Sequence record: PZ212788.1
DNA from: a phage
Direction: 5' to 3' (one strand)
Length of the DNA stretch: 64,000 bases
Part shown: positions 1 through 64,000 of the stretch, piece after piece
Layout: each line of letters starts with the position of its first letter
How positions within the stretch are numbered: the stretch's first letter is position 1
Made by a program: the position numbers and the translations under genes
The notes under the pieces: model-generated
Seen by the model: only the letters and a program-made list of their open reading frames with translations
What the model was told of the DNA's origin: nothing
Database searches by the model: none

Positions 1-89
1 TCTTTATGATACTCTGTAGAGCCAAACCATAAATTAGGCTCAGTAACGCAGCGATCTGCAACAACACCTTTCCAGTTACGGTATTTCAT
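1..89 (-). CDS. hypothetical protein, partial (N-terminal 29 codons; gene continues past window start)
   Basis: Minus-strand ATG at 89 opens a frame (MKYRNWKGVVADRCVTEPNLW...) running off the window edge; abuts stop of the upstream minus gene. Confidence 0.3.
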   Translation of the reverse strand, partial: MKYRNWKGVVADRCVTEPNLWFGSTEYHK

Positions 90-681
90 CCTGATCAGGA
101 CTGAGTCGCAAGGATTGAATACCTTTTTCATCCCCATAGAAATCTCTCTCCTCAGTTTTCTTTATAAACTCCTGCATGTAGAACTCAATAGCCTCATGCT
201 TGGTGCACTCCGGATTAATGACAAGATTGAGATCTGATTCTGCTCGTGCAATGATCGTAGCTTTAGAGCATCTCCTCAAGAACTTTGTCATATCATCTCT
301 GTAGTTTTTGTGGAGCGGGAAGTCGCTGTAGTCTTTCTCCAGATAGTCAGCCATCCGGCGCAACGCCTCTGATAAACTGCAATCTGTATACTCGTTACAG
401 TATTTCATCCAGTATTTAAGCACATACCCCTCAAAGGTATTAGTGCATTGAGACAAAACACCCCTGCAACGACCAGTCAGATGATCATGATCTAAACAAG
501 GCTTACGAAGTGGCTCGCACAAGATTGGATCAAGACCATCCTGCTCCTCTGACAATTCTTTTCGAAAGTTGGCTATGTCCTTAGAATCTTTTAACCACCC
601 GTTATGAACGGGAGCTTTGACAGCTTTCTTTCTTATTTTACGCTTTGCGATAATCCCTCCAGATGCGCCCTGCCTATCCAA
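76..681 (-). CDS. Endonuclease VII-like (HNH-type) junction-resolving nuclease
   Basis: Motif CLDHDHLTGRCRGVLSQCTN matches the C..DHDH.TG..RG.L...CN zinc/HNH signature of T4 endo VII family; start overlaps upstream gene by 49 nt so true start uncertain. Confidence 0.55.
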   Translation of the reverse strand: MDRQGASGGIIAKRKIRKKAVKAPVHNGWLKDSKDIANFRKELSEEQDGLDPILCEPLRKPCLDHDHLTGRCRGVLSQCTNTFEGYVLKYWMKYCNEYTDCSLSEALRRMADYLEKDYSDFPLHKNYRDDMTKFLRRCSKATIIARAESDLNLVINPECTKHEAIEFYMQEFIKKTEERDFYGDEKGIQSLRLSPDQDEIP

Positions 682-1262
682 TAAGCATCTGCAAGATCGG
701 CCTTACCTTGTACCAAATTGATCCCATCTAGGAACCCAGGTTCAGATACTTCGCAGGCCTTAACCATCAACTTTTTATCCATCGTAACAGGTTTCTTCAC
801 AGTATGCTCTTTACCTGTCCTTTTGTCAAGCTTTTTCTTCTCCTCAAAAGCAAGTTCCTCAGGAAGATGACTACGAGCAAACTTTTTGGCAGTTGTTGGT
901 GTCACTGTGTGAACCTTAAACAGGCCGTCATTTTCACAATCAGCTAAAGCATCCCAAAGCATAACTTCGAGACCGTAAAACAACCCAGCCAGTTCACGTG
1001 TGGCATCCCCGCGTGATCCAAAGGAAAGCCCTTCCATAACCACGGTGTCAACGTGGTGCGTGTGGATATAATATCTGACCTGTTTGCAGATCCAGTCAAT
1101 ACGCTCAGCAGCTGTTGCAAAAGAAACCGTCCCTGGTTTCTTCTCTTTTGCAGATGAGCTTTGAGTTCGTAACACAACCTTGTGAACAGGCTTTCCATCG
1201 TCCCATACAACGCAAGCTGTGTGTGTCAACGACTGGTCTATGGATAATAGACGCTCTCTCAT
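633..1262 (-). CDS. putative RuvC-like Holliday junction resolvase
   Basis: RNase H-fold-like spacing of acidic residues (LSIDQS..., VVMEGLSFG, ADLADAYWIG); assignment from motif pattern only. Confidence 0.4.
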   Translation of the reverse strand: MRERLLSIDQSLTHTACVVWDDGKPVHKVVLRTQSSSAKEKKPGTVSFATAAERIDWICKQVRYYIHTHHVDTVVMEGLSFGSRGDATRELAGLFYGLEVMLWDALADCENDGLFKVHTVTPTTAKKFARSHLPEELAFEEKKKLDKRTGKEHTVKKPVTMDKKLMVKACEVSEPGFLDGINLVQGKADLADAYWIGRAHLEGLSQSVK

Positions 1263-1594
1263 GCTTCCTCATCCTCCTCTCCTTCATCAGGAGCATAAGC
1301 CTTATCTTTGAACAGGACGAGAGAGCAAAGCTTAACATCTGTTTCCACACTGGTGAACATGCATAACCGCTCGCCCTCAATCAGCTCACAATCCTCTTTT
1401 AAAACAGCAGACCATACACGGTCATCTGCGTAATCATCCGTGTACAGGATGTATGAAATGGTGTCATCTTCATACAACCGCCACATACCTGTGGCAACAA
1501 TAAATGTATTTTTTGTTTTAATGGCCCCTGTTGTATGATCATCCTCAAAAACAGCTTCCATGATTGCATTATCTACAGAATTTTTAGTCATCAA
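1259..1594 (-). CDS. hypothetical protein (acidic C-terminus)
   Basis: ORF in co-directional early operon, stop overlaps next start. Confidence 0.4.
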   Translation of the reverse strand: MMTKNSVDNAIMEAVFEDDHTTGAIKTKNTFIVATGMWRLYEDDTISYILYTDDYADDRVWSAVLKEDCELIEGERLCMFTSVETDVKLCSLVLFKDKAYAPDEGEEDEEA

Positions 1595-2730
1595 ATTGCT
1601 CCAACATTTCTAAGAACGTTAACAAGTTTTGTTTGATCATTGAATGTTCGCTTCATATACAAACAGTCAAAAATTATACTCATCCATTGACCTACGGAAA
1701 TTCTACGATCAACACCATTGAAGTCAGTATACTTAACAACACCTTTCGGGAACCACTTCTTGTACTGATCAATAATAGCCACCCACATCTCCTTTGGAGT
1801 GCTGCACTGAGACAGTAGGTAGAATGCTGAGGCATCCCCGAACTTACCCTTACCGATAAGTCCTTGATACGGCTTGATATTGTCAGCAGAGTCACCACAC
1901 AGCATTTGGTATCCGAAGAACAGCATTCCGTAACCACCAACCTCTCCATTAGGCTTCATGAAGATGTTCCCCATACCGTTATCGATCAGCATAGGGGTTT
2001 CCCTTACAAAATCTCCCTTATCGTTTCGCATGGGATCGAACACAAGCCCCGGTAGTGTTCTTTGGTCCTTATCAATAGAGATAATAAACTTGTTGAACTT
2101 ACCTGTTTTTTGGTAGTGGTTCCAACCTTCAAATTGCTGAATAGCTAACCAGTCGTCAGCCTCGATACCGTTGATCACTTGAGCATTATACTGCTTTTGG
2201 AGATACTGTCTTGCATCTCCAAGCAGCAGTGGTCGAAGAGTATTGTTACGGTTGGCCTTGTATCTTTCCGGCATTGGAAGATCTAGTCTGAAGTTACCTG
2301 TGCCTCCCAACACCCCGACACATCGCTCTTCCGGAATACCCAGATAGTTAAGAACTGCATTAGCTTTACACTTAATTGTGTGTAAGCAGTTCTCTACAGG
2401 ATCAGGGGTTTGGATATCCAAGACATCGAAATCTTCTCGTGTCCACGGAATAAACTCCTTGCCAGCCTTTTTACATGCAGCTTCACGGTTGGTATTCTCA
2501 GCTTTTAACCAACCTCCAACGGTGTTCTTCTGCCGCCCCCAGAACTCTGTTCGTGTTTTAAACATCTTCTTACGTCCGGAGGCTTTGTGTGTTACCTCAA
2601 TTGTCCTTTTTTCACAACTTGCTGCAGCTTGATATGCAACCTGATCGAAGTCATAATAAACTATAGCGTCAGGTTCAAGAAGATCAGCCAGACAATCTAT
2701 GGACTCAATAAGTGGATATTCTCTACTCAA
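1591..2730 (-). CDS. 5'-3' exonuclease / flap endonuclease (FEN, T5 D15-like)
   Basis: FEN motifs ERYKANR, NGIEADDWLA and H3TH-like GDSADNIKPYQGLIGKGK, comparable to T5 D15 EYKGNR / GVEADD / GDLGDNIRGVEGIGAK. Confidence 0.65.
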   Translation of the reverse strand: MSREYPLIESIDCLADLLEPDAIVYYDFDQVAYQAAASCEKRTIEVTHKASGRKKMFKTRTEFWGRQKNTVGGWLKAENTNREAACKKAGKEFIPWTREDFDVLDIQTPDPVENCLHTIKCKANAVLNYLGIPEERCVGVLGGTGNFRLDLPMPERYKANRNNTLRPLLLGDARQYLQKQYNAQVINGIEADDWLAIQQFEGWNHYQKTGKFNKFIISIDKDQRTLPGLVFDPMRNDKGDFVRETPMLIDNGMGNIFMKPNGEVGGYGMLFFGYQMLCGDSADNIKPYQGLIGKGKFGDASAFYLLSQCSTPKEMWVAIIDQYKKWFPKGVVKYTDFNGVDRRISVGQWMSIIFDCLYMKRTFNDQTKLVNVLRNVGAI

Positions 2731-3031
2731 AGACCCTCCTGTTAGTTATTCTGCAAGATGGTTGGATGCTGTAATGGAATGCATCATCACTCTCTGCAAT
2801 AAGTGACTCAACATCCCAATACTTTTCAAAAAGGAACGGATTAGACCCCCAGTGGTGGGTTATTTTCATCAAGGAGTCTGGTATCATATAACCACAGATC
2901 TTAATTACATCGCCAGGTTGAATTGTGTTTTCATGAAGGTTGCTTGCCTTCTTCAGAATCATACCTTTATGATTCTCGTTTGCATACAACTGGACAATAT
3001 CTTTATCTTCAACAATAAAAATTTTAAGCAT
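2723..3031 (-). CDS. hypothetical protein
   Basis: ORF in operon context. Confidence 0.4.
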   Translation of the reverse strand: MLKIFIVEDKDIVQLYANENHKGMILKKASNLHENTIQPGDVIKICGYMIPDSLMKITHHWGSNPFLFEKYWDVESLIAESDDAFHYSIQPSCRITNRRVFE

Positions 3032-3090
3032 ATCTAGTTCTCCTAGTTTATAGATATCTGACCGATAATATCAGATTAATAACACTTTTG

Positions 3091-3384
3091 TCAAGACTTT
3101 TTAGTCTTTCTTGGAGAGCTTTTTGTTGATCTTTTCCTTTTGTGGTAGATTCCAAGTGCAGCGTTTTCTTGGGCGCACGTTTTAACAGTTCTCAGAGAAG
3201 AACTTTCAGCTTTAGGCAGGTTTAACTCCCACCAACCGAGCCAGTAAAGTTCTGATTCCGACAGCTGCTCAGATTCAGCCTTCCGATACAATGATTGCAT
3301 ACCTCTAATGATGTCGTCCAGAGGTGTATCGAATACAAAAGCTGTCTTATCGAATTTCTCTTTTACAGGTCTCTTAGCCATCAA
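3091..3384 (-). CDS. hypothetical protein (basic C-terminal tail)
   Basis: ORF in operon context. Confidence 0.4.
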   Translation of the reverse strand: MMAKRPVKEKFDKTAFVFDTPLDDIIRGMQSLYRKAESEQLSESELYWLGWWELNLPKAESSSLRTVKTCAQENAALGIYHKRKRSTKSSPRKTKKS

Positions 3385-3889
3385 GGTAACCCTCTATCCA
3401 CGAAAAGTCAGTCTTCCATTCTGGAACTTTACTAAGCTCACGCCACTCTGCAAAGCAGTCTCGGTAATACGCCTCTGCCATACTCTTGGTGATCTTATTC
3501 ACCTTAGCCAACTGATTAACTGCCTGAGCATACTTTCCACGGATATTTGCTAACCCAGGATGCACCGATGTGTGACAATCTGGGCACAACGCTATCAGTC
3601 CGACAAGCCGGATCACTCCCTCTTCGAAAGTGTAAAGTTCATGACACTCCACTGGGTGTTTGCTGCCTTTACCGCCGCACACCTCACAAGTGTAGTTGGC
3701 TTCTCTATAGCACTTCTTACGTATCTTATCCCACTCACTCTTCGTCACAGAGTTTCGGAGGTTATTATACCAAGCTGTTTCTGGGATCAGTTGCACAATA
3801 AGCCTGCGTTCAGACTTCATTAAACGTCCGTCTTCCACGTGTTCTCCCTCATTCAAAGAAATGGGTGCGAGGGCAGGAACCTGCCTCAC
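3374..3889 (-). CDS. zinc-finger protein, HNH-like
   Basis: CEVCGG...ECHELY...LCPDCH cysteine/histidine cluster. Confidence 0.35.
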   Translation of the reverse strand: MRQVPALAPISLNEGEHVEDGRLMKSERRLIVQLIPETAWYNNLRNSVTKSEWDKIRKKCYREANYTCEVCGGKGSKHPVECHELYTFEEGVIRLVGLIALCPDCHTSVHPGLANIRGKYAQAVNQLAKVNKITKSMAEAYYRDCFAEWRELSKVPEWKTDFSWIEGYLDG

Positions 3890-4055
3890 CTTGTTTCACA
3901 AGCTCGTAGAGCTCACCTTGACTTGTCTCATAAAGGCAAATACGTTTACCATTGTCCCGATATACATCGACAAGATACGCTGTTTCACCTGCAAACACGA
4001 CACCACAGGACAGACATGCTACCATGAACAAAATTGCCAACAGAAAATCTTTCAT
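3849..4055 (-). CDS. small lipoprotein
   Basis: N-terminal signal MKDFLLAILFMVACLSCG with lipobox L-S-C; AGGAGGG RBS 7 nt upstream; immediately downstream of endolysin; overlaps 3374..3889 by 41 nt. Confidence 0.45.
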   Translation of the reverse strand: MKDFLLAILFMVACLSCGVVFAGETAYLVDVYRDNGKRICLYETSQGELYELVKQGEAGSCPRTHFFE

Positions 4056-4086
4056 GGTTAAGCCCTCCTAAACATTTTATGAGGTA

Positions 4087-4115
4087 ACAATACCACGTCC
4101 GTGTGGTTATGTCAA
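4087..4115 (-). promoter_or_regulatory. sigma70-like promoter (TTGACA-N17-TATTGT) for lipoprotein gene
   Basis: Minus-strand reading TTGACA taaccacacggacgtgg TATTGT just upstream of RBS/ATG at 4055. Confidence 0.4.
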
Positions 4116-4118
4116 TGA

Positions 4119-4589
4119 TCAATCAAGGACAACACCGCCTGCCTTTTTAAACACCTCGATCAACTTCTCGATCTTCTGTTCATGCTGACCATATCCAGCA
4201 CCAGGTAACGAAGCCCAGCGGGAACGGCATTTATGGATAGCCTCGTGGATACGCCCTTCGTCAATGTCGGCGAGAGCCTTGCACTCACGGATCAGTTGCA
4301 ACGCAATCTTGTCCTGACTGGCGGGGCCAAAATCTGGCAATCCTAACTGTTCCATGTAGTGTTTAGCAAACTTCTCCAAAACCTGGTAACGACCAGCAGC
4401 GGAGGAGGTAAGTTTAGCATTTAGCTTAACGTACACACCTGGATGCTTGCTGTAATCGCTAAACAGCTTGCCACCAACTATGACATCGTATCCCCGATCC
4501 TTAGTGGGTTGCCTACCATTATCTGTGCCTTCCGAATATGCGATCATGTCCAAGAAAGCTTTTCGTTGAACATTTTTATCAAGTTTCAT
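4119..4589 (-). CDS. R: endolysin, lambda R-like lytic transglycosylase
   Basis: Near-colinear with lambda R: QRKAFLDM, YSEGTDNGRQPT, GYDVIVGG, ASLPGAGYGQHE, FKKAGG. Confidence 0.85.
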   Translation of the reverse strand: MKLDKNVQRKAFLDMIAYSEGTDNGRQPTKDRGYDVIVGGKLFSDYSKHPGVYVKLNAKLTSSAAGRYQVLEKFAKHYMEQLGLPDFGPASQDKIALQLIRECKALADIDEGRIHEAIHKCRSRWASLPGAGYGQHEQKIEKLIEVFKKAGGVVLD

Positions 4590-4712
4590 TTTTCATACTC
4601 TCCAGTTTACTCATAACTAACACGATCAACAACACTACACAGTGTGGTTATGTAGGTGCCGATTGAAAACCATCATTCAATTGGCTACCGTTACCTACTG
4701 AACCTTCCTACA

Positions 4713-5996
4713 TCATTCAAGCACCTCCCAAGTGTCTGGGTTAACATTTCGGACGCAGATACCGACAGGGAATTGGTAGTTGTTGTCTTCTGTCCTTGCT
4801 TGGTATTTGAAGGTGACAAACTTGCCGATCATTTCCTGCATCCTGTCATAGCTACGCTCCTCGTGCGTGCCTTTCATCTTCATTTTAACAACAACACCTT
4901 CCTTGTCAACACAGATAAGAACACCTTCATCATTCTTATCTTTCTCAACGTCAATAACTTTCACCTCTGCGTCGTTGAACTTTTTCCATTTCAATGCTTC
5001 AGATGTTCGCTGACCATACTCATATTTACCGCAGAAATTACGCATGATAGTACCTTCATATCCTTCGGACATGAATATACCAACAGATTCTTCGCAATGA
5101 TCAACTGTGTACGCAAGCTCTGCGTCAACAACCTTGATATGATCAAGCATCAGAGTGGTAACGGTATCCTCTGCATCCATAAGATCCTTGCAGCGTCCAG
5201 ACTCTGTTTCTGGATCCCACCACACCTTGTCGCTAGGAATATCAAAAATGTGATACTCCAGATCGTAGCTACAGTATCCACCGTAACGCAAATCATCACG
5301 AACAGGCTCAACATCGACAGGAATATCTACCTTGTTGAAGTTTTTGTATGTTGATAAGCCTGCCTTAATTGCTGCATGACGGCGTTTTTTATCTGCCTCA
5401 TAGTCTTTATCGATCTCGGCCTGAATCTCTTCCTGTGTGCGCCACCGTTTAGCAAGAGACACTATTTTCTGCAAAGGAAGACCATGAATGTATAGTTCCC
5501 CATCAAGTTGTTTAATCCCAGTGGTAGAATGGAAAGAACGAAGTTGCTCTAAAAGCTTTCCTTGAATAGGGTAGGACTTATTACCACGGGAAATAAATTT
5601 AGGCTCACCATTTTGGAAAACAACAAGCAGACGAAGGCCATCTAACTTACGCAAGATCCAGCAAGGTAATTTAAGTGCCTTGCCACGCTTCAGGTAGTCA
5701 TGCACCAGCATAGGTAAAAGATCAACACCCTGCTCGCAATCTTCCATGTTTTCAACATACCCCAGACGGACTTGTTTTTCCCACTTGCTGATAGCCTCAA
5801 GCTCGGCCTGTTGCTCAGCTGTAGTCTCGTTGGCACGACCTACGTTTTTAGGTGTACATACCGTCTCTTTGTACTGCAATTTACCGTCAAGCTTGCCAAA
5901 CTCTACGATAACCTTTTCGCCATCAGTGAATACTTTCCACTGTTGGTAGCTGCCATCTTTGTTCAGTGCGTACAGTGTTGTTTTGATTTGATGCAT
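4713..5996 (-). CDS. ATP-dependent DNA ligase
   Basis: Adenylation motif I KLDGLR, motif IV-like EGTIMR, motif V-like KWKKF; 427 aa. Confidence 0.8.
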   Translation of the reverse strand: MHQIKTTLYALNKDGSYQQWKVFTDGEKVIVEFGKLDGKLQYKETVCTPKNVGRANETTAEQQAELEAISKWEKQVRLGYVENMEDCEQGVDLLPMLVHDYLKRGKALKLPCWILRKLDGLRLLVVFQNGEPKFISRGNKSYPIQGKLLEQLRSFHSTTGIKQLDGELYIHGLPLQKIVSLAKRWRTQEEIQAEIDKDYEADKKRRHAAIKAGLSTYKNFNKVDIPVDVEPVRDDLRYGGYCSYDLEYHIFDIPSDKVWWDPETESGRCKDLMDAEDTVTTLMLDHIKVVDAELAYTVDHCEESVGIFMSEGYEGTIMRNFCGKYEYGQRTSEALKWKKFNDAEVKVIDVEKDKNDEGVLICVDKEGVVVKMKMKGTHEERSYDRMQEMIGKFVTFKYQARTEDNNYQFPVGICVRNVNPDTWEVLE

Positions 5997-6265
5997 TACT
6001 CGGCCTCTTCCTTAAAAATTTTAAACATCTCTTCTTTACTCATTACCAACCAGTCTCCCATAAAGTCAACTAACCAATCTCCCTGGTACAAAACCAAGTT
6101 GCCAAACGGCTCAACAAGCTCACACATGCGACGAATATCTCTGGTCCGAACAGGTGACGATGTAAACACACCTGTATCAATCCACCGTTGCAGATCAGAT
6201 ACTGATGAAGAGCTTCCATCAAACTGGTGTGCTTCTACAGGTTTAGCAAGATTAAATAACGGCAT
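5996..6265 (-). CDS. hypothetical protein
   Basis: ORF, start overlaps stop of upstream gene. Confidence 0.4.
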   Translation of the reverse strand: MPLFNLAKPVEAHQFDGSSSSVSDLQRWIDTGVFTSSPVRTRDIRRMCELVEPFGNLVLYQGDWLVDFMGDWLVMSKEEMFKIFKEEAE

Positions 6266-6560
6266 TGCAGTCCTCCTTCTGTAGTAGGTCTTTTATAGGA
6301 TAAACAAGTAAGTGTGGATCGGAATAACGTATAGTCCTATTCTGCCACACTATGAACTTTATTACAACCAAATTTACAATATCTTTATCACCATGTAGCC
6401 CAACACACACATTTGTCCATATTTTGTGGTTGAAGATCTTGCTATCGATGTAGATTTTAGTGTCAAACTTATCTTCCATTCTACCTATAAGTTTGATCAG
6501 CTCCTTCATCTGGTCGCCAAACACAGCATCTTTTTCAAGATCTCTGGAATGCTTGTACAT
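6252..6560 (-). CDS. hypothetical protein
   Basis: ORF in operon context. Confidence 0.4.
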   Translation of the reverse strand: MYKHSRDLEKDAVFGDQMKELIKLIGRMEDKFDTKIYIDSKIFNHKIWTNVCVGLHGDKDIVNLVVIKFIVWQNRTIRYSDPHLLVYPIKDLLQKEDCNAVI

Positions 6561-6598
6561 AACTAACTACCTCACTGCATACTTTCCATAATAAGTAA

Positions 6599-6616
6599 AG
6601 CCGGGTAATCCCGGCT
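6599..6616 (-). terminator. hairpin terminator after gene 6623..7336
   Basis: AGCCGGG-TAAT-CCCGGCT stem-loop followed on minus strand by U-rich tract. Confidence 0.45.
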
Positions 6617-6622
6617 ATGTTG

Positions 6623-7336
6623 TTAAATATACTCTGTTACATCCTTGAAGCTCGAAGGCTTCATAATCTTACCTTTACTGTCAAGGAATATAATAACTTT
6701 ATTACCGTTGTAGAACTCCTCTTTAGCAACGAAACCTTCGTAGCGACCACCAAAACGACGCTCAAGATCTTCAATCTCTAACTCTATGAGCAATTCAGTA
6801 GACATATCTGCACTGGCACCGTGAGAATATCGTAGATGGTTGATCCGTGCAAACTTGCTGTCATTAGATTTGAGAACCTTCCGCATCATCCCACACACAT
6901 CGCCGCGAAGCTGGAACAGCAAAGCTGTTGACAACTCCGCTAAGCGGTAAGCTGACGCTCTTTGCTTGGATGTGTTTTTCGCAGCGATCAGTGTATCATA
7001 GAACTCACCGATCTTGAACTTAAGACCTCGTGGATTATCAAACAGGTTTGACCACTTTTCGTGATTATCATTAACAAGATAAGCGGCATAACTTGTGACA
7101 ACGTGAAGATCGCAGGCCTCTTTTAGCAGGTGATCTCCACCATCACCTTTCTCCAGCTCTTCCAAAACCTCATTGAACTCTTCCTCAATGAAGCTAAGCT
7201 GTAATTCGAATGGTGTGTATGATTTTTTCACTTTAGCTGCCACACGGTTCCAGTTTTCCACCCAGTTGGCAGACCAAAGGTAGTTTTCAGGCTGAGACAG
7301 TTTTTCCAGGTTGTCGATCAGTTTAGTATTCAGCAT
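6623..7336 (-). CDS. hypothetical protein; possible all-alpha NTP pyrophosphohydrolase (MazG/dimeric dUTPase-like)
   Basis: EExxE-rich helix FIEEEFNEVLEELEKGDGGDHLLKEACD resembles MazG-type metal-binding helix; weak. Confidence 0.3.
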   Translation of the reverse strand: MLNTKLIDNLEKLSQPENYLWSANWVENWNRVAAKVKKSYTPFELQLSFIEEEFNEVLEELEKGDGGDHLLKEACDLHVVTSYAAYLVNDNHEKWSNLFDNPRGLKFKIGEFYDTLIAAKNTSKQRASAYRLAELSTALLFQLRGDVCGMMRKVLKSNDSKFARINHLRYSHGASADMSTELLIELEIEDLERRFGGRYEGFVAKEEFYNGNKVIIFLDSKGKIMKPSSFKDVTEYI

Positions 7337-7349
7337 TAAAGGTCTCCTT

Positions 7350-8111
7350 TTAAAGTTCCATAAAGTTTTCTACAGTTTCAATAAATGCTTTATCAGAGAA
7401 AGCGTCAACAGCACCGTTAAACCATACAGGGATCCCGCGATCCTCATATTGATAAAGGTCGCTACGTGAAATGCCACTTCCATCTGCACTCTGCGAATCA
7501 TACTTGTTTACAATCAGCAGTTTTGTGCCTTTACAAGTAGCAGGAAACAATTCCCAGTTAAAATTAATAACTGTGTTAGAACAACCTACCAGGATCACCA
7601 TATCATTGCTTGTGAGAGATGTCAACAGGTCATACATGTCTGTATACTTAGGAGCAACCTCACCGAAGAACACTACATTGGGCTTAACCCAGGTATACTT
7701 GCCTGTATCTACCTCCGTGTATCCGATATTTTTAATTACATCATTACCTTCAGCATCTTCGTAGGTGATTTCAGGCAAATACCCGTGGACATGTAAAATA
7801 TCTTCATGTTTTACACCAGCACGCTCCAGCAAATCATCTACATTGGTAGTAAGGTTGATCACACGACCAGACCAGCGGGAATACCACTCAGCGATCCGAA
7901 GATGTGCAAGGTTAGGATCAACACTGCCCAGAGCTACACGACGTGCATTGTAAAAGTCATGCACCTTATAGTAGTTCTTGGCAAAGGTGTGGATGTTGCA
8001 CACCTCATCGATGCTGAAATTCTCCCACATTGCAGTGCTACCAGATCGGAAAGTGGGAATACCAGATTCAGCGCTCAAACCAGCACCGGAGATAATAATC
8101 AGTCGTCGCAT
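7350..8111 (-). CDS. Sir2 (sirtuin) family NAD-dependent protein
   Basis: Sirtuin motifs ISGAGLSAESGIPTFRS, TTNVDDLLERAG, HVHG, PNVVFFGE; no four-cysteine zinc ribbon. Confidence 0.75.
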   Translation of the reverse strand: MRRLIIISGAGLSAESGIPTFRSGSTAMWENFSIDEVCNIHTFAKNYYKVHDFYNARRVALGSVDPNLAHLRIAEWYSRWSGRVINLTTNVDDLLERAGVKHEDILHVHGYLPEITYEDAEGNDVIKNIGYTEVDTGKYTWVKPNVVFFGEVAPKYTDMYDLLTSLTSNDMVILVGCSNTVINFNWELFPATCKGTKLLIVNKYDSQSADGSGISRSDLYQYEDRGIPVWFNGAVDAFSDKAFIETVENFMEL

Positions 8112-8119
8112 AAGTGTCC

Positions 8120-8470
8120 TCAGTAGATGTTTTGTTTAATCTCTATTCCAAACTTCTTGAATGAGTCAGCAGCAAGCATAAATTTACGAGCTGCCGATGG
8201 ATTAGAAGTATGCACGAAAATAATCACGTTGTCAATAAGTGGTGGCTTTCCGAATACAAGTTTCTCCTCTAGCGCAGAGAAGCAGTCGTACCCTTCAAGC
8301 ACTTCACCTAGATCATTGTCAAAATGCCACTCAGAAACGCGCCTGTAGAGCTTTCTATTATCGTTAATAAAATCCATGAACTCAGAAGAGTTCTTCAGCC
8401 AAAGAGCATCTTGGATTCCGTAATTTGACGGATCTCTCAAGTCATCTAGCCACACAATCAACTTCTTCAT
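8120..8470 (-). CDS. REC/flavodoxin-like small protein, translationally coupled to RNA ligase
   Basis: ATGA start/stop overlap with RNA ligase; KLIVWLDD, HFDNDLG, IFVHTSNP resemble receiver-like fold; function inferred from context. Confidence 0.4.
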   Translation of the reverse strand: MKKLIVWLDDLRDPSNYGIQDALWLKNSSEFMDFINDNRKLYRRVSEWHFDNDLGEVLEGYDCFSALEEKLVFGKPPLIDNVIIFVHTSNPSAARKFMLAADSFKKFGIEIKQNIY

Positions 8471-9402
8471 TGCATATAGTCCTCGTTGTGAAAATAGCAA
8501 TCAAGTATCTCACGGCGTTCCTGCTCCAGGAGGCAGTTCCACACATCTTCTGTGTAATTGCTACGAATGAAGTTTACCATGCCATAAAACTCTTCGTCAA
8601 TACGTTTAAAGATATCATCATCCCAAATCTTCCAAGCTTTACCCCTCATTACGGCCTTCCGTGCCAAATAGTATGGAGACTTGATCTTCAGCTGCAGGTC
8701 ATAAGGGTAGTAAGGCTTACGGATCATATACCCTTCGCCCCTTGTTTCTGCAGCTAATTCTTTTGCATAGCTGAACGGGATTTCACGCACAGTGTGAGGA
8801 CGTTTTGCACCAAGGTATTTGGCAATCCCATCTAAAGCTGCTTCTGGTAGCATTATTCCAGAATCATTATATCTGCAACCTATCAAATATGCGCCATGGT
8901 CTTCTTGAACAATATGCGGATCTGAAGGGTGACAAATTTCAAACATGAATGTCATGTTTTCATTGCCCATAACCTTCTTGATAAGATCTAAATTACCACA
9001 TTGCTCTTGGATGGTTTCCTTTGCAAGGTTACAATATGGAGAATCAAGAGACCCGGTTGTTGAGAACAATAGGTCACCTTTATGAGATGATACCACACCA
9101 AGGAATCCGTTCTTTTTCTCTACCGCAGTCACAAGCTTATTGTCAGGCAGGTTGGTGGAGTTTTCTCCCAAGTTAAACACTTTTGTGAAGGGCCATGCCA
9201 CAACATTTCCTTCATTACCTACAACAATGCCTCGGCACTCCAGTAAACGAGGGGACAAATGCCATAAATTGTTGTAAAATACTTTTCTAGCATATTTATA
9301 GATCTTTAACCCGAGATCTGGGTAATACCTACTGGTTACAAGACCTTTATCAACTAGGTCGTCTGCATTAAAATACTTCATCATACGTTCCTCATTTGTC
9401 AT
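8467..9402 (-). CDS. rnlA: RNA ligase, T4 Rnl1 (RnlA)-like
   Basis: PRLLECRGIVVG and VFNLGEN align with T4 Rnl1 PDALECRGIMFE / FFNLNEN; nucleotidyltransferase motif I KKNGF, motif IV EGYMIRK, motif V LKIK. Confidence 0.75.
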   Translation of the reverse strand: MTNEERMMKYFNADDLVDKGLVTSRYYPDLGLKIYKYARKVFYNNLWHLSPRLLECRGIVVGNEGNVVAWPFTKVFNLGENSTNLPDNKLVTAVEKKNGFLGVVSSHKGDLLFSTTGSLDSPYCNLAKETIQEQCGNLDLIKKVMGNENMTFMFEICHPSDPHIVQEDHGAYLIGCRYNDSGIMLPEAALDGIAKYLGAKRPHTVREIPFSYAKELAAETRGEGYMIRKPYYPYDLQLKIKSPYYLARKAVMRGKAWKIWDDDIFKRIDEEFYGMVNFIRSNYTEDVWNCLLEQERREILDCYFHNEDYMQ

Positions 9403-9413
9403 TTTGTCAGTCT

Positions 9414-9442
9414 ATCCTGTCACACAAATAACCTAGTGTCAA
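9414..9442 (-). promoter_or_regulatory. candidate sigma70-like promoter for RNA ligase operon
   Basis: Minus-strand TTGACA-N17-CAGGAT; weak -10. Confidence 0.3.
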
Positions 9443-9445
9443 CAC

Positions 9446-9474
9446 TTGAAATTAACAAAACAGTTAGATATACT
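9446..9474 (+). promoter_or_regulatory. sigma70-like promoter TTGAAA-N17-TATACT
   Basis: Good -35/-10 with 17-nt spacer, back-to-back with minus promoter; lies upstream of GGGGG RBS and ATG 9503. Confidence 0.55.
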
Positions 9475-9502
9475 ATCGTTGAAATTAAAACGGGGGGTCA
9501 CT

Positions 9503-9913
9503 ATGTCTAAAATGCTATATATCGTGCGTGGTCTACCAGGGTCTGGCAAATCAACACTGGCAAATGCGCTATCTTTAGAGGGTCTGTATCCACATTTTGA
9601 GAACGACATGTTCTGGTATGACGATGACGGCAATTACAACTGGGATGCAAGTAAAGTAACACTCGCAGCGAAATGGTGCAAAGATAACGTAGAAGATATG
9701 ATGCGTATGGGATACGACCGTATCGTGGTAAGTAATACGTTTACAAAAGAAAAACATGTGCAGGAATATGTTGACATGGCAATCAGTCATGGGTATAGTT
9801 ATACCGTGATCGTGGTTGAAAACCGCCACGGTAATAAAAGCATTCATGATGTTCCAGACAAGGTTGTGGATCGTATGGAACGCCAGCTTAAAAACTGCAT
9901 TAAACTTAAATGA
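9503..9913 (+). CDS. P-loop polynucleotide kinase-like protein
   Basis: Walker A GLPGSGKST directly after start, size and layout like T4 Pnk kinase domain; start set at 9503 because ORF-track Met at 9446 lies upstream of the promoter -10. Confidence 0.6.
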   Translation: MSKMLYIVRGLPGSGKSTLANALSLEGLYPHFENDMFWYDDDGNYNWDASKVTLAAKWCKDNVEDMMRMGYDRIVVSNTFTKEKHVQEYVDMAISHGYSYTVIVVENRHGNKSIHDVPDKVVDRMERQLKNCIKLK

Positions 9914-9920
9914 GGAATGT

Positions 9921-10475
9921 ATGAAATACTTTGTAACAAGCGACACACACTTTCTCCACCAGCGGGTCATGGAGTTTGATTCATGTCAAAAACACAGATC
10001 TCAGTATGATCACAATCTTGACAGTATGAATGCGGGAATCATCGCCGAATGGAACTCTGTTGTGTCACCTGCAGACACTGTGTTCCACTTGGGAGATATT
10101 GCGTGCACTAATGATAAGAATATCAACAACTTACTTCCAGATATTCTAAATATGTTGAACGGACATATTATTCTTGTTCGTGGCAACCATGACACAAGGA
10201 CGACTGTCAGAATTATGAAAGAGTTCGGTCATGAGGTTGTAGATTATTACGAGCTTCGCCACAACAAGAATTTGATCTGTATGAGCCATTACCAATTTGC
10301 AAAGTGGAACAGAAAGCCTCACGGATCAGTCCAACTGTTCGGTCATGCTCACGGAACCACACAACAGTTGTTTGGCAGGCAGCTTGATGTCGGTTGGGAT
10401 GTGTGGGGGAGACTCTTACCATTAGAAGAGGCATACCGTATTGCAATGAGTTTTGCTATTGACAGCGGGGAGTAA
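9921..10475 (+). CDS. calcineurin-like metallophosphoesterase (candidate polynucleotide 3'-phosphatase)
   Basis: Motifs SDTHF, HLGDI, RGNHD, GHAH; GAGG RBS; start 9921 eight nt after kinase stop. Confidence 0.6.
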   Translation: MKYFVTSDTHFLHQRVMEFDSCQKHRSQYDHNLDSMNAGIIAEWNSVVSPADTVFHLGDIACTNDKNINNLLPDILNMLNGHIILVRGNHDTRTTVRIMKEFGHEVVDYYELRHNKNLICMSHYQFAKWNRKPHGSVQLFGHAHGTTQQLFGRQLDVGWDVWGRLLPLEEAYRIAMSFAIDSGE

Positions 10476-10522
10476 TCCCTGCTATTTTAAAGAAAATTGC
10501 CACACAAGGAGAATCAGGAGAT

Positions 10523-10873
10523 ATGAAAGATGGGGATAAGCTGCTATATCTTAAAGTCCCCCTTGAAATACTGTCTATGTCAAAAGTTTTGAATGACACA
10601 ACTGGAGAGGTTGTTGTTCTTGACTTGTATGACAAGATCGTATACTGCTACCTGCACAACTGGTATAAGCTTGGAGGAAATTCACGCTTCACACCCAGCA
10701 CAAGGAAAATTGCAGCAGATGTTGGGATAAAGAAAACAAAAGCAGCAGCGTGCGTTAAAACTTTAGAGTGTGCAGGGGTGGTTGAAACATCCACACAAGG
10801 GAGAGGTAAAAGATGCACATTTTCCAAAGTTTTGCCACCAGAAGAAGTTATTCGGATGTCAACAACTGGTTAG
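10523..10873 (+). CDS. winged-helix/HTH DNA-binding protein (candidate iteron-binding protein)
   Basis: HTH-like segment STRKIAADVGIKKTKAAACVKTLECAGVVE; gene directly precedes iteron array. Confidence 0.4.
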   Translation: MKDGDKLLYLKVPLEILSMSKVLNDTTGEVVVLDLYDKIVYCYLHNWYKLGGNSRFTPSTRKIAADVGIKKTKAAACVKTLECAGVVETSTQGRGKRCTFSKVLPPEEVIRMSTTG

Positions 10874-10947
10874 ACCAGTAAAAACTTAAATATCTGTACT
10901 ATAAGGATTCGTATGTTTTATGTTCGCTCTAGAATAGAGGTCAGTAA

Positions 10948-11030
10948 CTGTCCGTGATACGGACACTACTGTCCGTCACGCGGACACATCTGCCCGTAAT
11001 ACGGACACTAACTGTCCGTGATACGGACAC
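10948..11030. repeat. iteron array: four direct copies of 19-bp palindromic site CTGTCCGTGATACGGACAC at 21-22 bp spacing
   Basis: Copies at 10948-10966, 10969-10987, 10990-11008, 11012-11030; copies 1 and 4 identical; each has TGTCCG/CGGACA arms around a 5-nt spacer. Confidence 0.8.
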
Positions 11031-11534
11031 ATAAAGAATATAACTAAAATAACTAAATAATAAAAAATAAAAGATCTAGTACTTATGGTACTAAAGTACA
11101 TATACTTAACTTATGTAGAATATACTAGATCCTAAGTACCATGTTTTAAATTTATTACTTACTATAGGTAGTGTCGGCCCTTCATTGGCACTCGCCTACG
11201 AGGGGCGAGATGCCGGGCCTCCATAGTGCACACAATAACAGAAGTGCATACATGCAGGTCTGTTAACATGTGTGGGAGCGAAGCGATAGCGCAGGCCAAA
11301 GGCCGAGCACTAATGTGGACCACCGACGAAAGCTTGCCAGCGCCGTAAGGAGTCGGTTGAGAGCCTCCCGCGCGAGTTTGGATAAAGTTTATGTGTGGAA
11401 ACTGACAAGAAGGCCCCTAAATCGCTCCACAGCTATATAAACTATACCAAGTAAGGCAATCGCACCAGTTTGATAGAAAAGCTCGTTACAAAGCGATACA
11501 GTGAGTTTTTCTATAACTTGAAGAGGAGTCTGCT

Positions 11535-12113
11535 ATGAGTTCACGCAAAGATGCCAGTGAAAAGATTGCAAAACGTTATCAGAATGAAGAACAGATGGAG
11601 AAAACTTTCAAGTGGAAGCCAGGTTTCCAGCGTAATCATTCTAACGCTCGTGATCGTAAGCATCCTGATAAGTGGCTAACACCGCCAAATGATGGCATGC
11701 AGGTTGGTGATGAGAAGGAGCTATCACCTGGAAAAGATGGCAACTACATTCGCACTAAGGACGCTAGTCCAAAGGATGACAGCTATCTTGTAGATAAGGT
11801 TCTTAATGGTATTGATGTAGATGTTGACACTACACGGAACTTTTTTCTTGGGTGGTATCGCACAGGTTTTTTCGACATCAAGGCCATTCGTCGTGTTTGT
11901 GATATTAAAAAGTCTGCATATGATGACGACTCGTTACATCGCACACTGAGACAATATTCAGAAAGATATGGTCATCCGGTTATCACTCTTGACGATGTTA
12001 ACGAAGTGATGTATCATGCAGAGGTTGTTGCAGGCAGATTTGGTGATGCATATCTTGATATCCTTTCTGCAAACGATGAGGTAATGTTGAATAAGATTTA
12101 CTACGAACGTTGA
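11535..12113 (+). CDS. hypothetical protein
   Basis: ORF with GAGGAG RBS. Confidence 0.45.
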   Translation: MSSRKDASEKIAKRYQNEEQMEKTFKWKPGFQRNHSNARDRKHPDKWLTPPNDGMQVGDEKELSPGKDGNYIRTKDASPKDDSYLVDKVLNGIDVDVDTTRNFFLGWYRTGFFDIKAIRRVCDIKKSAYDDDSLHRTLRQYSERYGHPVITLDDVNEVMYHAEVVAGRFGDAYLDILSANDEVMLNKIYYER

Positions 12114-12123
12114 GGAGAGCTTA

Positions 12124-12312
12124 ATGAACAATCCGGTAGCAAAGAATTGTAATAAGTTCAACAAGTCTGCAATTCACACTGACAGGAAAAAGAGCTGGTC
12201 ACCGGACATTGACGAGGAGCTTGAGAATTACTTTGAAGATCTGGTTACCAATGCAGGTGAGGTTGCGATTAAAGAATACGCAGACAGGAGGGATAAGGCC
12301 GGAATCTGTTGA
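12124..12312 (+). CDS. hypothetical small protein
   Basis: ORF with GAGGAG RBS. Confidence 0.35.
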   Translation: MNNPVAKNCNKFNKSAIHTDRKKSWSPDIDEELENYFEDLVTNAGEVAIKEYADRRDKAGIC

Positions 12313-12337
12313 CAAAAATAATGTTACCTGATAAGAT
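12309..12337 (+). promoter_or_regulatory. sigma70-like promoter TTGACA-N17-TAAGAT
   Basis: Consensus -35, 17-nt spacer. Confidence 0.45.
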
Positions 12338-12388
12338 CTGCAATATGATGTGATACAATTTTAACTTACGAGGTCTACAGGTAATGCT

Positions 12389-12631
12389 ATGTTTAAGGTT
12401 AAGCTCGTTTTCCGTTCCATGAATGAGGATTATTTAGAAGATGAAGGTGAATTTCGTGCACTAGATGATGCAATAGATTTTGCCAACGACTTAGCTTGTA
12501 TGAATACGGGTTATGGGTTATGCTGTTGGGATGGTGGTGTTCAGATCGGTGATAGCAAGATCTTCTACTTCTACCCTGAGCCTGATAACAAACAAATTAA
12601 GTATGTTTTATTTATTTGTGCTTTACAATGA
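12389..12631 (+). CDS. hypothetical protein
   Basis: ORF downstream of promoter 12309-12337. Confidence 0.4.
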   Translation: MFKVKLVFRSMNEDYLEDEGEFRALDDAIDFANDLACMNTGYGLCCWDGGVQIGDSKIFYFYPEPDNKQIKYVLFICALQ

Positions 12632-12919
12632 GGTTGTTTTCGTGTATCATGATGAATATCCAATTTAAAGATGAGTTTGATGGCTTTATCTCCGGATGCT
12701 TTGAAACAGGGTTCGGAGAAGGCTGAGTTCCCCTTAGAGGGCTTGATAGTGCACCACACTTAAAATGGTAGGGGCAGCCAGCACATGACGATGTGACCCC
12801 AGCCAACCTGTAATAAGGTCGAGCCAGAGCGCGGTAATGGGTATCTGGTAACCCACTTGTTGGGTCTTGCTGGTCCAGGACGCTGGGCAAGTCGCAGGGA
12901 ATACCACCCTGCGGCGAAC

Positions 12920-12948
12920 TTGACAATCAGTATTTGCCGTGATAAAAT
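12920..12948 (+). promoter_or_regulatory. sigma70-like promoter TTGACA-N17-TAAAAT with extended -10 (TGa)
   Basis: Consensus -35, 17-nt spacer, TG at -15/-14. Confidence 0.5.
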
Positions 12949-12965
12949 CCACCTATCACGTGATA
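12938..12965. promoter_or_regulatory. operator-like palindrome: CGTGATA half-site plus perfect 12-bp palindrome TATCACGTGATA
   Basis: Overlaps the -10 and extends toward the RBS of CDS 12977; GTGATA core also present in the iterons. Confidence 0.45.
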
Positions 12966-12976
12966 ATGGAGGAAAC

Positions 12977-13315
12977 ATGGCGGATACAACTAAAAAGCGT
13001 CGCCGTAGAGGCAGACCTCTGAAAGAGGAGTCCAACGCCATTCAGCTAGAGAAGAACATTCTTGATATGAAGGAATCTTTTATAGCGATGGTTCCAGAAG
13101 CTCACAAAGTTTTAAGAGAGCTGATGTTGGACCCGAAAACCAAACAAAATATTCGTCAAAGCATTGCAGAGTATGTTCTTGATAAGGCAGACCGAATGCA
13201 GGAAGAATATGATGAGATGTTTGGTGAAGAGGAAGAGGTGGTAGTGGAAGAGGCTGAAAAACCAGCACCTTTTATGCCATTTACCACAGAAATACAGCCT
13301 GTTGGCAATAGTTAA
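12977..13315 (+). CDS. hypothetical protein with basic N-terminus (KKRRRRGRP) and acidic C-terminus
   Basis: GGAGG RBS 4 nt upstream of ATG 12977; ORF-track Met at 12857 lies upstream of promoter. Confidence 0.4.
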   Translation: MADTTKKRRRRGRPLKEESNAIQLEKNILDMKESFIAMVPEAHKVLRELMLDPKTKQNIRQSIAEYVLDKADRMQEEYDEMFGEEEEVVVEEAEKPAPFMPFTTEIQPVGNS

Positions 13316-13324
13316 AATATTTTC

Positions 13325-13353
13325 TTGACAAACTTTGCCTAACAGTGTAATAT
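13325..13353 (+). promoter_or_regulatory. sigma70-like promoter TTGACA-N17-TAATAT upstream of tRNA cluster
   Basis: Consensus -35 and near-consensus -10 about 60 nt before first tRNA. Confidence 0.55.
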
Positions 13354-13411
13354 TATAAACATGGTCTCCCACCTTTTCTGGCGGCTCAGGTGTAAAAGAA
13401 AGCCACCCAGT

Positions 13412-13486
13412 GCCCTGTTAGCTTAGTGGATAAAGCAGCGGCCTTCTAAGCCGTTGACACTGGTTCGAGTCCAGTACGGGGTGCCA
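13412..13486 (+). tRNA. tRNA-Arg (anticodon TCT)
   Basis: Hand-folded cloverleaf: acceptor GCCCTGT/ACGGGGT, D arm GCTT/AAGC, anticodon stem GCGGC/GCCGT with loop CTTCTAA, T arm ACTGG-TTCGAGT-CCAGT, discriminator G, encoded CCA. Confidence 0.8.
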
Positions 13487-13490
13487 AATT

Positions 13491-13577
13491 GGGGAGTTAT
13501 CCCGTAGGGGTAGCGGTGTAGACTGTAAATCTATTGTCATTGCGACTCGGGTGGTTCGACTCCACCACTCCCCACCA
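13491..13577 (+). tRNA. tRNA-Tyr (anticodon GTA), type II
   Basis: Acceptor GGGGAGT/ACTCCCC, anticodon loop CTGTAAA, long variable arm, T arm GGTGG-TTCGACT-CCACC, CCA encoded. Confidence 0.8.
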
Positions 13578-13692
13578 AATTTATAGTTTTAAATGCATAA
13601 ATCATACAGATAATGGCATTGATATTTATCGTCGTTTATACTAGTCACTAACTGCTCGAAAATCAGTGTCATTATCAGTATTGTTTATAAAT

Positions 13693-13778
13693 GAGGGTAG
13701 GGAGCAATGGTGCTCAAGCGGTCTTGAAAACCGTCCCGTTGAGGATGACTTGATGATGGTTCGATTCCATTACCCTCA
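13693..13778 (+). tRNA. tRNA-Ser (anticodon TGA), type II
   Basis: Acceptor GAGGGTA/TACCCTC, anticodon stem GCGGT/ACCGT with loop CTTGAAA, long variable arm, T arm ATGG-TTCGATT-CCAT. Confidence 0.75.
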
Positions 13779-13879
13779 GCCATATTGTTGACCTTGTAAT
13801 TAATCGAAAGCCGGAAGCAGAACCGGATTATCAAATGTTACAGTCGTCATCGCCGACTAGCAACATGGTCAACATACTG

Positions 13880-13976
13880 AGCTAGGTAAGCCCTTTGGCA
13901 AGGGCGAGGATTTTTAATCCTGAAAATAGACGAGGTAGTCGTTGAATACATAGGTGGTTCGATTCCATCACCTAGC
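13880..13976 (+). tRNA. atypical tRNA-like element (97 nt), anticodon hairpin presenting TTT (Lys-like), with about 30-nt variable-region insertion
   Basis: Acceptor GCTAGGT/ACCTAGC, D arm GCCC-TTTGGCAA-GGGC, hairpin AGGA-TTTTTAA-TCCT, T arm GGTGG-TTCGATT-CCATC; too long for canonical tRNA. Confidence 0.4.
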
Positions 13977-13985
13977 ACCTTTTTT

Positions 13986-14061
13986 GCTGATGTAGCACAA
14001 TTGGTAGTGCAATTGATTTGTAATCAATAGGTTGCAGGTTCAAGTCCTGCCATCAGCACCA
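13986..14061 (+). tRNA. tRNA-Thr (anticodon TGT)
   Basis: Acceptor GCTGATG/CATCAGC, D arm GCAC-AATTGGTA-GTGC, anticodon stem ATTGA/TCAAT with loop TTTGTAA, T arm GCAGG-TTCAAGT-CCTGC, CCA encoded. Confidence 0.8.
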
Positions 14062-14062
14062 T

Positions 14063-14137
14063 GGCCCTGTAGCTGGAAGGTTCAAGCAAGCGACTCATAA
14101 TCGCCAGACGGTGGTTCAATTCCACCCAGGGCCACCA
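14063..14137 (+). tRNA. tRNA-Met or tRNA-Ile2 (anticodon CAT)
   Basis: Acceptor GGCCCTG/CAGGGCC, anticodon loop CTCATAA, T arm GTGG-TTCAATT-CCAC, CCA encoded. Confidence 0.7.
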
Positions 14138-14148
14138 AATAATAAATA

Positions 14149-14225
14149 CTCCGCGTAGCTCAGCTTGGTAGAGCGCCTGATTTGGGATCAGGAGGTCGAG
14201 TGTTCGAATCACTCCGTGGAGACCA
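14149..14225 (+). tRNA. tRNA-Pro (anticodon TGG)
   Basis: Acceptor CTCCGCG/CGTGGAG, D arm GCTC-AGCTTGGTA-GAGC, anticodon stem CCTGA/TCAGG with loop TTTGGGA, T arm GAGTG-TTCGAAT-CACTC, CCA encoded. Confidence 0.8.
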
Positions 14226-14271
14226 CTTTCAGTTATACTTTAAACATATACAAACAAAAGGAACCTTTAAA

Positions 14272-14541
14272 ATGTATACACTTAAAATTGTAGAGCGTGT
14301 AAATCCAACCCATACCGTAGATTTTCGTGACGATTTCAATCCTCTGGCTGTAAATCTTCGAGAGTCATATCATGAACTCAGCTGCGATGCAGTGGTGGTC
14401 TTTTTTGAAGACAACTCTGAAGGGGCGGTAGCTTGTGTTGTTGATAGTGAGCAGAAGTTTTATATTTACAGAGATGTAGATGCATACTTGATGAATGAAA
14501 ATGCAGTTACTGTTAGAATCATCCACCGAGTGCCTCGATAA
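14272..14541 (+). CDS. hypothetical protein
   Basis: ATG 14272 preceded by AAAAGGAA; ORF-track start at 14182 would overlap tRNA-Pro. Confidence 0.4.
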   Translation: MYTLKIVERVNPTHTVDFRDDFNPLAVNLRESYHELSCDAVVVFFEDNSEGAVACVVDSEQKFYIYRDVDAYLMNENAVTVRIIHRVPR

Positions 14542-14597
14542 GTATTAGTCTCCTTTTAGTTAGTTTCGATCTATTTAGGTTACTCAATTTTAACCCG

Positions 14598-14628
14598 CCC
14601 CGTTAGCTGTATAGCTGCGGGGTTTTTT
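14598..14628 (+). terminator. rho-independent terminator
   Basis: GC-rich hairpin CCCCG..AGCT/AGCT..CGGGG followed by TTTTTT. Confidence 0.6.
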
Positions 14629-14646
14629 CGTTTCTGGAGCCTTAAA

Positions 14647-15045
14647 ATGATTTCAGTTTTAACATGGCTGAGCAGGTATAGAGGGATCATAAAAGGTTTA
14701 GTTTTTGCAGCTGCGATAGGTACAGCTTATCTTGGGGCCGTGTATTGGTTTAACTCTAAGCTTAATGATGCCTACCAAGAAGGTGTGTCAGCAACAGAGT
14801 TAAAGTGGGAACGGATCCTTGATCAGCAACAAAAGCAGGCCGACAAAATTAAAATGGGCCACGCAGAGGAGGTTAAAAACCTTGAAAAATCCCTTTCTGA
14901 TCTACAGGATAAATTAAATATGGCTGAGAAGGCAGGTAAAGAAAAGCAGATTATCTACCTCCAATCACCTGAAGGTAAGAAGTCAACACTTCCTGATCAG
15001 CTTATAGATATTTATAATGAGAGTATCAATCAGGAGGATCGATGA
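14647..15045 (+). CDS. i-spanin (Rz-like)
   Basis: N-terminal TM helix followed by coiled-coil periplasmic domain; stop overlaps lipoprotein gene. Confidence 0.5.
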   Translation: MISVLTWLSRYRGIIKGLVFAAAIGTAYLGAVYWFNSKLNDAYQEGVSATELKWERILDQQQKQADKIKMGHAEEVKNLEKSLSDLQDKLNMAEKAGKEKQIIYLQSPEGKKSTLPDQLIDIYNESINQEDR

Positions 15046-15329
15046 GAGTTGCTACACTGTTTATTGCGTGCTTGTTATTATGTGGGTGTGCAACCAGTGT
15101 TGAGAAAGAATACAAGATTGACCCTCCAGATGTAGGAAGGTTGATTGTTAAACCCCCAGAAGGTGCCATGAAACCACCTGCTAAAGCTATGCCTTTGAAG
15201 AAAGGTGCGCCAGATGCAGTGAACTCTGGCATTATGAGGGATAATAATTTGTCTTGTAGCAATGATAGAGCTAAATTGATCATTTTGCAAGACTATATTA
15301 GAACACTGTTTCCAAAGGAGAGAGGTTAA
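15042..15329 (+). CDS. o-spanin (Rz1-like outer-membrane lipoprotein)
   Basis: Signal peptide with lipobox LLCGCA, proline-rich mature part, AGGAGG RBS. Confidence 0.55.
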   Translation: MRVATLFIACLLLCGCATSVEKEYKIDPPDVGRLIVKPPEGAMKPPAKAMPLKKGAPDAVNSGIMRDNNLSCSNDRAKLIILQDYIRTLFPKERG

Positions 15330-16876
15330 TGTCTAAGATTTACGGACCGTGTTCTGAAAAGCAGAAGATGATCCTCGAAAACGATGCAGATATTTTGGTA
15401 ATCGGCGGTGCCGCAGGGTCTGGCAAGTCGTTCCTCTTGCAGTTGATGCCGCTTAAAATTATTGATGACCCCCACAGCTCTGTAGTTATGTTCCGAAGAA
15501 CAACTCCCCAGTTGGAAGGTGAGGGTGGGCTATGGCCTAAAGCAGTAGCTATTTATAGTGATCTGCCTGAAAACATTAAGCCAAAGTTCAGAGAGAAGGA
15601 TCATAAGTTCATTTTTCCACGGTTTGATCCGAATACTGGTAAGTGGGATAGAAGCAAAAAGGGAGCTGTTGTAAAATACTGCCATATGGAGTATGTACAA
15701 GATAAGCTTAACCATCAGGGGCTTGAGTACACCATGGTTTGCTTCGATGAGGGCACGCAGTTCGAATGGGAGCAGATAGACTACCTGATGTCTCGTCTGC
15801 GATCTCAGTCAAAGTATCCATCAAGGATGGTTATCAGCTGTAACCCTGATTCAGAACACATGCTTGCCAAACTGGTTAGATGGTGGTTGGACGATGAAGG
15901 GTATCCAGATCCGGAGAAATGCGGTAAGAAAAGATATTTTATCCGACGCGACGGTGAATTTATTTGGGGAGACTCTAAGGAAGAGTTGATAGAGAAATAC
16001 ACCACGGTTAACGGACTGGGTGTAGAGATCAAGCCAAGACCGTTGTCATTCTCGTTCATAGGCGCAACAATATTCGATAATCCTGTCTGTTTGAGAGACA
16101 ACCCAGAATACCTTGCTTTCCTAGAAGGTCTACCAGAGCTGGAAAAAGCTCAGCTTCTCCATGGTAACTGGTTTGCAAAGCCTGAGGGTGCAAACTATTT
16201 TCAAAGATCTTTCCTTCGTGATGCCGATAGAGTACCACTTGGATCAGTATCTTGTAGGGCATGGGATAAGGCAGGAACCGAGAGAACTTCCGGTAATAAA
16301 TTTCCTGACTTTACTGCCAGTATTAAGGTAAGTAAAGATAGCGACGGCTTTTATTACCTGTCCGGTGATTATTGTCCTGAGAACGTGGATGACGGGAGGT
16401 ATTCCACAGGTCTGGAAGGCAAGTTCTGTAAAAAGGCTGGTGAACGAGATGTGATCATCAGGAAACAGGCGCAGTTCGATGGTGATGATTGCATAATCGT
16501 CTTCTCTGTGGACCCAGGACAGGCAGGTAAGAGTGAGTTCTTAACCTCCTCCAGATCCTTGCTCGCCGAAGGGTTTAGGGTTGAAGAAGACCCAATGCCT
16601 TCCAACAAATCTAAACTGACAAGGTTCTCACCTTTTGCCAATCTTGCCCAACAAGGGATGGTGAGGATTGTAAAATCCAGTTTCCATCCTGATACTCTGG
16701 AAGCATTTCTGACTGAACTTGAAAAATTCAACGGGGAAAGATCAACATTTAACAGAAAAGACGACTGGGCCGACTGTGTAGCTTCTGCGATTAATTTCCT
16801 GGAGAAAGAGGAGGTAGCACTTCCTTGTGTGATTCCATCAATCTCATCACCTTCTATGTTCAAGCGTTTTATCTAA
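15329..16876 (+). CDS. terL: terminase large subunit
   Basis: Walker A ILVIGGAAGSGKSF, Walker B-like VCFDEGTQF, 515 aa, position ahead of portal. Confidence 0.85.
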   Translation: MSKIYGPCSEKQKMILENDADILVIGGAAGSGKSFLLQLMPLKIIDDPHSSVVMFRRTTPQLEGEGGLWPKAVAIYSDLPENIKPKFREKDHKFIFPRFDPNTGKWDRSKKGAVVKYCHMEYVQDKLNHQGLEYTMVCFDEGTQFEWEQIDYLMSRLRSQSKYPSRMVISCNPDSEHMLAKLVRWWLDDEGYPDPEKCGKKRYFIRRDGEFIWGDSKEELIEKYTTVNGLGVEIKPRPLSFSFIGATIFDNPVCLRDNPEYLAFLEGLPELEKAQLLHGNWFAKPEGANYFQRSFLRDADRVPLGSVSCRAWDKAGTERTSGNKFPDFTASIKVSKDSDGFYYLSGDYCPENVDDGRYSTGLEGKFCKKAGERDVIIRKQAQFDGDDCIIVFSVDPGQAGKSEFLTSSRSLLAEGFRVEEDPMPSNKSKLTRFSPFANLAQQGMVRIVKSSFHPDTLEAFLTELEKFNGERSTFNRKDDWADCVASAINFLEKEEVALPCVIPSISSPSMFKRFI

Positions 16877-16879
16877 GTG

Positions 16880-16908
16880 TTGCCAATCTTAATTAGATGT
16901 GGTACAAT
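16880..16908 (+). promoter_or_regulatory. candidate promoter TTGCCA-N17-TACAAT (extended -10 TGg)
   Basis: Motif spacing upstream of portal gene. Confidence 0.35.
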
Positions 16909-16925
16909 AAAGTAATTGGAGATAC

Positions 16926-16952
16926 TAGCCCTCTGACGAGGGCTATTTTGTT
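16926..16952 (+). terminator. hairpin terminator/attenuator between terminase and portal
   Basis: TAGCCCTC-TGAC-GAGGGCTA followed by TTTTG. Confidence 0.45.
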
Positions 16953-16976
16953 ATACTGTTTTGAGGGGTAAAGCTT

Positions 16977-18533
16977 GTGGCCAAAAAGAACCGCAGGAAA
17001 CACAACGCCACAGCCAAAACTGTGAATAAATCTGGGAACGCAGGCGCACCAACTCATAATGTTCGTATGAGTGAGATCGGTTCTGGCGCACTTTCCCAAA
17101 TTATGGCAGAATCGCAATCTATGATGGTTGAGGAATTGCGTTGGCCTCAGCTGATTGCTACAGTGGAGACTATGAAATGTGATTCCACAGTTGCTACTGC
17201 CTTAGATACAAAATATGTTTTCATCACGAAAGCATTCAATGATTTTAAGATCCTTTATAATGTTAAAAGTGAAGACTCTAAAAAAGCTGCCGAGCTTATA
17301 GAGTATTCTTTGCGTAATTTGGCAAACCAACAAACTCTTCGAGATATTGCAAGAAGCGCAGCTACCTTTAACGAGTATGGTTTTTCACTGTTTGAGAAAG
17401 TATACCGCAGAGAGAAAGAAGGTAAATATGCCGGGATGCTTCTTATTGATAAAATTGCATTCCGACCTCAGGCCAGCCTGTCCAGATCAGAGCCGTTTGT
17501 TTTTGACAAGAATAGTAGAACACTGACAGGTATTTATCAGTCACCTAATGCATTTCTAAACACTCAGAATGCACGCTGGGCTGGACCTCTTGCTGCAATG
17601 CCTTCAAAAGGCTTTAATGAGCCTGAAATTTTCATCCCTGCTAAAAAGCTTATGCTCATGACCCTGTCAGGAACAGAATCTAACCCTGCAGGTGTGTCAC
17701 CGATGATAGGTTGCTACAGATCTTTCCGTGAGAAAGTTCTGATTGAAAACCTTGAGGTTGTTGGCTGTTCCAAAGACCTTGGTGGTGTGCTTGAGCTGAA
17801 AATTCCTTCCAATATTTTGAACAAGGCCAGCATTGACCCGAATTCAATGGAAGGGAGAATGGTTGCAGATCTTATGCTTGACGCAGCAAACGCCCATAGT
17901 GGTGAGCAAAGTTTCTTTATACTTCCGTCTGATAGAGATAAGTCTGGTAAAGAGCTTTACTCCATGACCCTGAAGGGGGTTGACGGTATGGGTAAGCAGT
18001 ATTCCACTAAAGATTTGATTGATGCCCGTAAGAAGGCGATTCTTGACCGTTTCGGTGCTGGCTTTATTAACCTCGGTAACGATAACGTTGGATCCTTCTC
18101 TCTGTCTGAATCAAAACAGTCTATCCATGGTCATTTTGTTCAGCGTGATATAGATATTATCACTGAAGCCTTCAATAAGGATCTTATTCCACAGCTTTTG
18201 GCATTGAATGGTATCATCCTTGAAGATGATGATATGCCTAAACTGAAACCTGGTCTGATTGAAGAGGTGGACATGGAGAGCTTCTCCAAATTTGTCCAGA
18301 GGATCGGTGCTGTAGGTTACTTGCCAAAAACTCCTGCAGTAATTAATAAGATTCTTGAAGTAGGCGGGTTTGATGAAAGATTTGACGAGGACATGGATCA
18401 GGAAGAGCTGATGAAGCTCTTGGGCCAGGATATCAGCAGGGCTGGTGATGGTATGGCTGCAGGATCCACTGGCAACGGCACTTCTAAGATGTCATCGACC
18501 AGAGATAATTCCATATCTAACATGGAAAATTAA
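16977..18533 (+). CDS. portal protein (putative)
   Basis: 518-aa ORF immediately after terminase; GTG start with GAGGGG RBS; assignment by position and size. Confidence 0.55.
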   Translation: MAKKNRRKHNATAKTVNKSGNAGAPTHNVRMSEIGSGALSQIMAESQSMMVEELRWPQLIATVETMKCDSTVATALDTKYVFITKAFNDFKILYNVKSEDSKKAAELIEYSLRNLANQQTLRDIARSAATFNEYGFSLFEKVYRREKEGKYAGMLLIDKIAFRPQASLSRSEPFVFDKNSRTLTGIYQSPNAFLNTQNARWAGPLAAMPSKGFNEPEIFIPAKKLMLMTLSGTESNPAGVSPMIGCYRSFREKVLIENLEVVGCSKDLGGVLELKIPSNILNKASIDPNSMEGRMVADLMLDAANAHSGEQSFFILPSDRDKSGKELYSMTLKGVDGMGKQYSTKDLIDARKKAILDRFGAGFINLGNDNVGSFSLSESKQSIHGHFVQRDIDIITEAFNKDLIPQLLALNGIILEDDDMPKLKPGLIEEVDMESFSKFVQRIGAVGYLPKTPAVINKILEVGGFDERFDEDMDQEELMKLLGQDISRAGDGMAAGSTGNGTSKMSSTRDNSISNMEN

Positions 18534-18552
18534 AAATTATCAACACAGGGGG

Positions 18553-18581
18553 TTGCAAAACCTCCTTTGGCGTGATAAAAT
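18553..18581 (+). promoter_or_regulatory. candidate promoter TTGCAA-N17-TAAAAT (extended -10 TGa)
   Basis: Shares GTGATAAAAT core with promoter at 12920. Confidence 0.4.
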
Positions 18582-18600
18582 AATCCACATGGGGAATAAA

Positions 18601-19020
18601 ATGCCACAGGAAGAAATGATTTCCTACGAAATCATCTACGAACCTGACACTAAAGATGCTCACGGTGAGTGGATGAGTAAAGACACCATCAAAAAGGCTA
18701 AAGATAACTGGGACGCAGCATACGCCGCAGGCCTAGTTTCTGAAAACCTTTTTCACTTGACCTCTACAGATGCTTTCACCATTGAAAAGACGTGGATTCA
18801 AGAAGAGTTTGATGTTGTAGTGATTGGCACTGAGCAGGTCATCAAGGCTGGCTCTTGGGTTGCTAAAGTTAAATACAATAATCCTGAATTATGGGAAGCT
18901 AAGAAGGCTGGCATTGTTGGTGGCCTAAGCATTCAGGCAACAGGTAATGTTGATGAAGAAACTGGTGAAATTACCAACGTAAACTTCGGGATCAGTGTTG
19001 TAGAAGAGGGCAATGAATAA
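18601..19020 (+). CDS. head morphogenesis protein (possible prohead protease)
   Basis: 139 aa between portal and scaffold; GGGGA RBS; function by position only. Confidence 0.3.
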   Translation: MPQEEMISYEIIYEPDTKDAHGEWMSKDTIKKAKDNWDAAYAAGLVSENLFHLTSTDAFTIEKTWIQEEFDVVVIGTEQVIKAGSWVAKVKYNNPELWEAKKAGIVGGLSIQATGNVDEETGEITNVNFGISVVEEGNE

Positions 19021-19997
19021 TGTCTGAAAAAACGATTACTATTAAAGAGAAGGGGATTGCCCTGTGCCATAAGGCGCAAGGCTATAGCGCTAACAACAGA
19101 CCTGTATCTCTTTTGATGAAGAGTGATCTTAAGCCTGAGCAGTTAACAGACGATATTGTTAAGGCACTTCGCCAAGTTACTGTGGAGCTTAGTTTTGAAG
19201 AATACCTGCGTCGTTTCTTCGATATGTGGTATGATGATGCTAAAGCACTTGCACACATGCTTGGTTTTGAGATTGAAGAGGAGGCTTGGGCTAAAGAGCA
19301 TCCTGATTGGGAATGGGCGCAAGCTGACGCAGAGTCTTGTATTGCATGGCTGGAAGAGCGTTGTGATAACGTGACCATTCATAAAGCTGCAAAAGAAGGT
19401 AAGCAGCTTAGCGTGGCAGATCAGTACAGCCTGTTAAAAACACAACAGATTTTTGAACAAGTAACCGCTGATCTCTTCGATAAAGAAGGGAACCTGATCA
19501 AGGCGGTACAGGAACCCGCTGAGGTGGATAAAACTGCCGAGGTGGATGATGTTGCAAAATCCGCAAATACCGAGGAGAATCCGGTGGACGTAACCAAAAC
19601 TAAAGAGTATCTGGATCTGCTGAAGCAAGTAGAAGAGCTGAAAGCAACCCAGAGTAAAGCTGAAGAAATCATCAAGGCCCAGGTTGAAGTTGAAAAAGCT
19701 AAAATGCTGACTAAGGCTCAAGCTTTAAGCTTTGTTGGTGAAGAAGATCATGCAACCCTGGTTGACTTCATGCTGGAAAAAGCTAACGAACCTATCGTAG
19801 CTATGCTTGAGAAAGCTCAAGCAAAAATTGAAGAGCTGGAAGCAGAGGTGCATAAAACCAAAGAAGAGTTTGCCACCACTGAACATGGTAATGATGGCGA
19901 ACCTGTTGTGGATGATATTGCGAAATCCGCAGAAGAAATTCTTGCTGAAAACGTTGCAAAAGCACTTGCTCGTGCACGTGCAGAATCTACCAAATAA
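19020..19997 (+). CDS. scaffolding protein (putative)
   Basis: Highly acidic, alanine/lysine/glutamate-rich coiled-coil protein upstream of capsid gene. Confidence 0.5.
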   Translation: MSEKTITIKEKGIALCHKAQGYSANNRPVSLLMKSDLKPEQLTDDIVKALRQVTVELSFEEYLRRFFDMWYDDAKALAHMLGFEIEEEAWAKEHPDWEWAQADAESCIAWLEERCDNVTIHKAAKEGKQLSVADQYSLLKTQQIFEQVTADLFDKEGNLIKAVQEPAEVDKTAEVDDVAKSANTEENPVDVTKTKEYLDLLKQVEELKATQSKAEEIIKAQVEVEKAKMLTKAQALSFVGEEDHATLVDFMLEKANEPIVAMLEKAQAKIEELEAEVHKTKEEFATTEHGNDGEPVVDDIAKSAEEILAENVAKALARARAESTK

Positions 19998-20017
19998 GAC
20001 ATTAACGGGGGAAATAA

Positions 20018-20404
20018 ATGATTACCGCTCAATATTCTGATATCGTGCTCGGCAAAGTTGATTCTAGCGATGCTGGCTACAATTTTAAAGAGATCAAGGT
20101 AACACTGACAGAGCATCACCACGCTGGCACTGTTGTAACAAAAACTGGTACCATCGCTAACGCAGATGGTTCTGATGTGTACGGCGTTCTTGTTGACCGT
20201 GCTCTTGTCAAAGATGCTGGTACGGTCCATCTTGCAAAACCGTTAGAAGTAGGACAATCCTATAACCTGGTTGTTGCCGTCCATGGTGTTACCTTTGCAA
20301 AAGACATGCTGTTAGGTGCAGATGGAGCTAAAGCAGACCAAAGAATTCTGGATAAGTTGGAAGCTTTAGGTAACAAAGTTCACGTCCAGACTCTTGGTGA
20401 ATAA
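20018..20404 (+). CDS. head decoration protein (putative)
   Basis: 128-aa ORF directly preceding major capsid gene. Confidence 0.35.
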   Translation: MITAQYSDIVLGKVDSSDAGYNFKEIKVTLTEHHHAGTVVTKTGTIANADGSDVYGVLVDRALVKDAGTVHLAKPLEVGQSYNLVVAVHGVTFAKDMLLGADGAKADQRILDKLEALGNKVHVQTLGE

Positions 20405-20454
20405 TAAGCCCTAAATTGTTCGGGAAATATTTAAGTTTTACTTTGGAGAAATAA

Positions 20455-21465
20455 ATGATTACTCGTAAAGATGAATTTGGCATTGTCGATTTAGGTGCTA
20501 CTCTGGACCTTGTTCCGCGTCAATTCCGCCTGATTACTGGTATGGATCTGTTCGAAACCCGTCTCGGCACCTCAACAATTGCTCAGATTGAGCGTGTTGA
20601 TGAAGTTGTAACCGACATTCCGGCACGCCGTCGTGGTGGTGAGCGTAACTACGTTGGTAGTGAACGTGCTCAGGTTAAAAACCTGAACATCCCGTTCTTC
20701 CCTCTGGACAAAGGCATCACCGCAGCAGATGTTCAGAACTTCCGTCGTTACTTCACCCCTGATGCTCCGAAAACTGTTCAGGACGTAGTAACCCGCGTTG
20801 TTCGCCGTATCCGTGTTTCTCATGAAGCACTGCGTGAGAAAGCGCTGTTCCAGGCTATTCTGGGTAAATCCTATGCACCTGGTGACGCTACCTGCCAGTA
20901 TGATTACTACACTCTGTGGGGTGTGTCCCAGAAGTCTGTTGAGATCGACCCTGCAAAAGCAGATCAGGATCCGATGGAGGTTCTGGAAGAAGCTCGTCTG
21001 CACATCGCGCTGCAAGCTGGCGATAACGCAGCTGGCTATCGTATTGTAGCCCTGTGCTCACCAGAGTTCTTCAGTGCTATTACCCATCACCCTCTGGTAG
21101 AACTGGCATACACCTATTACGGCTCTGCTCAGGAACCTCTGCGTCGCCGTCTTGGTGCTGGCGGTCAAGACAGCGTATACCGTGTGTTTGAGCATAAAGG
21201 TATCACCTTTATCGAAGATATCTCTGGCAATATTCCTAAGAAAGAAGCTCGCATTCTGCCGATGGGTATTGATCAGATGTTCCAGCTGCACTTTGCTCCG
21301 GCAGACGATGTTAACGAAGCAAATACTCCAGCACAGGAACTGTATATGTGGTATAAACACTCTGCATACCTGCGTGAAGAGAAGATTGAATCTGAAACTT
21401 CTATGCTGGCAGTTAACACTCGTCCAGAGCTGGTTGTTAAAGTAACTCTGAAAAACGGTGGCTAA
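20455..21465 (+). CDS. major capsid protein (putative)
   Basis: 336 aa, strongly biased codon usage, follows scaffold/decoration genes, followed by strong terminator. Confidence 0.6.
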   Translation: MITRKDEFGIVDLGATLDLVPRQFRLITGMDLFETRLGTSTIAQIERVDEVVTDIPARRRGGERNYVGSERAQVKNLNIPFFPLDKGITAADVQNFRRYFTPDAPKTVQDVVTRVVRRIRVSHEALREKALFQAILGKSYAPGDATCQYDYYTLWGVSQKSVEIDPAKADQDPMEVLEEARLHIALQAGDNAAGYRIVALCSPEFFSAITHHPLVELAYTYYGSAQEPLRRRLGAGGQDSVYRVFEHKGITFIEDISGNIPKKEARILPMGIDQMFQLHFAPADDVNEANTPAQELYMWYKHSAYLREEKIESETSMLAVNTRPELVVKVTLKNGG

Positions 21466-21489
21466 TCACTAAGGTGATTCATCCCATAT

Positions 21490-21520
21490 GGGGAGGGGGT
21501 TCTCCCCTCCCCTTTTTATT
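21490..21520 (+). terminator. rho-independent terminator after capsid gene
   Basis: GGGGAGGGGG-TTCT-CCCCTCCCC hairpin followed by TTTTT. Confidence 0.7.
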
Positions 21521-21545
21521 TATTAGGGTTTAACAGGAGTGTCCC

Positions 21546-22391
21546 GTGAAGAGAGCCGTATATCCAGTTGAGTATGATCCTCTATTAAGAGTTTTCAACA
21601 ATCAATTAAGTTTTTATCAATTTTTAGCACAATACAATCCAGAAATCAATGTTGGTTTATCAGCTCTTCTGCCACCAACAGAATTCGTTATTGGCAGTGT
21701 TCACTATCCATGTAGAACGATTGTAGACTTCTTCCAGAAGATTGCAAAACACACAGGCCTGCCAATTGATACTGGTATTTCAACTATCCGTATGGGTGTT
21801 ATTCTTCTGTTCTTCACAGAGAACCTTGATGAAAGCACTTTAACACTGCAAAGCGGGGATGTCAATATTACACTCACTCCGTCAGTGTTTAAAGAGGTAG
21901 ATGCTGCTTTCAAAGTTTCCGTGGCAGAGGGTCATCTGTGGGACCCTGAAGGTATGCCTAAAAAAGTGACCATAAACGATGAGCAATGCAACATTGTTTA
22001 TGAAGAAGATACCCAAACTTTCACCATCGAGTGGCCTAAGAAACGTTCTCAGGTTGTAAATCTTGGGCTGGTTTCTACGGTAGCTCCACTGCCTGAACCA
22101 GAGCCGGAGCCACCTGTAGGTCCTACTGAACCAGGTGGTGGCGGTGAAGAATCCCCAGATCCGGCTGCACCGGGAGGCACTGAGCAGGATCCTGAACAGG
22201 CACAAGAATCAAGATCTTCTCGCAGTGATGTTGATGCCATACTGCAGCAGGCCGCAGCTCTTAACAACGAAGATGACAAAAGTGGTTCAAAAGATGCACT
22301 CCAAACCTTCGCCAAAGAGCACGGTGTTACCTTAAGTAAGGCAAAAACTTTCCAAAATATGATGAAAGATTTTGAGGCTGCACTGGCATAA
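21546..22391 (+). CDS. structural protein with Pro/Glu-rich linker (hypothetical)
   Basis: GTG start with AGGAG RBS; internal PLPEPEPEPPVGPTEPGGGGEESPDPAAPGG low-complexity linker. Confidence 0.4.
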   Translation: MKRAVYPVEYDPLLRVFNNQLSFYQFLAQYNPEINVGLSALLPPTEFVIGSVHYPCRTIVDFFQKIAKHTGLPIDTGISTIRMGVILLFFTENLDESTLTLQSGDVNITLTPSVFKEVDAAFKVSVAEGHLWDPEGMPKKVTINDEQCNIVYEEDTQTFTIEWPKKRSQVVNLGLVSTVAPLPEPEPEPPVGPTEPGGGGEESPDPAAPGGTEQDPEQAQESRSSRSDVDAILQQAAALNNEDDKSGSKDALQTFAKEHGVTLSKAKTFQNMMKDFEAALA

Positions 22392-22401
22392 TTTTGTTAA
22401 G

Positions 22402-22440
22402 GCCCCTTCCAAATCAGGAATGGGGCTTTATTTTTACGAG
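22402..22440 (+). terminator. hairpin terminator
   Basis: GCCCCTTCC..GGAATGGGGC stem followed by TTTATTTTT. Confidence 0.45.
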
Positions 22441-22450
22441 GTATTTTCAA

Positions 22451-23071
22451 ATGGCATGGTATGAAGATGAAGAGATTATCCCGTCACCGCCTAACCATGA
22501 TGGTGTAGTCGATACCCCAGAAGAACCACCAAAAGAAGATCCTGTACCTCCGGAACCTGATCCAGACCAACCTCTTATTAATATTATGAGGTTGTTACTT
22601 GGCAATGTTGATGAGGAAACACTCCCTGATGAGGTAATTAAAACATTCCTTGACATGGAGAAGCTGAAACTAAATTATCCGGAAGATCCTGATAAGCTGC
22701 CCCTGCTTAAGTACAATGTGCTTGTGCAGCTTGTGCGGTGGCTGATGATGCAGGAAGTGTCCAGTGGTAATGCAAGTATAACTTCCCGTCTGGAAAAAAT
22801 AGGTGATGAGACCATAGAGATTCGTGGTGGATCTGCCTACGCCCAATGGAAAGATTTCCTTGATTGGCTGCTGGCACACCCAGACTATGTAGATTCTGAG
22901 CTAGATGCTTACAGCAGAATGATTATCATTGGCGGTGTTCGTGTAGACGAAGGAATTCGGGTTAAATTTAATGAAAACAGCAACGGACCGTTCGATGTCC
23001 AGGGGATTACACCTATCAGTGGTCTAAATAACCAACCTCCTAGACACCCAAGACGCAAACGCAGTTTTTAA
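22451..23071 (+). CDS. hypothetical structural protein (proline-rich N-terminus)
   Basis: ATG 22451 downstream of terminator; ORF-track start at 22394 lies inside terminator hairpin. Confidence 0.4.
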   Translation: MAWYEDEEIIPSPPNHDGVVDTPEEPPKEDPVPPEPDPDQPLINIMRLLLGNVDEETLPDEVIKTFLDMEKLKLNYPEDPDKLPLLKYNVLVQLVRWLMMQEVSSGNASITSRLEKIGDETIEIRGGSAYAQWKDFLDWLLAHPDYVDSELDAYSRMIIIGGVRVDEGIRVKFNENSNGPFDVQGITPISGLNNQPPRHPRRKRSF

Positions 23072-23077
23072 AAATTG

Positions 23078-23106
23078 TTGCTTTTGATGTATCTTTGTGG
23101 TAAAAT
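23078..23106 (+). promoter_or_regulatory. candidate promoter TTGCTT-N17-TAAAAT (extended -10 TGg)
   Basis: Contains recurrent TGGTAAAATAC motif. Confidence 0.4.
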
Positions 23107-23124
23107 ACATTAGTGAGGGATATA

Positions 23125-23583
23125 ATGCTAAAGGTTAAATGTCAAACAAGGTTCAACCTAAAGCGTTTAGATCGCTTCTACAAAGAACTTGTGAGACTTG
23201 AAAGCAAAACAATAACCTACGGCTTTTATGACGAACCTCACCCGTCAGGCTTAAATATGGCAACATTGGCAGCCATTCACAACTTCGGTTGGAACGGGCT
23301 GCCTGTTCGCAATTTCATGGAGACAGCCTTCGCATTTCACAGCACTCAACTACAGACCTTGACAGAAAAATTGTTGAGAGCTATGGCTAGAGGATCAAGT
23401 GCAGAGGCTATTCTTAAGCAGATGGGGGACACAGGGGCCAAAGCTATCCAGTTTGTTATTGAGGCTGGTCAATTTAGTAATCCTACTGTTAGTGAGCAGT
23501 GGGCACAAGAAAAGGGCTTCAACGAGGCTATGCGGCATTACGATGTGCTGCTTGAATCTGCAACCTTTAAAATCGGACAGTAA
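23125..23583 (+). CDS. hypothetical protein (head-tail joining region)
   Basis: GAGGGA RBS; position between head and tail modules. Confidence 0.35.
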   Translation: MLKVKCQTRFNLKRLDRFYKELVRLESKTITYGFYDEPHPSGLNMATLAAIHNFGWNGLPVRNFMETAFAFHSTQLQTLTEKLLRAMARGSSAEAILKQMGDTGAKAIQFVIEAGQFSNPTVSEQWAQEKGFNEAMRHYDVLLESATFKIGQ

Positions 23584-23599
23584 AAATAAGGGGGGTTGA

Positions 23600-24025
23600 G
23601 TGGCAGCAGGTTATAAGCTGATAGGAAAGAACAGACTAATACCTCGTAAAACATTCAAAGGTCGCCACAGAGTGTATAACAAAACAGTTGGTGGTCCTTT
23701 TGTCAACGAGGGGTTAGAGCTTGAGTATGAAGAGTTTGATGTCTTAGAGTGTGTTGTGCAGCCGTTGACAGGAAGGGCAGCTAAAGATTACTCCTCTCAA
23801 ATAAACCCTGAAGGTGACAGACAGTACGAGGCTTTTACAGTTTACTCCTCAACCAAGTTGTATAGTCCGGACGAAGGAACATATGCAATGGCTGACCAAA
23901 TTCAGCTGCCTGACATCCGTGGTGACTTGAAATGGTTTACCGTTTTAAAATGCGATGCATATGTTACCTCTGGTGGTGGGAGATATAGATTTTTTGTGGT
24001 AGAAGAGCCTGAAGGAGAAAACTGA
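23600..24025 (+). CDS. hypothetical protein (neck/tail completion region)
   Basis: GTG start with AAGGGGGG RBS. Confidence 0.35.
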   Translation: MAAGYKLIGKNRLIPRKTFKGRHRVYNKTVGGPFVNEGLELEYEEFDVLECVVQPLTGRAAKDYSSQINPEGDRQYEAFTVYSSTKLYSPDEGTYAMADQIQLPDIRGDLKWFTVLKCDAYVTSGGGRYRFFVVEEPEGEN

Positions 24026-24576
24026 TGGAAGCTTTCGAAAAAGTTTTTTCTGATCTTGAAACAACCATTGCTAAGCTTGTCAAGGTTGCCACAGGAAGAA
24101 CTGTAGTTCTGGCAGAAAGCTCTACCATACCGAAGCCGGAAGGTGAGTTTGTACTCTTACAAACCTTGGCGATCAATCCCACCACTTGGGAAGATAATGA
24201 GTTTCAAGATGCTGAGGGTAATGCTTACGTCACCCACAGCTACACTGTTACCTATCTGCTAACAGCTTATCGTGGCAGAGCATATGCTGCACTTAGCAGA
24301 GTATTGCAAGCAATAAACCTTCCAATGTTTTATGACAAGTATTTCCCTCTGGGATCGTGCTTTGCCTACTCTAACAATTCAACAATCTCACCTCAAAGAG
24401 TGCCGTTGAATAAGCAGACGTATGAAAATAGAGCCACTGTGATGCTGACATTTAACGTAAGGTTTGTTGAAACAGACATTGGGGCTTTTGAGGATCTTGA
24501 GGGAATTAAGGCTGAAATAACCACACACTTCCCTTCACCCAATTCTGGTAAAGCGGTTACAGACAGTGGTCAGTAA
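24025..24576 (+). CDS. hypothetical protein (neck/tail completion region)
   Basis: Start overlaps upstream stop (TGATG). Confidence 0.35.
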   Translation: MEAFEKVFSDLETTIAKLVKVATGRTVVLAESSTIPKPEGEFVLLQTLAINPTTWEDNEFQDAEGNAYVTHSYTVTYLLTAYRGRAYAALSRVLQAINLPMFYDKYFPLGSCFAYSNNSTISPQRVPLNKQTYENRATVMLTFNVRFVETDIGAFEDLEGIKAEITTHFPSPNSGKAVTDSGQ

Positions 24577-24648
24577 TCGTTATAGTTGTGTAGTGTAATG
24601 ATTACACTGCGTGTTTGATATCCGTGCACAGATATTAAGAGGAAACAA

Positions 24649-26025
24649 ATGCCATATTTAGATAAAGTGGTAGATGTTACAGTTAACCTCGGAACCCAGC
24701 CTATTGACACTGTAGGTTTCGAAACTCCCCTGTTCATCGCTATCCACAACAACTTTACTGAGCGAGCTCGCGTATATGCAGAGCTGGATCAGATGGTGGA
24801 AGATGGTTTCGCACAAGGCTCTGCAGCGTATGAGTTTGCAGCAAAAGCTTTTGGTGGTGTATTCCCTCCACAATACGTTATGATCGGCAGACAGGCCAAA
24901 GAAAAGACAACTGTAGATTTTAAAGGTATTGCTGCCGCAGCTGATACCGATGTCGTAATGACTATTGCAAAAGGTAGCTACAATACTTCTTTGATAGTGC
25001 CTATCTCTGGTGGAACAGGTGCAACTCAGATTGCAGAGTCAATGAAGACTAAAATTGAAGCAGATGATAGCTTGAACGATATCACTGTAGAGGCTTCTGA
25101 AGGTGTTCTCACCATCACTGGTGACTGTACTGTTGGTTACCATACTGGTAACTATACAATCAAAAATATCGCCAATGCTGAAAAACCTTCTACAGTAGTT
25201 GATAAGATCAATGCTGAGCGTGACAATTGGTACTTCCTGTGCCATGAAGACCACACCGACATTGAAGCATGTGCTAAGTGGGCTCAGGCTAACTACAAGC
25301 TGCATGTCTACTCTACTGCAGAAGATGTGACTGGTAAAGATAATAACATCGCCACCAAACTGAAAGCTGCACAATATGACAGTGTCGGCATGTACGATCC
25401 TCGTGCAGATAAGGACTTCCCGGAGGGTGGTATCATAGGTGCTATGGCATCCAACGATCCGTCTTACGGCGACAGCTTGCACTTAAAACAGATGCCAGGT
25501 GTGATTGCACCATCTCTGACTTTAACTCAGCGTATGGCTATTTGGGAAAACCACGTTAACTTCTACAGAATGATTAACGGTGTTGGCGCTTTCTGGGAAG
25601 GCAAGTGTGCTTCAGGTCAGTATGCAGACGCTATTCGTTTTGCACACTGGATCAAGTTCAGATCTGAAGAATCCATGTTTGGGTACATGCATCGTCGCTC
25701 TAATATGGGTTTAAGCATGAAGATGTCTGATGATGATCTTCCGGTTATCAAGTCTGTTCTGATGAACAACCCGATCAATACTGGCATTAAGAATGGCGCG
25801 ATCCTGACAGGTTTTGACGAAGACAACAATGTGTTCTACGACCCGATCATCACAGTTCCTAAACGTGCAGAGATTCCAACCAATCAGTTGGCTGCTCGTG
25901 TTCTGGAAGGTGTGAAAGTAGAACTGGTGTATAACAACGCCCTGCACTTCGTTCGTATCCGGATCAACGTCCTTCTGGACAAAGTTGGTTCTAAATCTAC
26001 CAATGCTGTTGCAATGACTGAATAA
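24649..26025 (+). CDS. tail sheath protein (putative)
   Basis: 458 aa, biased codon usage, followed by 157-aa tube-like gene, chaperone with frameshift, tape measure and baseplate spike. Confidence 0.5.
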   Translation: MPYLDKVVDVTVNLGTQPIDTVGFETPLFIAIHNNFTERARVYAELDQMVEDGFAQGSAAYEFAAKAFGGVFPPQYVMIGRQAKEKTTVDFKGIAAAADTDVVMTIAKGSYNTSLIVPISGGTGATQIAESMKTKIEADDSLNDITVEASEGVLTITGDCTVGYHTGNYTIKNIANAEKPSTVVDKINAERDNWYFLCHEDHTDIEACAKWAQANYKLHVYSTAEDVTGKDNNIATKLKAAQYDSVGMYDPRADKDFPEGGIIGAMASNDPSYGDSLHLKQMPGVIAPSLTLTQRMAIWENHVNFYRMINGVGAFWEGKCASGQYADAIRFAHWIKFRSEESMFGYMHRRSNMGLSMKMSDDDLPVIKSVLMNNPINTGIKNGAILTGFDEDNNVFYDPIITVPKRAEIPTNQLAARVLEGVKVELVYNNALHFVRIRINVLLDKVGSKSTNAVAMTE

Positions 26026-26035
26026 GGAAGCCTAG

Positions 26036-26509
26036 ATGGAAACTCAAATTTTAACTCCTTATGCGTATGACCCTAAAAAGGTCAAACTGTATCTGATGCA
26101 GCAGCGTGTCACTGGCTTCGCTGCTGACACCAAGATTGTTGTTTCAAGAAACGAAGACAACATTTATCCTCACGTCGGTGTGGATGGTGAAATGTCTGCG
26201 GCTCTGTCCCGTAACCAATCCGGTGTTATGACTGTATCTTTGCAGAACACTTCTGTATGGAACGCTTACCTTTCTGACTGGCAGAAACAGGCATCTATTA
26301 CTGGCCTGGTATTCTTCCCGGTTCTGCTGGAAGGTAGCCAGGGCCCTGGTATTTCCACAATCGGTTGGATCCAGAAACAGCCTGACCTGACTTACGGAAC
26401 CGAAGTAGGTCAACTGGACTGGGATATCGGTATTCTGGATGCATGGCTCAACCGTGATAACATCACTGGTGCTCTTACTGGCCTCGCAGGTCTTGCAGGT
26501 ATTATCTAA
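26036..26509 (+). CDS. tail tube protein (putative)
   Basis: 157 aa immediately after sheath candidate, followed by strong terminator. Confidence 0.5.
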   Translation: METQILTPYAYDPKKVKLYLMQQRVTGFAADTKIVVSRNEDNIYPHVGVDGEMSAALSRNQSGVMTVSLQNTSVWNAYLSDWQKQASITGLVFFPVLLEGSQGPGISTIGWIQKQPDLTYGTEVGQLDWDIGILDAWLNRDNITGALTGLAGLAGII

Positions 26510-26527
26510 GGGCACACTTTAGCATAA

Positions 26528-26556
26528 GCCTCACCTTCGGGTGGGGCTTTTTGCTT
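26528..26556 (+). terminator. rho-independent terminator
   Basis: GCCTCACC-TTCG-GGTGGGGC hairpin followed by TTTTT. Confidence 0.65.
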
Positions 26557-26599
26557 TTATGGTTTTGACACACGTTCTTGAATTGCTTGAAAGGTTAAA

Positions 26600-26628
26600 T
26601 TGACAATGCACCATAATCATGGTAAAAT
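26600..26628 (+). promoter_or_regulatory. sigma70-like promoter TTGACA-N17-TAAAAT (extended -10 TGg), flanked by inverted repeat ATGCACCAT/ATGGTGCA
   Basis: Consensus -35, 17-nt spacer, TGGTAAAATAC motif. Confidence 0.55.
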
Positions 26629-26671
26629 ACACAAATATGGTGCACAACATGACTAATAAGGATGCTATAAA

Positions 26672-27145
26672 ATGGCTATAAACTTTAGACCTACAACAGA
26701 GATTGATTTAGCAGGGCACAACTTTGTGATCACCCACTGGGGACCGATGAAAGCAATGAAAAACATGCCCAAAATCGGTAAGATTGTGGCTGTCCCGCTA
26801 GGTGCTATCGGTGGATCTATTATCTCTGGTGGTCAGAATATGGCAGAGGTCCTTCCTACTGCTCTGGCTTACCTGTTCCAAGAACTTGATGACAGCTCTA
26901 TTGAAGAGTTATTTAAAATCTTGTTCGAAGATATTACCGTAGATGGCGTGGATAAGCTTAACCCGGATGTTGTGTTTGCAGGGCATCTGCTGGAGATGAT
27001 TAAGCTGGCAGGTAAGGTTCTGGAGGTTAACTACGGCTGTTTTTTCACACAAGACGGTTTAGGAAGCCTTCTGGAGATGTTACAGCAGATGGGTATGATT
27101 CAGCAGGTGAACAACCTGGATCAGACTCCGGAAGAGCAGGAATAA
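26672..27145 (+). CDS. tail assembly chaperone
   Basis: Acidic 157-aa protein directly upstream of tape measure; contains slippery heptamer near 3' end. Confidence 0.55.
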   Translation: MAINFRPTTEIDLAGHNFVITHWGPMKAMKNMPKIGKIVAVPLGAIGGSIISGGQNMAEVLPTALAYLFQELDDSSIEELFKILFEDITVDGVDKLNPDVVFAGHLLEMIKLAGKVLEVNYGCFFTQDGLGSLLEMLQQMGMIQQVNNLDQTPEEQE

Positions 27146-27405
27146 GCAAGGTTGTTGTGAGGGCCAGTGAGTGGGCAGCTAAGAACAGTTCACTCAACTG
27201 GTTCGACTTTCTTTGGTGCAGGGTGCTCAAGAATTTCAAAGGGGAAAATTTTGAATCGCTAAATCTTGCAGATATGGCGTATTTCCTGAAGCTCTGTGAG
27301 TATCTTGATATCGAAGAATTCCTAGATACCGTCCAAAACAGGGAAATGGAGCGGGAGCAGAAGGCTGCCGCAGCTGCTGCGAAAGCTAAGCGCAGGAGAG
27401 GATAA
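26672..27405 (+). CDS. tail assembly chaperone, predicted -1 frameshift extension product
   Basis: Zero-frame T_TTT_TTC at 27040-27046; -1 frame is open from 27031 to stop at 27405, ending 55 nt before tape measure start. Confidence 0.45.
27040..27046 (+). other. candidate -1 programmed ribosomal frameshift slippery heptamer T_TTT_TTC
   Basis: X_XXY_YYZ heptamer in zero frame of chaperone ORF; -1 frame continues to 27405. Confidence 0.45.
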
Positions 27406-27459
27406 TCTAAGGGCCGGATTCCTTTTCTGGGATCTGGTCCTTTTTATTATGAGGAAACC

Positions 27460-29796
27460 ATGGCTACAAACAAAATAGTTGCCACAACAGTCAACAAGAT
27501 TGGCTTTGAGATAGAGAACTCCTCCTACAAAAAAGCTGTAGAGAAAATTCGCAGTATTGGGAGGGAGTTCAGGAAACTGGGCGAAGATTTTAACTCAGCC
27601 AACCCCATGAGCAGATGGCAGGCGGTAGCTGTTAAAACCCAGCAGACAATGCAGCGGGTTGCCAGACAGCAATCTCAGGCAAATGCTAAGCTGCACAGGG
27701 AGAGCGTAGCACAGGCCAAGAAAGAGGCTGCAGTAAAGGCTGCAATAGAGCGTAGGGAGAATGCAAGACGTAGGCAAGCTGTAGGCAATCTTACCGCTAA
27801 AAATCCAGAAATGGCTAGGATGCGTAAGTTCTACCAGCAGCAAGCTAAAGAGGCCAAAAAGGCTGCCAAATCTGCACCAGTGTCTTACGGCGGTTATAAG
27901 GCACCTAAGGCAAGAGTTCTGGCTAATGCCAAAGCTTTCAAATATATCCCCGGTAACCCTAATATGGGTGGTGTGGCTTCCGACCCTAACCTTGTAAAAG
28001 CTCAGACAGCTGCTATGAATCGTTATCATAGACAGCTAAGAAGGGACGGTAAAGCTGGTATGGATAATAGACTTATGTCGGATCGTGAGGCAAGAAGAAC
28101 CCACCTCTACAACTCCGCGATAAGACTTTCTGCCAAGTATGGGGCCGGATTCCGTGGAAGCTTGCCAGGATACTCAGAGTTAGAGTCCAGGTTTGCTCGC
28201 GGGGAGATGAAAAAGTCAACCTTTAACGCCCACCTATCAGCGCTGCAGTCCGGATTTAAAAGTGCCACCAGCCAAACGCTTACACTAGGCGATGCCATGA
28301 GAGATTTACGTAGATCTGTTATTAATGCAACAGCTGCGTATACAGCTTTTTCTGGATTTGCTGCGGTTAACAGATCCGGTCACATGATGGAGGGGGCAAG
28401 TGCTGCTCTTACTGCTGTTACTGGAGATCCAAACAAAGCTAACAGTGAGGTTGCGTTTGTCCAGCAAGAGGCTATGCGTCTTGGTTTTGATCTCAAATCT
28501 GGTCTTCAAGGTTACGCCCAGATGTCGGTAAACGCCAAAAACCAGATGACAAATCAGGAAGTGCATGAGCTGTTTTCTGCATACTCCCAGTATGCTGCTG
28601 CTTATGGTGCCGATGAGGTAAAATACCAGCGCGGTATTATGGCAATCCAGCAAATGCTCGGTAAAGGGCAAGTAATGTCCGAAGAACTGAAGCAACAACT
28701 TGCTGAAGCATTGCCTGGTGCATACGAACCTTTTATCAAGGCCACCAAAGAGGCTTTTGGTCTTTCTGAACTCTCCATGGATCAGTTCATGGACATGATG
28801 AAGAAAGGTGAGGTTAAAACAGCCAAGATCATGAAGTATGTGGCTAAGTACATGAACGAGGCATCTGCAGCTGGTTATGAAAGAATGCAGAAGTCTAACG
28901 TGCTGGCAGAAAACAGACTGAAAACCTTCATCGAACTGACTCGTCAGAAACTGTTCACCCGTTGGTCTGACGAACTAACAGAGTTCTATTATACACTGAT
29001 CCGCACGGGTGAGACTCTGCAATTTGTGTGGGATGCCTCTGGTGATTTTGTTAGCGGGTTTGTGAGAGGCCTTAACTGGGTAGTTGGTGAACTAAACAAC
29101 ACTATAGTCAAGATCCGCATGTTTTTCCTTGAATGGGGGATTAAATGGGGGTTCATAACAGCCAAGACGAAGGAATATTCTGAAGAGCTTCATGACACCT
29201 TTAGCTATGCTAAATGGGCAGGGTTTGCTGCTGCCATCATGCTGGTCGTCAACGCCCTAACAAAAGGTTTTGTCATGGCATCTATGCTTGTAAAAACCTT
29301 TAAATTCCTTAACTCTCTAAGGGGTGCAGCTGGAGCAGCGGGTGCCGCTACTACAGAAGGATCTGGTGGTGGAGCTCCGGCAGGAAAAGGTGGAGGTGGC
29401 CTCAAGACACCTGGTGGCAAAGTTGGTCTGCTCGGTAAGCTGGGCATTATCGGTACAATACTAAGCGCCGGGGAATTATTTAATGACCGTTACAACCCAC
29501 TAAGTGAAAGAAATCAGCAGCTGGATACTATCAGCGATATGATTCGCAAAGATATCATATCGGGAGGTAACGGGTTTGTTAATCCTTTGGACACCTTACC
29601 GGGCGGGACTCTTCCGTTGCCGGGTGGCCCTGGTTTTGCTTCTCAATTAAGAACTATGGAAATGCTACCTTTAGAGATCAGTGATGGGAAAATCACGATT
29701 TCAATAGATGAGGGTGAGTTTAACAAAATATTTGATGCAAAACTTGAGTGGGAGAACAATAAAGATATCAACTTCATGTCTACCGACCTTTGGTAA
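27460..29796 (+). CDS. tail tape measure protein
   Basis: 778 aa, alpha-helical with Gly-rich segment, directly after chaperone pair. Confidence 0.7.
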   Translation: MATNKIVATTVNKIGFEIENSSYKKAVEKIRSIGREFRKLGEDFNSANPMSRWQAVAVKTQQTMQRVARQQSQANAKLHRESVAQAKKEAAVKAAIERRENARRRQAVGNLTAKNPEMARMRKFYQQQAKEAKKAAKSAPVSYGGYKAPKARVLANAKAFKYIPGNPNMGGVASDPNLVKAQTAAMNRYHRQLRRDGKAGMDNRLMSDREARRTHLYNSAIRLSAKYGAGFRGSLPGYSELESRFARGEMKKSTFNAHLSALQSGFKSATSQTLTLGDAMRDLRRSVINATAAYTAFSGFAAVNRSGHMMEGASAALTAVTGDPNKANSEVAFVQQEAMRLGFDLKSGLQGYAQMSVNAKNQMTNQEVHELFSAYSQYAAAYGADEVKYQRGIMAIQQMLGKGQVMSEELKQQLAEALPGAYEPFIKATKEAFGLSELSMDQFMDMMKKGEVKTAKIMKYVAKYMNEASAAGYERMQKSNVLAENRLKTFIELTRQKLFTRWSDELTEFYYTLIRTGETLQFVWDASGDFVSGFVRGLNWVVGELNNTIVKIRMFFLEWGIKWGFITAKTKEYSEELHDTFSYAKWAGFAAAIMLVVNALTKGFVMASMLVKTFKFLNSLRGAAGAAGAATTEGSGGGAPAGKGGGGLKTPGGKVGLLGKLGIIGTILSAGELFNDRYNPLSERNQQLDTISDMIRKDIISGGNGFVNPLDTLPGGTLPLPGGPGFASQLRTMEMLPLEISDGKITISIDEGEFNKIFDAKLEWENNKDINFMSTDLW

Positions 29797-29807
29797 TAAA
29801 CTGTGCA

Positions 29808-29832
29808 GGGGGCTCCGGCCCCCTTTATTTTA
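29808..29832 (+). terminator. rho-independent terminator
   Basis: GGGGGC-TCCG-GCCCCC hairpin followed by TTTATTTT. Confidence 0.65.
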
Positions 29833-29838
29833 TCGGTG

Positions 29839-29867
29839 TTGTAAAAACGGCTATTTTATGATACAAT
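29839..29867 (+). promoter_or_regulatory. candidate promoter TTGTAA-N17-TACAAT
   Basis: Motif spacing downstream of terminator. Confidence 0.35.
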
Positions 29868-29900
29868 ATCTAGATGGTATCGGAGTGTCCTGGAGAGGTT

Positions 29901-30785
29901 ATGCCAAGCAATATAGTTGATGAAAAAGACCTGTACAAGCCTCAAGAGGTTAAATCTCCAAAGGCTGAAAAGGCAGAACAGCAAACTGAAAGCGATGTAA
30001 AGTACACTATGTTTGTCAGCGGTCTTAACTATGGTGGTCGCAATACGGAGATGAAGGGTAAAAACTTTACTAACGATCTTGCCATCATCTTCGATCAGGT
30101 TGAGAATTACTCTTTCAAACATTCTGTTGATAAGACTGGGTTTGCGGTGGAAGATAAATCTACCCTGTCAGACCACGCTGTAATTAAAGATGGTGTATTT
30201 TCTTTTACTGGTAGGGTAAATACATCACCACATATAATCTATGAGCAAAACTACATTGACAGGAATACTGACTCTAAAAACCCTGCAGCGTCTATGCGAC
30301 CAGGCGCTGCACTGGAGGCTTTGACTGAGATCATTAATAAGCGCCAGTTGGTTTCTTTGGTTACCGAGGAGAGACTCCTTGAGAACTACATCATAACCAG
30401 CCTTTCTGCCAACAAGTCTGTTGGTGAAGGTGCTGCGATGGTGTTTGATGTAGAACTTACAGAGTTCCGCACATTCTACTTGAACAAGGTTGTTAATGCA
30501 ACTGTATACAGCAACCCTAAGAAAGTAGGCAAGACCCAGCAAAAAGGTGCTGTCAACGACTGTAAGAATGGCAGTAACGTAGGTAACAAGAGGGACACAG
30601 GGGCATTTGCAGACACTGCATCCACAAATGCCGCAGAAGAGTGGCAGCCCTACAAATCTATGATGTGGACGGATGAAAACGGTGTTACTCAATCTGCTGC
30701 GGATTGGTATTATCAGGAATATGGAAGACCTTCTACCATAGTCCCATCTGAGCAGGGAAACTACAACAAAGTTAACGGAAAATAA
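29901..30785 (+). CDS. tail/baseplate protein (hypothetical)
   Basis: GGAGAGG RBS; position after tape measure. Confidence 0.35.
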   Translation: MPSNIVDEKDLYKPQEVKSPKAEKAEQQTESDVKYTMFVSGLNYGGRNTEMKGKNFTNDLAIIFDQVENYSFKHSVDKTGFAVEDKSTLSDHAVIKDGVFSFTGRVNTSPHIIYEQNYIDRNTDSKNPAASMRPGAALEALTEIINKRQLVSLVTEERLLENYIITSLSANKSVGEGAAMVFDVELTEFRTFYLNKVVNATVYSNPKKVGKTQQKGAVNDCKNGSNVGNKRDTGAFADTASTNAAEEWQPYKSMMWTDENGVTQSAADWYYQEYGRPSTIVPSEQGNYNKVNGK

Positions 30786-30797
30786 GGGGAGCGTGTA

Positions 30798-31178
30798 ATG
30801 GAACTTAAAGATTGGTGCATAATCACCTTTGTGTGGGACATTGACGGCTTTCCTGATCAAACCATGCGTGTTGTTTTAGACAATGAGACGTATGAAATGC
30901 GTATGCAATGGAATGAGAGGGATGAGTCCTGGTGGTTATCTCTTGGTCCGGTAGGTGACAGCCCTTTAGTAACCAGAAAAGTAACAGCTTGTCAAGATAT
31001 TTTAGACGGACTGCATTACAGAGACGATTTACCGAAAGGTAGATTGATGGCGCTGTCGTTTAAAGACGATCAATATTGGGGCAGGGTTGGAAGATATAAC
31101 CTTGGGGCGAGATCTGAGCTACAACTTGTATACGGCACCCCGGTTGATCTTTACAAGGAACAGCAAGGGTTAGAATAA
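30798..31178 (+). CDS. hypothetical protein (tail module)
   Basis: ORF with AAGGGGAG RBS. Confidence 0.35.
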   Translation: MELKDWCIITFVWDIDGFPDQTMRVVLDNETYEMRMQWNERDESWWLSLGPVGDSPLVTRKVTACQDILDGLHYRDDLPKGRLMALSFKDDQYWGRVGRYNLGARSELQLVYGTPVDLYKEQQGLE

Positions 31179-32182
31179 TGGCAGAGTACAGACGTAGAAC
31201 ATGGCGATTATTGTTTGGTCGTCCTGTAGAACATGGCGGTAAATCAAAAACCAATATCCCAAAATCTGTTGAAAAGAAAGGGGAGAGTGATTCCGGAGTT
31301 TATGAAGTTAGCTCAGACACTGGTGCTGCCAATATAGAGTTTGACATACAAAAGGACAATACCAAAGAGCCAAACAAAGGTTATGTGACAGTTTACAACC
31401 TGTCTGACGATACAGTTAACTATCTGGATATGCATCAGGCTGATGCCCTTGCAGTTATGTTTGAAGCTGGCTATGATAATGAGAACCAGTTGATATTCTC
31501 CGGAACTGTGGAGTTTGTTGAAGACAGGTGGGAAGGTCCGACCAGAAAAACTAAGTTCATCTTTGGGGATGGCACTGAGAACATCATTAAGTGCCAAAGC
31601 ACAAGATCTTATCAGAAAGGTACACCTCTGAACTCTGTGCTTAATGACCTACTGAAGGATATGAACTTGCCAAAAGGTAGGGTTGTTGGTTTTGGAAACC
31701 AGACTTTGCAATACTCTATGGCTTTCTCTGGAAACACTGCAGAGAACCTCCGCAGGTTTGCAAGGCTGACCAACTCAACATTTAGCGTTCAGGATGGGGC
31801 TTTGTATTGGACCAAGGTTGGAAAAAGGTTCAAAGACTCTGTGTTTGAAATAAGTGCAGAGTCTGGGATGCACGGATCTCCTACCCCTAAAAACCCAGAA
31901 CCTGCTAAAAAACGAAAAGCTAAAGCTGCTGCCAAAGGTGGTTCGACATCTAAAAAGAAAAAGAAAAACCCGAGAGAGGATGTTGGCCTTACTGTAACCA
32001 CATGCCTTAACGGAGCTATCCTCCCAGAGTCCACTATTTATCTTAAAAGCAAGCAATATACAGGCTTCTATAAGGTGATCACGGTGCATCATAAGGGCAC
32101 CATAGAAGGTGGTGATTACACTACAGAGCTTGGCCTTGGGGAAACAGTGGGTGGAGTTGTTGACAAAACTGAGGAGGTATGA
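31178..32182 (+). CDS. baseplate hub-like protein with lysine-rich insertion (putative)
   Basis: 334 aa after tape measure; internal PAKKRKAKAAAKGGSTSKKKKKNPRE tract. Confidence 0.35.
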   Translation: MAEYRRRTWRLLFGRPVEHGGKSKTNIPKSVEKKGESDSGVYEVSSDTGAANIEFDIQKDNTKEPNKGYVTVYNLSDDTVNYLDMHQADALAVMFEAGYDNENQLIFSGTVEFVEDRWEGPTRKTKFIFGDGTENIIKCQSTRSYQKGTPLNSVLNDLLKDMNLPKGRVVGFGNQTLQYSMAFSGNTAENLRRFARLTNSTFSVQDGALYWTKVGKRFKDSVFEISAESGMHGSPTPKNPEPAKKRKAKAAAKGGSTSKKKKKNPREDVGLTVTTCLNGAILPESTIYLKSKQYTGFYKVITVHHKGTIEGGDYTTELGLGETVGGVVDKTEEV

Positions 32183-32859
32183 TGGCAATAAATAGGAAAG
32201 ATGCTGCTGTAAGATCTTTTATAGAAAAAATAATGAGGGACTACCACACCAGTATCAGGGCCAGAGTTGTCAGTGTAGACTACAGTATACCTTCTGCAGC
32301 CGTGCAGCCAATAGCTGAAACTACGTTTGATGACGGAGATGTGGAGAGATACCCTCTTATCTATGACGTTCCAATTCAGGTGATGTCTGCAAACAGCGGA
32401 AAGGCAAGGTTAACACTCCCTATTAAGGCTGGAGATGTTGTAGGATTGCAGTTTTCAGAGAGAAATGAAAACAATAACGACGATCAACAAACTCACGGCC
32501 TGTTTCCAGGGTGGGCAATCACCTCTGTTCATTCAGACTCAAACGCCTTACAGATCGATCCTGATAACGTAGAGTTATGGAATGATAGGGTTTATTTTAA
32601 ACTGACACCTTCTGGCGATTTTGAGCTTCAAACACCTGGTGGGACATTACGGTGCGACAGCAGCGGGGAGTTTTCTTTCACTAACGGGGCTGCCAATTTG
32701 CGAGCTGCTGTGGATGGGAATATCAGAATGAATGGTGCTACAATAGACCCATCTGGTAGAATTATAACTGCTGCTGGCGTGGATTTGGATTCATTCTATG
32801 CAGAATATAAAGGTCATACCCACTCTTGCCCTGATGGCGAGACAAGTGGACCGCACTAA
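32179..32859 (+). CDS. baseplate central spike protein (gpV/gp5-like, putative)
   Basis: Size and position; C-terminal HTH-S-C (HxH) motif like spike-tip metal site. Confidence 0.45.
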   Translation: MMAINRKDAAVRSFIEKIMRDYHTSIRARVVSVDYSIPSAAVQPIAETTFDDGDVERYPLIYDVPIQVMSANSGKARLTLPIKAGDVVGLQFSERNENNNDDQQTHGLFPGWAITSVHSDSNALQIDPDNVELWNDRVYFKLTPSGDFELQTPGGTLRCDSSGEFSFTNGAANLRAAVDGNIRMNGATIDPSGRIITAAGVDLDSFYAEYKGHTHSCPDGETSGPH

Positions 32860-32871
32860 TAGAGGGCTTTC

Positions 32872-33588
32872 ATGGCTACGCTTTATAGTGATATATTGAT
32901 GGACCCGCAGACAGGCGATTTGGCGATAGACAAAGGTCTTGAGTTGATAGATTCAAACCAGGTAAGTCTGCGCCAGCGCTTGTGGATGAGGTTTAATACG
33001 TGGAAGGGGAGCTGGTACTTTGACGAGCTGTTTGGCTTCCCTTATATGGACTTTCTCAGCAAGAAGGTCATGAAGACTGTTCTTGATAACAAGATCATGG
33101 AAGTGGCAAGACAAGAGCCGGATGTGCTAAACATCATAAACTTCCAGTCTACCATGGACCGAAGATCGAGAACATACCAAGCGTTCTTCGAGGTTGTTAC
33201 CAAAGAGAACGAGATTGTAAGGCTGGCTTTCGTAGGTCTTGATCAGTTCACCTACCCACAGCCTGATTCTGGGACAACCTCTCTCTGTGATGATGAGGGT
33301 TGGATTAAGTGGGCTAATAAACTGTACTATCTGATCAACTTCAGATTGCCTAGAACAGGAGATGCCACATGGTGGAACCAGTATGCTGGCCCTGAGATGG
33401 AAAACCCGATCCCTGTAGGCTCTCTGTTGACTCAGGATAAAGATCTGCTGATGACTGAGGCAGAACAAACCATTAACCGCAATACCTGGACGCTTGCTCC
33501 AGATGAGCGCGAATACTCTGGTGTTATTGCTACCTCCAATGATGAGGCTATTGCCAACCAGTCTGGTCGTGCTATTGATGTTAACTAA
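32872..33588 (+). CDS. baseplate wedge protein (putative)
   Basis: N-terminal DPQTGDLAIDKG-type segment and position after spike. Confidence 0.35.
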   Translation: MATLYSDILMDPQTGDLAIDKGLELIDSNQVSLRQRLWMRFNTWKGSWYFDELFGFPYMDFLSKKVMKTVLDNKIMEVARQEPDVLNIINFQSTMDRRSRTYQAFFEVVTKENEIVRLAFVGLDQFTYPQPDSGTTSLCDDEGWIKWANKLYYLINFRLPRTGDATWWNQYAGPEMENPIPVGSLLTQDKDLLMTEAEQTINRNTWTLAPDEREYSGVIATSNDEAIANQSGRAIDVN

Positions 33589-33597
33589 GGAGAAATC

Positions 33598-34266
33598 ATG
33601 GCTGTAGCTTATCCTACAATACCAATTCCAGATCTTGAAGATGCAGAAACAGTCCTGAGTGATGACTTCTTGGTTGTCAACCAGACTGATGGGACAAGAA
33701 AGGCTAAGATTGACGATGTTGTCAACGATCTTAGTATTACTAAGATAGTCTATTTCACAGAGGGTGGTTATCTTAAGAGCAAGAAGGACTTTGCTTATGA
33801 CCCAGAGACTAAGCGCTACTACACGTGGAACGGGGATTATCCTAAAATAATCCTCCCAGACTCCACCGTAGAGGGTGCTGGGGGCGTGTCTGCAAATGCC
33901 TGGTCTGTTTTTGGTGAGCTTGCTGCAACTTCTTCTGGCAGAATAGTTGATTACGGATCTATCGGTGGTCAGCTTGATATGGATCTTGAAGTTGCGGATA
34001 CCTTTAAGGTTCGACTAACTTCAAATACCACAATCTCTTTTGAAAATCAAACAGAAGGTCTTGAAGGGGTGGCGAGAACTATAACCGTATGCATTACTCA
34101 GACCTCTGGCGGCAACAAAGTCTATTGGCCTGGTAATGTTAAATGGTCCTACGGAAGAGATCCTATCCTAACATTTACAGCTGGTGCAACAGATATTTTC
34201 AAGTTGGAAACCTACGACAACGGGTTAACTTGGTACGGGGCACTGATTATCGCAGGAGCTATCTAA
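33598..34266 (+). CDS. fibre-anchor domain protein (shares N-terminal domain with fibre 36901..40713)
   Basis: LVVNQTDGTRKAKIDDVV...FTEGGYL...DFAYD paralogous to N-terminus of 36901 gene. Confidence 0.4.
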   Translation: MAVAYPTIPIPDLEDAETVLSDDFLVVNQTDGTRKAKIDDVVNDLSITKIVYFTEGGYLKSKKDFAYDPETKRYYTWNGDYPKIILPDSTVEGAGGVSANAWSVFGELAATSSGRIVDYGSIGGQLDMDLEVADTFKVRLTSNTTISFENQTEGLEGVARTITVCITQTSGGNKVYWPGNVKWSYGRDPILTFTAGATDIFKLETYDNGLTWYGALIIAGAI

Positions 34267-34267
34267 G

Positions 34268-36865
34268 ATGCGTATTCAACATAACATTGATAACGTATTT
34301 CAGATGATTGAGGGGCACAGGAAGTGCCTCGATAACAACACAGGTATTACCAACACCTCTACACAAAATAAGCTAGTAAACCCTGATGGTCTTATAGCTG
34401 CAGGGTGGGCAGGTAATAAGATAAATAATGATTGGGCAATGCATGAGTCCCAAGCTGTGTTGATTCTGGGATACATTGAAGCATACAGGGCATCGAAAAG
34501 CGATTTCTATCTGGATAGGGCAAAAGATGCTTGGGAAGCTTACAATAGCCATCTTCTGGGTGCATATGCAGTAGAAAGTAAAATGCAAAGATTGTCCCAC
34601 TACCCTCTATCCACAGATGGGGTTCCATCACATGGTGGGTTTAAAGATGTGGTGGTGTCTTTTACCAACGGTAGAGGAAAAATCCCAGCTGGATCTCCGA
34701 CATGGGGGGAATACCTTGACAAGGCATTCCAAGCGTATAACGGTGTGTTAGGAAGAAACACTGTAGACTCTGATGTTTACGGTGGCACAGATGCTAACCC
34801 AGATTGGACAACATCCGGATTAAGTTGGTGGGTTGAGTGGTACATAGCATGGGATGGTAACCGCTATTGGGCTAACGGTAGCATAGCCGACAGTGGTCAT
34901 ACGTCTGTAGAGTTCGGCACAATCCAATTACAAGATAAGGGTGTTACAGGCAGCCACAAGGTGACCTATTGTGTAAGATTACCTCAAGAGCAGGGCGGAT
35001 CGGTGATACCTGCAGGATCCCCTGTAATTGTAAATCCTATAAACGTGGTTGCAGATAATCAGGCCCCAGAGTTGGACGGGGAAGAAATGTGGTGTGACGC
35101 TTGTTATCAACTCTACACCTTGACAGGTGAGGAAAAGTATTACACCGCGTTTAAACAGTCTTACAACAAATTGCTTAATTTCAGTGATATAAACGCCTAC
35201 GACAAACTGTTTAGGAAGACCACGTTGATTAAGGCACCGTTTACAGATGGTACTTGCCTTGTTGCAGGAACAGTTCCTGCCATGAGCAGGGACAGTGACG
35301 GGTATATCAATTTTAGAATGAACGCACGCCAGCCTTGCGAAATAATTCAAAAAGGGACTACATACAAAATAGGCAGAGATGCTGAAATTGTTATGAATTT
35401 CGGAGGAGAAGGGGTTCTGTTCCAGCCACATTTCATCCTTAATGATGGCAACAATAACAAAAAACAGTACAGGATAGGGGTTCCTTTTGGAGGGGCAGAG
35501 GTAACAGAAATAGTTGCCAAGGTTACTGATTTCGTAGAGGTAGTTGGTAAAGACGGTAATCCGTATCTCTTACCTAAAGAGGAAAACATTGTCGTAAGCG
35601 GTGGCGCTAGTGTTAGTATGCAGTATGATACCGACATTTACAACCACTCTGACAACTTCACCCGTTGTAATATAGCAAGAGGTAAAGTAACTTTCAATTT
35701 TGGGAGAGAGATTTCTTTAAACTCAGTAACTTATCGATCAGATGATGAGATGGTAAGGGTCAAATTTCTTGACAAAGATAGGTGGTTATGGTATGCTGAT
35801 CTATATGCCACTAATGGACAATGGATAACAGAAACTCTTACTCTAGGAGATTTCAAACTAGATCCGACACAACCTCATCACACCGAAGAAGAGATTAAAC
35901 CTTTCTTTGCTAATCCTAAGGGGCTCACCTCTGTAGATTTCAGCCTAAGCGACAGGCAGATAGGTAATGGCTTGTTTGATCTGTACTGCGTAAACACGCT
36001 GCCGCAGTTCTATATTGCAGATAGGGATGCTTATCTGATCTGGTTTAGCGTATGGATGGCAAGCAAGACAGAATCAACCGCTAAGGTTGGTGATTGCTAT
36101 GTCAGAAACTACAAGCAAGGTGCATACAGGCACACACCAGGTGTGTTCCCTGCCGGAAAGGTGATAGATAAGGAAAACTATCTCTTAGAGGAAAGGCCAA
36201 ATTGGCCCTACCCTGGCATGCAATACCCAGCAGTCTACTGCATGGGTGCAGAAAACATAGATCGCCATAGATTGTCAAATACAATAGGCTTTCTGTATGA
36301 CTCTCAAGTCTGGTATAATAATACGTTTAAGACAGAGGGTCCAGTTGCCTCACGTTATGTATGGCAGAGAGGCAATGAAGGGTTGACTGGTTGGTGGGAG
36401 ATGGTAGATAACTCTAAGCTCCAGTCAAGATCTTTTGTTGCTGCGTGCCGCACAATATATGAGCTCAAGAAACATAAAGAACCTGTTGATGAAAGACTAT
36501 TCCTGTTCTGCCAGAAATGGGCATGGTTCCTCAACAGATTCCAGTCATCTCATTCAGGAAATCTGCCTACAGACTTTAACACCTCTGGGGGATATTCTTA
36601 TCAGGACAGAGGAGACAGGATGTGGGTGGTAGGTGAATGGCTTGCAGGTTGCTGCTGGCTAGGTCTGTGCGGGTATTCAGAGACAATACCTCAAATAGAT
36701 ATTGTTGTGGAAGCCTGTGTGAAGCTACTGCAAAAGCACCACTTCATTAATGGGGATAATATTTTAAACGGCTGCTGGGCAGTTTCTGATCCGGTAGGCT
36801 ATCACTCTGGCGAAATCCTTCGCGGTCTGGGCCTTTATGCTCAATACCGTGGATTGTACCTTTAA
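34268..36865 (+). CDS. large tail/baseplate structural protein (hypothetical)
   Basis: 865-aa Trp/Tyr-rich ORF in tail module. Confidence 0.4.
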   Translation: MRIQHNIDNVFQMIEGHRKCLDNNTGITNTSTQNKLVNPDGLIAAGWAGNKINNDWAMHESQAVLILGYIEAYRASKSDFYLDRAKDAWEAYNSHLLGAYAVESKMQRLSHYPLSTDGVPSHGGFKDVVVSFTNGRGKIPAGSPTWGEYLDKAFQAYNGVLGRNTVDSDVYGGTDANPDWTTSGLSWWVEWYIAWDGNRYWANGSIADSGHTSVEFGTIQLQDKGVTGSHKVTYCVRLPQEQGGSVIPAGSPVIVNPINVVADNQAPELDGEEMWCDACYQLYTLTGEEKYYTAFKQSYNKLLNFSDINAYDKLFRKTTLIKAPFTDGTCLVAGTVPAMSRDSDGYINFRMNARQPCEIIQKGTTYKIGRDAEIVMNFGGEGVLFQPHFILNDGNNNKKQYRIGVPFGGAEVTEIVAKVTDFVEVVGKDGNPYLLPKEENIVVSGGASVSMQYDTDIYNHSDNFTRCNIARGKVTFNFGREISLNSVTYRSDDEMVRVKFLDKDRWLWYADLYATNGQWITETLTLGDFKLDPTQPHHTEEEIKPFFANPKGLTSVDFSLSDRQIGNGLFDLYCVNTLPQFYIADRDAYLIWFSVWMASKTESTAKVGDCYVRNYKQGAYRHTPGVFPAGKVIDKENYLLEERPNWPYPGMQYPAVYCMGAENIDRHRLSNTIGFLYDSQVWYNNTFKTEGPVASRYVWQRGNEGLTGWWEMVDNSKLQSRSFVAACRTIYELKKHKEPVDERLFLFCQKWAWFLNRFQSSHSGNLPTDFNTSGGYSYQDRGDRMWVVGEWLAGCCWLGLCGYSETIPQIDIVVEACVKLLQKHHFINGDNILNGCWAVSDPVGYHSGEILRGLGLYAQYRGLYL

Positions 36866-36900
36866 CATAGGGGGCTGTTTGCCCCCTTTCAGGAGAAAGA

Positions 36901-39900
36901 ATGGCTGATATTAAAGTTGTCAGAATTGAATCTCTTCCTGCCACTACCGCAGTGACAGAGGATGATTACCTGGTTGTTCAACAACCAGACCTGACTCGTC
37001 GTGTAAAAATTGGCGATGTTGTCCATGTGGATGGGACTGTTTCTCATGTAATCTCCTTTAAGGAAGGTGGTAAGTTAAACGGCCCAATGGATTTTGCCTA
37101 CTTCGAAGAGGAAGACCTCTACCTGCGTTGGAAAGGCGAATTTCCACACACTGTTCCTGCACTGTCTTCACCGTACTCCGATGGTGGGATTACTGACGCT
37201 GCATGGATGGTATATACAGATCCGTCCTTAAGGGAGGAGCTGGAATCTACTATTGGCGCATCTATGATCATGACAGCCGAAGGGCAGTCTGTCCAGGATG
37301 TGATGGATGTTACGGTTCAGACAGCTAACGATGCTAAAGCACTTGCACAGCGGGTAGATTTTGGTACAGTACATACTGTAGGCGATGTTATTCACCTTGT
37401 CAACTTTGTGGGTCCTGCAGTTATTGAGGAGGGAAGAACCACCAACTACCCTTCCGTAGCAGCTGGTGAAAGATTTCTGAACGGTGTGGTATCTCGTCGT
37501 GATACTACAACTGTTGATGGTATTTTCCGTGGCGCTACCACCGGAGCCATGTACACCATTGCAGTAACCAACGGTGTAGCAACAACGAAAAGAATAGCAC
37601 TTCGTGATGAATTTAAACGCCTAGAGGCAAACAACCCAACAAGAACAGTTATCCGTGCTGGAGATGATTTAAATACGGCAGGGTACTTGCAGCTTGATGC
37701 AACAGGCCGTTGGGGTATGTGGAACCAACAAACAGCTTCGTGGCAACCTCTTGCTATAGAGCAAGGCGGCACAGGGGCTAGAGATGCCGCTGGAGTCCGT
37801 ATCAATATCGGTGCTTTCTATAAGCAACGTGCAGCCCTTGAGCCAAATTTCAATATCAATAACTTGACTGGTAATCAGGATGGTGTATACTATCAGCCAA
37901 TGACTGCTTATGCAACTGAGGCGAATGGTTACCCTGCAGGTTCTGGTGCGGGTCACTTGATTGTTTGGCAGAACAATGCTAACGGCGGTACAGGTTGTCG
38001 TCAGGAATACTATCCATTCTCTAACGTAGATGTTTGGTATTTGAGAACCTATCAGGCCAACACAAATCAGTGGACTGCATGGCAGCCGATGGTCAGACCT
38101 CGTAACGATGATACCTTCAGATCTCATATTGGCCTTGGTAAAAACAACTCGCCAGCCTTCGGGCACCTTTACTTAGCTCAATACTCGGGAGATGTTAAAT
38201 CGGCCTCAGGTATTCTCCATGGAGATAAATATAATACTGACGGTGTCCTTGAGCATGGATATAGGATCTATTCTGAGGTAAGAAACGACAATAAGGCTTG
38301 GTTGACAATCCACCTGCACAAAGGCGCAAAAGGATCTGAAACTCATAGATATTTAGGCTTCCGTGAGGATGGGGTCTTAGATTGTCCTAAATATATGCAG
38401 GTTGGTGATCTGAACGGTCAGATGGCAAACTGGGGACTTGGAGAATGGATCCGCAGTTCAGGAGCAGAAAGAGGTTTCTGGGGATCTAAGAAAGCCGCCA
38501 AGATGGTCATCTGGGATGGCGGTATGGACGAGCAAGGTGAAGGAACGCTTGAGTGGGGTGTTTATAACAACCGGAAAGCCAAATGGGAACCACTACCGAT
38601 AGCTTGTGGTGGTACCAGTGCCAGGACTGTAGGGGATGCTCAAGCACAATTCAGAATCCCTCTGGCAGCAGGTGCTAGACCATATGTAAACCTGCCTAGA
38701 ACTGCAGCTATGCAGGACGGTAAGTATTATCCTATTATCGTCAGAACTGACCCCAACTTTGCAGCAACTATCGGGACAGATTTAACCATTGTCACCAGAT
38801 CTTCTTCTGGCGGCGACCCAATGAACTGTGCTACACTACAGTGTCACTACAGAACTGGTGGCTGGACAGACAGAGGTGATTCTTTCCAAGGGGTTATTAA
38901 TTTCTACCAAAACGAGAAAGCAATCCTCGGATGTGTATCTCCAACCAGAGGTAAGCAGGAGTATGTTGCATTCTATGTAGAGGCACGTGCATTCCCTGTT
39001 ACAGTATATGCTGGCGCTACTGTAATAGAAGTGTCAACCAGGGAGGCTGATTGGCAGGTAGGCAACGTGACAGGTAACCAAGATGGTGTCAAGTTCTGTG
39101 CTCCTCTGGAATCTGCAGATTTGAGTCTTGCAATCAAAGGTGATGATGTAACAAACACCAGACCTCTGGTTGAGTTCAAAGGAACATCAGGTTTCTACAC
39201 TGGTGGTGGAACTATGTGGCACTACCTGGGGACTCCTGAACGCTATGCAGTGATGAGCAAAATGAACATGCCTAAAGTCGAGCTTTGGGCAGACGGTATT
39301 GACTACATTTGTCCTGGTAGTCAGACCACTAGAAAAGCACTGTTCTCTAACGCAGGGTTCCAAGCTGCATCGGAAGGAACAGAGGATCTGATCAACAACA
39401 CCTTTACCTCTAAATGTGGTAATGGTGCAAGACTGCAAGGCCAGGCAGAGTTCAGATCTACTCCGGAAGCTGGTCAAGTTATCGTTCGCGATGTTGTAGG
39501 TACAGCTCATAAGTTCTACAATTTCAACAAAGACGGCACATTTTTCCCTCCTGGAGGCTATGTTTGCCAGACAGGTGCTGACTGGAACAATCAGTTTGGT
39601 AATACAAACCCCTCCAAGATAATGGCTGGCAATGTCAACGGGCCGGAAGGTTCGATGGTTGTTGGTGGACTGTCTGTGGCGTTTTCTGGAAACTATGCTT
39701 TCCAAATGGCTGGTCGCCTTGATCAGTTATACACTAGGTCTATCGAAGGTGGTAACCATAGGGCATGGAACAAGGTTATTCAGCACCGTGGTCAAGGTCT
39801 GGGGACAGAAGACCTTAATGCCTACGATGGTAGCCGTGAAGGTTTCTATCACCAGGGTTCAAACGCTGACGCACTTGTAACAGATCGTCACTACCCTGCT

Positions 39901-40713
39901 CCGTACGCTGGTACACTGCTTGTTTACAAAAACACAGCTAACAGACCTCAAGGTTGTGTGCAGGAATATATCACCTATTTTGGTGACAGATATACTCGTG
40001 CTGGTAACTACGTTGGCGATGTCTTTACTTGGGAAGAATGGAGACACGATGCTGGTAAGGGCATCCAGTTAAGACCTAATTACACTTTTGGTGAAACCAG
40101 TAATCAACTGGAAATTCATATCGGTGCTAATGGTCTTCCCTCCAACGCAGATGGCTTACCTAAGGATGATGCTGTACTCCATTATTGGGGTAACGGCAGC
40201 ACAGGGGATCGTCCAAACGTGTTAGAGTTTAAGGTTCGTGACGAGTCTCAAGCAAATTGGGTATGGCATTGCGGTACCTTGCCGGATAAATCAAGATATC
40301 TTTCTGTAAACGGTGCTGTGAATTGCACATCTGTCAATCAGAGTTCTGACAGAGACCTGAAAGATAACATAGCTGTTATTCCTGATGCGTTAGAAGCTAT
40401 CCGGAAGATGAAGGGTTATACTTACACTCTTAAAGAGAACGGTATGCCTTATGCAGGTGTTATAGCACAAGAGGTGCTTGAAGCGCTGCCGGAAGCAGTT
40501 AGCTCTTTCGTGCAAAGAAAGGAAATCCCAAACCCTGATCAGGATGGAACTCCTTTAGTAACAGAGGAAAGATTCTACAGCGTGGATTACGCAGCCGTAA
40601 CAGGCTTGCTTGTCCAGGTTTGCAGGGAACAGGACGATAAAATAACCGCCCTTGAGGAGCAGGTTAAAAAATTGACAGAGGTTGTTACTGGGTTGCAAGA
40701 GAAACTTAAGTAA
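36901..40713 (+). CDS. tail fibre protein with C-terminal intramolecular chaperone domain
   Basis: 1270 aa; C-terminus SDRDLKDNIAV...GVIAQEVLEALPEAV...EERFYSVDYAAVTGLL matches auto-cleaving chaperone domain of endosialidase/long tail fibres. Confidence 0.7.
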   Translation: MADIKVVRIESLPATTAVTEDDYLVVQQPDLTRRVKIGDVVHVDGTVSHVISFKEGGKLNGPMDFAYFEEEDLYLRWKGEFPHTVPALSSPYSDGGITDAAWMVYTDPSLREELESTIGASMIMTAEGQSVQDVMDVTVQTANDAKALAQRVDFGTVHTVGDVIHLVNFVGPAVIEEGRTTNYPSVAAGERFLNGVVSRRDTTTVDGIFRGATTGAMYTIAVTNGVATTKRIALRDEFKRLEANNPTRTVIRAGDDLNTAGYLQLDATGRWGMWNQQTASWQPLAIEQGGTGARDAAGVRINIGAFYKQRAALEPNFNINNLTGNQDGVYYQPMTAYATEANGYPAGSGAGHLIVWQNNANGGTGCRQEYYPFSNVDVWYLRTYQANTNQWTAWQPMVRPRNDDTFRSHIGLGKNNSPAFGHLYLAQYSGDVKSASGILHGDKYNTDGVLEHGYRIYSEVRNDNKAWLTIHLHKGAKGSETHRYLGFREDGVLDCPKYMQVGDLNGQMANWGLGEWIRSSGAERGFWGSKKAAKMVIWDGGMDEQGEGTLEWGVYNNRKAKWEPLPIACGGTSARTVGDAQAQFRIPLAAGARPYVNLPRTAAMQDGKYYPIIVRTDPNFAATIGTDLTIVTRSSSGGDPMNCATLQCHYRTGGWTDRGDSFQGVINFYQNEKAILGCVSPTRGKQEYVAFYVEARAFPVTVYAGATVIEVSTREADWQVGNVTGNQDGVKFCAPLESADLSLAIKGDDVTNTRPLVEFKGTSGFYTGGGTMWHYLGTPERYAVMSKMNMPKVELWADGIDYICPGSQTTRKALFSNAGFQAASEGTEDLINNTFTSKCGNGARLQGQAEFRSTPEAGQVIVRDVVGTAHKFYNFNKDGTFFPPGGYVCQTGADWNNQFGNTNPSKIMAGNVNGPEGSMVVGGLSVAFSGNYAFQMAGRLDQLYTRSIEGGNHRAWNKVIQHRGQGLGTEDLNAYDGSREGFYHQGSNADALVTDRHYPAPYAGTLLVYKNTANRPQGCVQEYITYFGDRYTRAGNYVGDVFTWEEWRHDAGKGIQLRPNYTFGETSNQLEIHIGANGLPSNADGLPKDDAVLHYWGNGSTGDRPNVLEFKVRDESQANWVWHCGTLPDKSRYLSVNGAVNCTSVNQSSDRDLKDNIAVIPDALEAIRKMKGYTYTLKENGMPYAGVIAQEVLEALPEAVSSFVQRKEIPNPDQDGTPLVTEERFYSVDYAAVTGLLVQVCREQDDKITALEEQVKKLTEVVTGLQEKLK

Positions 40714-40720
40714 CTGTTTT

Positions 40721-40747
40721 GCCCTCGCTTCGGCGGGGGCTTTTTGT
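40721..40747 (+). terminator. rho-independent terminator
   Basis: GCCCTCGC-TTCG-GCGGGGGC hairpin followed by TTTTTG. Confidence 0.65.
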
Positions 40748-40752
40748 TTGTA

Positions 40753-40781
40753 TTGCGTATTAACTCAAAATCTGGTAAAAT
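40753..40781 (+). promoter_or_regulatory. candidate promoter TTGCGT-N17-TAAAAT (extended -10 TGg)
   Basis: TGGTAAAATAG motif. Confidence 0.4.
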
Positions 40782-40812
40782 AGCTATCATGATTGTTTAA
40801 CCTGGAGGCACA

Positions 40813-41403
40813 ATGTTTTTATGGGAAAGGCCTAGATACCTTCCAGATATTAGATTAGAGCTGCTGGCAGATATTGTTACGTTTAAAAGTCCGTTTACAG
40901 GTAAAACGCAAAAAGTAACCTATGCCACACCTAACTGGAAAGGCACTTTGACGGTCTCCAATATCAGCGAATCCCAGTTGCTAGAGCTTAAGAGCTTTGT
41001 TGATCAGGTGTATAAAGATGGGAACATCTTTCTCATTAAAACTTACGGTCACTCAGTAACAGCTAATGAGCCAATCGCCCTTGGGCCTACTGGTAACGAC
41101 GATTTTTTGAAGACGGTCGGGTGGGAGCCAAACAGAGACATAGCCAGAGCTGGAGATAAAATATCTGTCAATGATGAATTGAAAGTGGTAACAGCTCCAG
41201 TGCGTAGTGATGGTGTTGGGTCTGCTGTTATAGGCATATCTCCAAGACTTAGAAAACCTATTGCCGCAGGGGACACCATGAAGATAATAACTCAATCTCC
41301 GAAGGGTAGGTTTCATATCAGAGATATTTATAAAATTAAGCAAAAAGTCGATGCTATGCAAAAAGGTGATAATATAGTTATCAACTTCTTTGAGGATTTC
41401 TAA
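40813..41403 (+). CDS. baseplate/distal tail protein (hypothetical)
   Basis: 196-aa ORF with GGAGG RBS. Confidence 0.35.
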   Translation: MFLWERPRYLPDIRLELLADIVTFKSPFTGKTQKVTYATPNWKGTLTVSNISESQLLELKSFVDQVYKDGNIFLIKTYGHSVTANEPIALGPTGNDDFLKTVGWEPNRDIARAGDKISVNDELKVVTAPVRSDGVGSAVIGISPRLRKPIAAGDTMKIITQSPKGRFHIRDIYKIKQKVDAMQKGDNIVINFFEDF

Positions 41404-41404
41404 G

Positions 41405-41956
41405 ATGATCAGAGCGCCATTAGATAATTTATTTCTTGAAAAGCTGGAGCTTGATGGTGTTGAGATCTTAATTGCTGCAAAGCTGGAGCTACCGACAGGA
41501 ACTGTCAGGGTGTGCTCAGGCACTGGTGTTGTAGTAATTGAGGGGCAACATTTTATAGGGATAGGTGGATCAGCAACATTGACCGCTGTGTCTGAGAAAG
41601 ATGCCACCAACTTCGGATCTGTGGTAGCAACATTGAACGGGTTTGATCCTAAGTATGTAGGTGATCTGCTGAAGACGGAGTATTCTGGTTGTCGTGCCAC
41701 GTTGTACATTACCGCTATGGAGAATGGTTTGCCTGTTACAACTAATGGCTTGTTTGACGGACTTATAACAGATATGGCTATTCAGACAGGCGAGAATAGT
41801 GCTTTGTCCATATCCATCTCTTCCATCTTCAACAGCTGGTTAAGAGGTTTTCCTTATCGGTACACGGAGGAAAGCCACAGCTCAAGAAACGATAACGACA
41901 GATTTTTTAAATATGTGGATCAGGTGGCGAGCCGCCCGATCATTTGGGAGGTTTAA
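41405..41956 (+). CDS. baseplate/tail-tip protein (hypothetical)
   Basis: GAGGA RBS before ATG 41405. Confidence 0.35.
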   Translation: MIRAPLDNLFLEKLELDGVEILIAAKLELPTGTVRVCSGTGVVVIEGQHFIGIGGSATLTAVSEKDATNFGSVVATLNGFDPKYVGDLLKTEYSGCRATLYITAMENGLPVTTNGLFDGLITDMAIQTGENSALSISISSIFNSWLRGFPYRYTEESHSSRNDNDRFFKYVDQVASRPIIWEV

Positions 41957-42381
41957 TGAGCACACACCCTCGTTTAGTGGATTGGCAAGAAAGATTGTGG
42001 AAAGTGTTTGACGAAGAGGCCACCATACCTTTTGAATGGGGATTCCACGATTGTTGCACCTTTGCAGCTAAGTGTGTTGATGCCCAATACGGAACAGATT
42101 TTCTTTCTAACTTTGAAGGAACGTATAAAACAGAGTTGGAAAGCAAGAGATGGTGCATGCTTCATTTCAAAACCACACATCTGCCCACTATTTTTGATTT
42201 CTTTATGACTCGACTGGACACTCCTAAACAGGTTCAGCGTGGTGATATTGTTATTTTCGAAGGCCTGAACGGGCTCACCGCTGGTGTGTTCTGGAACAAC
42301 CAGATTTGGGCGAAAGGGGATAAAGGGGTCTTTATGTTCGACATGAAAGATTCTATCGTTGTTGATGTCTGGAGGTATTAA
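41956..42381 (+). CDS. tail-associated protein with cysteine-peptidase-like motif (putative cell-wall hydrolase)
   Basis: FHDCCTF and GDIVIFEG segments resemble NlpC/P60/CHAP-type motifs; weak. Confidence 0.3.
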   Translation: MSTHPRLVDWQERLWKVFDEEATIPFEWGFHDCCTFAAKCVDAQYGTDFLSNFEGTYKTELESKRWCMLHFKTTHLPTIFDFFMTRLDTPKQVQRGDIVIFEGLNGLTAGVFWNNQIWAKGDKGVFMFDMKDSIVVDVWRY

Positions 42382-45300
42382 TGCCAATTGCAATGATTGA
42401 TAACATCGTTGCTTCTGCAAGATCTTCAAGTTATGACTGGAACGCATCCAAGGCAGCTCTGGCTGACAGCCTGAACACTGTTACCACCAGAACTCTGGAT
42501 AAGATTTTTGAGGGCAACAAATCTTACAGAAGTCAGCAAGATAGACAAAAGCTTCTCAGATCTTCTGCTGCACCTTGCTCTGTAGTGTATGGGAAGACAC
42601 GCACATCTGGATTACTTGCGTTTTTGGAGCAGGACAGGGACAGGACCCTCCATTGTGCTATTGTTCTTGCCAATCATCCCCTGGAAGGTATAGAAGATAT
42701 ACTCATCGACGGTAATCCTATTTCCTCGTATGGAGATTTGATATCGTGGGAGCTACATAACGACAGAAAAACATCTGATCCTTTCATGGGTACACACTGC
42801 CCGTCGTGGTCACCAGACATGATAGGTAGAGGGATCAGTTGGCTACGTGCCAGCTTCAGGTTTGACCCTAACAAGTTCCCTTTTGGGTTGCCAAACGTTA
42901 CACTCGTCAAGGTTGGTAAAAAATGCTATGATCCTCGTATCAGTAAAGAGGTGTATACCAATAACGCGGCCTTGGTGATTCTAGACTATTTAAGAACGTA
43001 CCTTAAATGTCCTGACGAAACCATCAACTGGGAGTCCTTCAAGGAGGCTGCTAACATATGCGATGAGGCGGTAAGAAACGCGGACGGAACTAGTGAGCGC
43101 CGTTACACCATTAATGGTGAGTTCGATATGGATGAGGCCCCAGCAAGTATTATGGCAGAAATGCTGAAAGCTTGTGGTGCAGATCTCAGCTATGTAGCTG
43201 GTAAGTATGGACTGCTGGTAGGTGCATATTATGGTCCGGCAACAATGACACTGAGTGAGGACTGTGTCTGTGGTGAGGTTAAGATCTATCCGGAAGCCTC
43301 GTTTGACAAAAGATCCAACACAATAACTGGCAGATTCACCAGTCCGACTAAAGGGTATTCTGAAACAGATTTTCCATCAGTATTTGTCCCAGAGTGGATA
43401 GAGAAGGATGGAGAAAGAAAGATAATCGATATAGACTACCGCTTTGTTACCAGTCCTTACCAAGCTCAGCGTGTTTCTGCAATCTTCTTAAGACGTGCTA
43501 GAGCTGGCAGGATTATTGAAGTCACCTGCAATATGCGAGGTTTTAAATTTAAGCCTGGTAGTTACGTTACAATGGACCTTCCAAGTATTGGTATAGTGGG
43601 CCAAGAAATGAGGGTTCTTGAGTGGGAGTTCACTAAAAAGGGTGGTGTTAAGGTAAAACTTCGCCAAGATGCTAAAGAGTGGAATGATGCCACAGGGCAA
43701 CTTCCTGATTCCGGCGATGTAGATATTCCGATATCCCCGTCCGGTGTAGCTCAACCGCAAAACTTCAGATACTCCGTTCTCCAAGCTGGGGAAGTAACTC
43801 ACGGTGTTTTGGCTTGGGACAACGTTGGAACTTACGCTCAAAATATTGTGCAGGTAAGAAAGAACGGAGAGATTGTTTGGACAGCACAGACAGTTGAGCA
43901 GTTTGTCCGAGTAGAAGGCTTGACCAAAGGGTCATACACAGCAACCGTGGTTGCAACATCTTATAAAGGTGGTGTATCTCCAGAAGCCTACTGCGAGTTC
44001 AACATTCAAGCACCTGAAGCTCCTGTTTCTGTAGAAGTTAAGCAGGGATACTTTGCTATCACCTTGATTCCGCATAGTAGGGATTTAGCAAGTGTTAGCA
44101 CCCAGTATGACTTTTGGACATCCGGTATGACAAGGTTGCCAGACACCAGTGATGCAACCGTTACTTCAAAAGCCACCCGTATGGGTGTTGGTTCAACTTG
44201 GACATCTGAAGGTCTGCAGAACGATAAGATTTATTATTGGTATATTAGAACCACAAACGCTTTTGGTAGTTCTCAGTTTGTAGAATGCGCTGCACGCTGC
44301 TACACCTCTATTGAGGATTTGATGCCTCAGATAGATGCTGAATTCAAAAAGACAGAAACTTATAAAGAGTTGATGAGTACTTTGGATTCCTCTATTGAAG
44401 AGGTTGAAAATCGTGTCACAGAACTTAACAGGTACATGGATGGTAGGGTAGATGAAGCGTTCCAGCAACTTGGGGACAGAATAGGTGCGGTAGTTACAGA
44501 AACAACTCAGAAGTTTGAAGATGTCAATGGTAACATTACAGCGCTGGATAGGAAACTTGTTGCTGCACAGAACAAATTCACCAACGATCTGAACACTGAA
44601 AGTGGCAGACTGGCATCTCTGATCGAGACAACCAATAAAGCAACTACTGATCTTCTGAACAAAAAGACAGAGGCTTTAGATGAGAAATTGGTTGCCGCCA
44701 AAGGTGAGCTGGTAGAGCAGATAGAGGGAGTTGAGAGCGGGTATTTAGCCGGAGATAAAACTCTGGATGGTAAGATCAATACTCAGAGAACAGAACTTGA
44801 CGCAAGCATCTTGAGCACTAACCAGGCAACTGTGGATCTTTTGAACAGGACATCTGAAACTCTGGATCAAAAGATCAGTCAGACAAACGCGACGGTATCT
44901 AAAAACTATACCACCCTGGATGGCAAGATAACCACCGCAAAAACTGACCTCAACACCTTGATTGCCAATACCAACAAGGCCACCACTGACTTGTTGAATC
45001 AGAAAACATCTGCACTGTCAGAGCAGATAACTTCTGCACGTGGGGAGATTTCTACCAACAAGCAGGCGATTGATGCTTTGGATGGAAAACTGACTTCCAC
45101 AAAAACAGCGCTGGATGCTACAATTTCCGATACCAACAAAGCTACTGTGGACCTTATCAACGGCACAGCGTCAGCTATTCGTCAAGAACTTGCTGTTGCT
45201 AAGCAGGAGATCATTGATGATGTTGGGGATGTGTCCGAAATCAGGGCTGCAGTAGCTACAACATCTAAGGCTGTAACCGACTTAGAGGGTAAAGTAAATG

Positions 45301-46220
45301 CTCAATGGGGCACAAAAATACAGGTAGACTCCGCAGGGAATAAATATGTTGCAGGTATCCAGTTGGGGATGGAAGGGTCTGGAGGCCAAGTTCAATCCTA
45401 CTTCATGGTTAGTGCAAACAATTTTGCGGTATACAACCCTGGAAATGGAACAGCAACCCTTGCTTTCGCAATCAAGAACAACCAAGCGTTCTTGAAAGAT
45501 GCTTTTATAGAGAACGGGACGATTTCATCTGCCAAGATCGCACAAGAAATTTCGTCAAACAACTACGATGGCAACGGGTACCATAAATACGGTTGGTATA
45601 TTAACAAGAACGGGCACGCCCAATTTATGGATGTATGGGTGAAAGGCAACATCAACGCCAGTTCTGGTAACTTCACAGGGGCAGTTAACGCCACTAGTGG
45701 TACCTTCCGTGGGGATGTTTATGCCAATAATGGTAGCTTTAGGGGCACCATAGATGCAACTGGAGGTACCTTCCGTGGACGTGTAGAAGCTTCCGTTATC
45801 CGTGCTAACCAGTTCGAAGGTGCAATCGTTGCACATAGGACCTACGGTGACTGTTCTCCAGTGTACAACTCGCAGCAAAGGGTTTGCCGTTGGAGGTGGA
45901 GATATGTGGACAACGTGCAAGGCCAAGGTAAGAACGTAACATTCTTCTTTAAACTGAATGGTACTCTTGCCAGCTCACAACTGAATGCATGGATAGCTGG
46001 TCATCAGATCCTTGCTGGCAAGAAGTATTTTAACGACAACAACGGCATGTGTGCGGTAGGGATAACAGGTCTGGGTGAACAAACTATAGACATTGTTATC
46101 GAGATTTACACACCGTGGTCAACGTCTAGCGTGACAGGTGTCACAATCTCCTGTCCTACTGTGATCGTTAGTCGTTCTAACTCAAGCTTCCAGGGACCTT
46201 GGAACGAGTCTCACGACTAA
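42381..46220 (+). CDS. large tail fibre/baseplate protein with FN3-like region, tandem coiled-coil repeats and Gly-rich C-terminal repeats
   Basis: 1279 aa; repeated NKATTDLLNKKTEALDEKL-type units; C-terminal repeated G(T/S)FRG. Confidence 0.5.
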   Translation: MPIAMIDNIVASARSSSYDWNASKAALADSLNTVTTRTLDKIFEGNKSYRSQQDRQKLLRSSAAPCSVVYGKTRTSGLLAFLEQDRDRTLHCAIVLANHPLEGIEDILIDGNPISSYGDLISWELHNDRKTSDPFMGTHCPSWSPDMIGRGISWLRASFRFDPNKFPFGLPNVTLVKVGKKCYDPRISKEVYTNNAALVILDYLRTYLKCPDETINWESFKEAANICDEAVRNADGTSERRYTINGEFDMDEAPASIMAEMLKACGADLSYVAGKYGLLVGAYYGPATMTLSEDCVCGEVKIYPEASFDKRSNTITGRFTSPTKGYSETDFPSVFVPEWIEKDGERKIIDIDYRFVTSPYQAQRVSAIFLRRARAGRIIEVTCNMRGFKFKPGSYVTMDLPSIGIVGQEMRVLEWEFTKKGGVKVKLRQDAKEWNDATGQLPDSGDVDIPISPSGVAQPQNFRYSVLQAGEVTHGVLAWDNVGTYAQNIVQVRKNGEIVWTAQTVEQFVRVEGLTKGSYTATVVATSYKGGVSPEAYCEFNIQAPEAPVSVEVKQGYFAITLIPHSRDLASVSTQYDFWTSGMTRLPDTSDATVTSKATRMGVGSTWTSEGLQNDKIYYWYIRTTNAFGSSQFVECAARCYTSIEDLMPQIDAEFKKTETYKELMSTLDSSIEEVENRVTELNRYMDGRVDEAFQQLGDRIGAVVTETTQKFEDVNGNITALDRKLVAAQNKFTNDLNTESGRLASLIETTNKATTDLLNKKTEALDEKLVAAKGELVEQIEGVESGYLAGDKTLDGKINTQRTELDASILSTNQATVDLLNRTSETLDQKISQTNATVSKNYTTLDGKITTAKTDLNTLIANTNKATTDLLNQKTSALSEQITSARGEISTNKQAIDALDGKLTSTKTALDATISDTNKATVDLINGTASAIRQELAVAKQEIIDDVGDVSEIRAAVATTSKAVTDLEGKVNAQWGTKIQVDSAGNKYVAGIQLGMEGSGGQVQSYFMVSANNFAVYNPGNGTATLAFAIKNNQAFLKDAFIENGTISSAKIAQEISSNNYDGNGYHKYGWYINKNGHAQFMDVWVKGNINASSGNFTGAVNATSGTFRGDVYANNGSFRGTIDATGGTFRGRVEASVIRANQFEGAIVAHRTYGDCSPVYNSQQRVCRWRWRYVDNVQGQGKNVTFFFKLNGTLASSQLNAWIAGHQILAGKKYFNDNNGMCAVGITGLGEQTIDIVIEIYTPWSTSSVTGVTISCPTVIVSRSNSSFQGPWNESHD
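44570..45200 (+). repeat. in-frame tandem repeats encoding coiled-coil heptad units
   Basis: At least four imperfect copies of about 120 nt (TNKATTDLLN.KT..L...). Confidence 0.5.
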
Positions 46221-46228
46221 CCTTTAAA

Positions 46229-46254
46229 GCCCCGCTTCGGCGGGGTTTATTTTT
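46229..46254 (+). terminator. rho-independent terminator
   Basis: GCCCCGC-TTCG-GCGGGG hairpin followed by TTTATTTTT. Confidence 0.65.
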
Positions 46255-46263
46255 ATGCTCAGA

Positions 46264-46292
46264 TTGACTATTGTTACAAAATTTGGTAAAAT
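46264..46292 (+). promoter_or_regulatory. sigma70-like promoter TTGACT-N17-TAAAAT (extended -10 TGg)
   Basis: TGGTAAAATACC motif. Confidence 0.5.
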
Positions 46293-46325
46293 ACCTTGTA
46301 GAGATTTTCATACCGGAGGAGTGAC

Positions 46326-47816
46326 GTGGCTAAGTATGGATTGACAGAGGCTGGTTTCGTTATACCAACCCTAAATGACCTAATCGTTGAAACTAAGCAA
46401 AGCCTGATCCGTGCTTTTGGCGAAAACTTCAACGTACAGAGTAACTCCGTTGCAGATAAGCTGACCACTATCTTCAACGAGCGAGAGTATCAACTTATTC
46501 TTATGGCAGCATCTGTATACGCATCACAGACGCTGTATGGGGCAGAAGGTATCTACCTAGATGAGCTTCTTGGAAGACAGGGTATTTACCGAAGAGGCCG
46601 TTCTAAATCATCAGGTACCTGCCAGTTGACAATCAACACAACTGTGCCGTACAATATGATTTATGATTCCAAAACTTATACGCTGGACAGTGGCAACTTT
46701 GTTCTTAGCAACGATGTGCAAGTAGCAGGGAATCTTATTGCTCACAGAATAAATGCTCCAGACCTAAGGATTGGGAAATACAACTTCCAAATTACCAACC
46801 AGACAGATGGAAGTATCAAAACAAAAAGTCTGGTTTTAACAGATAAGTCTCTGGACTCTTCTGATTTGCCAAGCTTTTACGGAGAGATTAAGCAATTCAT
46901 TGTCGATAATACAACCCTGTTGAACGACGATTTGATTCAGGTCGATATGTTGACAGGAACGTTGTGGATAGGGTACAATTCGAATCTTGATCAAGTTGGA
47001 CTTAATAGTAGAGTAGATTTCAGAGTATCCCCGATTGTAGGGGAAAGAACTATCACCCTGGATGTTATCGCTAACGAGGCTGGTGAGCTGTCAAGAGAGG
47101 CAGAAACCGTGACAACAATGTCACCTACTCCCAGTGGATTTATCAAGCTTACCAACCGAGAAAGATTCAACGAGGGCAGGGATGTTGAGAAAGATTCCGA
47201 GTATCGCTTAAGAGCTTCCAGCACAAAACAGTTAACATCGAAGGCTACCCGTCCTGCAATCCTTAGCGCTGTAAGCGAGGTGAAAGGTGTTGAGAAAGTG
47301 AGAGTGTTCTCCAACAACACTGATAAAACTGATGCTAAAGGTATACCTCCTTACAAGTTCCAAGTGGTTGTGTTTGGTGGTGCAACGGAGGACATTTGCC
47401 AAGCACTTTACCAAACTATAGCCTGTACGAACAGGACTTATGGTAATATTTTCTACGATGTCACTACATCTGACGGTCAAACTGAAAGAATTTATTACTC
47501 CAAGGCAAATACCTACCGCCTAGATGTAAGAATTACCTATTCCGGCGCTGCGCTTTCCACAACCGAAAAAGATGCCATTGTAGAGGCTCTTTTGCAGGTT
47601 GTTAACGGACTGGATGTTGCAGATACGTTGTACAATATCCAATTGGTCGGTGCTGCATCCGCTGCTGTGTCGATAGGTAGATTTAATAGACTGGTAATTC
47701 AAGTTAAACCAGTAGGAGCTTCTGATGAAGCTTACACTACAAACGATATTGTTGCGAACATGACCGAGGTGTTTGACCTCGACGAAAGTAATATAACTTT
47801 CCAACAAACTATTTAA
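46326..47816 (+). CDS. baseplate J-like protein (putative)
   Basis: GTG start with GGAGGAG RBS; N-terminus YGLTEAGFVIPTLNDLIVETKQSLIRAFGENF resembles baseplate J/gp6 family. Confidence 0.5.
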   Translation: MAKYGLTEAGFVIPTLNDLIVETKQSLIRAFGENFNVQSNSVADKLTTIFNEREYQLILMAASVYASQTLYGAEGIYLDELLGRQGIYRRGRSKSSGTCQLTINTTVPYNMIYDSKTYTLDSGNFVLSNDVQVAGNLIAHRINAPDLRIGKYNFQITNQTDGSIKTKSLVLTDKSLDSSDLPSFYGEIKQFIVDNTTLLNDDLIQVDMLTGTLWIGYNSNLDQVGLNSRVDFRVSPIVGERTITLDVIANEAGELSREAETVTTMSPTPSGFIKLTNRERFNEGRDVEKDSEYRLRASSTKQLTSKATRPAILSAVSEVKGVEKVRVFSNNTDKTDAKGIPPYKFQVVVFGGATEDICQALYQTIACTNRTYGNIFYDVTTSDGQTERIYYSKANTYRLDVRITYSGAALSTTEKDAIVEALLQVVNGLDVADTLYNIQLVGAASAAVSIGRFNRLVIQVKPVGASDEAYTTNDIVANMTEVFDLDESNITFQQTI

Positions 47817-47827
47817 GGCGGCGAGAT

Positions 47828-48514
47828 ATGGCAGAGATTAAGTCGGATGTTAACCACATCCACACTCTGCCAGATTTTGTTCAGGGAGGTCTTGACTACC
47901 TGCCTGGAGATTTTCTGGCTGAGAAGGTTAATTTAGTCACATTCTTAACCGTATACCTTAAAAGGTTGGAGGATGTTGATAAGATGCTGGTAGGTTTGGC
48001 TGAAGGAAGATTGCTTAACAATGCCAGCGGAAGATACCTTGACGAAGTTGGTAATCAACTTGGTATTCTTAGGAATGGACTTTCAGATGCTGATTTTCGT
48101 GCCACACTAATTATTCAGCAGGCCGCAGCATCAAGGGGCGGGACTCGCGAAGATGTCATCTCCACCTTGCGACAATTGTTCGGAAGAGACAATTTCGATA
48201 CGTGGAAAGGAGACAACTTCAGGTTTGACATAAATATTAGAAAAACTTGCTTTGACATATTGCAGTCTATCGATCAGATCTTAGATATGCTACCATTGCC
48301 TTGTCATTTGCGTCTTACAGAATCGCAAGGGCAAGCTTTTGGTTTTGAAGGGGACTCTACAGCTCTTGGCTTCGGATCAGTATGGGAAGAAAACCAGTTT
48401 GGAGTTGGTGGGCTGGCTACTTTGCTGTATGTTCCTGACGTAAGACCTGATTGGGACACCACAACCATTTATTGTGAAAGTATTACAGTAAACGCAACTA
48501 GACAGGAGGGTTAA
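47828..48514 (+). CDS. baseplate/tail protein I-like (putative)
   Basis: Follows J-like gene; LDYLPGDF motif. Confidence 0.4.
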   Translation: MAEIKSDVNHIHTLPDFVQGGLDYLPGDFLAEKVNLVTFLTVYLKRLEDVDKMLVGLAEGRLLNNASGRYLDEVGNQLGILRNGLSDADFRATLIIQQAAASRGGTREDVISTLRQLFGRDNFDTWKGDNFRFDINIRKTCFDILQSIDQILDMLPLPCHLRLTESQGQAFGFEGDSTALGFGSVWEENQFGVGGLATLLYVPDVRPDWDTTTIYCESITVNATRQEG

Positions 48515-50586
48515 TGGCAACAGCTGTTTTTAAACCTTACCGTGATTACTCTACAATGGCTGCACGGTTTCATTACCGAACAGTTCAGGATACTGCCGTT
48601 CCTGGTAGGGATTATGATCATGTTGAGGGCGATGTAACTATCCCAGTTGGGGCAACCAGTATTGAGATCCCCGTGGAAATTGTTGACAAATTACCCAACA
48701 GGTTGCCAAGAAGCTTCTTTATGGAGTTTTCATCAAAATCTCAAGGGGTGATGATTGGAACACAAAGGGCGAAATGTACAATAGTTTCAGATGAGAATCT
48801 TGACAGGATATCTTGGGATACTGTTGAGGAGAGAATGTTTCACCCAAGATATTGGGTTACAACCACTCAGCAGACTGAAAGTACCTGTATTGTTGCAGAT
48901 AACAACTGTTGTATTAACCGTTTAGTGTCAAGAACATATGGAGGTATGGCTGGGTGCATTTGGGAAACAGTTGACAAGTATGACCATTTCGGTATTGGGT
49001 TTGATGATCACTATGAGATGAGAAACACCAAGCTTTGGTTCAGAATGTCAATAACCAATGCCAGCAACTTCTCCACCCCTGAAAAGATGATTATGACTGT
49101 AGACCTTGTTGATGGCACAATCATCTATGTTCCTTTAGCTCAATATGCTGTCAGCATCTCAGAGGATAAGAATGTTGCAGAGATTCATATTGATTTCGAG
49201 GACTGCGTCGGGATGGATCAGAACAACAACATGATGGGTGTTGATCCTCGACAGGTGAGAAGGATTTTAATACCGCTTATGCCTAAAGACTGGGTAAGTA
49301 ATAGCACAGACCCGAGAACGGAAAATGTAGAGTGTGAGTTGCGCCTAGATCTGCTCCAGCCAGACACAGGCTGGAAAATGATGCAACTTAACAATATTCA
49401 GGTTAAAGAGCACGACGTTGGGATCTGCACCGCATATGACGATATGTGGAACGTATCTCCTTTAAGGGTGTTGAACAATATCAAGCGTCTGGGCTATACC
49501 GGAACCATAAACCATTATGTTGGTATGAGTCATTATTATGACTACACATGGTCAGGAACCCAATGGTCTATAAACAGAACAGGGGCGCTAAACGCTGCAG
49601 CTTATAAATGGCATGATGATTTTATGTACAATGCCAAACGACATAACTTCGACGTTATGCAATCTGTAAGTTTTGAGCTTTTCAGCGATGCCTGCCCGTT
49701 GGAATGGACCCAAAGAGACTGGAACGATAACTACGCTAAAACAGGGTATACACCCTGTAGCTACCTCCTGTCTCCAACCATTGAAGAGGGTATGAATTTC
49801 CTTACTGCAGTATTTAAGAATTTTGCATCAGCCGCTATGAGAAACAACCTGCCAGTGATTATGCAGGTTGGTGAACCGTGGTGGTGGTACAATACCGATA
49901 CTCGTAGACCTTGTATTTATGATTACCCTACAAAGCAGGCGTTTTATGATGAGACAGGTGAGTATGCATTAGATATTGGGACTATTGACGATCCTAAAAC
50001 TGGCGGTGTTTACGACAAGTATGTAGCATTTTGTCGTGGTAAGCTTGGCGCTCGTATTGCGGCTATTTCAAAGGCAATAAAGGCACACGCTGCATCAGCT
50101 CAGATGACAGCTTTGCTGTTTTTCCCAACCATCATGGAAACCGAGCTTACGCAAAAGCTGAACCTTGCTGACCAATATAAAAAGGAAGCAGGTGCTCTTG
50201 ATTTCTTCTGCACCGAGTGCTACGATTGGGTGATGCAGGGAGGTATTGAAAAGGCAAAAGAGTCTGTAAACATACCTATCGTTAAGTTAGGTTGGCAACC
50301 GTCTGAAATACAATACCTTGCAGGGTTCGTTCCTAGTAAAGAGCTTGCTCCGGTATATGGCTACGACCCAACCAGGAATTACCAAGAATTTTTATGGAGA
50401 TGTATCTGCGGAAACATGGCAACCATAGAGTATAGATACCCTGAGGTAAAACAGTATGTGTGGGCATACCCGCAAGTAATGTCTGACAGCATCACTGTTA
50501 CAGCCAGAGATTCTACCGTGCTTCATATGGGGCAGGTTGCTCTGAAAGGGTATGTAGAAGATGTTGTCCCTCCAGACTTCTCATAA
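48514..50586 (+). CDS. tail fibre/receptor-binding protein with Calx-beta-like N-terminal segment
   Basis: DYDHVEGDVTIPVGATSIEIPVEIVD resembles Calx-beta motif; Trp-rich C-terminal domain. Confidence 0.4.
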   Translation: MATAVFKPYRDYSTMAARFHYRTVQDTAVPGRDYDHVEGDVTIPVGATSIEIPVEIVDKLPNRLPRSFFMEFSSKSQGVMIGTQRAKCTIVSDENLDRISWDTVEERMFHPRYWVTTTQQTESTCIVADNNCCINRLVSRTYGGMAGCIWETVDKYDHFGIGFDDHYEMRNTKLWFRMSITNASNFSTPEKMIMTVDLVDGTIIYVPLAQYAVSISEDKNVAEIHIDFEDCVGMDQNNNMMGVDPRQVRRILIPLMPKDWVSNSTDPRTENVECELRLDLLQPDTGWKMMQLNNIQVKEHDVGICTAYDDMWNVSPLRVLNNIKRLGYTGTINHYVGMSHYYDYTWSGTQWSINRTGALNAAAYKWHDDFMYNAKRHNFDVMQSVSFELFSDACPLEWTQRDWNDNYAKTGYTPCSYLLSPTIEEGMNFLTAVFKNFASAAMRNNLPVIMQVGEPWWWYNTDTRRPCIYDYPTKQAFYDETGEYALDIGTIDDPKTGGVYDKYVAFCRGKLGARIAAISKAIKAHAASAQMTALLFFPTIMETELTQKLNLADQYKKEAGALDFFCTECYDWVMQGGIEKAKESVNIPIVKLGWQPSEIQYLAGFVPSKELAPVYGYDPTRNYQEFLWRCICGNMATIEYRYPEVKQYVWAYPQVMSDSITVTARDSTVLHMGQVALKGYVEDVVPPDFS

Positions 50587-50598
50587 TCAGGAGATAAA

Positions 50599-51639
50599 AT
50601 GTCAAAACCTAGTTTTCCATTAGAGATTTGGGCAGAGGAGGATCAGGTTCTGCCTAACACCCACAGACAGAACAGGCTACGCCCGATTGATGATTTGTGG
50701 AGAAAAGGTTGGGATCTTGGTCAAAAGCCATCCTGTGAAGAACTTAACTATATTTTCAATATGCTCGGAACTTGGGCAAAATACATTGCTGACGAGCAGA
50801 TCCCCGCTCAAGAAGGCCGTTATCTGGTACGTGATAATAACTTGAGCGATCTTTTGAACATCCCTGTTGCCCGTAGAAACCTTGGGATTATCACTAAGGA
50901 AGAGGCAGACGCCAGGTATGTAAAAGTTACAGGTGATACAATGACAGGCCCCTTGGGGTTGCAACGTATCAACTTTAAAGCTGCCGAGACAGATAAGGCT
51001 TGGATAGAGACAACTATTGGCCCAGATAAGACAACTCTCGACTTTGGGTTAAGTGATAATACCGGGTCGTTTGATGATGGTGGTACATCTACAGTAGATG
51101 CGTTTCGTTGGAGATTCCAGCCAACTCAGCCGGATATTAATCCAGAGTTCACTTTGATGTACCTTAACGCGATCACGGCTAATCGTGCGCTGTTGAAAGT
51201 GGTAGGCAATGTTGAAGTTGTCGATAACATGAGGTGCAATAACCTTACTATCAGCAATACAGCAACATTCACCAACTGTAATGTGGCTAGTCAGTTGACG
51301 GCTGGGTCAGTATATGTTAATGGTGGTGCAAGTTGTGACAGTATGGTTGTAAGAAGCCAGCACTGTGTTGTCGGTAACAGAAATGTGGTGCGCTCCGTGA
51401 ATGGAGTGACGGCTAACGGTAACGGTGATGTAACGATCACTATCCCGCAGACAGGTGTGCAAGACATCAGAATCGGTGCAAGACTTGTGGACGGCGTTTC
51501 TGAATCTCCAATCCGCAACGGCTACGTTGTCACAGGCTGGCATTTCGGTGACAAAAAAGAGATGCGTGGTTCAACCTACTGGGCAGGACCTTTACAAAAA
51601 CTTGTAAATGGTCAATGGATCACTGTTAATTATGCATAG
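50599..51639 (+). CDS. tail fibre protein, paralog A
   Basis: Shares N-terminus and C-terminus QKLVNGQWIT with 52654..53697. Confidence 0.55.
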   Translation: MSKPSFPLEIWAEEDQVLPNTHRQNRLRPIDDLWRKGWDLGQKPSCEELNYIFNMLGTWAKYIADEQIPAQEGRYLVRDNNLSDLLNIPVARRNLGIITKEEADARYVKVTGDTMTGPLGLQRINFKAAETDKAWIETTIGPDKTTLDFGLSDNTGSFDDGGTSTVDAFRWRFQPTQPDINPEFTLMYLNAITANRALLKVVGNVEVVDNMRCNNLTISNTATFTNCNVASQLTAGSVYVNGGASCDSMVVRSQHCVVGNRNVVRSVNGVTANGNGDVTITIPQTGVQDIRIGARLVDGVSESPIRNGYVVTGWHFGDKKEMRGSTYWAGPLQKLVNGQWITVNYA

Positions 51640-51653
51640 ATCGGAGGACTAGC

Positions 51654-52238
51654 ATGAAAATACTTCAAGAGTTTAAACTTTACCAACCGGGATCTGGCGA
51701 ATACCACTCCAACAAGGAAACCAAGGAGCTGACCCCTCAAGAGGTCGAGGATTACACCGCATACACTGGGTATTTTTTACGTAATGATGATGGTGATTGG
51801 TATGTGCAGTCACGAACATTACGACAAGAAAATCCAGGGTGTATCTTCCTACTTGTTGACGAGAAGGGAATTCTTAAGACATCTACAGAAGAACCTGATG
51901 CCTTATGGCCTGCTCCAGGTCTTCGTGTGGTTATCGCCAAAAAAGAAGAGGTACCAGAAAACATTATGCTTCACCACGACGCTTTGCGTTTAGTTGGTGA
52001 TGAATTTGTCACAGACAATGAATTCTTTGTTCAACAGGCAGAGGGTGTCATAGAGACAGAACTTGCTTGGGCTACTGCTAGAATTGGTGCCTATCAAGAC
52101 ATGATTGACCTTGAATATGATCTTACTGATGACCAGAAACGTAACATCAGAGATTTGAAAATGTACAGGGTAAAACTTCTTGAAATAGATACATCTAAAG
52201 CCCCTGACATTTTCTTCCCGGAGCGACCTACCCTCTAA
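51654..52238 (+). CDS. tail fibre assembly protein (Tfa-like chaperone)
   Basis: C-terminal YRVKLLEIDTSKAPDIFFPERP matches conserved tail-fibre-assembly C-terminus. Confidence 0.55.
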   Translation: MKILQEFKLYQPGSGEYHSNKETKELTPQEVEDYTAYTGYFLRNDDGDWYVQSRTLRQENPGCIFLLVDEKGILKTSTEEPDALWPAPGLRVVIAKKEEVPENIMLHHDALRLVGDEFVTDNEFFVQQAEGVIETELAWATARIGAYQDMIDLEYDLTDDQKRNIRDLKMYRVKLLEIDTSKAPDIFFPERPTL

Positions 52239-52249
52239 GAGGAGGTGTT

Positions 52250-52564
52250 GTGGAGTTGGATTTGGCGGCATTGTACGGTATCTGCATGGGTACCGTTGTC
52301 CCGATCTGTGTATGGGCTTTCAACCAGTGGCACACCAAATGGAAAGGCATTTCCAAGAGGTTGGATGAGCTGGAGAAAGACCTCATCTTAGTGAAAAACA
52401 GTATGGTTACAAAAGATAGACTTGATTCCGTTATCGAGACTCGGTTAAGCAAGCTAGAGGCCGATATTAACGACCTTAAGCAGGATGTCAGGACAGATGT
52501 CTCCGGCATCCGAGCTGATGTACAAAAGATTTTGCACATGCTCGTAGAGCATAGTAAAAGGTAA
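52250..52564 (+). CDS. membrane-anchored coiled-coil protein
   Basis: GTG start with AAGAGGAGG RBS; N-terminal TM segment then heptad-repeat region. Confidence 0.4.
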   Translation: MELDLAALYGICMGTVVPICVWAFNQWHTKWKGISKRLDELEKDLILVKNSMVTKDRLDSVIETRLSKLEADINDLKQDVRTDVSGIRADVQKILHMLVEHSKR

Positions 52565-52573
52565 ACAAAGGTC

Positions 52574-52606
52574 AGAACGGAAAGGACTCCGTTCTTGCAT
52601 TTTGTT
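52574..52606 (+). terminator. hairpin terminator
   Basis: AGAACGG-loop-CCGTTCT followed by TTTTGTT. Confidence 0.4.
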
Positions 52607-52623
52607 CTCTAAAGTGTTAAAAT
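52595..52623 (+). promoter_or_regulatory. candidate promoter TTGCAT-N17-TAAAAT (extended -10 TGt)
   Basis: Motif spacing upstream of fibre paralog B. Confidence 0.4.
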
Positions 52624-52653
52624 AGTCCTAAGGAATTTTCTCAGGAGAACGTG

Positions 52654-53697
52654 ATGACTAAACCAGTTATCCCTCTTGATATTTGGGCCAATCAGGATGT
52701 TGTGCTTGAAAATACGGGAGAGTTGAATAAGTCTCAACCAAAAAAAGAAGAGAGATTGAAAGGTTGGGATATGACACAAAGAATGGCATGTGAAGTTGTT
52801 AACTTTGAACTTCACATGCTTTCTGCGTGGTTGAAGCATTTAACAGAAGATGTTGTCCCAGGATGGGATAATAGATTCTTAAAGGTCACTAATAATCTAG
52901 CAGACGTTCCAGACAAAGCTGCTGCACGTCAAGTTCTCAATGTATACTCACCTGAAGAAATGGACGATCTATATGTTGACAAGTCTGGAGACATAATGAC
53001 TCAGACTCAAACTTTAGGTCTCCAAAGAATCGAGTTTGCATCTGCGTCAACAGACAGTGCGGCAATATATACCACCATAACGCCAGACAAGACGACGATG
53101 GATTTCTGGATTATGGACAACATCGGTGGTGCTGACGGCACAGACCTTGATGATCCTTCTCACCAAATAGACGGGTTCCGTTGGAGATTTCAACCTTCTG
53201 GTGGGCAGCCTGTGTTTTCGGCTATGAAGCTCAATGCTATAACTGCCAACCGTGCAAGACTGGCTATCCAAGGAAATCTTGAATGCAACGATGCAAAAAG
53301 TTCCTCTGCAAATGCCAATGCGGTCACGATACCAAGAGCCACTGTTAACGGACAACAATCCTGCGGAAGCGCTCAAATAGGTGGAAGAGTTGATTGTAAC
53401 GATGAAACCGTTAGAGGCCAATATGCAACCGTTGGTGGAAGAAACGTGGTCCGCAGGGTAAACGGTAACAGCGCAGACGGTAGTGGTAACCTTACTGTCC
53501 CTATGCCCAGTAGAGGGGTTGACGATGTAAGGATAGCAAACCGTTTCAAAACCACCTACAGAGAGTCAAGAGTCTACCCTGGACATGTGATGTGCTCTGG
53601 TAACTACGCTTATAAACACCCTTATCAAGGTGATTACTGGACAGGTGCTATCCAAAAACTTGTAAACGGTCAATGGATCACTATATCTTATGCTTAA
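52654..53697 (+). CDS. tail fibre protein, paralog B
   Basis: AGGAG RBS; conserved termini with paralog A, divergent central region. Confidence 0.55.
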   Translation: MTKPVIPLDIWANQDVVLENTGELNKSQPKKEERLKGWDMTQRMACEVVNFELHMLSAWLKHLTEDVVPGWDNRFLKVTNNLADVPDKAAARQVLNVYSPEEMDDLYVDKSGDIMTQTQTLGLQRIEFASASTDSAAIYTTITPDKTTMDFWIMDNIGGADGTDLDDPSHQIDGFRWRFQPSGGQPVFSAMKLNAITANRARLAIQGNLECNDAKSSSANANAVTIPRATVNGQQSCGSAQIGGRVDCNDETVRGQYATVGGRNVVRRVNGNSADGSGNLTVPMPSRGVDDVRIANRFKTTYRESRVYPGHVMCSGNYAYKHPYQGDYWTGAIQKLVNGQWITISYA

Positions 53698-53708
53698 AAA
53701 GAGGGTAA

Positions 53709-53975
53709 ATGAAACTAACTCAGTTTTTATGGGGACTGGTTGCGGCATCTGATGACCCTACGAAAGTATCCCAATCTAAGCTATGGTCGAACATAGGCAT
53801 GGCGGTGATGACTGGGGTGTTTATTCATATGGGGTATAATGATACGCTTCCTGAATGGTATGCGTGGATATATGCACCTTCAGTAGCCTGCCCCCAGCTT
53901 ATTAGCAAATTCATCTCGCTCCGGTGGGGTTGCCAGCACCCTGACCACGTTAAAAACGAAGAGCAAAAAGCTTAA
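53709..53975 (+). CDS. small membrane protein, candidate holin
   Basis: 88 aa, two hydrophobic segments, charged C-terminus; no other holin-like ORF found near endolysin. Confidence 0.3.
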   Translation: MKLTQFLWGLVAASDDPTKVSQSKLWSNIGMAVMTGVFIHMGYNDTLPEWYAWIYAPSVACPQLISKFISLRWGCQHPDHVKNEEQKA

Positions 53976-53984
53976 GGAGAAATC

Positions 53985-55730
53985 ATGGCGCAAGACATGA
54001 CAAGCTTCGAGCAGGCGGTAGATCAAGTAATTGTTGATTCTGAACGTTTGCACTTGATTGTCAACGGTAACGCTGTGGATGAAGTTGTCGTAGAGGATGG
54101 GACCACTATCCCTACGGTACGAAAAGCCATGCTTGACACCCTTTATTTTAAAACGCCACCAATCCCTTGGGCGTATGGTGCATCCACAACAGTTTTTAAC
54201 CAGTTGTATGAGTTTAAAGGGGATACAGGCACTCAGTGGTGGTACGCCCCAGCAGCATCAAAATCTAACCCGGTTAGAATGCCAGCAGATCCTTCACAAT
54301 CTCCAAACTGGAGATTATACACCGACTCTGCAGTAATGGCAAAATACTACGCAAAACTTAACAGCCCAAGGTTCGAAGGTGACCCGCGAGTACCTACACC
54401 TCCAATGGACGACAAATCCGAGTCTATAGCAAACACAGAGTTTGTTGTTGACTATGTGGATAGCATATTTGAAGCCATGGAGGGAATGAAAGTTACTGTA
54501 GGGTCTTTGGTGGTAAAAGGTCTTACAGAACTTGCTAACACTATAGTTGGTGGCACACTCACCTTACATGGGCCTGTTAATGGAGCAGATTCTACTGCAC
54601 GCTTCAGGAACCTAATCCTCACGGCAAATACTTCTACACTTACTTTTGCGTGGAGTGATCCTAAGCATGCAGACTGGAGAAGCACAGAGCTGCAACCTCA
54701 TGAAGTGTCCACCCACAGGGTTATAGCTGACACTATAACTTCTGGGAAACCAGTGGCTAATAATAACGATGTGCATTTTGATGGTCTAGGTAATAACTTT
54801 TTTGACTACGTGTACATTCGTGGTAATGCCATGAAGGCAGCAACCGAACCGACATTGCAGGTAGATGGAACCACCAGGGTTAAGAACCTTGAGGTGACAG
54901 GCACTGTTACAGGGATAACCTACTCTGTCGATGGCACCATGATTTACCCTAGCTATATTGAAAGCACGGGGGACGCATTAATAAATGGTGATTTAGAAGT
55001 TGGCGGATCTGTAGTTATTCGAGGTACAGCCTCTATCCAAAACATAGCTCTGAATACCCTAAGAGTCAATGAGCGTGCAACTTTTGAAGGGGAAGGGCTT
55101 ACAGCCAACAAAGGTGTAATTACCGAGCTGACAACCACTACTTTAACTGCAACAACTGCAAACTCTGAAAACTGCAACGTTACCAGAAACTTGCAGGTAA
55201 ATGGAGATGTTAGTTTAAACGCAGCAGGGACGGGCACCACCTACCTTCACAACCTTGAAATATCCGGCACAGTGACTGGGTGGCTGCCAGACTTCTCTAA
55301 TGTCAACTTTGTTTGTAATGGCATTAACTCCAGTGGCAAGATAACCACCTCTCAAGAAATTGAGGCGGGTAAAACCATTACTGCCCCTACTTTCCACGCA
55401 GGAAAGGTAGATTTTGATTTAGAGGAGGTTGACGCGTCCAGTGGGACATGGACACCTAACGGGCAGGCCAGTATGTATGTTGTCCACGCGAAAGGGGATT
55501 TTACAATAGGACAATGGCCTGGTACATCAGCGGAAGATAAACCTTATCCATTCACTGCGGTTATCTATGTCATTCAGGATGCTGTAGGTCACAACGTGAC
55601 TTTGCACGATAAGTATGCTATCCTGTCGGCAACGCCTGTTATTAATAACAAGGCTAATAGTGTTACCTTGCTGCAATTAACATATTGTGGTGTTGGTGAT
55701 ATCGTAGACGTAGTAATTGCACAACGTTAA
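53985..55730 (+). CDS. tail fibre protein
   Basis: N-terminal FEGDPRVPTPP...SIANTEFV resembles conserved fibre collar motif of Stf/gpH-like fibres; beta-repeat middle. Confidence 0.6.
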   Translation: MAQDMTSFEQAVDQVIVDSERLHLIVNGNAVDEVVVEDGTTIPTVRKAMLDTLYFKTPPIPWAYGASTTVFNQLYEFKGDTGTQWWYAPAASKSNPVRMPADPSQSPNWRLYTDSAVMAKYYAKLNSPRFEGDPRVPTPPMDDKSESIANTEFVVDYVDSIFEAMEGMKVTVGSLVVKGLTELANTIVGGTLTLHGPVNGADSTARFRNLILTANTSTLTFAWSDPKHADWRSTELQPHEVSTHRVIADTITSGKPVANNNDVHFDGLGNNFFDYVYIRGNAMKAATEPTLQVDGTTRVKNLEVTGTVTGITYSVDGTMIYPSYIESTGDALINGDLEVGGSVVIRGTASIQNIALNTLRVNERATFEGEGLTANKGVITELTTTTLTATTANSENCNVTRNLQVNGDVSLNAAGTGTTYLHNLEISGTVTGWLPDFSNVNFVCNGINSSGKITTSQEIEAGKTITAPTFHAGKVDFDLEEVDASSGTWTPNGQASMYVVHAKGDFTIGQWPGTSAEDKPYPFTAVIYVIQDAVGHNVTLHDKYAILSATPVINNKANSVTLLQLTYCGVGDIVDVVIAQR

Positions 55731-55738
55731 TATATCTA

Positions 55739-55764
55739 ACCGCTCCTGACGGGGCGGTTTTCTT
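55739..55764 (+). terminator. rho-independent terminator
   Basis: ACCGCTCC-TGAC-GGGGCGGT hairpin followed by TTTCTT. Confidence 0.55.
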
Positions 55765-55778
55765 ATCTGGAGAACACA

Positions 55779-58700
55779 ATGCTTCCAATCCCTTTGCTAA
55801 AACTTGGTCGTCATTTCCTCGATAAGAGGGGTGGAATTAAGGAACTTGCTGTTCTGTCATACCCAATAGACAACAGTGATGGTACAAGCAACACAGTATC
55901 CTATGTAAATAGCTTAGCTATACTTTTTGATGATGGTCAGCTTAATATTACTGGCTATAATAGGTTCGGAGAGTGTCGGACTGGAGATCTTGATACAATA
56001 AACTATCCTAATGAGGCAGCTTGGAACGTAGACCATGTTTGGAGAGCTGACCGTGCATTTGTAATCCGCACATTCGATAATAAATTTTTCTATATTGGTT
56101 GCACAGCTGGTCTTATCGGATCGGAGGCAGCAGGTGGAAACGATGTTTGTGTCAGAGAGTGGACACCTTTGCCGGAACAGATCGTAACAGGGTTGCATTT
56201 GGACACCCATCCTGAGAGACTTGTTGAAGTAATGGGTGGCGTAAACAATACCGTGTGGGTAATTGCTGCACCAGAGGCTGATGGTATGCTTCACCTGTAC
56301 GGCTCTGGCAATAATACTTACGGCTCTCTTCATGTTGACAAAAGTCAACACGCTACTCCAGTTAAGATCGGTGAAACATCTGAAAGTCCAGAGACAGGTC
56401 CTTGGAAAAATCCAAGAATTAATTGTGAAGTTCATGACAACTCGGTTATTTTTGGTGGTCCTAACGGATTCTGGATTGCAGGTTACGACTTTCTGAGAAA
56501 TAACAGTAGAAACGACCTTGTTTGGCCTCCTGTGCAGATTACTCGTAACGATTTGAGGGGCATTCCTGCAGATGAGGAGTGGAAAGGGTTTATGTGTGGT
56601 CCTAACGGGGCAGTAATTGCTACACAGAGGATGCATAGACCCGATGACCAGCAGCTTGTTAACGTATTTTATGGTCAAAACATTTGGGGAGATGATACAT
56701 GGCGGGAACTGAATATCACCTACACCCATGAGGTAATGATGGCTCGTGGGTACGGCACAAGTGGCATTTTCTTCAATAATGGCACCAAGCAGTATCGTGG
56801 ATTCTCTCGCAACTTGTGTAATGATATTGGTGCACAATCTGCAAACAATAGTCCTAGGTCCGATTTTATCCACTATCAAGCTCTTGCTACAGCTAAATAT
56901 GTTGAGCAACGCCTGCCAGTTAGCTGGACAGAGAGTGTTTATTTCCAAGGCATCCATAGAGAAGGTTTCTTAGGGACCTTTACTGTTGTTAATGGTAAAC
57001 TTTGGTGGTCAGGCATCCCAAGGGGAAGTTTTGCAGGCTCTAACAACCTGTTTGGAGGCAGACTTAATAGCCAGGGGTTCACAGAGGTTCCTGAGAATTG
57101 GTATAAAAATGTCCCGGTAGACAGTTGGGGTGTTGAGGATATTTTCGACGTTAACGGTGTTAGCAGCGTTAGCAATATTTACATTGGTGACACGGTCAAG
57201 ATGAAGTTGAAGCCTCAGCCAGAGGGGGCTACGTTCATTATTGACAAGATTGAACTGGTAAATGCTGCAGGTACGGTTGTTACAGATGCAAATTACCAAT
57301 TCTCCACCAACTGGAACCACGGAGGGGCCAATGAAGTTGTTGTCACCCAGTATAACAGAAATGTTAACAGACGTGGCCTGTACTCTGTAAAAATAACCTA
57401 TCATGACAAGCATGGCACAGGCAGAACCCATACGACAAGGACTTTGAACTGGAACACCATAGTTCCTGCGTACCCGTCTGATGGTAAATGGCATACTGTC
57501 GGTAGAAACAAACAGTTCCATGTCAACGATACTGTATACTTTGGGTTGAATGCGGCTCAGCCTGCAGTAGAAGGGGATACATCGTATATGGTCAGACTCC
57601 ATAGAATGGATGCCGGATCAGTAACTTATGATGTTACCCAAGAGATTTATAATCAGCGACGAAATACCTATGATAACTTGGTGCAGACACAGGCCTTATG
57701 GGAGTTCAACCCAAACGGCAGAGGTGGTAAAATGTTGCAGGTCAATGAACAAAACGGGACATCGTTAACTGTTCACGAACACCCAAACCCTTGGCCTGAT
57801 CCTGGAAAACCTAACTCTGGTGCTCGTACACTGAAAATTGTCAGCCATGATGTAGGATATTTCGGAATACGCTGGGAAGCTACAGTAAGATATGCCGACG
57901 GGACAACAAACAACATAGGGATCACTCTTGGTGGCACTAGTGAGGATAACTCACTGAAAATTGCCTACACCCCTAGAGGCATCTCTATTGACAATATGGA
58001 TGTTGTTCGCAACGGTTACGGCGATGTGAATGTCAAAGTTACTCTTGGCGAACATCTTGGTGGGGAAAGGATCATCATGTATGCCTTTGATCATGACCCT
58101 CGCACCAACGGAACCTATGCAGACCAGGCGTGGAGCTACCTGATAAGCGCACCTGAGCCAAATACTAAAGAGTTCTACTACGGTATGAAGCGAGATGTGT
58201 GCAAGAAAACAGGAACACATGACTGGATTGCTATCTGCGTTAAAGATGAGCGCACAGCTTGGGACGAGCCTGTTAACAGATGGTTCATAGGGATTCCTAC
58301 CAGAAGTGATAAATACGTTGAAGACTATATCGTGTGTATGGGCGGCACCAACCTCAACATGTGTTGGAACGAGGATGCTGCAAACAAATACTCTGACTAT
58401 GACTATATGAGGGACTACTCTTGCAATCAATGGTTTAACCAATCCGGATATGCTAATCGACAGTCAAGAGTAAATCCTGCAATCTTTACAGATACGCAGG
58501 TTTTCTTGTTGAAACAGGCAAACGAGGTTCAGACCTTCAAGAATAACTATGACCCTAATAAGTGGTTCTACAACTGTTACGGGGCATACTTTTGGGGACC
58601 TGCTGAACTGCCTGACAGCGGCTCTTGCTTCGAGGCTGCAACCTACGGCAGCGACTATATCATGGGACAGGTCAAGAAGTACAAGATGATCCCAGGGCCT

Positions 58701-61406
58701 GAAACTTTAGGTAACGCTGTTGACCCATACATAAATTTCGCAGCTTTGCATGCGAATATGGATGGTGCAAGGTATCCGTTCAACGTTCCAGTCGCCAATG
58801 GGTACAGACGTGTCGTGATGATTATCAAATGCGATCTGATCGGAAAGCAAGTTCTTGCAGAAAACGGAACATCCACACATCCTTTTGAAGTTGCTCTGCA
58901 CTACCAGTTTGCAGACTCACCATATGCGGGAGATAAAAGAATCTCCGACACAGACTCTAAGCGCTGTAAGAAAGTTTTACTTGGAGCCGGGTGGTGGTGG
59001 TACGAGTTTGATTTAACAGATAAGTTCACAGATGATACCAAAACTCTCACAGGTATCCGTCTGGACCTTGGTGAGAACATGCACAAAGCTGTTTGTGATG
59101 GCACCTACGGTGATCCTACAGTATACTTGAAGTATGTCTCTCTTGAGCATCCAGAGGATGCCGTAATCGGTCCTAAACTGAAATTGTTCGGCTCATGGAT
59201 TGCCAAGGATAGAGTAGGAATGGGTAAGAAAGTGAGAGGATTCCTGATAGACGCAGGGACAGAGGACATGCTGGTTAATGCAGTGTGGCCTACGCTAGAA
59301 GGCACTGCCTACAACAATGCAGCTAGGTCTATAAATTGGTTCAACATTCACAGAGCTATGTGGACCACTAACTGCTACTTGTGGAGAGAGCTTAACGATC
59401 AGGCCTTTGGCTTTAGTGACGGCAGAAGGATGGCGATCATTTGCTGGACAACACTGCAAAGATGTTATGACCATGACTACGAGATTGGCGGTAGAGCATG
59501 GAAAGATATCAGAGATAGAATCATATACAATTTTGCAGATGATAATGGTGGCGGGGCATATAACTTTGGCACAAGCCGACTTATCCACTTGAACGGATCT
59601 TTAGCCTACAAGAAAGAAGGTTACTCTGGGTCCATGATCGAGTGGGGCCTGGTAAAAGATGCTCGTATATTGATGGGCCAGCAACTTGCTGCCGCAATAG
59701 GACCTAGCGCAGTGCAGTCTGTTAAACCAGCGTGGTTCGATATTCCATTGTGGTCACCTGGAACACCAGGAACTGCTGCAATCAACCCTACCACTGGGGA
59801 TCTAGAAATCTCATGGGAGGACTTGAAGCAGGTCGGTGGTTGGGATAAAACAGGGTATCAGGTTCAGTGGTGGAGGCCTGATGGATCTTTAGCCGCTGAT
59901 GAGTTTGTTAAGGACAATTTCTACACTATGTCTTCTGCAAAAGCACAGCAATTGTTCGGTCAGGCCACTCCGTCAACGATCACCATGTCTATGTGCTGTA
60001 AAGACAACAGGACTGGAGCTCTGGGACCGAGGGTTGCTAAGGTTTTCTCAGGTATTAAATGGAATCTTCCTGTTCAAAGTGTTTCATGGAAGCAAATAGG
60101 TGATAACAAGCTGCTGGTTACCCCTGCCTGTCAGTTCAACGCAACTCTTAACGTTGATCCTGCTGTTGCGGCAAACTCAGCTAAAGCTTCTGACTTCTCT
60201 GTGTCTAACACTGCTATGGCAGATGTGAGGAAGATTGACACACTGAACGCCAGAATTACCTGTAAAAACACTTATGGCACATTCCAAATCATCAACAACT
60301 TCACAGATGCTGATTCTAAGGTAGTAAGGACAGCAAGCCAGACTCTGAGTTTAGGGACTCTGGCCTATGCGGCCCTGATCACCGAGCAGTCGGCAACACT
60401 CCAAGGAGGTGGTGTAGGCAAGTCCATTGCAACACCTGTGTGGAAGCCAAATGAGTGGGTTGTGTTTGATTTGACTGTGGACTTCTCCAGCGATAATAAC
60501 TGGACATGGGTAAGGAATTGTTTGTCACAATTGATGGGAGGTCCAAGCTCCGTTAGTGATAGTCACGACTCTACTGACCCGAGTGTGTTCCAGGTAGGTA
60601 AAACTCACCCAGAGACTGGAGAAACGTTGCCTGACAGGAAGTATGCGTTGGTTTGCATCTCTTACGGGAAGGCAGATGTCACCTTCTCGGGGACACACAC
60701 TTATAACGGAACATACAATTTCTCAAGGAAGTATAGTCTCAAAGCAGGGAACATTATAGACGAGGTTGGTGCACTGTATAATCCTGGAAACGGCATAGGG
60801 ATTGTGGGTGGTCAACTGCAGATGCAGGAACCTTCTATTACCCCTTCCAACGTATCTGGGATTAGAAAGACTTGGGAAAGTAGCAATACCAACATTGCAA
60901 CAGTGGATGCTACCACAGGGCTGGTAACATTTAAAGCTACTGGGAATGTCACCATAAAGTTTGTAGTTACAGATGATGCAGGCCGCAAAACGTCCTCAAC
61001 ATCATTCACTGTCAAACAGATGGCACCTCAGTGGTTTATTTGGGAAGGAAATCCTCTTGACGGGGCCTACCCTAGACCTGCAGGAACGTCTAATATGAGG
61101 GTCTTTACCGGTCCGGTAATGAACAATCCGACCACAACCACCAACCCTACATTTTTTGGTGCTTACATACCTGAAATTATTGGCCTACCAAGGAACCAGA
61201 TACAACTGCTTTTCGGAGCAGGTGTTGATGGTCTAGCCACTTTTGGGTACAGTGACAACATTGATGCAGCCAGAAGCTCTGGTTGGATTGGATTTAAGTT
61301 TCAGTGGAACCCTGGTGGTAGAACATTAGGTATTGCAAGCATAGGTGTTATGCTACCTGGTAACCAGCAATACCATCTCGAAGCTTATACAAACTTCCCT
61401 AGTTAA
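55779..61406 (+). CDS. giant structural protein (1875 aa), candidate adhesin/fibre with Ig-like domain
   Basis: Single uninterrupted ORF with GGAGAA RBS; Ig-like (Big_2-type) segment near C-terminus. Confidence 0.5.
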   Translation: MLPIPLLKLGRHFLDKRGGIKELAVLSYPIDNSDGTSNTVSYVNSLAILFDDGQLNITGYNRFGECRTGDLDTINYPNEAAWNVDHVWRADRAFVIRTFDNKFFYIGCTAGLIGSEAAGGNDVCVREWTPLPEQIVTGLHLDTHPERLVEVMGGVNNTVWVIAAPEADGMLHLYGSGNNTYGSLHVDKSQHATPVKIGETSESPETGPWKNPRINCEVHDNSVIFGGPNGFWIAGYDFLRNNSRNDLVWPPVQITRNDLRGIPADEEWKGFMCGPNGAVIATQRMHRPDDQQLVNVFYGQNIWGDDTWRELNITYTHEVMMARGYGTSGIFFNNGTKQYRGFSRNLCNDIGAQSANNSPRSDFIHYQALATAKYVEQRLPVSWTESVYFQGIHREGFLGTFTVVNGKLWWSGIPRGSFAGSNNLFGGRLNSQGFTEVPENWYKNVPVDSWGVEDIFDVNGVSSVSNIYIGDTVKMKLKPQPEGATFIIDKIELVNAAGTVVTDANYQFSTNWNHGGANEVVVTQYNRNVNRRGLYSVKITYHDKHGTGRTHTTRTLNWNTIVPAYPSDGKWHTVGRNKQFHVNDTVYFGLNAAQPAVEGDTSYMVRLHRMDAGSVTYDVTQEIYNQRRNTYDNLVQTQALWEFNPNGRGGKMLQVNEQNGTSLTVHEHPNPWPDPGKPNSGARTLKIVSHDVGYFGIRWEATVRYADGTTNNIGITLGGTSEDNSLKIAYTPRGISIDNMDVVRNGYGDVNVKVTLGEHLGGERIIMYAFDHDPRTNGTYADQAWSYLISAPEPNTKEFYYGMKRDVCKKTGTHDWIAICVKDERTAWDEPVNRWFIGIPTRSDKYVEDYIVCMGGTNLNMCWNEDAANKYSDYDYMRDYSCNQWFNQSGYANRQSRVNPAIFTDTQVFLLKQANEVQTFKNNYDPNKWFYNCYGAYFWGPAELPDSGSCFEAATYGSDYIMGQVKKYKMIPGPETLGNAVDPYINFAALHANMDGARYPFNVPVANGYRRVVMIIKCDLIGKQVLAENGTSTHPFEVALHYQFADSPYAGDKRISDTDSKRCKKVLLGAGWWWYEFDLTDKFTDDTKTLTGIRLDLGENMHKAVCDGTYGDPTVYLKYVSLEHPEDAVIGPKLKLFGSWIAKDRVGMGKKVRGFLIDAGTEDMLVNAVWPTLEGTAYNNAARSINWFNIHRAMWTTNCYLWRELNDQAFGFSDGRRMAIICWTTLQRCYDHDYEIGGRAWKDIRDRIIYNFADDNGGGAYNFGTSRLIHLNGSLAYKKEGYSGSMIEWGLVKDARILMGQQLAAAIGPSAVQSVKPAWFDIPLWSPGTPGTAAINPTTGDLEISWEDLKQVGGWDKTGYQVQWWRPDGSLAADEFVKDNFYTMSSAKAQQLFGQATPSTITMSMCCKDNRTGALGPRVAKVFSGIKWNLPVQSVSWKQIGDNKLLVTPACQFNATLNVDPAVAANSAKASDFSVSNTAMADVRKIDTLNARITCKNTYGTFQIINNFTDADSKVVRTASQTLSLGTLAYAALITEQSATLQGGGVGKSIATPVWKPNEWVVFDLTVDFSSDNNWTWVRNCLSQLMGGPSSVSDSHDSTDPSVFQVGKTHPETGETLPDRKYALVCISYGKADVTFSGTHTYNGTYNFSRKYSLKAGNIIDEVGALYNPGNGIGIVGGQLQMQEPSITPSNVSGIRKTWESSNTNIATVDATTGLVTFKATGNVTIKFVVTDDAGRKTSSTSFTVKQMAPQWFIWEGNPLDGAYPRPAGTSNMRVFTGPVMNNPTTTTNPTFFGAYIPEIIGLPRNQIQLLFGAGVDGLATFGYSDNIDAARSSGWIGFKFQWNPGGRTLGIASIGVMLPGNQQYHLEAYTNFPS

Positions 61407-61423
61407 CAGGAGGAAAATAAAAA

Positions 61424-61448
61424 AGGGGCCAAACGGCCCCTTTCTTTT
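61424..61448. terminator. bidirectional rho-independent terminator
   Basis: AGGGGCC-AAAC-GGCCCCT hairpin flanked by A-run upstream and T-run downstream; sits between convergent genes. Confidence 0.7.
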
Positions 61449-61453
61449 TATAA

Positions 61454-61654
61454 TTAGTAATATTCCCAACATGCCCCATCTTCAGACGGCTTGACGCGCT
61501 TACCTTTATGGTCAACATAGGTATAGCCACAACCTTCACAAATAACAGGTGCTGCATAGCCTTCCTTCCACTGATCCTCAGTGATCAGACCTTCCAAATC
61601 TTTGCAGTCAAAGCCAAACAACTCTTCAGAGCAATCTTTACAAAAATCAGCCAT
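61454..61654 (-). CDS. small zinc-ribbon protein
   Basis: CKDCS ... CEGCG cysteine pairs. Confidence 0.4.
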   Translation of the reverse strand: MADFCKDCSEELFGFDCKDLEGLITEDQWKEGYAAPVICEGCGYTYVDHKGKRVKPSEDGACWEYY

Positions 61655-61657
61655 TTC

Positions 61658-62122
61658 TCAGTCCTCGCATTTAACAAATTTTTCTATAGATCCACCAAGC
61701 ACAGCTTGTTGTTTGATGGCACTTTCTTCATCATAGTGGATAGACTTATGTTCCGTACCTCCAAACTTACCTGTGTGGAAGGTGTGCACCCAAATCTCTT
61801 TAGGAAGGGATTTATTCTCTTCCTCCACCAACTCCCACATACCCCACAAGTGATCTGTGATATCTCTGATGAAATATCCCTCGCCGAGGTTTGTATTCAC
61901 ACTGTAAGCTGATTCGTGATCTCCGCAAATATAACGGAAGGCAGTGTACTCTTTACCTGGTGTGAAGTGAGTATCCATTAGTATGGCTGTTAAAGAATAA
62001 GGGTCTCGAAAGCCCAAGAACTTTAGTTTAACAATTTCGACATTTACATCTGCAAGATTATCCATGACGATCTCCTCTGTTTGGTTGGTGAGAATTATAT
62101 ATAGATCTGGTGGTGGTGTCAA
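61658..62122 (-). CDS. hypothetical protein
   Basis: ORF in minus-strand operon. Confidence 0.4.
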   Translation of the reverse strand: MTPPPDLYIILTNQTEEIVMDNLADVNVEIVKLKFLGFRDPYSLTAILMDTHFTPGKEYTAFRYICGDHESAYSVNTNLGEGYFIRDITDHLWGMWELVEEENKSLPKEIWVHTFHTGKFGGTEHKSIHYDEESAIKQQAVLGGSIEKFVKCED

Positions 62123-62226
62123 GCTTAATTTTAAGAGATCTGAGAGGGTATTTTATTCAGGAAGGCAATCGCACAGGGTGGAGAAATTTATGAAGGCACA
62201 GGCCTCGTTTGAGGCCTTAAATTCTA

Positions 62227-62607
62227 TTATGACACTTTGACATAGCGCTCTGACAAAGCTGGGAAGCCAAAAGTAGTGCCTATACTACCATAGGCTATCC
62301 ACCATTGGAGTTCATCGTGACACCATTTTCCGATCAGGAAGGTGCTGGGATAGCGGGTCAGTATTTTGGCATAAGCTTTAGGATCTGCATCTTCTGGGAT
62401 AATGATGCTTGGAATATCTTTGTTATGACCACAGCAGCAGTTTAGCGTTTTCAAACCTGCTGCCCACAAACTCATGATAGGCTTAGCCATACACTTATCA
62501 AGGCACACACGTTTTTTGCCGTCACGAAGATTTTTAGGCACATCAACGATAACATTTGGATGCTTGGCACCTTTCACTTTCCAATTATAGGATTTACACT
62601 TGCACAT
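62227..62607 (-). CDS. cysteine-rich hypothetical protein
   Basis: CKCK, CLDKC, CCCGH clusters. Confidence 0.4.
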   Translation of the reverse strand: MCKCKSYNWKVKGAKHPNVIVDVPKNLRDGKKRVCLDKCMAKPIMSLWAAGLKTLNCCCGHNKDIPSIIIPEDADPKAYAKILTRYPSTFLIGKWCHDELQWWIAYGSIGTTFGFPALSERYVKVS

Positions 62608-62657
62608 TTAATCAGTCTCCGTCTAGAAAGCCGCACTATACGTTTTTGAGGTATACT

Positions 62658-62828
62658 TTACTTAAAGTCTTTATCACCTGCCACGATTGCATGAATCCAC
62701 TCATTGTGATGCTCAATAGCGGTGAGATGTAACATGATGTAGTGATCGTCATTGCCAAACATGATATGATAGGCTTTGGCAGCATTTTGATATAACTTCC
62801 ACATCAGGTAATGATATCTTCGCCTCAT
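62658..62828 (-). CDS. small hypothetical protein (56 aa)
   Basis: ORF below 60 aa filling the gap between 62607 and 62834, GGAG 9 nt upstream. Confidence 0.25.
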   Translation of the reverse strand: MRRRYHYLMWKLYQNAAKAYHIMFGNDDHYIMLHLTAIEHHNEWIHAIVAGDKDFK

Positions 62829-62833
62829 GGCTC

Positions 62834-63304
62834 TTACTCCGGTGCAGGATCTGGGTAATCTTCAATAATAAAGGGCCATCCGTTCCGCTTAGCCTCAGAC
62901 TTATACTCAATCTCCTTCATTGCAAACTCTAACTGATTCTTAGCCGGAATACATGCCGGAGAATCATCAATCCAGATATCTGGGTAGATATCAAACTGCG
63001 CCAGGTAGGCTGCCTTCTGAACACCACCTGTGTAGAACACACCAACATCGAGCTCCTTGCGCCAATACTCAATGTCTACATTGTCTTGAGTAATGAATCG
63101 GAAAGTCACAAGGTAGACTGTCCACCCCTCCTTCTTCAGATCCCTGATCAGGCGGGAGAAGATGAAAGGGCTCGCATTAAACGTTCCATCAAAGTCGATG
63201 GCAATGATGTGCGTGCCGTGGCGAGTCTCATATGGATTGCTCGTGGTAAGATTGCTGTAATTAAAAGGGACTTCTTCCCCGCAGTAGCTGTAGTCCATAT
63301 TCAC
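62834..63304 (-). CDS. HAD-superfamily phosphatase / nucleotidase (putative)
   Basis: HAD motif I IAIDFDGTF and motif IV-like WIDDSP. Confidence 0.5.
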   Translation of the reverse strand: MNMDYSYCGEEVPFNYSNLTTSNPYETRHGTHIIAIDFDGTFNASPFIFSRLIRDLKKEGWTVYLVTFRFITQDNVDIEYWRKELDVGVFYTGGVQKAAYLAQFDIYPDIWIDDSPACIPAKNQLEFAMKEIEYKSEAKRNGWPFIIEDYPDPAPE

Positions 63305-63576
63305 ACCTTCTCGTTGATAAATTTACGGGCGGTTTGGTGAGTTGTTTCTGCTGTCTTCAGAATGATATTAATTTTATCGTCAAGATCATTCATCTCGGCA
63401 GTTAATTCAGGAATCTCTCCGGCATGCATGGTGAAATCATACATAGACATGCCCAAGATCTCATTGATGCGGCGGTTGCATTCTGCAGCACGCTGGTTCA
63501 TTTTCCAAGCTAACACCAAAGCCTCCTGCGTAGCCTCTAGTGCAAAATCTAATACGTCGGCCTCTTCTTTCGTCAT
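63301..63576 (-). CDS. hypothetical protein
   Basis: ORF, stop overlaps next start. Confidence 0.4.
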   Translation of the reverse strand: MTKEEADVLDFALEATQEALVLAWKMNQRAAECNRRINEILGMSMYDFTMHAGEIPELTAEMNDLDDKINIILKTAETTHQTARKFINEKV

Positions 63577-63633
63577 CTTAGTCTCTCCTGTTGTATTGTT
63601 GGTAGGTGTATGAATACCTTATAACTCACCTTT

Positions 63634-64000
63634 TTATTCAAACTGCAATAGTAAGTCCACCACCGCGCTAGGTCTGTCAACAAATTCCCCAGGTCCACAT
63701 GCCCACAGAGGGTATCCGTCTACATACCGCCAAATCCAACCTGCAGTGTGGAGTTCGAGCAGGGCAGTACCGTCCTTACTGTCAACCACTCTTTCCCACA
63801 GTGTCGGGCAGCGAAGCTTGAGGATCGGATCCCCTCCCTTATACCCATCCATGTAGATACCCATTGCAAAGTTCAGCATCATCTTTTTGTGCACTGATCT
63901 TTTACTGAGGGTACTCATCACTTCCTCTTTGTGAATGTTTGTAAGCTTCTCCTTGGCTACCCGCAGATCGTTGCAACCATTGTTCAGCAGATCTTCCAGA
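63634..64000 (-). CDS. hypothetical protein, partial (frame open to window end)
   Basis: Minus-strand frame has no stop between 63921 and 64000, so the gene probably starts beyond the window. Confidence 0.4.
   Translation of the reverse strand, partial: LEDLLNNGCNDLRVAKEKLTNIHKEEVMSTLSKRSVHKKMMLNFAMGIYMDGYKGGDPILKLRCPTLWERVVDSKDGTALLELHTAGWIWRYVDGYPLWACGPGEFVDRPSAVVDLLLQFE

Follow-up and report, generated by a model that had tools for sequence, protein, structure and literature searches.

Lysis genes and the tail-fibre module in the window

The window, which is the whole 64,000-nucleotide stretch of DNA that was analyzed, derives from a Vequintavirus, an rV5-like coliphage (99.6% identity to ECP2303), and covers ~47% of a genome of roughly 137 kb. 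Its tail-fibre module lies on the plus strand. Two paralogous short-tail-fibre genes were found at 50599-51639 (PHROG 4465, E 1.8e-171; Bas59 annotation) and 52651-53697 (PHROG 4465, E 7.5e-166), and the gene at 51654-52238 encodes a tail-fibre assembly chaperone (Pfam Caudo_TAP, E 9e-12; PHROG 136). Two further small genes encode a 104-aa protein (52250-52564), the orthologue of rV5 gp31, and an 88-aa protein (53709-53975), the orthologue of rV5 gp29. A consensus scan detected a terminator-like hairpin at 52574-52595, downstream of the 104-aa gene and ahead of the second short-tail-fibre paralogue; the stem, which is a pattern match only, has 8 pairs on the plus strand and 9 on the minus strand.

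The endolysin gene (4119-4589, minus strand; 156 aa) matched the PHROG 90 endolysin family (E 3e-56). In addition, the full-length protein (residues 4-154) matched the phage lambda lysozyme structures PDB 1AM7 and 3D3D (E 3e-56), which establishes its identity. An N-terminal hydrophobic segment is absent, and no SAR (signal-anchor-release) domain was found. Judged from its sequence, this endolysin is soluble and, like phage lambda R, a lytic transglycosylase. Therefore, a hole-forming holin is needed. Downstream of the endolysin gene lies the gene for a 68-aa secreted or lipoprotein-like protein (3849-4055, minus strand; PHROG 4641). Its single hydrophobic segment is N-terminal (residues 4-22, KD 2.73), contains Cys14 and Cys17, and is consistent with a signal peptide or a weak lipobox. 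Since this segment is single and signal-like, the 68-aa protein was set aside as a holin. Thus, as an earlier sequence-only reading of this DNA had stated, the neighbor of the endolysin is small and no holin-like, multi-TM ORF lies beside it.

That reading had also placed a spanin pair ahead of the terminase gene, and this was confirmed on the plus strand. The i-spanin (14647-15045) matched the Rz-like spanin family PHROG 4297 (E 1.4e-49) and carries R10, R12, and K16 ahead of its N-terminal TMD. The o-spanin (15042-15329), an Rz1-like lipoprotein with the lipobox LLLCGC, matched the Rz-like spanin family PHROG 1267 (E 1.7e-22). Its start overlaps the stop of the i-spanin, and its end coincides with the start of the terminase ORF (15329). 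The identity of the pair is thereby established.

Every lysis ORF named by the sequence-only reading was present where it had been placed, and the endolysin, the candidate holin, and the spanin pair lie in three separate places, as claimed. Such dispersal in the rV5-like group is not new, since it was documented earlier for rV5, PVP-SE1, and CB7 (PMC7344957; PMC3606486). The KP12 paper was set aside; 397 genes with T1-like plus P1/P2-like lysis cassettes suggest a mixed sequence.

The 88-aa and 104-aa ORFs had been regarded as the only small multi-TM candidates. Within the window, a Kyte-Doolittle (KD) scan supported this in part: spurious overlapping ORFs aside, no further small protein with a credible TM segment was detected. 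However, both segments of the 88-aa protein have low hydrophobicity, and a published putative holin, gp129, is encoded outside the window. The difficulty of finding a holin has been met before. The authors of the LL12 report could not identify the holin of LL12, and those of KPP-1 and of the Menderavirus phage Ps15 likewise could find none.

The 88-aa protein and its relatives in lysis cassettes

The 88-aa ORF begins with ATG, preceded by an AGAGGG Shine-Dalgarno sequence. The protein matched PHROG 1322, labeled "membrane protein", over almost its entire length (E 2.7e-32; residues 1-87 on profile positions 1-86 of 87). AlphaFold2 predicted helices at residues 3-11, 22-43, and 49-73 with a core pLDDT of 80-89. 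In the model, the second and third of these form a helical hairpin (~22-43 and 49-73) joined by a 5-residue acidic loop. At 88 aa, the protein is well below the ~150 aa usually taken as the limit for holins, and its C-terminal tail is charged, with three K/R and three D/E in the last 21 residues. The helices are weakly hydrophobic (top 19-residue window, KD 1.05). For the orthologue rV5 gp29, neither TMHMM nor Phobius predicts a TMD (PMC3606486 Table S3), and gp29 was left unannotated in the rV5 paper (PMC3606486). In the window, the gene lies ~49 kb from the endolysin gene and 38 kb from the spanin genes; it thus lacks the adjacency to these genes by which holins are usually annotated.

No Pfam or NCBIfam holin model matched the 88-aa protein, and these scans gave nothing significant. 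A PDB profile search with the family yielded only chance matches. Identity with DUF2644 was considered and rejected: the 88-aa protein has no match to this Pfam model at E<=1, weak matches occurred in only 5 of 71 relatives (top E 2e-4), one metagenomic relative carries the name from its source, and no paper mentioning DUF2644 was found.

We collected relatives by a profile search with the 88-aa family, which gave 72 representatives at 50% identity, and 71 of these were scanned. All 71 matched PHROG 1322. They share two conserved hydrophobic blocks (mean KD ~0.9), followed by a variable, charged C-terminal tail. In 13 of the 71, an additional, strongly hydrophobic TMD is present at the N-terminus, so the family contains 2-TMD and 3-TMD variants. 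The family is kept in 369 phage records, and no GenBank record among the matches listed names a member as a holin.

A part of this family occurs in lysis cassettes. In the Pseudomonas Mu-like phage Bise, the gene order is Mor, an M15 endolysin, the family member, and Rz with an embedded Rz1. The Ralstonia phages RS138 and YO381_1 have the order endolysin, family member, and Rz/Rz1, and the same order was observed again in betaproteobacterial prophages (17 loci). In the metagenomic locus L012, a GH108 endolysin is followed by the family member, an i-spanin, and an o-spanin. Homology between the rV5 clade and the lysis-cassette clade was established by hhalign (99.3%, E 7e-21, 64 columns across both helices). 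On this sequence evidence, the 88-aa ORF is homologous to small proteins encoded between the endolysin and the Rz/Rz1 pair of Mu-like phages and prophages, and this is the new result of the analysis.

The arrangement around the cassette members was then counted over 21 loci. An ORF of at least 110 aa ends within 150 nt upstream of the family member in 19 of the 21, mostly with an ATGA start/stop overlap. This upstream ORF was an endolysin in 18 of the 19 scanned, and five endolysin families were represented (Amidase_2, VanY/M15, PHROG 873, GH108, and PHROG 90). The last of these, PHROG 90, is also the family of the endolysin in the window. Downstream, a TM-anchored (i-spanin-like) ORF was detected in 20 of the 21 loci and a lipobox ORF in 19. 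In IMG/VR, a recognized endolysin lay immediately upstream at 23 of 36 loci, and an i-spanin-like ORF lay downstream at 30 of the 36. Since the cassette loci were fetched by one sequence motif from a narrower alignment, Mu-like betaproteobacterial prophages make up most of them, and some of the IMG/VR loci repeat loci from GTDB, these counts do not represent independent events.

These relatives of the 88-aa protein therefore occupy the holin slot of endolysin-X-Rz/Rz1 cassettes, and the 88-aa protein is probably a holin. We propose with moderate confidence, from the sequence comparison and the modeled hairpin, that it is the best holin candidate of this phage and likely the holin missing from rV5-like annotations. 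The distribution of the family matches this gap, because members are present in the groups with a reported missing holin (LL12, KPP-1, and Menderavirus Ps15; in Menderavirus the member was seen in Mendera). At least one cassette (L038) also has a small 3-TMD ORF upstream of the endolysin, so in some systems the family could be an antiholin or a second holin.

Alternative assignments and the 104-aa protein

The sequence-only reading had treated a canonical holin elsewhere in the genome as evidence against its candidates. A putative holin encoded outside the window has indeed been published, namely rV5 gp129 (78 aa, 2 TMD, basic C-terminus), which was so named because it is the only protein with two TMDs by both TMHMM and Phobius (PMC3606486). 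If the true holin is a protein of the gp129 type, the 88-aa protein would be a membrane protein with another role. The gp129-type proteins (75-78 aa) have two strongly hydrophobic TMDs and a K/R-rich C-terminus and are more conventionally hydrophobic than the 88-aa protein; in the ECP2303 orthologue (L004:19043-19270), the TM segments score 2.41 and 2.51 and the tail reads RKESRDGDRT. The 88-aa candidate resembles gp129 in that it is small, has two predicted helices, belongs to the same phage group, and is encoded apart from the endolysin. However, the gp129 type, which matches the unknown-function family PHROG 10061, occurs only in the genus Vequintavirus (116 phage records and 26 protein clusters, all on rV5-like contigs) and diverges fast, to ~55% identity. 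It was never seen beside an endolysin or a spanin, and thus the comparative support that the cassettes give the 88-aa family is missing. Furthermore, sister genera that have the same spanins and the 88-aa gene are without a gp129-type protein. The records among the matches listed, those of BASEL and CPT included, do not label it as a holin, and the later expert annotators of LL12 accepted no holin in spite of the proposal, for which topology was the sole ground. We therefore regard a gp129-type holin as possible but rather unlikely.

The 88-aa protein, the 104-aa protein, or both might instead serve the tail fibre or baseplate; they could assist assembly in association with the membrane, be minor parts of the virion, or block superinfection or mask the receptor. 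In Vequintavirinae, Aeromonas Plateaulakevirus, and phi92-like phages alike, both genes keep their place in the fibre/baseplate module. The 104-aa gene invariably comes after that of the short-tail-fibre chaperone (conserved in CR3, 2L372X, ECGD1, and phi92), and the records of ECGD1 and ESCO8 label the 88-aa homologue "structural protein". Small membrane proteins encoded beside receptor-binding genes are often exclusion proteins, such as T5 Llp and phi80 Cor, and this precedent also favors a tail-module role. In contrast, small Mu-like phages carry their relatives of the 88-aa gene in lysis cassettes and not in tail modules, and in the Menderavirus Mendera the family member stands alone next to the DNA polymerase gene. 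The RefSeq record of phi92 calls the 88-aa homologue "membrane protein" and not structural. In addition, gp29 and gp31 were not marked as detected in rV5 virion mass spectrometry, a study in which few proteins were detected (PMC3606486). A tail-module function is thus judged unlikely.

The 104-aa ORF, the second holin candidate of the sequence-only reading, did not hold up. It begins with GTG after a strong Shine-Dalgarno sequence (AAGAGGAGG), and the protein matched PHROG 5345 (E 1.5e-48). A single TM segment (residues 5-23, KD 1.91) is followed by a coiled coil. Since the acidic MELDL precedes the TMD and K30, K32, K36, and R37 follow it, the predicted topology is N-out/C-in. Pfam and NCBIfam scans returned nothing significant, only coiled-coil noise. 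Judging by these features, the 104-aa protein is not holin-like and is predicted to be a membrane-tethered, cytoplasmic coiled coil. It is very unlikely that it is a holin or an i-spanin-like lysis protein: it is small, has a clear TMD, is encoded in the late operon, and gives weak coiled-coil matches that include XhlA (E 0.012), but its predicted topology is opposite to that of i-spanins (hhalign 0.14% between the families), no neighboring ORF has a lipobox, a spanin pair is already encoded elsewhere in the phage, no relative occupies a holin slot, and its nearest weak relatives lie where Mu encodes gp25, a releasin and not a holin.

These nearest relatives are a TM plus coiled-coil family of Mu-like prophages, which hhalign aligned with the 104-aa family at 84.8%. 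A releasin idea for the 104-aa protein derives from this one result together with its architecture and predicted topology. When Mu gp25 itself was aligned with the 104-aa family, the match was not significant (hhalign 2.4%), and the HMM of the 104-aa family gave nothing significant over the cassette loci (top E 0.024). In Pfam scans, no DUF2730 match was obtained for the 104-aa protein at E<=1, nor for its other homologues or the Mu-like TM plus coiled-coil proteins. The gene is located in the tail-fibre module and not within five genes of the endolysin gene. The 104-aa protein may assist lysis, or it may have a part in the assembly of the short tail fibres.

Proposed lysis pathway and comparison with known systems

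With the 88-aa protein as the holin, the phage would have an ordinary three-step Gram-negative lysis system whose genes lie in three places. The soluble lambda-R-type endolysin would build up in the cytoplasm while the 88-aa protein, translated from the late tail-fibre operon, would enter the inner membrane as a helical hairpin of N-in/C-in topology. When a critical level is reached, it would form holes, and the endolysin would gain access to the cell wall. The Rz/Rz1-type spanin pair (14647-15329) would then disrupt the outer membrane. This scheme supposes that the function is the same in the cassette and rV5 clades.

A broader proposal can be made, which we consider speculative and improbable as a whole. 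PHROG 1322 would be a widespread, unrecognized holin family with 2-TMD and 3-TMD forms, and it would supply the missing holin of Vequintavirinae, phi92-like phages, Aeromonas Plateaulakevirus, Stenotrophomonas Menderavirus, and many Mu-like prophages. The 104-aa protein, conserved alongside it, would act as its partner in the manner of a releasin or an antiholin, and the tail-fibre module would contain a two-gene lysis-control unit. The rV5-like and phi92-like phages and related large myoviruses rank among the most often isolated coliphages, and their use in therapy and biocontrol is widely proposed; several genome papers on them state that the holin cannot be found. If PHROG 1322 is a holin family, the lysis pathway would be complete for several hundred sequenced phages, and the generic "membrane protein / moron" label of automatic annotators would be corrected. 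Moreover, lysis timing in rV5-like and related phages would become easy to approach by experiment, and the weakly hydrophobic helices would show why searches based on TM predictors miss some holins.

The 104-aa protein resembles the Mu gp25 releasin (DUF2730; PMC9239132) in its size of ~100 aa, its N-terminal TMD, its predicted N-out/C-in topology, and its membrane-tethered cytoplasmic helical domain. It differs from gp25 in having no DUF2730 match and a gene far from the endolysin gene, and the window endolysin is without a SAR domain.

The lysis proteins are like those of the lambda S-R-Rz/Rz1 system. The endolysin is close to lambda R (PDB 1AM7), the spanins are of the Rz/Rz1 type, and, as proposed, a holin would free a soluble endolysin. 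In contrast to lambda, the genes are not contiguous. Lambda S has three clear TMDs, whereas the candidate holin has a pair of weakly hydrophobic helices and no evident dual-start motif.

Lysis genes are also dispersed in T4, where the holin gene t follows gene 38, and in T7, which has the gp3.5 amidase, the gp17.5 holin, and the gp18.5/18.7 spanins. The T7 holin gene 17.5 comes right after the tail-fibre gene 17. No sequence relationship with the T7 system was detected (no Pfam match at E<=1), and the phage studied here is a 137-kb myovirus with a lambda-R-type transglycosylase endolysin. The arrangement is nevertheless like that of T7: the endolysin is encoded in the early/DNA-metabolism block, the spanins lie beside the terminase, and the gene of a small candidate holin, modeled as a helical hairpin, follows a tail-fibre gene in the late operon.

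Lysis genes of the window and their surroundings

Across the region 51600-54100, the window shared 99.6% identity with Escherichia phage ECP2303 and 95-99% with roughly 100 further rV5-like phages, members of the genus Vequintavirus. Its ORF map agreed with the deposited annotations of the collinear relatives naswa and Bas59 EduardKellenberger. About 16-21 GenBank records (MG0656xx), titled "Campylobacter phage" with C. jejuni as the host, are 98-100% identical to rV5-like coliphages; these are probably mislabelled or contaminant sequences.

The sequence-only reading had described the lysis genes as dispersed, and every ORF that it named was found where it had been placed. The endolysin (4119-4589, minus strand) matched PHROG 90 (E 3e-56) and, over its full length, phage lambda lysozyme (structures 1AM7 and 3D3D, E 3e-56). 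Since it lacks an N-terminal hydrophobic segment, it is soluble and of the lambda-R type. Directly downstream of it, a 68-aa ORF (3849-4055, minus strand; PHROG 4641, unknown function) encodes a secreted or lipoprotein-like protein with one N-terminal signal-like segment, which may be a candidate periplasmic lysis regulator. The i-spanin (14647-15045) is followed by the o-spanin (15042-15329, lipobox LLLCGC), and the end of the pair coincides with the start of the large terminase ORF. The spanins of CB7, rV5, and PVP-SE1 also adjoin the terminase, away from any lysis cassette (PMC7344957). The dispersal of lysis genes in rV5-like phages is thus already known, and the holin is an annotation problem.

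The large terminase of the window (15329-16876) is one uninterrupted 515-aa ORF, whereas the gene is split by introns in rV5 ("64abc, spliced, 515 aa", plus an HNH endonuclease; PMC3606486), LL12, and naswa. Thus, judged from the ORF, the window phage appears to have no large-terminase introns. Seven tRNA genes are clustered at 13412-14225, and the 99-nt "tRNA-???" at 13881-13979, with a four-base anticodon call, is annotated in naswa as "tRNA-OTHER". In a plus-strand block, the long ORF-free intergenic stretch 10874-11534 contains four tandem copies (10939-11030, 21-22 nt spacing) of a unit with a palindrome-like core, CTGTCCGT...CGGACAC. The repeats look like an array of putative protein-binding sites, and a repeat_region is annotated at this place in naswa.

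The 88-aa protein and its relatives in lysis cassettes

The fibre cassette has the order short tail fibre 1, Tfa chaperone, 104-aa ORF (52250-52564), terminator-like hairpin, short tail fibre 2, 88-aa ORF (53709-53975), and lateral tail fibre. In a hydropathy scan, no other credible small membrane protein was found within the window. The rV5 orthologue of the 88-aa protein, gp29, was listed with neither annotation nor TMD (PMC3606486). The 88-aa protein matched PHROG 1322 ("membrane protein", E 2.7e-32) and nothing in the Pfam and NCBIfam scans. Its two segments are weakly hydrophobic (top 19-residue window, 1.05). Homologues were detected by tblastn in 369 phage records, including Vequintavirinae, phi92-like, and Phapecoctavirus phages, and the label "holin" was absent among the records listed. 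In CR3, ECGD1, Aeromonas 2L372X, and phi92, whose contexts were examined, the homologue lies within the fibre/baseplate module.

Searching 1.84 billion representatives with a profile recovered 72 relatives. In the family alignment, helix 1 begins with a conserved S-H-T-K-x-W-x-N motif; a loop of about six residues leads to a second helix, which has S-K-[FW] at its end, and the charged tail after it is variable. An extra, strongly hydrophobic N-terminal TMD is present in 13 of 71 members. AlphaFold2 with this alignment predicted helices at residues 3-11, 22-43, and 49-73, with a hairpin core at pLDDT 80-89.

Distant members of this family are housed in canonical lysis cassettes. Compared profile against profile, the rV5 and cassette clades aligned across both helices with 99.3% probability (E 7e-21). 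In the metagenomic locus L012, the order is GH108 endolysin, family member, i-spanin (Rz-like PHROGs), and overlapping lipoprotein ORF. In the Pseudomonas Mu-like phage Bise, Mor precedes an M15 endolysin, and the family member, which comes next, overlaps the endolysin stop with its start; Rz, with Rz1 embedded in it, follows, and the terminase lies further on. This order recurs in Ralstonia phages RS138 and YO381_1, in which an "Rz protein" is annotated and a lipobox ORF is embedded.

Scanning GTDB genomes with a motif yielded 17 betaproteobacterial prophage loci with a family member. Because the cassette loci were retrieved with one motif, are mostly Mu-like prophages, and in some IMG/VR cases duplicate GTDB ones, the following counts are not independent: an upstream ORF of at least 110 aa ended within 150 nt of the family member in 19 of the 21 loci, a TM-anchored ORF lay downstream in 20/21 and a lipobox ORF in 19/21, and in IMG/VR a recognisable endolysin was directly upstream in 23/36 loci and an i-spanin-like ORF downstream in 30/36. 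Eighteen of the 19 scanned upstream ORFs were endolysins of five families (Amidase_2, 5; VanY/M15, 5; PHROG 873, 5; GH108, 2; PHROG 90, 1), the last being the family to which the endolysin of the window belongs. In nine more IMG/VR loci, the ORF upstream looked by eye like a GH19, GH24-like, M15A, CHAP-like, or amidase enzyme. Despite the non-independence of the loci, a gene that is persistently found beside endolysins of many unrelated types fits what is expected of a holin. The putative assignment of PHROG 1322 as a holin family appears to be new, but would be an addition to a well-known, very diverse protein class.

The lysis cassette at locus L038 also includes an 86-aa ORF (3254-3514; about three TMDs), which precedes a CHAP-like endolysin and then the PHROG 1322 member; some systems may have two holin-like genes, like a holin/antiholin pair. 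Family members with three TMDs also occur in T4-like phages, Menderavirus among them (L016:3863-4246 of Stenotrophomonas phage Mendera, and loci L007 and L008). Here the gene stands alone, oriented against its neighbours and equipped with a terminator of its own, in the interval from the DNA polymerase gene to dUTPase/regA. According to the Ps15 paper, no holin was found in the Menderavirus group.

The 104-aa protein

The 104-aa ORF, which has a strong Shine-Dalgarno sequence and a GTG start, is not a holin. Its rV5 orthologue, gp31, was entered as "membrane protein, 1 TMD" (PMC3606486). The protein matches PHROG 5345, and its conservation extends over 224 records; in CR3, Aeromonas 2L372X, ECGD1, and phi92, the gene after the short-tail-fibre chaperone encodes this protein or a clear analogue. 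An N-out/C-in topology, opposite to that of the window's true i-spanin, is predicted from the charges flanking the TMD, which are acidic at the N-terminus and basic in the stretch that follows the TMD. With hhalign, the family scored 0.14% against i-spanins and 84.8% (E 6.6e-6) against a family of TM plus coiled-coil proteins, encoded a few genes past the spanins in 22 loci. This position, after a gp24-like zinc-finger ORF, is also that of the Mu gp25 releasin. A DUF2730 match was not found in Pfam, and direct comparison of the 104-aa family with Mu gp25 was not significant. The protein could be a candidate lysis accessory or a short-tail-fibre assembly factor.

Close relatives have a second, SleB-like cell-wall hydrolase outside the window (rV5 gp2; ECP2303 L003:34036-34536), which adjoins rIIA and carries a signal or anchor segment at its N-terminus, MKIKIFAIILSAFLSLPVVAAP. 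If this segment is a SAR-type (signal-anchor-release) domain, it could have a bearing on the releasin-like architecture seen in the 104-aa protein.

Proposed holin assignment

Both fibre-cassette ORFs had been proposed as holin candidates in the sequence-only reading, an interpretation that is supported in part; the 104-aa ORF drops out, whereas the cassette context and profile match make the 88-aa ORF a good candidate, to which we give slightly better than even chances. The competing proposal is gp129 (ECP2303 L004:19043-19270, outside the window), the putative holin of the rV5 authors (78 aa, two TMDs, basic C-terminus), who likened its separation from the lysin to phage T4 (PMC3606486). In later work, the LL12 authors were unable to identify a holin, and none was found in the KPP-1 paper. 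The hydrophobicity of gp129 is textbook, but the protein has no comparative support. Its occurrence is limited to Vequintavirus, with 116 records and with 26 protein clusters whose contigs all come from rV5-like genomes; its match is PHROG 10061, and the holin label is absent among the records listed.

With the 88-aa protein as the holin, the lambda-R-type soluble endolysin would build up in the cytoplasm, the hairpin protein, as a product of the late fibre operon, would make holes in the inner membrane, and the spanins would finish lysis. In T7, the holin gene 17.5 follows the tail-fibre gene 17, the spanins are beside the terminase genes, and the amidase is in the early region; in T4, the holin gene t comes after gene 38. 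The lysis-gene layout of the window phage is similar to those of T7 and T4.

Follow-up and report, generated by a model that had tools for sequence, protein, structure and literature searches.

The window analysed here, a stretch of 64,000 nucleotides from a phage (sequence record PZ212788.1), comes from a Vequintavirus, an rV5-like myovirus, and contains a giant gene of 1875 codons that begins with ATG and has no internal stop in the list of open reading frames, which bears out the single uninterrupted ORF described in the first-pass annotation (Table 1). Position and synteny likewise agree with its placement as the last gene of the structural module, here the tail-fibre module, and the terminators it was said to have before and after it are recognizable as terminator-like hairpins at 55738–55759 and 61419–61446; the rV5 record also annotates a terminator after the gene, on both strands. 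The gene is always immediately preceded by one for a gp28-type fibre, which is 98–99.8% identical among the Vequintavirus entries listed, the orthologs of which match PF26208/PF26209, and whose C-terminal ~105 aa share 51% identity with ESCO13 gp246. The first hairpin (predicted folding energy −16.7 kcal/mol) sits between the stop codon of this fibre gene (55730) and the ribosome-binding site of the giant gene; hairpins at the same position, with different stem sequences, are present in contig L003, ESCO13, GAP31, and W70, where they were folded, and in KE23, where the sequence only was considered. That the structure is kept while the sequence of the stem differs between genera argues for a function, and most simply the hairpin would attenuate transcription into the last gene.

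Table 1. Features of the giant gene and its flanks (positions are those of the window; aa, residues of the giant protein unless a gene length is given)
Feature	Coordinates	Strand	Basis
Upstream tail-fibre gene, rV5 gp28 ortholog, 581 aa	53985..55730	+	phrog_4549 tail fibre, E 1e-250
GC-rich hairpin with T-run, terminator-like, probably an attenuator	55738..55759	+	pattern scan
Shine-Dalgarno GGAG, 6 nt 5′ of ATG	55769..55772	+	sequence
Whole gene, 1875 aa plus stop, rV5 gp27 ortholog	55779..61406	+	ORF list, ATG, 0 internal stops
Putative N-terminal RCC1-like beta-propeller, aa 1–445, proposed virion-attachment module	55779..57113	+	sub-cutoff profiles, homologs
Antisense ORF, 347 aa, artefact (shadow frame)	55914..56957	−	stop positions compared with relatives
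About 3 beta-sandwich (FN3/Ig-like) domains, aa 446–835	57114..58283	+	
Helical core, first half, aa 836–968	58284..58682	+	invariant residues; no homolog outside the family
CBM-like jelly-roll beta-sandwich, aa 969–1124, exchanged between sub-lineages	58683..59150	+	
Helical core, second half, aa 1125–1318	59151..59732	+	invariant motifs; AF2 pLDDT 23–45
FN3-like domain, aa 1319–1430	59733..60068	+	AF2 pLDDT 55–81; weak fn3 match, E 0.16
Hypervariable domain, aa 1431–1588	60069..60542	+	16–21% identity to distant homologs; BLAST-unalignable
Two Ig-like domains, aa 1589–1750, the second being Pfam Big_2	60543..61028	+	
C-terminal tip, aa 1751–1875, two alleles, candidate ligand-binding end	61029..61403	+	
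Bidirectional intrinsic terminator, where genes of the two strands converge	61419..61446	both	pattern scan

The giant ORF is a real gene, held by purifying selection. Compared with rV5 and JeffSchatz, substitutions at the three codon positions number 17/11/60 and 21/15/77, respectively, and are thus concentrated at third positions; dN/dS is 0.07–0.10 overall (about 0.08) and 0.02–0.14 for the individual domains, a range from which the C-terminal tip in the comparison with rV5 is excepted because dS is saturated there. Together, the third-position substitutions and the low dN/dS indicate that selection on the gene is strong. The bias in codon usage ascribed to it earlier is not special to it; in this respect the gene resembles the remaining structural genes (r = 0.89; GC3 0.44 vs. 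0.42) and is therefore typical for the phage. The ORF of 347 aa on the opposite strand had been suspected to be an artefact, and the comparison with relatives shows that it is one: stops in the antisense frame correspond to TTA, CTA, and TCA codons in the sense frame, none of which occurs in sense codons 46–398 of the window, and the frame is interrupted at sense codons 239 and 247 in both JeffSchatz and rV5, and at codon 311 in JeffSchatz only.

The ORF itself was already known, being present in more than 100 records. The gene matches 122 phage records, in 108 of them across at least 80% of its length, and among the matches listed the full-length orthologs share 90–98% protein identity with the window protein. 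Identity over the full length is in the same range, with equal position and flanks, for rV5 gp27 (YP_002003529, 1878 aa), labelled “Ig-like domain-containing protein”, and for JeffSchatz bas55_0041, which carries the label “lateral tail fiber protein with intimin domain” in the BASEL collection; in the BASEL paper the gene figures as the last of the large genes for lateral tail fibres and as moderately variable between alleles. No functional study of rV5 gp27 or any of its orthologs was found in the literature searched. Outside the phage collection, a search of 5.8 billion clustered proteins returned 15 clusters of the giant-protein family only, and repeating it with an alignment of the family returned the same 15; 13 of them are 45–58% identical over aa 1–1433 and stem mostly from contigs of 27–142 kb, and the one that was inspected, L003 with 123 kb, shows full synteny to the window. 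Within the window, BLASTP revealed no paralog of the giant protein.

An Ig-like segment near the C-terminus, noted before by eye, corresponds to a Pfam Big_2 domain (aa 1677–1733; 34.1 bits vs. a cutoff of 22.8), which is the sole Pfam domain above threshold in the window protein. The “intimin” of the BASEL label goes back to one Ig-like domain only: the likeness to intimin/invasin consists of a single Big_2-type Ig-like domain (PDB 1e5u, E 0.004), and the window protein lacks their beta-barrel, LysM, and C-type lectin domains. A full intimin architecture was considered and rejected, as NCBIfam NF033627 scored 24.1 bits vs. a cutoff of 1400, over one Ig-like stretch only. At the other end of the protein, the N-terminal domain is read as a putative RCC1-like propeller because homologs pass an RCC1 gathering score and align to the N-terminus of the window protein: the PF00415 cutoff of 21.7 is passed by GAP31_232 (32.7 bits), KE23 (31.5 bits), and ESCO13 gp245 (24.0 bits), and GAP31_232 aligns to window aa 1–449 (E 5.6e-14) while in ESCO13 gp245 only aa 1–207 align well (to window aa 1–207, with 39% identity). 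The window protein itself stays below cutoff with PF25390 (E 8e-5, 22.5 bits, cutoff 150), a profile matched by 12 of 16 family members, and with RCC1_2 (16 bits, cutoff 22); phrog_4219 matches the domain with E 8.5e-8. A word-indexed search with aa 1–450 gave fragments only, and alignment of one half of the propeller against the other with hhalign gave E 0.26, at an Neff of only 1.3.

Structure prediction with AF2 was run on aa 760–1875 and aa 1–900, each with an alignment of 16 sequences, and reached a mean pLDDT of 54.5 and 48.5, respectively. The models are usable for the jelly-roll, FN3-like, and Ig-like domains only and not for the propeller, which was not folded confidently (pLDDT below 50 for most of aa 1–450), or the helical core; at low confidence, the predicted secondary structure suggests mostly separate sandwich domains together with a helical core. 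The CBM-like assignment derives from a single AF2 domain with a pLDDT of 70–84. A full-length profile found nothing below E 0.25 among PDB sequences and a search of NCBIfam with the window protein gave nothing useful; that no enzymatic motif could be recognized by eye thus agrees with the profile searches, which detected no catalytic domain in Pfam, NCBIfam, PHROGs, or the PDB sequences. The central part, aa 830–1330 (helical core plus jelly roll), had no homolog outside the family when its profile was compared with 1.84 billion representative proteins; the one repetitive eukaryotic protein returned was spurious. Nevertheless, dozens of polar and aromatic residues are invariant in this region. 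Many lie in the first half of the core (aa 836–968, AF2 pLDDT mostly below 50), for example in FTD.Q.FL.KQANEVQ, and the second half contains the invariant motifs GTEDMLVNAVWP, NWFN.HRAMW, EIGG..W, and EGY..SMIEWG.

The related genera inspected have a common order of elements, namely, a gene for a gp28-type fibre, a hairpin plus T-run, one last gene, and the strand switch. This genomic slot is the same in Vequintavirinae and Stephanstirmvirinae, and homologs of the giant protein occupy it in five related genera, with lengths from 411 to 1976 aa: W70_106 of the Septuagintavirus W70 has 411 aa, GAP31_232 and the KE23 protein, both from Seunavirus, 567 and 595 aa, ESCO13 gp245 (Phapecoctavirus) 891 aa, the window protein 1875 aa, and the P0015 protein 1976 aa; PVP-SE1-type short homologs span, together with GAP31_232, a range of 567–604 aa, and forms of 1875–1976 aa occur in Vequintavirus and uncultured relatives. 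All slot proteins begin with M-x-P-[I/F]-P and share a common N-terminal domain, although W70_106 matches only weakly (29% identity with GAP31_232 in aa 1–154; phrog_4219 over aa 1–99; profile E 4.5e-5) and over no more than its first 100–150 residues. Big_2 domains are present in the forms of 567–891 aa. The short homologs (ESCO13 gp245, GAP31_232, and W70_106) thus have the slot, the first residues, and an N-terminal domain of propeller type in common with the window protein, but they lack a block of ~1150 aa (aa ~446–1588), which in the Vequintavirus forms is made up of FN3/Ig-like sandwiches, the CBM-like jelly roll, and the helical core. By comparison of the domains, the Vequintavirus protein looks like the short form with an insertion of ~1150 residues that separates the propeller from the Ig-like end.

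Conservation along the protein is uneven. The propeller is its most conserved part, with 68–72% identity to distant homologs, compared to 16–21% for aa 1431–1588 and 32–39% for the Ig-like end; the jelly roll is 62–67% identical in one sub-lineage and 32–37% in another, and in P0015 the first sandwich domains are replaced. Among close relatives dS ranges, domain by domain, from 0.04 to 1.6. Uneven identity, domain swaps, and uneven dS all indicate, from the sequence comparisons, that the gene is a recombination mosaic. The last 125 aa, the tip, occur in two alleles without intermediates among 114 genomes: 38 carry a tip at least 95% identical to that of the window and 76 one that is ~62% identical to it, the type of rV5, so that the window protein differs from rV5 gp27 by having the minority allele. 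dN between the two classes is 0.32, and the tip domain was found in no other phage protein. A conserved proximal end combined with exchangeable distal modules is the usual signature of a host-recognition protein.

In the window the ORF is not split by a frameshift, but in related isolates it repeatedly is. Records with a split gene annotation were checked base by base, and the giant gene is broken in at least 10 of the 122 GenBank records (at least 8%) and in one metagenomic contig. Nonsense substitutions were found in nomine (W82 to TAG), magaca and ECP26 (both Y617 to TAG), phita32 (Q1439 to TAA), and the Logan contig L008 (W558 to TGA); Alma and naswa each carry a 1-bp deletion (near aa 207 and 762, respectively), ime a 2-bp deletion near aa 1052, and EPFV3-03/2025 a 10-bp deletion near aa 1274. 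APCEc02 has lost 2.9 kb (nt ~1302–4248 of the gene), and V18 has several deletions in it. The single-base indels of naswa and Alma could be sequencing errors, which is unlikely for the nonsense substitutions and longer deletions; the ORF 42381–46220, meant as a control for the frequency of splitting, is confounded because its mechanical start overlaps the upstream gene. No suppressor tRNA for the amber alleles was found in the window. Lesions in at least 10 isolates speak for dispensability in culture and not for a false ORF; the phages with null alleles had been purified from plaques on K-12 or other hosts, so lytic growth in culture does not require the giant protein. Null alleles combined with a dN/dS of ~0.08 form the pattern typical of an accessory function with a role in nature; it is also that of the side tail fibres of lambda and the lateral fibres of T5, which are dispensable in the laboratory.

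The first-pass annotation had proposed a virion-associated adhesin, depolymerase, or injected protein. For presence in the virion, the signal in mass spectrometry is weak for rV5 gp27 itself (3 peptides, 9 spectra, 3.1% coverage, the one peptide displayed being non-tryptic) and better for W70_106, a positional counterpart and weak N-terminal homolog with 115 spectra in W70 virions, whose support for the long form is indirect. The domain make-up, the mosaic course of its evolution, and a tip with two alleles all suit an adhesin-type role. Injection is not supported because Ig-like, FN3-like, and CBM-like modules typify exposed proteins. The explanation we favour, with a probability of roughly 55%, is that the giant protein is an accessory adhesin that belongs to the tail-fibre apparatus and is carried by the virion in low copy number; its propeller would hold it there, and it would present CBM-like and Ig-like modules together with a tip that can be exchanged.

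According to this scenario, the propeller would dock the protein onto the fibre network, probably as a monomer and perhaps on the gp28-type fibre encoded just upstream. What makes that fibre a candidate is its C-terminal end of ~105 aa, which is conserved in all phages that have the slot protein; however, Mydovirus KpS8 has no slot gene although its gp28-type fibre with the C-terminal domain is present, so the link between the two is not strict, and the fibre is a possible but speculative docking partner. The string of sandwich domains would hold the distal Ig-like domains and the tip away from the tail, where they may bind a surface glycan or another ligand reversibly, and such binding would enhance adsorption or retention, be it on natural hosts or within the gut. 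Through the conserved upstream hairpin, expression and hence copy number would stay low; the phage would not need the protein on laboratory strains, and null alleles would survive or even be selected.

Among the other explanations, a virion-borne depolymerase would have its catalytic site in the helical core, a new catalytic domain of aa 836–968 and 1125–1318, with the inserted jelly roll as a carbohydrate-binding module. The core indeed encloses the CBM-like domain, many of its acidic, aromatic, His, and Arg residues are invariant (E1162-D1163, N1189/H1191/R1192, E1235, E1280, and E1288), and its N-x-H-R..W motif bears a loose resemblance to the Asn/His/Arg/Tyr sites of lyases, which we take as a lead only. 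Several other fibre proteins of the module are annotated as glycosidases or deacetylases. Against this stand the lack of matches to catalytic families (Pfam, NCBIfam, PDB sequences), a core that has no homolog among 1.84 billion representatives, a pLDDT below 50 over most of it, from which neither fold nor cleft can be read, and the shorter slot homologs, which lack the core altogether. With no known catalytic domain detected and no relatives of the core outside the family, the searches speak neither for nor against depolymerase activity, and we consider it doubtful. The conventional trimeric lateral tail fibre implied by the BASEL label, as one of three fibre sets on rV5/phi92-type virions, would account for the location of the gene in the fibre cluster, its moderate allelic variation, and the PHROG label “tail protein” of the short homologs. 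It is nonetheless quite unlikely: Pfam and PHROGs gave no match to a shaft, beta-helix, collagen-like repeat, or C-terminal chaperone domain, the N-terminus is read as a globular domain of propeller type and not as a fibre anchor, phi92 yielded no homolog among the tblastn matches, the paper on the phi92 structure names other candidates for its fibres, and at least 10 isolates can do without the gene.

Ig-like domains in a non-essential protein would also suit a Hoc-like decoration of capsid or neck that aids adherence to mucus or surfaces and has no part in host recognition; phrog_215 is filed as “head and packaging”, and there is a weak PDB match to a decoration protein (E 0.25). Yet in relatives from several genera the gene, preceded by one for a fibre, always closes the tail-fibre module, which makes a decoration very unlikely. 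Hardly credible, finally, are ejection, an internal place in the virion, or decay of a gene without function; the large size and the common null alleles could be taken that way, but decay is excluded by a dN/dS of ~0.08 across the domains, and Ig, FN3, and CBM-like modules with a variable tip fit an exposed protein.

The accessory adhesin proposed here would have counterparts in function. Lambda Stf, T5 pb1, and T4 Hoc are dispensable in the laboratory, are lost in laboratory stocks, and consist of Ig-like or other binding modules by which adsorption becomes faster or broader. The giant protein seems to work similarly, without any sequence relationship to them; they are trimeric fibres or capsid decoration, whereas the window protein has a putative propeller anchor and a large core confined to its family. 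Beta-propellers are found in the phage host-recognition proteins P2 of PRD1 and Gp45 of the staphylococcal phage phi11. These have no detectable homology to the window protein, and in them the propeller is the platform for binding, whereas that of the window protein is its proximal and best-conserved part.

The literature searched gave no earlier description of the proposed propeller anchor, of the slot family and how it grew step by step, of the core without relatives, of the two alleles of the tip, or of the frequency of null alleles. The protein is the largest of rV5-like phages and takes up ~4% of their genome. These phages are among the most often isolated and proposed therapeutic coliphages, and their host recognition is assigned in part, namely, to one fibre for the NGR glycan; this is the known receptor of Vequintavirus (the BASEL paper took the same dependence as one on ECA), and its recognition is ascribed to a different fibre, one with a deacetylase domain. 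Adsorption or behaviour in vivo may differ between wild phage and isolates with a broken copy of the giant gene, and the natural amber and frameshift mutants are a ready-made genetic test. The growth of the slot from 411 to 1976 aa, together with a core that has no relatives outside the family, is a clean case of the birth of a module in a phage adhesin. A bolder, and rather unlikely, suggestion based on the conserved residues is that aa 830–1330 represent a new fold with a new activity (e.g., one that cleaves or modifies glycans) on a monomeric, propeller-anchored tail appendage which is needed in the wild and regularly lost in culture; if true, this would be a host-recognition organelle of a kind distinct from trimeric fibres and spikes.

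In phage APCEc02 (KR698074.1, 121258-123930) the slot gene, that is, the ortholog of rV5 gp27 found at this genomic position, has lost approximately 2.95 kb, corresponding to nt ~1302-4248 of the gene (aa ~434-1416). The deletion covers most of the block that is present in Vequintavirus and missing from the short slot homologs of related genera; it is out of frame, and three ORF fragments therefore remain. A different kind of lesion is found at codon 617, where TAT is changed to the nonsense codon TAG in both magaca and ECP26. These two alleles are only 92.5% identical and differ from one another at positions no more than 10 nt away from the codon; the shared TAG could reflect either recurrence at one codon or short-patch transfer. 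Four of the null lesions in the slot gene are located between aa 558 and 762. No suppressor tRNA was detected by ARAGORN in the tRNA cluster of the window (13412-14225), which contains, besides six ordinary tRNAs, one odd call with a four-base anticodon (see table).

For the intact gene product, gp27 is the largest predicted protein of rV5 (208 kDa); SDS-PAGE of rV5 virions has been described to yield major bands of 288 and 174 kDa, which was stated as data not shown (PMC3606486).

The interval between the tail-fibre gene and the slot gene contains a GC-rich stem-loop followed by a T-run in the window, in the syntenic 123-kb contig (L003), in ESCO13 (L004) and in the two GAP31/W70 loci (L009 and L010). 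The stems are wholly unlike in sequence; what is constant is their position, directly 5′ of the ribosome-binding site. A similar intergenic hairpin, as judged from its sequence only, precedes the slot gene of the Seunavirus relative KE23.

Coordinates of the intergenic hairpins and of the odd tRNA call
Feature	Location	Strand	Tool
GC-rich stem-loop + T-run, fibre gene/slot gene interval	window 55738-55759		
GC-rich stem-loop + T-run, fibre gene/slot gene interval	L003 ~9971-9992		
GC-rich stem-loop + T-run, fibre gene/slot gene interval	L004 ~8962-8981		
GC-rich stem-loop + T-run, fibre gene/slot gene interval	L010 ~7817-7840		
GC-rich stem-loop + T-run, fibre gene/slot gene interval	L009 ~8200-8219		
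tRNA-???, 99 nt, four-base anticodon (atcc)	window 13881-13979	+	ARAGORN

Elsewhere in the window, the true start of the ORF at 42381-46220 (+) probably lies downstream of the mechanical ORF start; in relatives, a separate "cell wall hydrolase" gene overlaps its first part, and many genomes carry a variant aligning over just 77% of the gene length.

GenBank holds 15-20 "Campylobacter phage" records (MG0656xx, host C. jejuni) with rV5-type genes that match their coliphage counterparts at 89-100% identity, and this host label is probably wrong. The family member P0002, entered at NCBI under Escherichia coli (124-kb contig), and the partial protein P0020, entered under Eggerthella lenta (100% identity across 13% of the aa 1-450 query), probably represent phage DNA within bacterial assemblies, or contamination.

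The gp28-type fibre encoded upstream of the slot gene (window 53985-55730) and ESCO13 gp246 (L004 6935-8956) have only their final ~105 aa in common (51% identity); elsewhere, gp246 carries a Tail_spike_N domain and collagen repeats. The fibre end is a conserved C-terminal module carried by otherwise unrelated fibres.
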